In this document: positions 1 through 24,000 of the stretch, in pieces
Numbering within the stretch: the stretch's first letter is position 1
How the letters are laid out: each line of letters opens with the position of its first letter
From: Fidelibacterota bacterium
Lineage (GTDB): Bacteria; Fidelibacterota; Marinisomatia; Marinisomatales; TCS55
Length of the DNA: 24,000 bases
Assembly: GCA_036228285.1 (NCBI GenBank)
Contig: JAZAOA010000068.1
Location: 6,921-30,920, forward strand
Direction of reading: 5' to 3'
Position numbers and translations under genes: made by a program
The notes under the pieces: generated by a model
The model's input: the letters and a program-made list of their open reading frames with translations, nothing else
What the model was told of the DNA's origin: nothing
The model's database searches: none

Positions 1-8425: not shown

Positions 8426-9829
8426 CTATATTGCAAATTGTTGAATAATAGATGCAATTGAAGCTGTTAGTTTCTTTGCATATGGAATATGGATGAATTC
8501 ATTTGGGCCATGAGCATTAGACTGCGGACCAAGAATTCCAGTAATTACAAATTGTGCCTTCGGAAATTTTTCACCTAACATAGCCATAAACGGTATCGTT
8601 CCCCCTTCTCCCATAAATAAAGCAGGTTTTTTAAAGTAAGCTTGAGAAGCTTGTTGAATGGCAGTATCTAACCAAGGATCTAACTCTGGTGCATTCCATC
8701 CTGTAGCGGGCTCATCAAATTCTACAGTAATAGTTGCATCATATGGAGGGTTTTCTGTTAAAGCCTTATTCATAGCTTGCACAGCAATTTCTTTATCAAG
8801 AGTTGGAGGAATACGCATAGACAACTTTACTTCTGTATATGGACGTAGAACATTTCCACCGTCCTTTACCGCAGGAACTCCATCCATTCCAACTACTGAA
8901 AGAGCTGGTCTCCATGTTTGCCTGAGTGTTCCTTCAACTGGATCGCTTGTAGTAGACTTCATCGACTCATGCCATGGAAATTGGTCAAATTCTCCAGCTA
9001 ACTCATCTACCATCTTGTTTATATCTTCTATTCTTCTTTCCGGTATATCAACAACAAGATCATCAAGAATAATTTCTCCTGTTTTTTCATCTTCTAATCG
9101 AGAAAGTAGTTGTCGTAATACACGGAATGAAGATGGCACAACCCCGCTGGCAGAACCCGAATGCACTCCTTCATTTAAAACATCCACGCGTACTGTACAT
9201 CCAATGAGACCTCTTAAGGATGTAGTTGTCCAAAATTGCTCATAGTTTTGCGCGCCTGAATCAAGACAAACGACTAAATTAGGCTCGCCAATTAAAGAAG
9301 AACAATGATCCATATAAAAAGGCAAATCTGGTGATCCACTTTCTTCAGAAAATTCTATTAAAATTATGATCCTTGGATGATCTATATTCTGATCTTGTAA
9401 TGAGCGTACAACTGCCGTTGCAGCAAACATTGCATATCCATCATCTGCACCACCACGACCATAAAGTTTATCACCTTCAATAACAGGTTTCCATGGACCC
9501 AAGCCATCGTTCCAACCTTGCATTTCAGGTTGTTTATCCAAGTGCCCATACATTAAAATATTTCCCTTTATGTTTCCAGGGCAATCTATAATGATTAATG
9601 GTGTTCTTTTATCTTCTTGAAAAGTATGAACTGTACTACCATCTGGCTTATGTTTCTCTGCCCAATCTTTTGCTAATTTTAGTGCAGATGCCATATGTCC
9701 ATTATTAATCCATTCCGGATCAAAATCTGGTGATTTATTTGGAATCCGGATATAGTCTAACAATGTTGGGATAATATGTTTATCCCAAAATTTATCTACG
9801 TAGCTATCATTTTTTGAATGATTTATCAT
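8426..9829 (-). CDS. M20-family metallo-dipeptidase (CNDP/Dug1-like)
   Basis: 467 aa with M20 metal and catalytic motifs: YGHLDKQPE, GRGGADDGYAMF, the EE pair in EFSEESGS and a C-terminal HGPNEF. Confidence 0.85.
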   Translation of the reverse strand: MINHSKNDSYVDKFWDKHIIPTLLDYIRIPNKSPDFDPEWINNGHMASALKLAKDWAEKHKPDGSTVHTFQEDKRTPLIIIDCPGNIKGNILMYGHLDKQPEMQGWNDGLGPWKPVIEGDKLYGRGGADDGYAMFAATAVVRSLQDQNIDHPRIIILIEFSEESGSPDLPFYMDHCSSLIGEPNLVVCLDSGAQNYEQFWTTTSLRGLIGCTVRVDVLNEGVHSGSASGVVPSSFRVLRQLLSRLEDEKTGEIILDDLVVDIPERRIEDINKMVDELAGEFDQFPWHESMKSTTSDPVEGTLRQTWRPALSVVGMDGVPAVKDGGNVLRPYTEVKLSMRIPPTLDKEIAVQAMNKALTENPPYDATITVEFDEPATGWNAPELDPWLDTAIQQASQAYFKKPALFMGEGGTIPFMAMLGEKFPKAQFVITGILGPQSNAHGPNEFIHIPYAKKLTASIASIIQQFAI

Positions 9830-10028
9830 ATTTGATAAAAATTAGACTTGGAATTTCGTTTTTATTAATAAAGTATCAAGCAATTTTTTACATAAAATTA
9901 GAAAACAATTTTTTAAAGTATATATAAATTCAAAAATATTTAATTATGGAAAAACATTCACTAATTAAAGAAGCTCAAGACAATATTTTATTAAATTAAC
10001 TTTCTGCTGAGTCTAGTACACCATAGAT

Positions 10029-10054
10029 TTAGATATACTATCTAAGATTTTTTT
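10029..10054 (+). promoter_or_regulatory. 17-bp palindrome TTAGATA-tac-TATCTAA followed by T7, immediately upstream of the GH18 operon (operator or weak attenuator candidate)
   Basis: Bases 10029-10035 pair perfectly with 10039-10045 (7 bp, 3-nt loop). GA plus a run of seven T (10048-10054) follows, ending 6 nt before the TTG start at 10060. The stem is AU-rich with one GC pair, so it is weak as an RNA hairpin. Confidence 0.25.
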
Positions 10055-10059
10055 CAGAA

Positions 10060-11532
10060 TTGCAATACTTAAGAAAAATAAAACCATTATACTTTATAAT
10101 GATGAATTTACTTTGTTCTGTATTTGCGCAAGAGCATCCAGGAATTCATAAACTTCAGCTAGAGTATTATAATAATAACTACAATGAATTATCTAGTCCA
10201 TATACAAACGAACACATTATAGATAAACAAAATCGTTCAAGTGGACCTAATCGAGAAGTTTTTGGTTACCACCCATATTGGATGGGGACCGCATGGCAAA
10301 ATTATAATTACAATCTAATATCTACTATTGCCTATTTTAGTGCAGAAGCAACTGCTCAAGGGAATCTAAGTAATCTTCATGGTTGGCCAGTGGCTGGTTT
10401 AATTAATTTGGCGCATGCAAATGGTGTTAATGTCGTGCTTTGTGTAACACTTTTTGATAGTGAAGATTTGATTACATTATTAAGCAATCCATCTAATAGA
10501 GAAAATCTAATTAATAATCTTTTAATACAGGTACAAGCTGGGAATGCTGATGGCGTAAATGTTGATTTTGAATCGTTCCCATCATCACAAAAACAAAATA
10601 TGGTCCAATTTATTACAGATCTTACTAACACATTTCACACGGAGATACCTGGTTCGCAAGTTACATTGGCAACACCAGCAGTTGACTGGAATGATGGATG
10701 GGATTACAATGCCCTCGCAACTATAAGTGATGGGTTATTTATTATGGGATATAATTACTATTATGGTGGAAGTTCAACCACTGGTCCAATTGCTCCGCTT
10801 TCTGGTAATGGAATTACTGTTTCTTGGACGTTAAATGACTATTTGAATAAAACAAATCATCAATATAATAAATTGATTCTTGGATGTCCATATTATGGCT
10901 TCGAATGGTCAGCTGCATCTGAATCTAGTGGATCACCTACTTTAGATTATGGTTCTGCAAAATTTTATTCTGAAATGGAAGGAAACGCATTGTCATATGG
11001 TAAACTTTGGGATGAATCTTCACAAACCCCATGGTATCGCTATCAAAATCCAAACTGGTATCAAGGATGGTATGATGATAGTTTATCACTGTCCCTTAAG
11101 TATGATTTTGCCATTGAAAATAACTTATTAGGAGTAGGCATGTGGGCTATGGGTTATGATGGAAATAATCCTGAACTTTGGGATCTATTATCTTCAAAAT
11201 TTATTACGAATGGTTTGCATGTATCTTCTCAAGATAGATTCACTTTACCAATTTCCTCTATGATTCATTCGCTTTATCCTAATCCATCAAACTCATCAAT
11301 TACATTAGATTTTTCATTAAGAAATAAAAATGATAATGCAATAATATCTATTTTTGATTTATTAGGACGTCCTGTAAAAAACGTAAACATCCTATCGAAT
11401 GGAAATGAAAATTATAAATGGATATGGGATGGGACAGATATGTTTAATCAAGAATTACCTGCAGGTATTTATTTTCTAACAATATCTGTTGATCAAAATA
11501 TAGAAAGTAGAAAAATCACATTATTAAAATAA
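10060..11532 (+). CDS. Secreted GH18 glycoside hydrolase (cortical-fragment-lytic / SleL-YaaH-like subgroup) with a T9SS type-A C-terminal sorting domain
   Basis: GH18 catalytic motif DGVNVDFE, plus the subgroup-typical FGYHPYW near the N-terminus and GVGMWAMGYD near the barrel end. The C-terminal ~85 aa (YPNPSNSSITLDF...IFDLLGRPV...AGIYFLTI...KITLLK) match the Por/T9SS CTD pattern. It has a signal-like N-terminus with a TTG start at 10060; an alternative ATG at 10099 gives a poorer signal peptide. Confidence 0.85.
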   Translation: MQYLRKIKPLYFIMMNLLCSVFAQEHPGIHKLQLEYYNNNYNELSSPYTNEHIIDKQNRSSGPNREVFGYHPYWMGTAWQNYNYNLISTIAYFSAEATAQGNLSNLHGWPVAGLINLAHANGVNVVLCVTLFDSEDLITLLSNPSNRENLINNLLIQVQAGNADGVNVDFESFPSSQKQNMVQFITDLTNTFHTEIPGSQVTLATPAVDWNDGWDYNALATISDGLFIMGYNYYYGGSSTTGPIAPLSGNGITVSWTLNDYLNKTNHQYNKLILGCPYYGFEWSAASESSGSPTLDYGSAKFYSEMEGNALSYGKLWDESSQTPWYRYQNPNWYQGWYDDSLSLSLKYDFAIENNLLGVGMWAMGYDGNNPELWDLLSSKFITNGLHVSSQDRFTLPISSMIHSLYPNPSNSSITLDFSLRNKNDNAIISIFDLLGRPVKNVNILSNGNENYKWIWDGTDMFNQELPAGIYFLTISVDQNIESRKITLLK

Positions 11533-12806
11533 TGAATTATTATTGTATCATATTTTTTGTACTTATAACAAATCTATTATTTTCTCAAACAGACAAATCT
11601 ATTCATCAAGTACAATCAAAATATTATAGTTCTATTCCCACTCCTCCAGTAGATAAAGTTAATATAAAAACTGGCTTAGATATTCTCTTAGATAAGAAAC
11701 AACACTTAATTATTGATAAAAAAATTGCACTTGTTACAAATCAAACTGGTGTTGATCAAAATGGAATTGCGAATTATAAAAAATTAATGGAATTGAAAAA
11801 AACAAATCTGAAAGTTGTTTTCTCACCTGAGCATGGGCTATTTGGAGAAACAGATTCAAAAGTTACATATGATGATGGAATTGAGAATTTACCAAAAGTA
11901 TATAGCTTATATGGCACAACACGAAAACCAACTAAAGAAATGCTAGATGGCATTGATATAATTATTTATGATATTCAAGATATTGGGGCACGATTTTATA
12001 CATATATATCAACTTTAGGTTTAGTTATGGAAGCGGCTGCAGCATTAAATATACCAGTGATAGTTTTAGATAGACCGAATCCAATACGGGGTGATATTAT
12101 TGAAGGACCATTACTAGATCTTGAATATCAATCATTTATTGGTAAATACCCTATACCTATTCGATACGGAGGAACCGTTGCTGAACTTGCTGAAAGAATT
12201 ATTAAGCAAAAATGGATTAATCCTATACCAAAGCTGACTGTAATTCCAATGGAAGGATGGCATTCATCATTATGGTATGATGAAACTACCCTACCATGGA
12301 TTAAACCTTCTCCAAATATTCCAGATTTGGAAACAGCATTAATTTATCCAGGAATGTGTTTATTAGAAGGAACAAATATAAGCGAAGGAAGAGGTACAAA
12401 TAACCCATTTAAATGGTTTGGGGCGCCATGGATAGATAATAAAGGATTATCCCAAGAACTAAATAAATTAAAATTACCAGGTGTTGTTTTTGTACCAAAA
12501 TCATTCACCCCAATATCAATTCCTGGAGTTTCAGATAGACCAAAATATGAAGATCAGCTATGCTATGGAATTGAAATTAGAATAATAGATAGAAATCAAT
12601 TTTACAGTATTAAAACAGGTGTAAGTGTATTAAAAAAAATAAATGAGCTATACCCGGATTCCCTAATTATTAAAGAAAAACGATTGAATAGACTATGGGG
12701 GAGTGACACGCTTCTAAAAACTTTACGAGATAATAAAGTGTCAAATAAATTTTTTTCAACAGAATTAATAACAATATTTTTATTAATGATTTTATTTATT
12801 AATTAG
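11532..12806 (+). CDS. namZ: DUF1343-family exo-beta-N-acetylmuramidase (NamZ-like), exported
   Basis: DUF1343 motifs are present: ALVTNQTGVD, FSPEHGLFG, YDIQDIGARFYTYISTL, LDRPNP and ISEGRGT. A signal-like N-terminus (MNYYCIIFFVLITNLLFSQ) is present. The ATG overlaps the GH18 stop by 1 nt (TAATG). Confidence 0.85.
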   Translation: MNYYCIIFFVLITNLLFSQTDKSIHQVQSKYYSSIPTPPVDKVNIKTGLDILLDKKQHLIIDKKIALVTNQTGVDQNGIANYKKLMELKKTNLKVVFSPEHGLFGETDSKVTYDDGIENLPKVYSLYGTTRKPTKEMLDGIDIIIYDIQDIGARFYTYISTLGLVMEAAAALNIPVIVLDRPNPIRGDIIEGPLLDLEYQSFIGKYPIPIRYGGTVAELAERIIKQKWINPIPKLTVIPMEGWHSSLWYDETTLPWIKPSPNIPDLETALIYPGMCLLEGTNISEGRGTNNPFKWFGAPWIDNKGLSQELNKLKLPGVVFVPKSFTPISIPGVSDRPKYEDQLCYGIEIRIIDRNQFYSIKTGVSVLKKINELYPDSLIIKEKRLNRLWGSDTLLKTLRDNKVSNKFFSTELITIFLLMILFIN

Positions 12807-12812
12807 ACGATT

Positions 12813-14336
12813 GTGATAATTGTTAAATCAAATAGAGTTTCATTTATAGCAAGAATCTTTAAAAAAAATATATTCATTCTATTAATTTTTTTTCTACAAT
12901 GTAGTAATCCTCCTACGCTATATAATGTATCAGGATATAAAAAGGCAATTGATCCAATTAGTTCGATTATACAATCTTCTGGGTTGCAAACAAATATTGG
13001 CATTAAGGTCATAGATTTAAAATCCAATGAAACTATATATGAATGGAATCCTAATTCATTATTTAACCCAGGAAGTAATGTTAAAATATATACATGCCTA
13101 GCAGCCTTAGCGCTTCTTGATAGCAATAAGGCTTTCTCAACATCAGTATATCAAGATTCAAACGCAATTTATTTAGTTGGTGGTGGTGATCCTCATCTTA
13201 CGATTGAACAGTTAGATACAATTTCTCAGACAATAAGTGATACAATAAAACTCCATATTGGAAGAGATTATTGGTTTTTAAATAACCGTTTAAGAATGCG
13301 ATCAGTGGATTTAGCAAAAAGAATTAACTATCTTGTTGTAGATAATTCTATTTTTGATAATCTCCATTATGGACCTGGATGGATGTGGGATGAAGGCTCC
13401 TGGTGGCATGCTCCTCAAATTAGTGCAATGTCCTTAAATGAAAATTGTATTGATTTTTATGTCTCACCTGGTAAACTTAAAAAACCTGCCATAATTAATA
13501 CTCACCCAAAAACAAATTATATAACTATTCAAAATGAATCAATTACAGTAAATGATACTACAAATTTTCAAAAATTTAGGATTGAACGTAGTTGGGAAAA
13601 TCAAAAAAATAATTTTACCATTTCTGGAAATATAATGGATACTTCTTCTGTGGATACTCTACAAAGAAATATTCATGACCCTAGTTTATTCGCGGGAACT
13701 GTATTTAAAGAAATGCTGGTAAGCAAAGGACTCAATATTAAGAAGATCATCAAAGGGTCTGTTCCTAAAAATGCAATGAAAATAATAGAGCATAAATCCA
13801 AACCTATTGTTCATTCACTTAATGGCTTAATGAAAAGAAGTGAAAATCTTACTGCTGAATTACTAGTAAAACATATTGGATCAACTTTTTTTGATACTGT
13901 AGGAACTTGGAATAATGGACTGCTTGCTATTAAAACGTTCTTACATGATACAGTAGGTGTTGATACAAATACATTTAGTTTAAGTGATGGATCAGGAATG
14001 TCAAGATACAATTATAGCAGCCCAAATCATTTTACATCTACTCTTTTATGGGCATATAATAATAAAAATATTCGTAAGCAATTTTTTCAAACATTTCCCA
14101 TTGGTGGATTTGACGGAACGCTGGAAGACAGATTGCAAAATATTGATACAACATCTACTGTTATCGCAAAAACTGGTTCTCTTGCTGGCGCTAGTTGTTT
14201 ATCGGGTTATATAATTTCTAATACTAACAATCCTATTGCCTTTTCGATTTTGATGAATGGATTTGTTAATTCATCTAAACCTTTTCGCGAACTTCAAGAT
14301 GAAATCGTTTATGCACTAACAAAAATAAAATTATGA
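12813..14336 (+). CDS. dacB: D-alanyl-D-alanine carboxypeptidase/endopeptidase, PBP4 (peptidase S13) family, exported
   Basis: Three active-site motifs in the correct order: SxxK (PGSNVK), SDGSGMSRYN (SxN region) and KTGSL. The size (~500 aa) is typical of PBP4. It has a hydrophobic signal-like N-terminus and a GTG start 6 nt after the namZ stop. Confidence 0.85.
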   Translation: MIIVKSNRVSFIARIFKKNIFILLIFFLQCSNPPTLYNVSGYKKAIDPISSIIQSSGLQTNIGIKVIDLKSNETIYEWNPNSLFNPGSNVKIYTCLAALALLDSNKAFSTSVYQDSNAIYLVGGGDPHLTIEQLDTISQTISDTIKLHIGRDYWFLNNRLRMRSVDLAKRINYLVVDNSIFDNLHYGPGWMWDEGSWWHAPQISAMSLNENCIDFYVSPGKLKKPAIINTHPKTNYITIQNESITVNDTTNFQKFRIERSWENQKNNFTISGNIMDTSSVDTLQRNIHDPSLFAGTVFKEMLVSKGLNIKKIIKGSVPKNAMKIIEHKSKPIVHSLNGLMKRSENLTAELLVKHIGSTFFDTVGTWNNGLLAIKTFLHDTVGVDTNTFSLSDGSGMSRYNYSSPNHFTSTLLWAYNNKNIRKQFFQTFPIGGFDGTLEDRLQNIDTTSTVIAKTGSLAGASCLSGYIISNTNNPIAFSILMNGFVNSSKPFRELQDEIVYALTKIKL

Positions 14337-15259
14337 TAAAACCAAAAAAATTAAAGACTGAGGCTACTATAGGTATAGTCAGCCCATCTTATTGGATTGA
14401 TGAAAAAATTTTAAAGAATACATCGGATATTTTTTTACAAAAAAATTACAGACTTGTTTATGGAAAGAATATCTATTCAAAAGATGGTCCATTCGCAGGG
14501 AGTCCTGAACAACGAGCGAATGATATTCATACAATGTTTTTGGATCCATCAATTGATGCAATTTTATGTGCTCGTGGAGGTTATGGTGCAAATAAAGTGA
14601 TTCCCTTACTTAATTATGAGTTGATAAAAAAACATCCAAAAATATTTATGGGGTACAGTGATATTACCGCTTATTTACTTTCGATAACCCAACAAACCGA
14701 ATTAGTAACATTTCATGGTCCTATGTTAACATCATATGAAAATGGAGATAGAGAATATAATTATAACCAAATGATAAATATTCTATCAGGTAATGGAGAT
14801 GAGCAAATTATTGTACCTAATCAAATGCAACCTAATATTCTAAAAGCTGGCAATGCAGTTGGTCCTTTATGGGGAGGAAATTTAACACTTATTATTAATC
14901 GTCTTGGAACGAGTGATGTATTTGATACGAAAGGTACGATCTTATTTTTAGAAGATTTGAATGAATATTTTTACTCTTTTGAACGTATGCTAATCCATTT
15001 AAAGAATGCTGGTGTTTTTGATAATATTTCAGGGCTTATTATTGGAGAATTAATCAATATAAAAGATGAAAAAGTTCCTTTCTCAAAATCTACTGATGAG
15101 ATTGTAATGGATATTTGTGGAAAAATGGATTTTCCTATTATCACAAATTTTCCATGCGGCCATGGTAAATACCAAGCAACTTTTCCTATATCAATTCCAG
15201 TAGAATTACAAATAGGAAAAACTGTGTCTATAAAACTACTTGAACCAGCTGTTCAATGA
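14333..15259 (+). CDS. ldcA: Muramoyltetrapeptide LD-carboxypeptidase LdcA (peptidase S66), cytoplasmic
   Basis: S66 motifs are present: ARGGYGA, the nucleophile region GYSDITA, WGGNL and the catalytic His in FPCGHG. No signal peptide. ATGA start/stop overlap with dacB. Confidence 0.9.
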   Translation: MIKPKKLKTEATIGIVSPSYWIDEKILKNTSDIFLQKNYRLVYGKNIYSKDGPFAGSPEQRANDIHTMFLDPSIDAILCARGGYGANKVIPLLNYELIKKHPKIFMGYSDITAYLLSITQQTELVTFHGPMLTSYENGDREYNYNQMINILSGNGDEQIIVPNQMQPNILKAGNAVGPLWGGNLTLIINRLGTSDVFDTKGTILFLEDLNEYFYSFERMLIHLKNAGVFDNISGLIIGELINIKDEKVPFSKSTDEIVMDICGKMDFPIITNFPCGHGKYQATFPISIPVELQIGKTVSIKLLEPAVQ

Positions 15260-15331
15260 TTGATATTCTGGAAATTAAATTAGTAAGCTTTAAGCAAATA
15301 GATACAAGTATATATTTAAAATTCCTTAATC

Positions 15332-16699
15332 ATGTCTCATTATAAAAAAGATCTTGGTTTAAAAGAATCTATTGCCATAGTAATTAGTAGGATAATTGGT
15401 TCAGGAATATTTCGTGTACCTGCATCAATTATGGCTCTTGTAGGATGTACATCGTTATTTGGAGTTGTTTGGATAATTGGTGGCTTAATTACAATCTTTG
15501 GTGCTGTTATTTACTCAGAACTATCAGCGATGATGCCAAAATCTGGGGGGCCATATGTTTTTTTAAAAGCAGCTTATGGACCATATATTGCTTTTATAAG
15601 AGGATGGGCAATGTTCTTTGTTTCAGAGACAGCATCCATCGTAGCAGTTGCATTGGTTTTTTCGGAATATATTAGTGCGATATGGGTAATTATTTATGGT
15701 CATCATTTTAATTTAATTACTATTTTTTTTCTATCATTGATTACTATATGGATTCTAACATTTATCAACTTGTTTGGTGTGAGACTTAGTGGAAAATTTC
15801 AGATTTTTTTTAGTATTCTAAAAATAACTGCTCTTGGAGGTATTATTGGAGCAACTCTTACAGGATATAATACTGGTAATATAGAAAATTTTAGCAATCC
15901 TTTATGGCCAGAAACATTTGGATGGCATACAGTACTTTCTGTTGGCGCAGCTTTGAGATATGCATTTTTTGCATTTAGCGGATGGGAAGGAGCAACCTAT
16001 ATTGCGGAAGAAGTAAAAGAGCCCCAACGAAACCTTCCTCTTTCTTTATTTATAGGTATTGCTGGAGTAATGCTGCTTTACTTAGGCGCTAATATTGGAT
16101 ATTTATATCAATTAGATGTTGAAGCAATTAAAGAAAATAAATGGGTTGCAACAGCAGCAATGAAAGTTGTTTTGGGAACATCCGGAGGTGTACTTATATC
16201 TATTGCTGTAGCAATAAACGCATTTGGTAATATCAGTACTCAAATACTAACCAAAAGTCGTACTTGGCATGCAATGGCCCGCGATGGTTTATTTTTTAAA
16301 CAATTCAAGGGTCTTCATTCAAAATATAATACTCCAAATAATGCTCTGATTGGTCAAGGAATTTGGGCAACTGTTTTGTTACTTTTTTCTGTTTTAGCTA
16401 CTTATAAACAATCAGGTATTTCAGGAACAAACACTTATGAAATGATTATTGATTTTTTTTCTGCTACAAGTACAATATTTAACATACTGACTTTTTCCTC
16501 TATATATATACTGAGAAAAAAATGGAAAGATAAAAACAGGCCATACAAAGCACTTTTTTATCCATGGAGTATGATTATCGTTCTTTTATTATATAGTTCT
16601 TTTTTAATAATTACTTTATATACTGCTTTTATCCCATCAATAATTGGTTTTGCATTAACTTTGAGTGGAACTTTTTTCTATAGGAAAATAAGTAAATAA
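15332..16699 (+). CDS. APC-superfamily amino acid permease (LAT/SteT-like)
   Basis: 455 aa with about 12 predicted TM helices. The N-terminal APC motif is IGSGIF, followed by SELSAMMPKSGGPYVFLKAAYG. It lies 72 nt downstream of ldcA on the same strand. Confidence 0.8.
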   Translation: MSHYKKDLGLKESIAIVISRIIGSGIFRVPASIMALVGCTSLFGVVWIIGGLITIFGAVIYSELSAMMPKSGGPYVFLKAAYGPYIAFIRGWAMFFVSETASIVAVALVFSEYISAIWVIIYGHHFNLITIFFLSLITIWILTFINLFGVRLSGKFQIFFSILKITALGGIIGATLTGYNTGNIENFSNPLWPETFGWHTVLSVGAALRYAFFAFSGWEGATYIAEEVKEPQRNLPLSLFIGIAGVMLLYLGANIGYLYQLDVEAIKENKWVATAAMKVVLGTSGGVLISIAVAINAFGNISTQILTKSRTWHAMARDGLFFKQFKGLHSKYNTPNNALIGQGIWATVLLLFSVLATYKQSGISGTNTYEMIIDFFSATSTIFNILTFSSIYILRKKWKDKNRPYKALFYPWSMIIVLLLYSSFLIITLYTAFIPSIIGFALTLSGTFFYRKISK

Positions 16700-16718
16700 A
16701 ATGCTGATTTATTTTTAG

Positions 16719-17897
16719 TTAATAATAATTGGAAATCCAGGATAATGCCAATGCAGTTAATAATCCAAAATATATTCCTATTATATTTCCTAAAACACCC
16801 ATAAGTAACCCTACTGGTGCAAGAGACTTTTGATATACTGATGCGACTATTGGAGCGGTTACAACTCCTCCTATATTGGCTTGACTACTTGTAGCTATTA
16901 AAAACATTGGTACTTTTAATAATCTTCCTCCCATAAATAAGATTGCTGCATGTATAGTAATCCAACATATACCTACTAGTAAAAATACAGGAGCATATAA
17001 AATTGAAGTAAAATTTGCTTTTGCACCAATAGTAGCTAATAATAAATACAAGAAAAAATTGCCAATATGTGAAGCACCGGCATTTTCCAATTCAGAAAAT
17101 GGCGTAAGAGATAAAACGATTCCCAATATACTTACTATGATAATTGTCCAACCAAAGCTGGTAATAATTCTTCCAAGATCTGGTAACCATTCACCAATTT
17201 TCAGAGATATATAGCCACCTATAAAACCAATGGATATAATAGCAATCAAATCAATAAATCGTGTTGGTCTTTTTTTGGATTCAATGTCGCTCATTTGGAT
17301 ACTAATATTTTCAATTAGAGAAGATTCAACGCCATTCCAGCGATCAATTCGTTCCTGATAGGCTGAAAAGAAAATTACTATACCCATCCAACCATATCCA
17401 ACTAGTGTATCCACAATAATCATTATTCCAAATAAATCATCTGGCGTTCCAATTGATGTACCTACAGCAACCATATTTGCACTTCCACCAATCCAACTTC
17501 CTGATAAAGCTCCCAATCCTTTCCATGAATCATTAGGAAGCCAATTGGCAAATATGGAAAACGATACTATTCCTCCAATTACAATACCTAATGTGGCAAT
17601 TAACATTATTAATAGAGCTTTCGAGCTAAGTTTTTTTAATGCATCAAAATTTGACGATAGTAAAAGCAATATTAATGAACATGGAAGTAAATAAGTTCTT
17701 ATCCAATCATAAAGAACTGATGATTCTGGAAGTATTCCCAGTGTTGTTGAAAACATTGGAAGGAAATATATCCAAATAGCAGTTGGTAAATACTTAAAAA
17801 ATCCTGAAAACTTAGGTTTAGAATTGAGATAGTATATGAGACTTATTATAGCTATTAAATAGACTAAAATAGACATTGGATCTTGCAAGGGAATCAT
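16719..17897 (-). CDS. DUF819-family polytopic membrane protein (uncharacterised transporter candidate)
   Basis: 392 aa, entirely hydrophobic helices. The N-terminal pattern (FKYLPTAIWIYFLPMF...LLPCSLILLLLSSNFDALKKLSSKALLIMLIATLGIVIGG) resembles YjcL/DUF819 proteins as I recall them. ATGA overlap with the anmK stop. Confidence 0.65.
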   Translation of the reverse strand: MIPLQDPMSILVYLIAIISLIYYLNSKPKFSGFFKYLPTAIWIYFLPMFSTTLGILPESSVLYDWIRTYLLPCSLILLLLSSNFDALKKLSSKALLIMLIATLGIVIGGIVSFSIFANWLPNDSWKGLGALSGSWIGGSANMVAVGTSIGTPDDLFGIMIIVDTLVGYGWMGIVIFFSAYQERIDRWNGVESSLIENISIQMSDIESKKRPTRFIDLIAIISIGFIGGYISLKIGEWLPDLGRIITSFGWTIIIVSILGIVLSLTPFSELENAGASHIGNFFLYLLLATIGAKANFTSILYAPVFLLVGICWITIHAAILFMGGRLLKVPMFLIATSSQANIGGVVTAPIVASVYQKSLAPVGLLMGVLGNIIGIYFGLLTALALSWISNYY

Positions 17898-19009
17898 ACC
17901 GTCATCTTTCCTAATATTACAGGCTTATTTGCTCCAGTAACTGATGGTATATTCCCAGGGATACCTTTAACATGGGCTACAGCGAAAATAGCAAAACCTA
18001 GAGCTTCTTTGCCATCAACAGATATATCTAATTTATTTGATGATAACACTTGAATTGGGTTAAATAGATCTTTTAAGTTATTCATTATGCATTTATGATG
18101 AACACCGCCTCCGCTGACGATCATCTTACTTACATTTTGATCTTGTATAAATTTCTCACACGCTAAAAATATAGTTTTTGCAGTAAAAAAAGATAGTGTT
18201 GATAATTGATCTATAAAATCAAGACTATTAAGATCATTATTATATTTGTCTAACCAATTCTTGCCGAACTCATCTCTACCGGTTGATTTTGGCGGAATTA
18301 GATCAAAATATGAATGATCTAACCATTTAGATACTAATTCATTATCTATATTTCCTTTAAGAGCAAGTTGTCCCCTATTATCAAATCCATCTTTAAATTT
18401 ATTAAGATATGCTTCATCTAATAAAGACATTCCAGGGCCTGTGTCAAAACCAACAATTTCCTGATTAATTTCTGATGGCAACAATGTTACATTTGCTATT
18501 CCACCAATATTTAATGCAATTACTGAAGACTCATGATTCCGAAATAACCACTCATCTATTTTTGGCATTAATGGTGCTCCAGTACCACCAGCATCAATAT
18601 CCGCATTTCTAAAATCTGAAATTACAGGAACGCTTAATTTTTTTGCCATATGATGTGGAGCGCCTATCTGTAAAGATAATTTTCCACTTATATGATTAAT
18701 TGTCTGTCCATGAGATCCAATGAGTTCAATATTATTTATTTTCTTTGATTGTAAGTAATTAAACAATGTATCAGCGTACCATTGGCCAAGATAATCATTT
18801 AATTTGAAATGGTCTTTCCCTGGATTATATACTGCTTGTCTAATTTGTTCTTTTAGATCTATAGGATATGGAATACATACTTCGTTAATTATTTGATAAT
18901 GCACATTATCATTTAGTTGTATGTCTGCAATAACAATATCTAAACCATCCATAGATGTTCCTGTCATCAAACCTGCAGTACGTATTGTTTCTTTAAAAAA
19001 TAAATCCAC
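17894..19009 (-). CDS. anmK: Anhydro-N-acetylmuramic acid kinase AnmK
   Basis: N-terminal GLMTGTSMDGLDI (compare the E. coli GVMSGTSLDGVD type motif), GGIAN, and C-terminal VSGGGVHH. The 371-aa length is typical. GTG start 6 nt after the upstream stop. No signal peptide. Confidence 0.9.
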   Translation of the reverse strand: MDLFFKETIRTAGLMTGTSMDGLDIVIADIQLNDNVHYQIINEVCIPYPIDLKEQIRQAVYNPGKDHFKLNDYLGQWYADTLFNYLQSKKINNIELIGSHGQTINHISGKLSLQIGAPHHMAKKLSVPVISDFRNADIDAGGTGAPLMPKIDEWLFRNHESSVIALNIGGIANVTLLPSEINQEIVGFDTGPGMSLLDEAYLNKFKDGFDNRGQLALKGNIDNELVSKWLDHSYFDLIPPKSTGRDEFGKNWLDKYNNDLNSLDFIDQLSTLSFFTAKTIFLACEKFIQDQNVSKMIVSGGGVHHKCIMNNLKDLFNPIQVLSSNKLDISVDGKEALGFAIFAVAHVKGIPGNIPSVTGANKPVILGKMTV

Positions 19010-19015
19010 AATACT

Positions 19016-21931
19016 TTAATTAAATCGAAGTATAGATTTATTTAAAGTATTATGAAATTTTCTACGCACCTGTTTAATGCCAGGATTATTTCGAGTTGGA
19101 TATACTCGATTTGTAAGTAATACTACTACTAGCTCTTGCTCTGGATCTATCCAAAAAGAAGTACCTGTATAGCCTAAATGACCAAATGCTTTATCAGAAA
19201 AATAATCACCTGCACTACTTGTACCATCTCGATCTGGCCTATCCCAACCATATCCTCTGTTTGCTTCATTTACTGTACTCTGTCTTGAAGTAAATAATGA
19301 TATCAACTCTTTATCAATAATTTTTTTATCTCCTATCATTCCATCATTTAATAACATTTGACTATACTTACCAAGATCCTCTGCATTAGAAAATAATCCT
19401 GCATGAGCAGATATTCCGCCAAGCAAATTTGCATTTTCATCATGAACATATCCGTGAGCAGTTTTTCTAGGATATAGATCATAGGATAATGATTTCATCG
19501 GACCGATCAATTCTGATGCAATGCCAGCAATTTTTCTTCTGAGCGAATTCTTTGATGTTCCAATTGGCACAACTGTTCTTTCAGTTGGTGGGATGTCTTT
19601 CCATACATTTGGTGGCGGATTATAAAATGTATTATTCATTCCAAGAGGTGAATAAAACCAACTTTTACCAAGTGCATGGAGATTATTACCGCCTACTCTT
19701 TCTAAAATTGTTCCTAGTAATATCATTCCAAGATCACTGTATTTGTATTCACTACCTGGTTTATATGTGAGTCTTCGATTAATTATATTATCAAGTACCT
19801 CTCCCCTTCCTCTGTATTTACTTTCAAGAAAATATCGATGATAAGCACTAAGTCCAGACTCATGAATTAATAAATGGCGAATGGTAATTGTATCTTTTCC
19901 TGATTGATGAAAACCTGGAAAATAATCATTAATAGGTTGATCAAGATAAATCTCTTTATCATTAACTAACTTCATGATTATTGGAGTAGCAGATACTACT
20001 TTTGTTATTGATGCAAGATCAAAAATAGTTTTTGTGGTAACCTCTTTCGATTTATGATATGTATGATATCCAAAACCTTTAGATATGATTGTATTTCCAT
20101 TTTTCGAAATATAAACTTGTGCACCTGGGAATACTTTAGCTTCTATTGCGCTATCTATAACTGATAGAGAGTAAGAAATATCTAACTTATCAATTATGGA
20201 TTCTTCACGATACACAAGAACTTGGCTGCCTCTAATAAATTGATTATTTAAGTCAACAGGCAAGCGTCCTGTTATATTATTATTAGTTAGTAAAGCATTG
20301 GCAGCAGCCTTTACCAGAACACTACCATATCCAAATGCAGCAATATATGTATCAATATATTCGTAATCTGGTAAATACGGACTACCAAAGCTAGTTACAA
20401 TAAATTGAATTCCTTTTTTATGTAATTTTTTCAATAATTCTGCGTAACTGGGATCAATAGTTGCGATTCCTTTATTCATACGAATTCGTACAACTATTGA
20501 TATGAATGCTAAATCAACATTTTTTAATTTATCTACTATTTCATTAATTTTTTTATCATTTACTTTTTCAGTTATAATAATTTCCATTAAATCTGGATAA
20601 GAACTATTCAACTGATTTTTCATAGGCAACAAATACCTTTGAGAATTTTTATCTTCAGTAATTGATAAGTGCGCAATATTCTTATAATCAGAAATTTTAT
20701 TAAGAAGATCATTTTTATCTTTTACAACAGTAATAGATAACTGAGCCATCTTACTTGCTATATTTAAATGTTTAGGATTACCAATTATCAAATTACTTTT
20801 TTGCCAATCTCTTTTTCCTTTATCTGAGAATAGATTCATTTCTTCCTTTGCCAACCAAATTCTCTCTACTGATTCATCAATCCTTTCTTCCGATATTCTT
20901 CCAGATAGCACTGCTTCTTTTATTGCATGAATGGTTGAATCCACATCAAGAGGTAATAAAATTATATCTGCACCTGCCTCTACTGCTCTCACACACGCCT
21001 CGGAAGACTTGATGTTATTTAAAGCGCCCATCTCCATAGCGTCTGTTACGACTAAACCATCAAACTTTAATTTTTTCCTCAATAACCTATTTGTAATTAC
21101 GGAAGATAAAGTAGCTGGTTTTTTAGAGCGATCAATGCCCGGTGTTATTACATGTGCTGTCATTACCATTTTAACACCATTTTTTATAGAAGATTTAAAT
21201 GGAGGTAACTCAATTTTTGAAAAATCTCTTCTATTTCCTGGAATTACTGGCAATCTAGTATGACTATCTGTTGATGTATTACCATGTCCTGGAAAATGTT
21301 TAACACAAGCGTAAACATTTTGCTCTTGAATTCCCCGAATAAATGAATTTCCAAAAATACTGACAAGACGTGGGTCATCACCATACGATCTAAAATTAAT
21401 AATTGGATTATCTGGATTATTATTTACATCCATTACTGGTGCAAATATCATATTTACTCCAAAGGCTTTTGCTTCCTTGGCAGTAATTACACCCTGTTCA
21501 TATGCCAACACATTTCTTCCTGTTGCTGCTACAGCCATGTTTGTTGGAAATAGTGTCGCTCCATCATACCATTGTCCGAGACCTCTTTCATAGTCAGCAG
21601 CAATAAATAATGGGGTCTCCGACCAACTTTGCGCTATTTGTATTCGATTAAATGTTTCTTCTAATCCACCACCATAAACAACTGCCCCTCCTATTCCCAA
21701 TTCATTAATCCATCTATGAAATTTTTTATATTCAAATGTTGTTTCATTAGTAATGTCGCCTTTTAAGCGAAACATAATCATCTGAGCTATTTTTTTATCA
21801 AGTGAAAGTTTTTGCCAAGGATCCTCAACAATTTCTATCTCTTCTTTGCTTATAAAAGTTTGACACCCAGATATCAACAAGCACAGAAATATGATGATAA
21901 GTTTGGATAAAGTAATTTGATTGTCTTTCAT
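19016..21931 (-). CDS. nagZ: Lipoprotein fusion: GH3 beta-N-acetylglucosaminidase (NagZ, two-domain YbbD type) plus a C-terminal beta-lactamase-fold serine hydrolase (AmiE/YbbE-like MurNAc-L-Ala amidase candidate)
   Basis: 971 aa with a lipobox LISGC at residues ~19-23. GH3/NagZ motifs are KHFPGHGNTSTDSH (Asp-His dyad) and the nucleophile region GLVVTDAMEMG. A middle domain of ~200 aa follows. The C-terminal ~380 aa carry SxxK (ASITK), a Tyr motif (YSDLG) and HLGYTGTS in place of KTG. Confidence 0.9.
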   Translation of the reverse strand: MKDNQITLSKLIIIFLCLLISGCQTFISKEEIEIVEDPWQKLSLDKKIAQMIMFRLKGDITNETTFEYKKFHRWINELGIGGAVVYGGGLEETFNRIQIAQSWSETPLFIAADYERGLGQWYDGATLFPTNMAVAATGRNVLAYEQGVITAKEAKAFGVNMIFAPVMDVNNNPDNPIINFRSYGDDPRLVSIFGNSFIRGIQEQNVYACVKHFPGHGNTSTDSHTRLPVIPGNRRDFSKIELPPFKSSIKNGVKMVMTAHVITPGIDRSKKPATLSSVITNRLLRKKLKFDGLVVTDAMEMGALNNIKSSEACVRAVEAGADIILLPLDVDSTIHAIKEAVLSGRISEERIDESVERIWLAKEEMNLFSDKGKRDWQKSNLIIGNPKHLNIASKMAQLSITVVKDKNDLLNKISDYKNIAHLSITEDKNSQRYLLPMKNQLNSSYPDLMEIIITEKVNDKKINEIVDKLKNVDLAFISIVVRIRMNKGIATIDPSYAELLKKLHKKGIQFIVTSFGSPYLPDYEYIDTYIAAFGYGSVLVKAAANALLTNNNITGRLPVDLNNQFIRGSQVLVYREESIIDKLDISYSLSVIDSAIEAKVFPGAQVYISKNGNTIISKGFGYHTYHKSKEVTTKTIFDLASITKVVSATPIIMKLVNDKEIYLDQPINDYFPGFHQSGKDTITIRHLLIHESGLSAYHRYFLESKYRGRGEVLDNIINRRLTYKPGSEYKYSDLGMILLGTILERVGGNNLHALGKSWFYSPLGMNNTFYNPPPNVWKDIPPTERTVVPIGTSKNSLRRKIAGIASELIGPMKSLSYDLYPRKTAHGYVHDENANLLGGISAHAGLFSNAEDLGKYSQMLLNDGMIGDKKIIDKELISLFTSRQSTVNEANRGYGWDRPDRDGTSSAGDYFSDKAFGHLGYTGTSFWIDPEQELVVVLLTNRVYPTRNNPGIKQVRRKFHNTLNKSILRFN

Positions 21932-22026
21932 TTCATTGCAAAGTTAAATGCTCTCAATCAATCATTCTACATTCAATTCTATTCTTGTTTAAGTTAATCA
22001 CTAAAAATAGATTACAAACATCATTA

Positions 22027-23217
22027 ATGAACTCTAAAGAAAAAGAATATATTGTTGTTGGAGTTGATGGAGGTGGATCTAAAGTATCTGCTGGCATTAT
22101 AGAATCTAATGACAATATAACTTTTACTATCAAATCATTTTCACATCAATACTATAATGAATCAAAAGAATACATTTCAGACTATTCTCCAAAAGATATG
22201 GCTACTCAATTATATGAACATAGTAAAGAGGAATATAATATAAATAATGAAGAAAAACTTCAAGGTAAGGAAATTATAAAATCATTTCATGACACCATCA
22301 TTAATCTAAACGTTGACAAACCCATTTTATTGGGAGTTGGAATGGTAGGTTTAAAAACAAAGGATTTGAGAGGTATTGGAGCAATTGCAAACGGGCCAAG
22401 AATGCCAAAATTTTGTATGGAACTAGAAAACGAATTAAAACAATCCAATGTAAAATTATACAAACCAATTCAATATATTGGAAGTGATGCAGATAACTGT
22501 GGAATTGGAGAAGAATTCGGGAAAGATGGTTTATTTAAAGATGTTCAAAATAGTTACTATATAGGTGGCGGTACAGGTACGGCAGATGCATTAAAACTTC
22601 AAAATAAATTAATACCTTTTGATAATATATCTTCCTGGATTGTTAAGACATGGGAAATATTAAATGATAAAAATATTTGCATGGAAAAATATACTTCCCT
22701 AAAAGGCATACAATCTTTGTATAGTCACTATTCCAACATACCAATTCATACACTTCAGGATAACGCAATTTATGCAAGTGAAATTTTTTTAAGAGCATTA
22801 GAAAATGAACAAGCTGCTTTATTAACTTATCAAGATTTAACAAAATATATGTCTAAATTAATTATAGAACGTATAGAAACAGTGTTTTCTGGTTGGCAAA
22901 ACAATTTTAAACTGTTAAATCCTAACCATAGTATTTTGGATAATAATCACTCATACAGAAATATTTTATTGCAACGTATAATTATAGGTCAAGGTCTAGG
23001 TGAATTATTTCATTTTTCAAAAAATACACCTTTACTTTGGGAGCCATTGCATAATAATATATATAACATGATTGTAAAATCTAAAGCATTACCATTAGAA
23101 GCAAAAAATTCACTCTTAGAAAATAAAACTCTTAAAAAAGATTTTATTATGACATCCAACTTAGATAATTCAGCTCTTTTAGGAGCAGGGATCTCAGCAG
23201 CGCTGAATACATTATGA
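22027..23217 (+). CDS. BadF/BadG/BcrA/BcrD-type ATPase, N-acetylhexosamine (GlcNAc/MurNAc) kinase-like, atypically long
   Basis: Phosphate-1 motif VGVDGGGSK, then GVGMVGL, GSDADNCGIGE and the adenosine motif YYIGGGTGTA. The start is moved to ATG 22027 (MNSKEKEYIVVGVDGGG), because the track start at 21985 is TTG. At ~397 aa it is roughly 100 aa longer than the NagK/MurK-type kinases I recall. Confidence 0.75.
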   Translation: MNSKEKEYIVVGVDGGGSKVSAGIIESNDNITFTIKSFSHQYYNESKEYISDYSPKDMATQLYEHSKEEYNINNEEKLQGKEIIKSFHDTIINLNVDKPILLGVGMVGLKTKDLRGIGAIANGPRMPKFCMELENELKQSNVKLYKPIQYIGSDADNCGIGEEFGKDGLFKDVQNSYYIGGGTGTADALKLQNKLIPFDNISSWIVKTWEILNDKNICMEKYTSLKGIQSLYSHYSNIPIHTLQDNAIYASEIFLRALENEQAALLTYQDLTKYMSKLIIERIETVFSGWQNNFKLLNPNHSILDNNHSYRNILLQRIIIGQGLGELFHFSKNTPLLWEPLHNNIYNMIVKSKALPLEAKNSLLENKTLKKDFIMTSNLDNSALLGAGISAALNTL

Positions 23218-24000
23218 AAAATATTTCAAATAGATTATTTGCGCTTGATTGTTTTCGAGGGCTTACTATTGCTTTTATGATCATTGTTAATACTCCTGGG
23301 AGCTGGTCATATATTTATAGTCCTTTACGACATGCGAAATGGCATGGATGCACTCCAACAGATCTCGTTTTTCCTTTCTTTTTATTTATTGTTGGGGTTG
23401 CAATGCGTTTTTCATTTAATCATTATAATTATGAACCATCTAAAAAGCTGCTTAAAAAAATTTTCTGGCGGACAATAACGATCTTTGTATTTGGTTTAAT
23501 ACTCAATGCGTTTCCATTTATCCGTCAAGATTGGGACTGGTCTACTTTACGCATTATGGGAGTTTTACAGCGCATTGGGCTAGCATATGGATTGGCATCT
23601 ATAATTTCGTTATATATTAAGGTCGATAAAATGTGGATCGCCTGCAGTATTATTCTTATTGGTTACTGGTTTCTATTATTTTTATTTGGAGGAAATGACC
23701 CATACGCACTGAATACAAATTTAGTTCGTACTATTGATATAGCTTTATTAGGAGAAAATCACCTTTGGCTTGGAAACGGAGTCCCATTTGATCCGGAAGG
23801 CTTATTAAGTACTATACCTGCCAGCGTTACAGTTCTTATTGGCTATTTTGTGGGGATGCTAATTCAAAAAAATGAAAATAAAAGTTTGCTTGTAAAAATA
23901 TTAATAATACATGCTGCGCAAATTGCAGCAATCGGGTGGATTTGGGGGTTGTTCTTTCCGATTAATAAACCTCTATGGACGAGCAGCTATGTTTTATATA
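23214..24000 (+). CDS. HGSNAT-like (DUF1624/DUF5009, heparan-alpha-glucosaminide N-acetyltransferase family) polytopic membrane protein; 3' end beyond the window
   Basis: Not in the supplied ORF track because no stop codon is reached. Hand translation from ATG 23214 (ATGA overlap with the kinase stop) gives an open frame to 24000. It reads MKNISNRLFALDCFRGLTIAFMIIVNTPGSWSYIYSPLRHAKWHGCTPTDLVFPFFLFIVGVAM...RIMGVLQRIGLAYG...PFDPEGLLSTIPA...PINKPLWTSSYVLY. The LDxxRG, H-x-x-WHG, DxVFPFF, GVLQRI, DPEGLLST and NKxLWTSSYV motifs are the family hallmarks. Confidence 0.8.
   Translation, partial: MKNISNRLFALDCFRGLTIAFMIIVNTPGSWSYIYSPLRHAKWHGCTPTDLVFPFFLFIVGVAMRFSFNHYNYEPSKKLLKKIFWRTITIFVFGLILNAFPFIRQDWDWSTLRIMGVLQRIGLAYGLASIISLYIKVDKMWIACSIILIGYWFLLFLFGGNDPYALNTNLVRTIDIALLGENHLWLGNGVPFDPEGLLSTIPASVTVLIGYFVGMLIQKNENKSLLVKILIIHAAQIAAIGWIWGLFFPINKPLWTSSYVLY

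Follow-up and report, generated by a model that had tools for sequence, protein, structure and literature searches.

In a marine Marinimicrobia (Fidelibacterota) bacterium we identified a gene for a secreted glycoside hydrolase of family 18 (GH18) that overlaps a gene for the exo-acting PG hydrolase NamZ amidst other predicted peptidoglycan (PG) salvage genes. We put at about 0.6 the probability that this GH18 is a secreted PG endo-glucosaminidase, which would be a variation on an established pathway, and, to the same degree, that the pair forms the front end of a PG scavenging pathway. Much bacterial necromass consists of PG, and the dark ocean is rich in Marinimicrobia (SAR406, Fidelibacterota), with the piece missing so far being an enzyme that acts outside the cell on polymeric wall material. 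The locus provides a conserved and very frequently sampled candidate, namely a secreted YdhD-like GH18, apparently co-translated with NamZ and with predicted PG peptidases encoded downstream; judged from its sequence, the GH18 is a good candidate for an extracellular enzyme that would let these bacteria feed on the walls of other bacteria. If true, the PG glucosaminidase activity of GH18 enzymes would extend past spore germination, the widespread "YaaH-like" family of FCB bacteria would acquire a function and oceanic cell-wall recycling would gain a marker operon.

The window, i.e. the whole stretch of 24,000 nucleotides that was analysed, encodes a GH18 protein with, in order, a Sec signal, an N-terminal His-helix tag, the GH18 barrel and a T9SS type-A C-terminal sorting domain (CTD; Table 1). 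The database version of this protein (P0001, 477 aa) starts at the ATG at 10099, but the upstream TTG at 10060 appears better supported, since it results in a normal signal peptide and the N-terminal extension is conserved in a relative (L001) with an 81% identical GH18. By eye the cleavage site reads MQYLRKIKPLYFIMMNLLCSVFA followed by QE, and is predicted to be of the Bacteroidetes "Q-rule" type described in a preprint (10.1101/2021.12.02.470905). Membership in GH18 is indicated by a significant match to PF00704 (Glyco_hydro_18, E=8e-32, aa 133-367, 111.6 bits versus a cutoff of 29.6) and by a (beta/alpha)8 fold, with the AF2 model (pLDDT 89.1) recovering GH18 structures in Foldseek with E-values down to 1.8e-25. 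The catalytic motif DGVNVDFE (10549-10572) keeps the third Asp and the Glu of DxxDxDxE and has Asn in place of the second Asp, while the downstream MGYN, equivalent to MxYD, keeps the Tyr and again has Asn for Asp; the -1 Trp (in GMWAMGYD) is retained. Hence, the enzyme is probably active, though given the Asn at two conserved Asp sites its catalysis could be altered. The CTD, a beta-sandwich at residues 388-475 of the AF2 model, is matched by Por_Secre_tail (PF18962, E=1.4e-9, aa 405-486, 38.5 bits versus a cutoff of 27) and TIGR04183 (E=1.4e-10, 41 bits versus a cutoff of 23), which, together with the Sec signal recognized by inspection, marks the protein as a type-A T9SS cargo. CTD-bearing neighbors are also common at related loci.

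Table 1. Features of the GH18-NamZ locus and of the surrounding window
Feature	Position	Strand	Basis
ROK sugar kinase	7087-8010	-	Pfam/NCBIfam
DUF302 gene	8029-8457	-	Pfam/NCBIfam
M20 dipeptidase	8426-9829	-	Pfam/NCBIfam
GH18 gene, 490 aa, TTG start	10060..11532	+	ORF call, Pfam and NCBIfam matches, AF2 model
Predicted Sec signal peptide of GH18, MQYLRKIKPLYFIMMNLLCSVFA, cut before Gln	10060..10128	+	Inspection of sequence
N-terminal tag of GH18 protein, IHKLQLEYYNNN	10144..10179	+	AF2 helix, alignment
GH18 (beta/alpha)8 catalytic domain with alpha+beta insertion	10255..11202	+	PF00704, PDB 4WIW/3CZ8 matches, Foldseek
T9SS C-terminal sorting domain, type A	11272..11517	+	PF18962, TIGR04183
TAATG stop/start overlap, GH18 gene to namZ	11530..11534	+	Sequence
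NamZ (GH171, DUF1343) homologue, 424 aa, ATG start	11532..12806	+	Pfam, PDB matches
N-terminal tag of NamZ, SIHQVQSKYY, like the GH18 tag	11598..11627	+	Sequence comparison
PBP4/DacB-type S13 DD-carboxypeptidase/endopeptidase, lipobox-like FFLQC	12813..14336	+	PF02113 2e-79, TIGR00666 3.7e-66
LdcA-type LD-carboxypeptidase (S66), without signal peptide	14333..15259	+	PF02016, PF17676
Amino-acid permease, final gene of co-directional run	15332..16699	+	PF13520 1.7e-55
DUF819 membrane protein, upstream of and overlapping AnmK	16719-17897		PF05684 1.6e-91
AnmK, anhydro-MurNAc kinase	17894..19009	-	PF03702 8.7e-93
Lipoprotein fusion, NagZ-type GH3 plus beta-lactamase-fold domain	19016..21931	-	PF00933 4.7e-84, PF00144 1.7e-60

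By its domain matches the downstream gene encodes a bona fide NamZ/GH171 protein: NamZ_N (E=2.9e-75, 252.6 bits) and NamZ_C (E=1.3e-41, 143.3 bits) both score well over their gathering thresholds, and its Sec signal peptide reads MNYYCIIFFVLITNLLFS followed by Q. The PDB matches are 4K05 (BfNamZ1, 7e-71) and 4JJA (BfNamZ2, 2e-49), the former scoring higher, while the ortholog at locus L021 scores nearly equally with both. The original prediction had this protein removing MurNAc from the non-reducing end; its family identity stands, but the activity is less certain, as the family, according to the above preprint, also includes exo-disaccharidases (TfNamZ1 type, releasing the GlcNAc-MurNAc disaccharide) beside the MurNAc-releasing BsNamZ and TfNamZ2, and mono- versus disaccharide specificity is not predictable from sequence. 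At the junction (...AAA TAA TG AAT...) the stop codon (11530-11532) and the ATG (11532-11534) share one base, the A that closes the former and opens the latter, and we propose that the two genes are translationally coupled. Thus the predicted reading frame with its DGVNVDFE motif and CTD, as well as its TAATG overlap with the namZ start, was borne out by the ORF call, Pfam, NCBIfam and the sequence itself. Both genes are under purifying selection, as indicated by comparison with L001, where dN/dS is 0.10 in the GH18 barrel and 0.15 in NamZ.

NamZ is encoded directly 3' of the GH18 gene in 17 other Marinimicrobia-type genomes, this order being found at 17 of the approximately 20 informative loci of one clade, and the NamZ-paired GH18s, with identities ranging from 81% down to 43%, form a single clade. 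Across 14 measured junctions the spacing varies between an overlap of 4 nt and a gap of 52 nt, and is -4, -1 or 0 nt in 11 loci of relatives. In contrast, NamZ occurs within 8 kb of none of the 56 more distant GH18 homologue loci (0/56), and homologues in other phyla have no NamZ within that distance. Accordingly, chance does not explain the adjacency, and the pairing is a trait of one clade rather than of the entire GH18 family. An adjacency restricted to this one genome would have counted against the original prediction; instead it is conserved in a deep clade, and, as had been supposed, no description of the pairing was found in the literature searched.

In other lineages, too, the neighborhoods tie this GH18 family to PG-active genes, and do so independently of the window's clade. 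Two loci (L021 and L024) have the gene order ROK-like, SpoIID, NamZ, GH18, NamZ and SSF transporter, and another (L022) has NamZ, a CTD-bearing GHL10 protein and GH18. Three Melioribacteraceae loci combine GH18 with a transglutaminase-core protein, VanY and a beta-lactamase-fold protein that is 33-34% identical to the fusion protein of the window (by tblastn, the match falling on the gene that Pfam calls Beta-lactamase). At L020 and L039 the GH18 adjoins T9SS proteins with weak M23-peptidase matches that lie under the Pfam cutoff. In L001 and L005 a gene for a DAP/Orn-decarboxylase runs into the GH18 start, a position taken in L003-L013 by an ORF of about 418 aa. Outside the NamZ clade the GH18 gene usually stands alone amid housekeeping genes. 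The hosts of the family are diderm FCB-type MAGs, and JGI annotates relatives as "spore germination protein YaaH". Accessory domains of family members include FN3, CUB, PKD, dockerin and an unassigned domain of about 330 aa; PG-binding modules (LysM, SH3, SPOR, PG_binding) were absent from all members examined, with no LysM match in the window GH18 or 10 homologues.

Judged from the domain content of its other genes, namely those for PBP4, LdcA, AnmK, the NagZ-beta-lactamase-fold fusion, the ROK kinase and the M20 peptidase, the window is a PG-salvage island. The first 4 nt of the LdcA gene lie within the end of the PBP4 gene, and the ROK-DUF302-M20 block (7087..9829, minus strand) is divergent from the GH18 operon. 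The fusion protein, with the lipobox LLISGC followed by Q, has GH3 N-acetylglucosaminidases as its top PDB matches, B. subtilis YbbD/NagZ among them; as amiE and nagZ are adjacent in B. subtilis, its beta-lactamase-fold domain is a candidate AmiE-like MurNAc-L-Ala amidase. The window ORFs scanned include no MurQ, MurP, MurR or PTS gene, with AnmK and ROK kinases present instead.

To place the enzyme within GH18, we compared the family profile with the PDB, where it scored best with 4WIW (146 bits) and B. subtilis YdhD (3CZ8, 142 bits), ahead of the best chitinase, 8HW6 (103 bits). By profile score the family is thus nearest to YdhD and 4WIW. Alignments point the same way: all three carry a residue other than Asp where DxxDxDxE has its second D, and their YD-H-x-GS-x-GP loop is shortened and devoid of the Trp of 8HW6, the latter having DGCDIDWE and a GSW loop, both of which are missing from the window GH18, YdhD and 4WIW. 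The window protein has neither the complete DxxDxDxE, GSW-loop Trp and frequent chitin-binding modules that, with an SxGG motif and an aromatic-lined cleft, mark bona fide chitinases nor the LysM repeats and sporulation context of the spore type. A specific closeness to SleL/YaaH is not apparent from these scores, as YaaH (94 bits) and SleL (91 bits) are about level with chitotriosidase (91 bits); of the predicted SleL/YaaH/YdhD affinity the profile supports the YdhD part. For SleL, activity as a PG N-acetylglucosaminidase is cited in PMC10653849, but the activity of YdhD is entered as not determined in that paper, and likewise that of 4WIW, so that the nearest solved relatives give no function. 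Given that the only members with biochemical proof, SleL and YaaH, are no nearer by score than chitotriosidase, membership in the subgroup is no proof of activity.

These scores also bear on the reading of the GH18 as an ordinary secreted chitinase or chitodextrinase, with the NamZ adjacency merely reflecting a general amino-sugar (GlcNAc/MurNAc) catabolic island rather than a common substrate. We regard this as unlikely. Chitin is abundant in the sea, NagZ and a ROK kinase would also be useful in its catabolism, and the catalytic D-x-E, Tyr and -1 Trp are conserved. Foldseek retrieves chitinases and SleL/YdhD alike, with many true chitinases at E-values of about 1e-22 to 1e-24 and TM-scores as good as those of SleL/YdhD, so the groups are not separable by fold, and 8HW6 and chitotriosidase (91-103 bits) equal or exceed SleL/YaaH with the family profile. 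However, the missing second Asp and Trp-bearing loop are family-wide departures from the aligned chitinase, the window shows neither a chitin-binding module nor genes for GH20, LPMO or chitobiose transport, and no CBM was matched in the window GH18 or the family members checked. Furthermore, across four lineages the genes that recur nearby are specific to or associated with PG (NamZ, SpoIID, VanY, PBP4, LdcA; M23-like by weak matches only) rather than chitin-specific, and unless there is a joint pathway, the tight coupling to NamZ and the tag common to both would be difficult to account for.

It is considerably less probable that the GH18 cleaves some other GlcNAc-containing glycan, for example that of glycoproteins (as an ENGase) or a surface polysaccharide of bacteria or algae, and is linked to NamZ only via downstream sugar catabolism. 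GH18 enzymes do have many glycan substrates (PMC11218509), the CUB, PKD, FN3 and dockerin domains are generic, and there are weak matches to GH85 (6.9e-6) and, in one homologue, to the EndoS TIM barrel (7.4e-5); but these matches lie under or near the Pfam cutoffs, no ENGase structure is among the 60 PDB profile matches listed, no SusC/D PUL-like context was found around the GH18 gene, and the informative neighbors are PG enzymes. We accord even less weight to a non-nutritional role in housekeeping, either in secretion or on the surface of the producing cell itself, such as trimming of shed PG or surface glycan, with the NamZ link in Marinimicrobia being a secondary recruitment. The solitary setting of the gene in most phyla would fit such a role, as would the family-wide N-terminal tag, which hints that the members have a partner in common other than NamZ. 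Yet a T9SS CTD or dockerin would put the enzyme beyond the outer membrane and hence at a distance from the sacculus of its producer, and in the clade of the window the gene sits inside a salvage operon.

Under the preferred reading of PG scavenging, the GH18 would be exported by Sec and then carried over the outer membrane via T9SS by its CTD. Outside the cell it would act as an endo-beta-N-acetylglucosaminidase on the glycan backbone of foreign wall debris, its -1 subsite being occupied by GlcNAc as required by the substrate-assisted catalysis of GH18 enzymes. Fragments with MurNAc at the non-reducing end would enter the periplasm, where an amidase would strip the stem peptide, the candidate being the beta-lactamase-fold domain of the lipoprotein that also contains NagZ. 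NamZ would then remove the exposed MurNAc, or a disaccharide, NagZ the GlcNAc, and PBP4 would cut cross-links, with cytoplasmic completion by LdcA, AnmK, the ROK kinase and the M20 dipeptidase; translational coupling would keep the output of the endo- and exo-enzymes in step. That glucosaminidase action should precede NamZ has precedent with GH73 enzymes, as denuded glycans made by them begin with MurNAc, on which NagZ is unable to act until NamZ has done so (PMC13627109), and MurNAc-GlcNAc has been prepared with an amidase and an endo-glucosaminidase (PMC8054146). This part of the original prediction holds, but its claim that the GH18 product is exactly the NamZ substrate does not: since NamZ needs peptide-free MurNAc, according to preprint 10.1101/2021.12.02.470905, an amidase must act in between. 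Moreover, the CTD would send the GH18 past the outer membrane while NamZ has only a Sec signal, which suggests that the two act in different compartments with outer-membrane uptake intervening. Counting against the PG reading are the lack of a PG-binding module, the mostly solitary gene outside the clade and the lack of an outer-membrane importer visible within the window; in addition, the NagZ and AmiE route of B. subtilis already yields NamZ substrates, so an endo-glucosaminidase is not strictly needed by NamZ.

The enzymatic logic is identical to that of B. subtilis PG turnover (LytD/LytG GH73; NagZ, AmiE, NamZ), in which a glucosaminidase, an amidase, NamZ and NagZ act stepwise. The window shares NamZ, NagZ and an AmiE-like beta-lactamase fold with the murQ-murR-murP-amiE-nagZ-namZ operon of B. 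subtilis but lacks MurQ, MurP and MurR. It further differs in that the candidate glucosaminidase is a GH18 rather than a GH73, shares a coupled operon with NamZ and is predicted to be exported by T9SS in a diderm host, and in the fusion of NagZ to the AmiE-like domain. The Bacillus spore enzymes SleL/YaaH/YdhD (COG3858) are also GH18s, YdhD being the second-best PDB profile match after 4WIW, but the window family has neither LysM nor sporulation context and belongs to diderm hosts with T9SS secretion; unlike the role proposed here, SleL acts on spore-cortex fragments. The F. johnsoniae (Flavobacterium johnsoniae) ChiA is a GH18 chitinase exported via a T9SS CTD and encoded in a chitin utilisation locus; it thus shares the architecture and FCB setting of the window protein, whereas the window family lacks chitinase signatures and is tied to PG enzymes. 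A further comparison is with the salvage of foreign PG by the FCB diderms Tannerella forsythia, an oral pathogen, and Bacteroides (TfNamZ1/2, AmpG, MurT/MurK/MurQ), with periplasmic NamZs having Q-rule signal peptides, of which BfNamZ1 (4K05) is most like the window NamZ; the available part of the T. forsythia preprint names no extracellular glycan-cleaving enzyme or GH18 partner and states that the stem-peptide amidase is unidentified. Within the same phylum (Marine Group A/Marinimicrobia), its only cultured member, Fidelibacter multiformis IA91, has PG-recycling genes and depends on muropeptides from outside, a way of life inferred to be ancestral (PMC11652737); it was fed soluble muropeptides, and the available part of that paper mentions neither GH18 nor NamZ. 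A MAG (L040) of the same GTDB genus as IA91 per that paper, TCS52, encodes a GH18 homologue of 40% identity on a contig that lacks NamZ.

A new observation made here is a co-varying N-terminal tag, "SIHQxExE", shared by the GH18 and NamZ partners. In the GH18 family, where 56 of 71 members have a tag-like motif, the consensus is SIHQxELE with a nearly invariant His, and the AF2 model shows it as a confident helix (residues 16-27 in the 477-aa numbering, pLDDT 84-92). Its bearers are GH18s across FCB-type phyla, NamZs of the Marinimicrobia clade and two unrelated +1 neighbors; the Bacteroides NamZ appears to lack it, as the 4K05 alignment begins only at residue 41 of the window NamZ. It is conceivable, if rather doubtful, that the helix is an unrecognised assembly or sorting tag docking partners onto the T9SS-exported GH18 or a common receptor, giving a surface "peptidoglycan utilisome" with endo-glucosaminidase and exo-muramidase in one complex, to which the CTD-less NamZ might be exported by piggy-backing. 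The shared tag hence offers a testable lead on the organisation of such enzyme pairs.

The two genes of the pair are readily classified. The first ORF, predicted from the DNA alone to encode a GH18 protein with a DGVNVDFE catalytic motif and a T9SS C-terminal domain (CTD), indeed matches Glyco_hydro_18 (Pfam, 8e-32) together with the type-A T9SS sorting domain (TIGR04183 in NCBIfam, 1.4e-10; Por_Secre_tail in Pfam, 1.4e-9), and the motif is in place. The second is unambiguously NamZ (DUF1343), as had been claimed, with matches to NamZ_N (2.9e-75) and NamZ_C (1.3e-41) in Pfam and 4K05 (BfNamZ1) as its closest solved relative in a PDB sequence search (7e-71). The reported overlap of the GH18 stop with the namZ ATG (TAATG) is equally real: the junction reads AAA-TAA-TG and hence one base is common to stop and start. 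The public GH18 gene call, P0001 (477 aa), begins at an ATG at 10099, which cuts the signal peptide short. The conserved TTG 39 nt 5' of it is the likelier start, because it gives a normal signal peptide ending VFA/Q and because the resulting N-terminal extension is kept in L001, the locus of an 81%-identical relative. The dN/dS values against L001 (GH18 barrel 0.10, CTD 0.20, NamZ 0.15) indicate that both genes are kept by selection. NamZ ends in a hydrophobic segment, which all relatives with 76-100% identity have conserved in place of the usual ...KYYLYD end of more distant orthologues; this C-terminal tail may anchor the protein in a membrane or act as a sorting signal. An exact-sequence look-up with the window NamZ gave no match, and its AF2 model, built from a shallow alignment (pLDDT 52), was uninformative on this tail and on the N-terminal tag described below.

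Features of the GH18-NamZ region and of related loci (window positions unless a locus handle, L, precedes them)
Feature	Position or spacing	Strand	Remarks and basis
GH18 ORF	10060..11532	+	490 aa, TTG start
DGVNVDFE catalytic motif of GH18	10549-10572	+	sequence
GH18 tag, PGIHKLQLEYY	10144-10179		directly behind signal peptide
NamZ ORF	11532..12806	+	424 aa, ATG start
NamZ tag (SIHQVQSKYY of KSIHQVQSKYY)	11598-11627		directly behind signal peptide
NamZ hydrophobic C-terminal segment	12759-12803	+	ELITIFLLMILFIN
GH18 / NamZ junction	1-nt overlap	+	ORF calls
NamZ / PBP4-DacB-type S13 peptidase junction	6-nt gap	+	ORF calls, Pfam, NCBIfam
PBP4 / LdcA LD-carboxypeptidase junction	4-nt overlap	+	ORF calls, Pfam
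LdcA / amino-acid permease junction	72-nt gap	+	ORF calls, Pfam
M20 dipeptidase, DUF302, ROK kinase	upstream of GH18	divergent	Pfam/NCBIfam
DUF819 membrane protein gene overlapping AnmK (stop/start)	16719-19009	-	
971-aa lipoprotein (LLISGC/Q)	19016-21931	-	NagZ-type GH3 and beta-lactamase-fold domains fused
410-aa protein	21985-23217	+	weak ROK match only; recurs at L021:3905-5083 and L024 ~3982-5151
Orn/DAP-decarboxylase (lysA-like) remnant	9946-10023		reads MEKHSLIKEAQDNILLN, then stop
~330-aa accessory domain	L001:9075-10118		aa ~382-712 of 818-aa protein; also in family proteins P0025, P0052, P0064
SpoIID-NamZ-GH18-NamZ extended cluster	L021:5067-13619; L024:5138-11655		SSF transporter then in L021
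Tagged (SIHQxEWE/SIHQEEYE) non-NamZ proteins	L040:5129-5437; L057:9418-10452		103 aa and 345 aa; no Pfam match; directly 3' of GH18 homologue

A count of GH18 and DUF1343 neighbours across genomes had been named beforehand as a check. Our scan for GH18 homologues, with one genome per species, recovered 80 loci from 81% down to 35% identity, and NamZ is the next gene 3' of GH18 in 17 of them (L001-L003, L005, L006, L008, L010-L013, L015-L017, L019, L021, L023 and L024; in L002, L003 and L012 on the basis of tblastn only). The adjacency is hence not unique to the window genome, which confirms the observation and shows the pairing to be a conserved one. In 11 loci the two genes are spaced by -4, -1 or 0 nt, and in the 3 deepest by +9 to +52 nt. 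Exceptions are L022, with NamZ two genes upstream of GH18, and L004, where it lies ~6 kb downstream with glycosyltransferases inserted between; L007, L009 and L014 are ended by contig ends, and within the close group NamZ is absent from the neighbourhoods of L018 and L020. In a neighbour-joining tree of 71 catalytic domains the NamZ-linked GH18 copies all fall in one clade, and NamZ occurs within 8 kb of GH18 in 0/56 more distant loci, which span Bacteroidota, Ignavibacteriota, WOR-3, Phycisphaerae and others and have heterogeneous neighbours. Thus the adjacency is lineage-bound and not GH18-family-wide; judged from these sequences, it is an old, vertically kept trait of one phylum-level lineage, and the near relatives are annotated as Candidatus Neomarinimicrobiota, Marinimicrobia or Fidelibacterota. 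A near-identical contig (JGI 3300020355 Ga0211598_1000030) was found via P0001, and NamZ relatives of 76-100% identity, the range reached by the NamZ homologue search (distant tagged NamZ proteins fall outside it), abound in ENA and Tara data. Outside the NamZ clade, Pfam counts over the neighbours (51 downstream, 48 upstream) gave a heterogeneous picture and revealed no family-wide conserved neighbour; a 10-locus neighbour "cluster" was rejected as a conserved partner, its common feature being T9SS CTDs only.

The two partners share a short motif directly behind the signal peptide, with the pattern [SG]-I-H-Q-x-[EQ]-x-[EQ]-Y-Y. Both carry it in the window and in L005, L006, L008, L010, L011, L013, L015, L016, L019, L021, L023 and L024. 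Under strict criteria, 54 of the 757 ORFs taken from the window and the loci match: 38 GH18 homologues of various phyla, 9 NamZ proteins encoded downstream, the window GH18 and NamZ, 2 unrelated +1 neighbours and 3 chance-looking hits; a looser search found the tag in 56/71 GH18 proteins. It forms a confident helix in the GH18 AF2 model, and Bacteroides NamZ, whose structure is alignable only from NamZ residue 41, thus appears to be without it. At non-anchor positions partners from the same genome agree at 3.5/12 and cross-genome combinations at 2.4 (permutation p=0.009, n=10, phylogeny ignored), and on this comparison the tag co-varies between partners within genomes. In L021 and L024 both partners change to a G/K-P-H variant, with the related K-S-H and G-P-H in L023; the second NamZ paralogue of L021 and L024 and the L017 NamZ do not have the tag. 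Two GH18 homologues are directly followed by tagged proteins other than NamZ. The tag may serve a common receptor, as a heterodimerisation handle or in piggy-back export. Recent gene conversion was judged an unlikely origin, since by eye the DNA of the two 5' regions agrees solely where the encoded residues agree.

As a proxy for subgroup placement we ranked family-profile scores against PDB sequences. The top match in both single-sequence and profile searches is 4WIW of Desulfitobacterium (146 bits), labelled 'putative chitinase', followed by B. subtilis YdhD (3CZ8, 142 bits); the nematode chitinase 8HW6 (103 bits), YaaH (94), chitotriosidase (91) and SleL (91) score lower, and no ENGase appears among the 60 PDB profile matches listed. 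The original prediction had likened the protein to the subgroup of SleL and YaaH, with YdhD named as a further reference for its tree. In the ranking YdhD outscores chitinase 8HW6, and YaaH and SleL score about the same as chitotriosidase. Alignments show two signatures common to the family, YdhD and 4WIW and lacking in 8HW6, namely a residue other than Asp where DxxDxDxE has its second Asp, and a shortened YD-H-x-GS-x-GP loop from which the GSW Trp is missing. Comparison of folds was rejected as a subgroup test: with the GH18 AF2 model (pLDDT 89.1), Foldseek places 4WIW, chitinases, SleL and YdhD all within E 1e-25 to 1e-21. SleL, a peptidoglycan N-acetylglucosaminidase on small fragments, is the only spore GH18 with proven activity according to PMC10653849, where YdhD activity is listed as not determined. 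The placement thus favours a peptidoglycan glucosaminidase, short of proof. The main rival, that the protein is a chitinase, has on its side the parity of SleL with chitotriosidase, and against it the higher YdhD score and the two signatures; we consider it unlikely. No LysM, SH3 or other peptidoglycan-binding module was found in the family members examined, whose accessory domains are FN3, CUB, PKD, dockerin and a ~330-aa domain described below.

It had further been proposed that a peptidoglycan glucosaminidase of this kind would make exactly the NamZ substrate. The underlying logic holds and has been demonstrated before, for GH73 enzymes: MurNAc is the first residue of denuded (MurNAc-GlcNAc)3, NagZ is inactive on this chain and NamZ is required first (PMC13627109), and the standard NamZ substrate MurNAc-GlcNAc is made with an amidase and an endo-glucosaminidase (PMC8054146). 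The hand-off is, however, less direct than proposed. All NamZ enzymes tested need a free lactyl carboxylate on MurNAc, according to one account (10.1101/2021.12.02.470905), and therefore an amidase step must intervene. Moreover, the GH18 protein is predicted by its CTD to be exported past the outer membrane, and for NamZ there is just a Sec signal (in L013 and L015-L017, a lipobox), which implies different compartments with an uptake step between. NagZ and AmiE together can also expose MurNAc ends. The GH18 enzyme would probably fragment wall polymer outside the cell and not be the sole supplier of NamZ substrate. That NamZ removes non-reducing-end MurNAc agrees with the exo-muramidases of its family, but the same account also describes an exo-disaccharidase, TfNamZ1, and states that sequence is not predictive of type; for the window NamZ, BfNamZ1 gives a better score than BfNamZ2 (4JJA), and for the L021 orthologue the two score about equally.

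The pair heads a co-directional gene run with nearly zero intergenic space. Given the PBP4, LdcA, AnmK, NagZ-fusion, M20 and ROK genes around it, it is embedded in a peptidoglycan-salvage island. In B. subtilis amiE and nagZ are neighbouring genes; the 971-aa lipoprotein, with both kinds of domain in one chain, parallels this arrangement and by analogy looks like a fusion of their functions, in which case it would be a candidate MurNAc-L-Ala amidase, an activity required by the pathway. The DUF819 protein might import anhydro-muropeptides or MurNAc, and the 410-aa ROK-like protein may be a kinase of MurNAc or GlcNAc. A scan for promoters and terminators was of little use in this AT-rich DNA: promoter-like sites were fewer than in shuffles, and no terminator was found within the operon. 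Counterparts of the 410-aa protein (37-38% identity) adjoin the extended cluster of L021 and L024, where the order is ROK-like kinase, SpoIID, second NamZ paralogue, GH18, NamZ and SSF transporter. SpoIID-type enzymes are lytic transglycosylases acting on peptide-free glycan, and the two NamZ paralogues either side of GH18 recall the NamZ1/NamZ2 division of labour. L022 has the order NamZ, GHL10 protein with CTD, GH18. In three Melioribacteraceae loci (L048, L053 and L063; ~7900-14700) a different conserved cluster surrounds the family, GH18 being accompanied by a transglutaminase-core protein, VanY and an AmiE-like beta-lactamase-fold protein 33-34% identical to the window fusion protein (tblastn), the match coinciding with a gene called Beta-lactamase by Pfam. 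T9SS proteins with weak, sub-cutoff Pfam matches to M23 peptidases adjoin GH18 in L020 and L039.

The description of Fidelibacter multiformis, the phylum's sole cultured member, reports that exogenous muropeptides supply it with wall material, carbon and energy and infers this dependence to be ancestral; its text as consulted mentions neither GH18 nor NamZ (PMC11652737). The most likely reading, with a probability of about 0.6, is that a secreted peptidoglycan endo-beta-N-acetylglucosaminidase of the GH18 family feeds a periplasmic system of NamZ, NagZ and amidase. The chemistry and NamZ are already known; new would be the GH18 in this role beyond sporulation, along with its T9SS export, the operon coupling and the shared tag. 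NamZ and GH18 were together in none of the literature searched, apart from CAZyme inventories in which GH171 and GH18 co-occur, in keeping with the initial view that the pairing was undescribed; an earlier mention in the primary paper on IA91 (F. multiformis) is possible. As a hypothesis this reading is concrete, bears on ecology and can be put to a direct test.

Relative to L001 the window shows streamlining by two clean deletions. One removed the body of the decarboxylase gene (~1.13 kb, junction 10023/10024), leaving a remnant ORF of 18 codons (9946-9999). The intact Orn/DAP-decarboxylase-family gene (418 aa) overlaps the GH18 start in L001 and L005, and a ~418-aa ORF occupies this position in L003-L013; a DAP decarboxylase would convert peptidoglycan-derived diaminopimelate to lysine. 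The other removed an FN3(-like) and the ~330-aa domain in-frame (~330 codons, at ~11203-11262), so that the CTD now follows the GH18 barrel almost at once and the window protein has 490 aa against ~820 aa in L001. The lost ~330-aa domain, with the pattern VNGFDR...NTFDFI..HG...DWILGEEGT...SGSEIGYDL...DVDWPDGIKP...VGFETIYP, has no PDB sequence match and in Pfam only a sub-threshold one to DUF4960 (E=0.005); from its pattern it is probably a flavodoxin/ThuA/GATase1-like non-catalytic module. Elsewhere in the window, at 1661-5390 (- strand), genes for an ABC ATPase, an ABC-2 permease, a GldG-like auxiliary protein (ABC_transp_aux) and a DUF4340 protein form a set similar to the gliding-associated GldA/F/G transporter known from Bacteroidetes.

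Follow-up and report, generated by a model that had tools for sequence, protein, structure and literature searches.

A DUF819 membrane protein with a predicted CitS-like fold, translationally coupled to AnmK, is a candidate importer of (anhydro)MurNAc in a Marinimicrobia lineage

Which protein might deliver (anhydro)MurNAc across the inner membrane to the kinase AnmK is the question raised by a Marinimicrobia locus in which the gene of a DUF819 membrane protein directly follows anmK. To our knowledge, the inner-membrane route of free MurNAc or anhydro-MurNAc is known in few bacteria, namely through MurP, MurT and, for the disaccharide, AmpG. Marinimicrobia are among the most abundant bacteria of the dark ocean. 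Their first cultured member feeds on the muropeptides of other bacteria (PMC11652737), and recent work on Rhodothermus and mycobacteria stated the carrier there to be unknown. A preliminary description of the locus had proposed that the DUF819 protein imports anhydro-MurNAc in place of AmpG. We followed up this proposal in the window, i.e. the whole stretch of 24,000 nucleotides that was analyzed, and in other loci carrying AnmK or DUF819.

Positions 10060–23217 of the window hold nine consecutive genes, made up of six with peptidoglycan-salvage family assignments, one orphan and two transporters. The features of this region are:

10060–11532, plus strand: GH18 glycosidase with a type IX secretion (T9SS) C-terminal sorting domain (PF00704, E = 8e-32; PF18962, E = 1.4e-9)
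11532–12806, plus strand: NamZ-type exo-beta-N-acetylmuramidase with a signal-like N-terminal segment (PF07075, E = 2.9e-75; PF20732, E = 1.3e-41)
12813–14336, plus strand: PBP4/DacB-type DD-carboxypeptidase/endopeptidase (PF02113, E = 2e-79; TIGR00666, 223.5 against a cut-off of 107.8)
14333–15259, plus strand: LdcA-type LD-carboxypeptidase without a signal sequence (PF02016 and PF17676)
15332–16699, plus strand: APC-superfamily permease, after ldcA and convergent with the DUF819 gene (PF13520, E = 1.7e-55)
16719–17897, minus strand: DUF819 membrane carrier (putative), 392 aa (PF05684, AF2 model, Foldseek)
17894–17897, minus strand: ATGA stop/start overlap of anmK and the DUF819 gene, read directly, with a purine-rich AGGAAAG just before it
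17894–19009, minus strand: AnmK, with a GTG start (PF03702, E = 8.7e-93 over 358 residues)
19016–21931, minus strand: lipoprotein fusion of a GH3 NagZ-type beta-N-acetylglucosaminidase and a beta-lactamase-fold (AmiE/PBP4B-like) domain, 971 aa, first gene of its unit (PF00933, E = 4.7e-84; PF00144, E = 1.7e-60)
22027–23217, plus strand: divergent orphan (about 396 aa) carrying a DGGGSK motif, possibly a sugar kinase (weak ROK match, E = 5e-4)

The DUF819 gene lies within this 13-kb block, in which peptidoglycan-salvage families were assigned to most of the other genes. Together with the genes of the NagZ/beta-lactamase-fold lipoprotein and AnmK it forms a unit of three same-strand genes, with spacings of 6 nt and −4 nt. 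At the anmK/DUF819 junction the minus strand reads ...aagatgacggtATGAttccc..., and the TGA stop of anmK and the ATG of the DUF819 gene fall within one ATGA; direct reading hence agreed with the earlier statement that the DUF819 frame begins inside the anmK stop. The gene was also confirmed as the last of its unit, as the next gene is that of the convergent APC permease, at a stop-to-stop gap of 19 nt. Promoter and terminator scans of the window returned 48 and 4 sites, respectively, against 49.0 and 3.3 in shuffled sequence, and since neither count was in excess, the scans were uninformative on operon boundaries. Scans for Rfam families and tRNA genes in the window were negative.

Among the neighboring proteins, AnmK had the AnmK equivalog as its best NCBIfam match, at 357.9 bits just under the cut-off of 387, and LdcA matched the NCBIfam muramoyltetrapeptide carboxypeptidase family below cut-off (E = 2.8e-40). 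The C-terminal beta-lactamase-fold domain of the NagZ fusion, a putative amidase, had its best NCBIfam match to PBP4B, likewise below cut-off (E = 7e-53). The N-terminus of the fusion, MKDNQITLSKLIIIFLCLLISGC, reads as a lipoprotein-type signal (...LLISGC), and no hydrophobic N-terminus was found in the sequences of AnmK and LdcA. These readings support the premise of the preliminary description that NagZ and the amidase are periplasmic. The lipoprotein signal on the fusion and the lack of one on AnmK would moreover imply a need for a carrier between them.

The DUF819 protein matched PF05684 with 307.6 bits (cut-off 27, E = 1.6e-91) over residues 14–386 of 392, equivalent to profile positions 3–377 of 379. 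This was its sole Pfam match at E ≤ 0.001, with no 2HCT, MFS or SSF (PF00474) domain. The AF2 model, obtained with an alignment of 90 diverse sequences, reached a pLDDT of 94.8 and a pTM of 0.91, compared with a pLDDT of only 67.5 from an alignment of 24 close homologues. It is helical throughout with no additional domain, and, given the extent of the PF05684 match, the protein had been rightly described as all-membrane without a soluble domain. In a Foldseek search of the PDB, the top 18 matches were all CitS (5a1s, 5xat), with E values of 1.6e-5 to 2.9e-4 and TMq of 0.46–0.66, followed by NHA2, NapA, OAD-beta and the Asp/Ala exchanger AspT, with Na+/H+ antiporters among them. The comparison with known secondary transporters that the preliminary description had suggested thus points, at the level of the model, to a CitS-like secondary-transporter fold.

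CitS, a Na+/citrate symporter of the 2-hydroxycarboxylate family, shares 15–16% sequence identity with the DUF819 protein, and both have two re-entrant hairpins with glycine-rich tips. The tip motifs of the DUF819 protein are GSWIGGSANM (133–142) and SQANIGG (338–344). The 90 diverse homologues all share G137, G138 and G343, with conservation of 90% or more at N141, S338, A340 and G344. An hhalign comparison of the N-terminal and C-terminal halves gave a match below significance (E = 0.26) in which the two hairpin motifs fall in register. By the three-dimensional similarity of the model and the two motifs, the protein is predicted to belong to the CPA/AT re-entrant (CitS-like) elevator class. 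Published modeling likewise placed DUF819 in the re-entrant CPA/AT class, with GltS and AAEx and with the N-terminus outside; in that modeling it differs from CitS in having 10 helices and an outer N-terminus as opposed to 11 helices and an inner one (PMC8396727). As there is no Pfam 2HCT match, DUF819 constitutes a separate family (PF05684). By analogy with CitS, an elevator mechanism and carboxylate substrates would be expected. A literature search found mentions of DUF819 and no functional study, in keeping with the earlier remark that the family has no assigned function.

The pairing of DUF819 with AnmK was followed through related loci. DUF819 lies directly downstream of AnmK in all 18 metagenome loci with an AnmK of 60–99% identity, and 20 of 21 related loci retain the ATGA overlap, with identities as low as 60% for AnmK and 69% for DUF819. 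Two architectures of these clusters were found, NagZ/AmiE-AnmK-DUF819 facing APC-LdcA-PBP4-NamZ, and AnmK-DUF819-alternative GlmU (TIGR03991, 419 bits, above cut-off). In the rearranged clusters DUF819 remains with AnmK, and LdcA-APC-PBP4-NamZ is no longer adjacent. Adjacency of DUF819 to recycling enzymes is conserved within the lineage, and the persistence of the pair through cluster rearrangement counts for sugar import. Marinimicrobia DUF819 proteins also carry the clade-specific residues G146/T147, I158, N280 and K357 beside the hairpin motifs, at positions held by K/E, P, Y and P, respectively, in most other clades; such a pattern would be compatible with a shift in specificity.

In a sister Marinimicrobia lineage (L090 and L114) a sodium:solute symporter (SSF) gene is paired with AnmK, and the APC-LdcA pair is retained. 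The APC permease of the window is 77% identical to the one adjoining ldcA in L090, whose AnmK is only 50% identical. The SSF-AnmK arrangement, which occurs in this single lineage and recalls the Tannerella MurNAc carrier MurT, described as a sodium symporter superfamily member, is a displacement pattern that supports a carrier role for DUF819. In sister lineages, however, AnmK overlaps a TrhP-like U32 tRNA-modification gene by 4 nt, so that in these compact genomes translational coupling says little and such an overlap is not specific to a pathway. This weakens the earlier argument that tight coupling marks DUF819 as the obvious candidate carrier. The possibility that the U32 gene is itself an unrecognized recycling enzyme was dismissed on its TrhP score of 531.6 bits (cut-off 534). 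Among more distant AnmK genes the most common arrangement is MurQ-AnmK-GlmM without a transporter (about 30 of 80 AnmK loci), and the majority of AnmK loci have no transporter adjacent. Both these loci and the TrhP-like overlap speak against sugar import, and the AnmK-DUF819 pairing may be a single evolutionary event.

Because its start overlaps anmK inside a cell-wall scavenging cluster, the DUF819 protein probably imports a cell-wall breakdown product. In the Marinimicrobia lineage, (anhydro)MurNAc is the leading candidate substrate, with a probability of roughly 0.45. The T9SS-type GH18 enzyme, NamZ, PBP4 and the NagZ/beta-lactamase-fold lipoprotein, as secreted and presumably periplasmic enzymes, would strip GlcNAc and stem peptide from muropeptides. 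DUF819, as a putative ion-coupled elevator-type secondary carrier of the inner membrane, with a supposed coupling ion and direction, would then move a small anionic lactyl-carboxylate sugar inward. Its cargo would be free 1,6-anhydro-MurNAc and probably MurNAc too, and cytoplasmic AnmK would convert the imported sugar to MurNAc-6-phosphate. (Anh)MurNAc is a 2-alkoxy-propionate, and the fold relatives CitS, GltS and AAEx are carboxylate carriers, which by analogy would be in line with a sugar acid as substrate.

AmpG, a permease of the MFS, takes up GlcNAc-anhMurNAc and its peptide derivatives. Like AmpG, DUF819 would supply AnmK-dependent recycling in the cytoplasm with products of lytic transglycosylases, but it is predicted to be CitS-like without an MFS domain, and its sugar would already have been trimmed completely in the periplasm. 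In the Bacillus subtilis murQ-murR-murP-amiE-nagZ-namZ and E. coli murQ-murP-yfeW clusters, extracytoplasmic enzymes are encoded together with the MurNAc transporter. The set of NagZ, beta-lactamase-fold amidase and NamZ is common to these clusters and the window; there the PTS protein MurP phosphorylates the sugar on uptake, whereas the window has no PTS, and AnmK and DUF819 would fill that role. MurT of Tannerella forsythia (murTKQ) is a secondary carrier of free MurNAc whose gene, as that of DUF819, lies beside the gene of the first cytoplasmic kinase. Work on Tannerella excluded AmpG as the carrier of free anhMurNAc and suggested MurT as a possible one (PMC7670621). MurT is the known non-PTS MurNAc carrier and is described as a member of the sodium symporter superfamily, and elsewhere in the same paper as MFS (PMC5790795). 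Compared by this description only, it differs from DUF819, which has no SSF domain, and the idea that MurT is itself a DUF819 protein was rejected on its placement in the sodium symporter superfamily. AmpG or a MurT-like carrier could be encoded outside the window, a point against sugar import by DUF819. If DUF819 does take up cell-wall fragments, a family of more than 2000 clusters would gain a function and the recycling toolkit a new fold. DUF819 would also become a metagenome marker of peptidoglycan scavenging.

Outside the AnmK clade, DUF819 loci were surveyed at species level in many phyla, with 80 loci listed from a search alignment of 26 sequences and neighbors considered within 8 kb. 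The enrichment beside anmK, nagZ and murQ by which the preliminary description would have had its proposal judged was absent: among the loci listed, AnmK, NagZ and NamZ were each found in 0 of 80, and MurQ was adjacent in 1 of 80. The proposed anhydro-MurNAc importer thus keeps the backing of fold, cluster and conserved AnmK pair, and has no enrichment among the loci listed outside the clade. The recurrent partners among these loci are solely murein-peptide catabolism genes, which together with the missing AnmK, NagZ and NamZ counts against sugar import. The strongest partner, in 19 of the 80, is a dipeptide-epimerase-like gene of the enolase superfamily (best NCBIfam match L-Ala-D/L-Glu epimerase); in at least 10 loci it shares 4 nt with the start of the DUF819 gene. 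Secreted NlpC/P60 proteins of the YkfC type (gamma-D-Glu-L-diamino-acid endopeptidases with N_NLPC_P60 + SH3b1 + SH3b2 architecture) often lie upstream, in at least 8 loci. Loci of this kind were found in Omnitrophota, Planctomycetota, Geobacterales and Elusimicrobia, and resemble B. subtilis ykfABCD and E. coli mpaA-ycjG/mppA with DUF819 at the transporter position, where those operons use Opp-type ABC transporters instead. A D-aminopeptidase/AmpH-like beta-lactamase-fold gene partners DUF819 in L006 and L015, a beta-lactamase-fold domain is fused to it in P0184, and an M15 peptidase gene is paired with DUF819 in Neisseria meningitidis (PMC12671195). All these contexts favor an import of free stem peptide, whole or as a fragment (e.g. 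L-Ala-gamma-D-Glu), to supply LdcA and peptidases in the cytoplasm; DUF819 would then adjoin AnmK only through membership of one salvage operon. So do the beta-lactamase-fold domain, which would free the peptide in the periplasm, the lack of a signal sequence on LdcA, and the amino acids carried by the fold relatives GltS and AspT. The nearest Marinimicrobia relatives (clade B), which have the same signature residues yet adjoin SBP_bac_5/Opp-type genes, likewise fit peptide import and count against the sugar. However, in both architectures DUF819 keeps with AnmK (and the alternative GlmU) and not with LdcA, whose conserved neighbor is the APC permease whether DUF819 is near or not. The epimerase-linked proteins are only 37–44% identical to that of the window and form a separate clade with different conserved positions near the hairpins, and the window annotation holds no epimerase or YkfC-type gene. 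Peptide import by the window protein is a strong but less probable alternative to that of the sugar. A peptide-linked sugar such as (anh)MurNAc-L-Ala-D-Glu would unify the two conserved cytoplasmic partners, AnmK and dipeptide epimerase, as downstream enzymes, and secreted gamma-D-Glu endopeptidases would yield such fragments. The periplasmic amidase-like domain of the operon should nevertheless cleave the peptide off the sugar ahead of import, the loci examined showed no cytoplasmic AmpD-type amidase, and the molecule would probably be large for a CitS-type pocket, making this cargo highly improbable.

Members of the 2HCT family exchange lactate, and DUF819 could similarly carry a small carboxylate or amino acid other than a cell-wall fragment (D-alanine, the D-lactate that MurQ releases or some unrelated nutrient); its place after AnmK would then be an accident held fixed by the overlapping stop and start in a compact genome. 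The like overlap between AnmK and the TrhP-like gene, the lack of a recurrent neighbor at most of the 80 DUF819 loci listed and an Amidohydro_2-DUF819 fusion (P0219) agree with this. The same is true of L082, which of the relatives not linked to AnmK is the nearest (77% identity to L084) and adjoins an arginase, a molybdopterin enzyme and amidohydrolases, a context that also weighs against sugar import. Such a cargo is nonetheless unlikely given the separate cell-wall contexts in which DUF819 occurs, i.e. the AnmK clade, L001, L025, the epimerase/YkfC operons, the beta-lactamase-fold partners and the Neisseria M15 pair, and the cell-wall assignments of most other genes in the 13-kb block. Two of these contexts link DUF819 to the sugar branch and count for (anhydro)MurNAc import: L001 has the order AmiA-like gene, DUF819, NagB-like gene, and in L025, an acidobacterial MAG (Thermoanaerobaculia), a MurQ orthologue (43% identity, E = 3e-76) is divergent from DUF819 at about 130 nt. 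We only tentatively entertain the wider idea that the whole family consists of CitS-fold carriers of cell-wall debris, with (anhydro)MurNAc in SAR406/Marinimicrobia and L-Ala-gamma-D-Glu-type substrates in Omnitrophota, Planctomycetota and Geobacterales. On this idea, abundant ocean bacteria would scavenge peptidoglycan independently of AmpG and PTS.

The orphan at 22027–23217 was considered as a MurK-type kinase and could not be identified as such, given its weak ROK match, no PDB sequence match with either single sequence or profile, and neither an informative name nor a Pfam domain among 120 listed of 379 homologues. It is present in L092–L109 at 53–98% identity, conserved beside the NagZ fusion, and its true start is likely at MNSKEKEY.

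The DUF819 gene is the last of three tightly packed genes, all on the minus strand, in a window with a G+C content of about 32% whose proteins have their closest relatives in MAGs labelled Candidatus Marinimicrobia or Neomarinimicrobiota (SAR406/Fidelibacterota). The features concerned are as follows.

19016-21931, minus strand: fusion of a GH3 NagZ-type domain (PF00933, E 4.7e-84) and a beta-lactamase-fold domain (PF00144, E 1.7e-60), 971 aa
17894-19009, minus strand: AnmK (PF03702, E 8.7e-93)
16719-17897, minus strand: DUF819 protein, 392 aa (PF05684, E 1.6e-91, residues 14-386)
22027-23217, plus strand: orphan of ~396 aa with an N-terminal DGGGSK motif, divergent from the NagZ fusion, with a weak ROK match
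5506-9829, minus strand: M20 peptidase, DUF302 protein, ROK-family kinase and DASS-type Na+/anion symporter (Na_sulph_symp/CitMHS)

The anmK stop and the DUF819 ATG share an ATGA overlap, and the 3' neighbour of the DUF819 gene is a convergent APC permease. Given these features and the PF05684 match, the preliminary description was correct in every point in placing an overlapping membrane protein gene at the end of the unit. The top NCBIfam match of the beta-lactamase-fold domain in the NagZ fusion was PBP4B, under the cut-off. Five plus-strand genes converge on the unit, encoding a GH18 protein with a type IX secretion tail, NamZ, PBP4/DacB, LdcA and the APC permease. Among the nine consecutive genes, six have peptidoglycan-salvage family assignments, the other three being the orphan and two transporters; neither MurQ nor AmpG was found within the window. 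The block has the look of a locus that scavenges cell-wall material, in keeping with the dependence on muropeptides from other bacteria reported for the phylum's first cultured member (PMC11652737). As judged by eye, the NagZ fusion starts with a lipoprotein-type signal (...LLISGC) and the N-termini of NamZ and PBP4 are hydrophobic too, whereas those of AnmK and LdcA are not. By this eye judgement, the earlier premise that the window hydrolases trim muropeptides outside the cytoplasm appears reasonable. The APC permease (15332-16699, plus strand) was 77% identical to its counterpart at L090:12556-13932, an unusually strong conservation for an LdcA neighbour, compared with 50% for AnmK and 33% for LdcA between the same lineages; this difference suggests a fixed role for the permease in the peptide or amino-acid branch.

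An AlphaFold2 model of DUF819 built from 90 diverse homologues was confident (pLDDT 94.8, pTM 0.91). Among solved structures, CitS, a symporter of Na+ and citrate, took all the top ranks (E 1.6e-5, TM reaching 0.66); Na+/H+ antiporters came next, together with the beta subunit of oxaloacetate decarboxylase and AspT, an Asp/Ala exchanger. The comparison with known secondary transporters thus returned a match, in agreement with published modelling (PMC8396727), where DUF819 falls within the CPA/AT clan as a member of its re-entrant class. Together, fold and published placement argue that DUF819 is probably a true secondary carrier and belongs to a class whose members use an elevator mechanism to move carboxylates and amino acids. 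Two motifs rich in glycine, GSWIGGSANM and SQANIGG, vary hardly at all within the family and map to its two hairpin tips; an internal repeat was sought in the sequence without a significant result. Membership of the AmpG, MurT or MurP families was ruled out, since DUF819 is not an MFS, SSF or PTS protein. A literature search found no assigned function for the family, as previously stated. Two homologues are natural fusions: P0184 (827 aa) carries a beta-lactamase-fold domain N-terminal to DUF819, and P0219 (835 aa) combines an Amidohydro_2 domain with DUF819. With the DUF819 N-terminus facing outward, as in published models, these hydrolase domains would lie at the periplasmic mouth of the carrier.

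We scanned DUF819 neighbourhoods using one genome per species, which gave at least 80 loci from many phyla. The preliminary description had named a lack of enrichment of DUF819 beside cell-wall recycling genes as a refutation; in none of the 80 species-level loci listed did AnmK, NagZ or NamZ lie within 8 kb, a result that speaks against the proposal by that criterion. Clustering of all neighbours in these loci gave one strongly recurrent partner, an enolase-superfamily gene with L-Ala-D/L-Glu epimerase as its top NCBIfam match, present in at least 19 loci and often overlapping the DUF819 start by 4 nt. It is frequently preceded by secreted NlpC/P60 proteins with the N_NLPC_P60 + SH3b1 + SH3b2 architecture typical of YkfC-type gamma-D-Glu-L-diamino-acid endopeptidases, an arrangement found in Omnitrophota, Planctomycetota, Geobacterales and Elusimicrobia. 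Such operons occur at loci L043, L044 (4096-7751), L059, L061, L066 and L078, and also at L041, L045, L048-L050, L053, L054, L060, L070 and L072. Their layout resembles that of the murein-peptide operons ykfABCD and mpaA-ycjG, DUF819 taking the place of the transporter, and they look like a so far undescribed module for murein-peptide uptake and catabolism. D-aminopeptidase/AmpH-like beta-lactamase-fold genes also adjoin DUF819, and an M15 peptidase-DUF819 pair is known from Neisseria meningitidis (PMC12671195). From these operons, neighbours and pair, and from the beta-lactamase-fold fusion, the family appears to be tied to cell-wall fragments, mostly on the peptide side. An independent hint for the sugar side came from an acidobacterial MAG (Thermoanaerobaculia, L025:2548-4805), where a MurQ (MurNAc-6-phosphate etherase) orthologue, 43% identical to a Marinimicrobia MurQ (E 3e-76), is divergent from DUF819 across a gap of ~130 nt; this is one of the 80 loci listed, against a chance expectation that we roughly estimate at 0.05.

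Seen from the AnmK side, among the 80 metagenomic loci listed, with 36-99% identity to the window AnmK, DUF819 was directly downstream in all 18 loci at ≥60% identity. These show two architectures, that of the window and one in which an alternative GlmU (TIGR03991, above cut-off) comes after AnmK-DUF819 and LdcA-APC-PBP4-NamZ are no longer neighbours; through this rearrangement DUF819 has remained beside enzymes of the sugar branch. The alternative GlmU, absent at this position in the window, lies at L081:9234-10457, L084:4348-5552 (called as two genes) and L088:9360-10589. At 50-53% identity the order was AmiA-like - AnmK - U32 - NagB-like, or in one lineage SSF symporter - AnmK - U32 - NagB, and below 48% it was predominantly MurQ - AnmK - GlmM with no transporter. 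The lineage with the SSF symporter retains the APC-LdcA pair, a pattern suggestive of non-orthologous displacement of the carrier in the sugar slot beside AnmK. The emphasis previously placed on translational coupling was upheld as to the ATGA overlap itself, kept in 20 of 21 loci examined, but not as to its evidential weight: in sister lineages AnmK is overlapped by 4 nt by a U32 gene that scores as the tRNA hydroxylase TrhP (531.6 bits vs a cut-off of 534), apparently of unrelated function, so that in these compact genomes even genes with nothing in common can share a conserved stop/start overlap. The AnmK/U32 overlap (L089:7001-9468, L090:7001-9426, L110-L114) is kept across two cluster architectures.

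The DUF819 proteins of Marinimicrobia form one clade. Sub-clade A comprises the window protein and all AnmK-linked relatives (70-79% identity), as well as those of L001, where DUF819 lies between AmiA-like and NagB-like genes, both with homologues flanking AnmK in a different lineage, and L082, where it adjoins arginase and amidohydrolase genes. Sub-clade B adjoins SBP_bac_5/Opp-type genes. Residues G146/T147, I158, N280 and K357, at conserved positions near the hairpins, are common to both sub-clades, do not separate them and differ from nearly all other DUF819 groups, a signature that would be compatible with a lineage-specific substrate. In other Marinimicrobia (L086:3949-12221, L085:5739-9179, L003 and L004), DUF819 lies among Opp-type ABC genes (SBP_bac_5, OppB, an MFS_3 gene, OppC) or comes after SBP_bac_5 and a 106-aa ORF that is conserved but matches no family.

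That the window DUF819 carries some cell-wall fragment is well supported, and in our view likely, because the local block and several separate family contexts agree. As to which fragment, the preliminary description proposed anhydro-MurNAc, with DUF819 standing in for AmpG. Widened to include MurNAc, this reading, in which DUF819 would import (anhydro)MurNAc after periplasmic trimming, has a probability of about 0.45 by our estimate. It is favoured by the persistent linkage to AnmK, GlmU, NagB-like and MurQ genes and by the carrier that such trimming would call for, the fold being that of a carboxylate carrier; against it stand the 0/80 count for AnmK, NagZ and NamZ elsewhere and the peptide-side partners of the family.

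Those partners, with the Opp-type context of the nearest DUF819 relatives, would suit a stem-peptide fragment as the substrate, yet the conserved APC-LdcA pair is the likelier peptide or amino-acid route; we regard a stem-peptide substrate as less likely but a serious alternative, and this pair as a further point for (anhydro)MurNAc. Another or unrelated substrate seems less probable still, and a sugar-peptide conjugate highly improbable. The overall case for the role of DUF819 is inferential. According to published work, several lineages have no identified carrier for free MurNAc or anhMurNAc. Import of recycling products is an already known kind of function, for which a CitS-type fold would be new; a broader and less likely reading would make DUF819 a family-wide system for cell-wall debris.

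A 773-aa protein recurs in Marinimicrobia recycling clusters (L089:9471-11792, L001:2197-3942, L126); it has no family match outside its centre, which matches a glucosamine-6-phosphate deaminase-like family (PRK02122). The DGGGSK orphan, whose listed ORF start is likely 14 codons too early, is kept beside the NagZ fusion in relatives at 53-98% identity. Apart from the weak ROK match, nothing in Pfam, NCBIfam or the PDB matched it, and none of the 120 listed homologues bore an informative name; it could be a candidate for the missing MurNAc or GlcNAc kinase. The genes at 5506-9829 possibly form a second salvage unit, whose ROK kinase and DASS anion carrier are another candidate route for an acidic sugar.

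Follow-up and report, generated by a model that had tools for sequence, protein, structure and literature searches.

Here, we describe two overlapping genes at the end of a 24,000-nt stretch of DNA from a Fidelibacterota bacterium (the window), which encode a kinase-like protein and a transmembrane protein. With a probability of about 50%, we regard the pair as what gene loss has left of an FCB-group operon for salvaging peptidoglycan fragments (FCB: Fibrobacteres, Chlorobi, Bacteroidetes and allied bacteria), which, judged from sequence comparisons and gene order, would work by acetylation, then uptake, then phosphorylation. The membrane protein would N-acetylate periplasmic wall fragments or a free amino sugar as its likely substrates, and NagZ, NamZ and downstream enzymes would then accept the acetylated products. 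Following uptake, the kinase-like enzyme would phosphorylate GlcNAc or MurNAc as the resulting N-acetyl amino sugar, probably at position C6, and the product would enter MurQ and the amino-sugar pathways. The kinase substrate in this scheme is a guess from context. Peptidoglycan forms a large pool in marine dissolved organic matter, and the Marinimicrobia (SAR406) are an abundant group of the dark ocean.

The locus comprises the following features (positions in the window):

19016 to 21931, minus strand: NagZ (GH3) and beta-lactamase-fold lipoprotein of 971 aa, divergent from the kinase-like gene.
21932 to 22026: intergenic region between the lipoprotein gene (minus strand) and the kinase-like gene (plus strand).
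22027 to 23217, plus strand: kinase-like gene of an unnamed ROK-like ASKHA family, 396 aa (open reading frame, family alignments and predicted model).
23214 to 23217, plus strand: ATGA overlap of the membrane gene's start codon with the kinase stop codon, read in the sequence.
23214 to 24000, plus strand: first 262 codons of the membrane gene, NagX/MurT/HGSNAT family.

The first-pass annotation, made from the letters of the window, had reported a long BadF/NagK-type kinase gene overlapping by ATGA with an HGSNAT-like open frame that starts at ATG 23214 and runs to the window end. Both genes, their overlap, the HGSNAT family and the unusual length of the kinase have stood up to analysis, but the BadF/NagK type has not. 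On the contig, the membrane frame runs on past position 24000 without a frameshift and is complete with 371 codons, its stop lying at C68:31249, 329 nt beyond the window. For the kinase-like gene, ATG 22027 is favoured over an alternative TTG at 21985 (410 aa) by relatives of 394-396 aa; a Shine-Dalgarno sequence is not visible upstream of this ATG. Both divergent promoters presumably lie within the intergenic region. Promoter and terminator scans performed no better than on shuffled sequence. The ATGA overlap suggests translational coupling of the two genes. The lipoprotein gene is a conserved neighbour of the operon in relatives, and its divergent layout is also kept.

The fold of the kinase-like protein is of the ROK-like ASKHA kind, and its sequence is not related to BadF/MurK. 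No match to the Pfam BadF model (PF01869) was obtained for the protein at E-values up to 0.01, nor did a scan of the whole genome with this model yield one. BLASTP revealed no similarity (E 2.4) to a MurK orthologue that itself matches PDB 8ow9 at E 2.7e-95, and hhalign of the family profile against this orthologue returned 13 columns out of register. The best 50 PDB matches of the predicted model (pLDDT 94.4) in Foldseek are all ROK-type kinases or repressors, MurK, K1058, 1zbs and 1zxo being absent among them. The BadF/MurK identity was rejected on these grounds. None of the curated family models covers the protein; its score with Pfam ROK (PF00480) is 20.1 bits, below the cut-off of 22.9, and extends over a 67-residue stretch only. 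A PDB search with the single sequence gave nothing useful, and a family profile and a fold search were required, which both led to 3r8e (E 3.4e-5 for the profile, E 1e-14 for Foldseek).

The ROK kinases compared (CHU_1875, 3r8e; human ManNAc kinase, 2yhw; Plesiomonas NagK, 7p9l; Streptomyces glucokinase, 3vgk) share the two-domain ASKHA fold with the model at Foldseek E-values of 1e-14 to 1e-13 and target-normalised TM scores of 0.61-0.70. They align in register with the kinase family at the phosphate-1 hairpin, the GIGxPG strand, the catalytic Asp, where the common block reads xDAxxxxxGE, and the GTG phosphate-2 loop. In contrast, they are only 14-15% identical to the kinase-like protein, which lacks ExGH and the zinc cysteines and carries an invariant W..K.WE block in their place. 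The following motifs were located in the protein:

Phosphate-1 motif, DGGGSK.
Conserved strand, GVGMVGLKT.
NGPRMP motif.
Catalytic Asp154 in GSDADNCGIGE.
Phosphate-2 motif, GGGTGTAD.
Block W204/K207/W209/E210, in place of the ROK ExGH motif and zinc site.
Adenosine motif, LGAG, C-terminal.

The protein shows the ASKHA patterns for phosphate-1 (DxGxT/SK), phosphate-2 (GxGTG) and adenosine (G-rich, C-terminal), and its fold is ROK-like, with strand 4 followed by the catalytic Asp. Across 74 sequences, the positions D14-G15-G16-x-x-K19, G180-G184 and G386 vary little or not at all, and the window kinase has all of them; its Asp154 aligns with the Asp in the NDA motif of ROK proteins. The ExGH motif and a CxCGxxGC-type zinc site are absent from the kinase family, which has a single invariant Cys (C158) and no cysteine (0) in the region aligned to 'CKCGRRGC' of the window's own ROK kinase; there, W204, K207, W209 and E210 are invariant. 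The extra length, estimated beforehand at about 100 aa, amounts to about 95 aa relative to ROK or BadF kinases. It had been placed after the phosphate-1 motif, which holds for about 37 residues inserted between the phosphate-1 hairpin and the conserved strand that follows, whereas the others lie in the C-terminal third; the extra elements are a helix-loop that comes after strand 3 and, in that last third, additional helices. A canonical ROK kinase is also encoded in the window (7087-8010); it could serve GlcNAc and was counted against the kinase assignment.

The complete membrane protein belongs to the HGSNAT/NagX/MurT family (PF07786) and has about 10 helices, corresponding to about 10 hydrophobic segments in the hydropathy profile. 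It matches human HGSNAT (8vkj) with an E-value of 6e-26 and the NCBIfam model NagX (NF046061) over its full length with 6e-50; the NagX score of 170.4 bits lies below the equivalog cut-off of 480, so the protein is a family member and no equivalog of SO_3504. While the 262-aa fragment matches Pfam HGSNAT_cat (5e-10), Pfam gave no match at all for the 371-aa protein, which we read as a filter artefact, and the placement of the full-length protein rests on the NCBIfam and PDB matches.

The catalytic transmembrane domain of human HGSNAT (8vkj/8jkv) aligns end to end with the membrane protein. The animal enzyme has a luminal domain and TM1, both missing from the window protein, and it faces the lysosome, whereas the window protein would face the periplasm. 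In HGSNAT, H297 and D307 form the catalytic His-Asp dyad, N286 is the oxyanion Asn, R275 and R345 bind the acetyl-CoA diphosphate, and R372 and E499 bind GlcN (PMC11199644). In the alignment, R275 corresponds to R15, N286 to N26, H297 to H40, D307 to D50, R345 to R86, R372 to R113 and E499 to E195; Met22, Phe53/56/58 and Asp193 could be mapped as well. Hence the dyad, the oxyanion Asn, the CoA arginines, the gate phenylalanines and the GlcN Arg/Glu are all conserved, and all residues examined for a role in catalysis or in the binding of CoA and glucosamine are present, including the catalytic His whose conservation the first-pass annotation had proposed to check. His40, Asp50, Arg15 and Arg113 do not vary among 53 family members, of which 41 retain Asn26 and 51 Glu195.

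Periplasmic amino-sugar N-acetylation is our best reading of the membrane protein, with uptake less likely. A re-N-acetylating role had been raised in the first-pass annotation, and it has gained support from the conserved HGSNAT residues and from the gene order in relatives, in which a transporter adjoins the NagX-like gene; this arrangement argues for the NagX-like protein being an enzyme, not an importer. A separate transporter beside a NagX-like gene parallels the genetics of NagX plus NagP (PMC9007349). NagX of the Shewanella SO_3504 type, a proposed transmembrane glucosamine N-acetyltransferase (PMC9007349), belongs to the same family, is of similar size (about 370 aa), shares the catalytic His, and is likewise encoded in amino-sugar operons together with a sugar kinase and a transporter of its own. 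Its setting is chitin/GlcN catabolism, that of the window peptidoglycan recycling.

The other role that had been raised is uptake in a murK-murT-like module: the membrane protein would import free MurNAc (or anhMurNAc/GlcNAc), and the kinase, which would be a non-homologous replacement of the BadF-type MurK, would make the 6-phosphate for MurQ. We consider this somewhat unlikely. Its membrane half is backed by homology, the protein being 37-38% identical to MurT-type proteins from murK-murQ rows; the kinase itself is no MurK or BadF homologue. In T. forsythia murT-murK-murQ, too, a gene for a cytoplasmic ASKHA kinase adjoins an HGSNAT-like membrane gene in a peptidoglycan-salvage setting, although the order of kinase and membrane gene is reversed in the window, where murQ is unlinked to the pair, and T. 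forsythia MurK (PDB 8OW9) is a BadF/BcrA/BcrD-type MurNAc 6-kinase, a different ASKHA family from that of the window kinase. PMC5790795 (citing Ruscitto 2016) reports TfMurT, the closest relative with experimental work, to be a MurNAc importer by E. coli complementation; TfMurT together with TfMurK enabled an E. coli murP mutant to grow on MurNAc. Matched amounts of both proteins, as suggested by the ATGA coupling, would also suit import followed by trapping. The genome has murQ, and no BadF-type kinase was found in it, so the role of a MurNAc 6-kinase is vacant, and the loss of the operon's SSS transporter in the window's genus would be sensible if the NagX-like protein carried the sugar. An SSS homologue nevertheless persists on contig C16 (39% identical to the SSS of the relatives' operon), a bona fide transporter adjoins the NagX-like gene in the full-length operons, HGSNAT itself transports no substrate (PMC11199644), and a pure carrier would need none of the catalytic and acetyl-CoA residues that are kept. 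MurT-type proteins hold the same catalytic residues, however, so that residue conservation alone fails to separate enzyme and carrier.

The tree of the membrane family places the MurT-type proteins of the murK-murQ rows (L102, L110, L108, L111) in a clade of their own (support 100/99) and the window protein in a separate sister clade (98/98), outside the clade that is encoded beside murK-murQ. In a Bacteroidales row ordered ampG-namZ-X-murK-murQ, X is a MurT-type protein homologous to the window membrane protein, and the kinase matches T. forsythia MurK (PDB 8ow9) at E 2.7e-95. NagX-like proteins next to ROK kinases lack an Asn26 equivalent and belong to yet another clade than the window protein. 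Altogether, three clades of the membrane family adjoin kinases of three families, namely ROK, BadF MurK and the unnamed family of the window.

The surroundings of the pair are rich in wall-recycling genes, the window containing NamZ, PBP4, LdcA, AnmK and the NagZ fusion. The expectation of murQ just past position 24000 was not borne out and was rejected: on the extended contig, murQ was not found downstream of the membrane gene, and an SDR gene, starting 7 nt past the stop codon, is followed by genes for 3-hydroxyacyl-CoA dehydrogenase (3HCDH), AtuA and another SDR. Instead, murQ is located on C16 beside an APH-type kinase. NagA was not found in the 74%-complete genome, and the downstream route therefore has a gap in this assembly. 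In sum, the interpretation given in the first-pass annotation is partly supported.

In the other genera of its family, the operon is ordered GT2, kinase-like gene, signal-less SpoIID/LytB-like gene, SSS or AmpG transporter gene, NagX-like gene and SDR, and a NagZ/amidase-like lipoprotein gene is transcribed away from it. Across 76 loci, GT2 lies directly upstream of the kinase-like gene in 64 and SpoIID directly downstream in 53, followed by AmpG-like (27) or SSS (16) and then by NagX-like (18) or NamZ (6) genes. The short form is confined to the window's genus, while the same-family genera hold the full operon. GT2, SpoIID and the transporter are gone in the window's genus, and because of these losses the kinase is directly coupled to the membrane gene. 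The two-gene coupling is therefore peculiar to this genus and is what remains of a larger operon, a circumstance beyond the view of the first-pass annotation. The reduced layout with both ORFs intact is also found in a sister species, which was recovered from assemblies of Tara Oceans and NCBI and seen on many contigs, and in the same-genus genome G189. With its sister-species orthologue, the kinase shares 75% identity and the membrane protein 85%.

It is conceivable, if improbable, that the kinase is mainly a partner of GT2 in a cytoplasmic glycan or nucleotide-sugar step, for which the processing of imported GlcNAc-MurNAc with a cytoplasmic SpoIID-like enzyme would be an example; in the window's genus it would have been repurposed, its adjacency to the NagX-like gene being a deletion scar. 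GT2 and the kinase do form the most constant pair, and in 17 of the 76 loci they stand beside PSP1 and CoaE in the absence of wall genes, so that the core role of the kinase family may not be wall salvage. In lineages without GT2, kinase identity falls to 38-46% while NagX-like proteins retain 56-62%. Moreover, a small NagZ occupies the GT2 slot in some lineages, a DUF4922 protein the kinase slot in a Tannerella-like cluster, and kinase-SpoIID fusions exist without a membrane segment. Against this stand the ATGA overlap and the order kinase, NagX-like, SDR, kept in two species of the genus, which argue for continued co-expression, and the kinase itself is not a decaying protein, since its core motifs are all kept and its derived substitutions are fixed.

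These substitutions, among them A17G, P107V, R323G, Y363L, A382S and P383A, concern 13 of the 97 sites with a conservation of at least 90% among relatives (median 2 deviations). They are the one point in favour of regarding one or both genes as decaying relics (pseudogenes) of the deleted operon, which is very improbable and was rejected: both ORFs are full length without stops, the sister-species orthologues are intact, and all 13 deviations are common to two species with a residue divergence of 25%, with the catalytic motifs untouched. Under the preferred reading as a trimmed salvage operon, the fixed substitutions suggest an adaptation of the kinase to working without its GT2 partner.

The possibility was also considered that the kinase is the second 'gtf' gene (Tanf_08355) of the T. 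forsythia ampG operon. It was not borne out, as slot X, read in a Bacteroidales genome with the same order GT2, X, lytB, ampG, namZ, murT, murK, murQ, holds a 309-aa DUF4922 protein, and this genome gave no match to the kinase family.

A broader and rather unlikely reading takes the kinase family, with the soluble GT2 and the signal-less and hence cytoplasmic SpoIID/LytB, as a new route for peptidoglycan disaccharides, and the whole NagX/MurT clade, including the published 'MurNAc transporter', as transmembrane N-acetyltransferases. The kinase family would then be an undescribed ASKHA enzyme family, near-core in Marinimicrobia, and GT2, kinase and SpoIID/LytB would dismantle imported disaccharides in the cytoplasm, while the NagX/MurT clade would repair de-N-acetylated periplasmic wall fragments in an acetyl-CoA-dependent manner like the lysosomal HGSNAT step. 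In the literature, we found no GlcNAc-MurNAc phosphorylase and no function described for the GT2/kinase pair.

If these proposals are true, HGSNAT-type acetylation across a membrane would extend to bacterial cell-wall recycling, and the function of T. forsythia MurT would be up for re-examination, which concerns a MurNAc-auxotrophic oral pathogen. The two-gene form would provide a natural minimal system of kinase and membrane protein without GT2, SpoIID and transporter. The kinase family would represent a ROK-like amino-sugar kinase lineage outside every curated model, and a widespread family of 'hypothetical proteins', which occurs in 113 of 151 genomes sampled from the phylum (three quarters), would receive a name. 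Beyond the phylum, the kinase family was found in Calditrichota and in some Bacteroidales.

The kinase-like gene and the membrane-protein gene behind it are situated in a peptidoglycan-recycling neighbourhood, the components of which are listed here together with the pair. The window corresponds to C68:6921-30920, and by its named relatives the genome belongs to Marinimicrobia (synonyms Neomarinimicrobiota, Fidelibacterota and SAR406).

Features of the gene pair and its surroundings
22027 to 23217, plus strand: kinase-like reading frame of 396 aa, starting at ATG (ORF call)
23214 onward, plus strand: membrane-protein gene
In the window: GH18 protein with T9SS tail, wall recycling
In the window: NamZ, wall recycling
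In the window: PBP4, wall recycling
In the window: LdcA, wall recycling
In the window: amino-acid permease
In the window: DUF819 with AnmK
Divergent from the kinase-like gene: 971-aa lipoprotein, NagZ plus beta-lactamase-fold

The reading ...ACA TTA TGA AAA... bears out the overlap proposed in the first-pass annotation, as the ATG of the membrane gene lies in the kinase TGA, and the frame left open at the window end closes after 371 codons at C68:31249 as a complete gene, free of truncation or frameshift. For the kinase-like frame, TTG 21985 is a possible alternative start, but relatives of 394-396 aa begin at ATG. The murQ gene envisaged just downstream is not there. Instead, an SDR gene begins 7 nt past the membrane-gene stop, followed by genes for 3-hydroxyacyl-CoA dehydrogenase, AtuA and a second SDR. 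This first SDR (L002:3257-4003, beyond the window) and those of 16 related loci are classical enzymes of 244-250 aa; in many Marinimicrobia operons the SDR stands behind the NagX-like gene and is often the last gene ahead of a strand flip. The genome carries murQ (TIGR00274, 354 bits) on contig C16 (locus C16:14835-27446), between a gene for an APH-type kinase, perhaps AmgK-like, and one for a Na:alanine symporter. About 8.5 kb from murQ, an SSS transporter is encoded that shares 39% identity with the operon type described below; the region may represent another locus for salvage, one which has taken over transport.

The kinase had been described as BadF-type, which is ruled out by several lines of analysis. 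The PF01869 profile has no match in the whole genome, a MurK orthologue gave no alignment, and all of the 50 best PDB structural neighbours of an AlphaFold model (pLDDT 94.4, pTM 0.89, from 74 sequences) are ROK kinases or ROK repressors, with no BadF-type entry among them. A family profile likewise retrieved only ROK-type structures from the PDB (first 3r8e, E 3.4e-5, with NanK and glucokinases after it), and it placed Asp154 over the catalytic aspartate in the NDA motif of ROK proteins. On these grounds, from sequence and model, we class the protein as an ASKHA phosphotransferase that resembles ROK and belongs to an unnamed family. Judged by its sequence, it does not have the defining ROK features: Pfam gave only a sub-threshold ROK score (20.1 vs 22.9 bits), NCBIfam no meaningful match and a single-sequence PDB search none. 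Compared by hhalign with the window's own ROK kinase, the strands are in register, whereas the zinc motif CKCGRRGC has no equivalent. Family alignments (of 38 and of 74 members) revealed the conserved blocks DGGATK, GIGMPGLKT, NGPRIP, LGSDADYCGIGE, YYLGGGTGxADA, W..K.WE, IGQRLG and APALGAG. The extra length noticed earlier amounts to about 95 residues; an insertion of about 37 follows strand 3 and precedes the GIGMPG strand, with Y43, P55, Q61 and E76 conserved, and about 46 more lie after residue 283. An exhaustive search through 1.84 billion representatives yielded only 241 relatives, mostly of about 400 aa; the close ones lack a precomputed Pfam domain and are named, if at all, "hypothetical". 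Neither this family nor its ROK-like but motif-less nature was found described in open-access papers and preprints. In genome G181 (contig C9; L071/L136), two kinase-like genes stand in tandem with a small NagZ in between, and one copy may encode a pseudokinase, since its phosphate-1 motif is degenerate (E-G-R..Q for D-G-G..K).

The assignment of the membrane protein to the HGSNAT-like family holds (human HGSNAT, E 6e-26). Its match to NCBIfam NagX spans the full length and scores 170 bits, against an equivalog cut-off of 480, and hydropathy indicates about 10 membrane segments. Aligned to human HGSNAT, it retains the following residues with roles assigned by cryo-EM (PMC11199644), including the catalytic His.

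HGSNAT residues (roles from PMC11199644) and their window counterparts
R275, R345, CoA-diphosphate binding: Arg15, Arg86
M282, cysteamine contact: Met22
N286, oxyanion: Asn26
H297, D307, catalytic dyad: His40, Asp50
F310, F313, F315, gate: Phe53, Phe56, Phe58
R372, E499, GlcN 6-OH and 3-OH binding: Arg113, Glu195

Among 53 aligned family members, His40, Asp50, Arg15 and Arg113 are invariant. Pfam HGSNAT_cat matches the 262-aa fragment (23214-23999, E 5e-10) and neither the full 371-aa protein (L002:2135-3250) nor its orthologues; the precomputed annotation of the gene is "-", and the family may be overlooked systematically by annotation software.

Both the NagX idea and the link to MurT have been published: in that view, NagX acts as a GlcN transacetylase across the membrane, is paired with a separate transporter and is a distant relative of TfMurT (PMC9007349), which was named a MurNAc importer on E. 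coli complementation (PMC5790795). In one Bacteroidales genome, ampG, namZ, a membrane-protein gene X, a 279-aa kinase gene and murQ are consecutive; this kinase matches MurK of T. forsythia (8OW9, E 2.7e-95; identified in PMC10465942), so its neighbour X is of the MurT type. The supposed homology to MurT thus stands at family level (37-38% identity to X), but the clades are separate. In a maximum-likelihood tree, the window protein shares a clade (98/98) with the operon copies of Marinimicrobia and with a subgroup from Bacteroidales (tblastn identity 50-55%), next to the MurT-type clade (100/99), while most NagX-like proteins encoded beside ROK kinases make up the far half. The three clades adjoin three different ASKHA kinase families, namely ROK, BadF and the window family. 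In the Bacteroidales locus L090, a window-type NagX-like gene precedes one (41-1468, minus strand) for a 475-aa protein in which an APH-type kinase is fused to a RapZ C-terminal domain, close to murQ.

Relatives of the kinase occur at 300 loci of the genome collection, those listed belonging to Marinimicrobia, Calditrichota (including Caldithrix abyssi) and some Bacteroidales MAGs. The family was present in 113 of 151 genomes sampled from the phylum and in 41 of 60 genera, usually in single copy.

Gene order around the kinase gene at the 76 loci surveyed
Directly upstream: soluble GT2 protein of about 510 aa, 64 of 76
Directly downstream: SpoIID/LytB-like, 53 of 76; alternatively PSP1, 17 of 76
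Second downstream: AmpG-family MFS, 27 of 76; alternatively SSS transporter, 16 of 76
Third downstream: NagX-like, often trailed by an SDR gene, 18 of 76; alternatively NamZ, 6 of 76

The trio of GT2, kinase and SpoIID-like proteins is predicted to be cytoplasmic, because no signal peptide or hydrophobic segment was seen in the operon's SpoIID-like and GT2 proteins and two loci encode kinase-SpoIID fusions without a membrane segment between the domains. Since known SpoIID/LytB proteins work outside the membrane, a cytoplasmic homologue would be unusual. The SpoIID/LytB-like proteins at L009:9127-10410, L016:9183-10505 and L013:7956-10547 have hydrophilic N-termini with neither signal peptide nor membrane segment. 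Searches of open-access papers and preprints turned up no report that the kinase family is near-core in the phylum or constantly paired with GT2 and a cytoplasmic SpoIID-like protein, and none of a genus-specific reduction of the operon.

Such a reduction is seen in the window's genus. Four further genera of its family share one order, in which the divergent NagZ-fusion gene is followed by GT2, kinase, SpoIID, SSS, NagX-like and SDR genes; one genus has a small NagZ where GT2 would stand. The order kinase, NagX-like, SDR is confined to the genus of the window (G000 and G189), to which a species with 75% identity, common among Tara assemblies, also belongs. By this comparison the window's layout is derived, and GT2 and SpoIID homologues were not found elsewhere in the assembly (1.58 Mb, 74% complete). 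Kinase identity is 51-66% among GT2-bearing genera and falls to 38-46% for lineages without GT2, where NagX-like identity stays at 56-62%. That GT2 is the true partner of the kinase, and the present adjacency of the kinase gene to the NagX-like gene a scar, we consider doubtful. At 13 of 97 strongly conserved sites, the kinase of the window deviates from the consensus (median of relatives, 2). All 13 deviations are also present in G189, and no core motif is disrupted. The pattern suggests a functional shift that became fixed once the partners were lost, rather than decay, and it is very improbable that these genes are pseudogenes.

A complete set of HGSNAT residues, the presence of a separate transporter in the ancestral form of the operon, and genetics published for NagX argue for a reading to which we assign a probability of about 0.5: the membrane protein would acetylate a periplasmic glucosamine-type amine from cytoplasmic acetyl-CoA, and the kinase-like protein would then phosphorylate the recovered N-acetyl amino sugar. 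A MurT-like module for uptake and trapping is possible with lower probability; MurT-type proteins retain the same HGSNAT residues, the operon's transporter is gone from the window's genus, and the genome keeps murQ and has no BadF kinase. The analysis demonstrates how the genes are built, the fold, which residues are conserved, the history of the synteny and the placement in clades; what the substrates are, in which direction the proteins act and whether the two are coupled is inferred.

Further arrangements were observed among the relatives. At L057 and 16 similar loci (about one fifth), the GT2-kinase pair is flanked by NhaC/UbiA and PSP1/CoaE genes, with no wall-recycling neighbours. A Bacteroidales cluster has the T. 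forsythia-like order GT2, X, lytB, ampG, namZ, murT, murK, murQ, in which slot X (L128:6737-7666, minus strand) encodes a DUF4922 protein with faint likeness to Ap4A phosphorylase, where L016 and L068 have the kinase-like protein. Some Marinimicrobia carry a small NagZ (345-353 aa) in place of GT2. Both exchanges hint at alternative ways to split an imported disaccharide.
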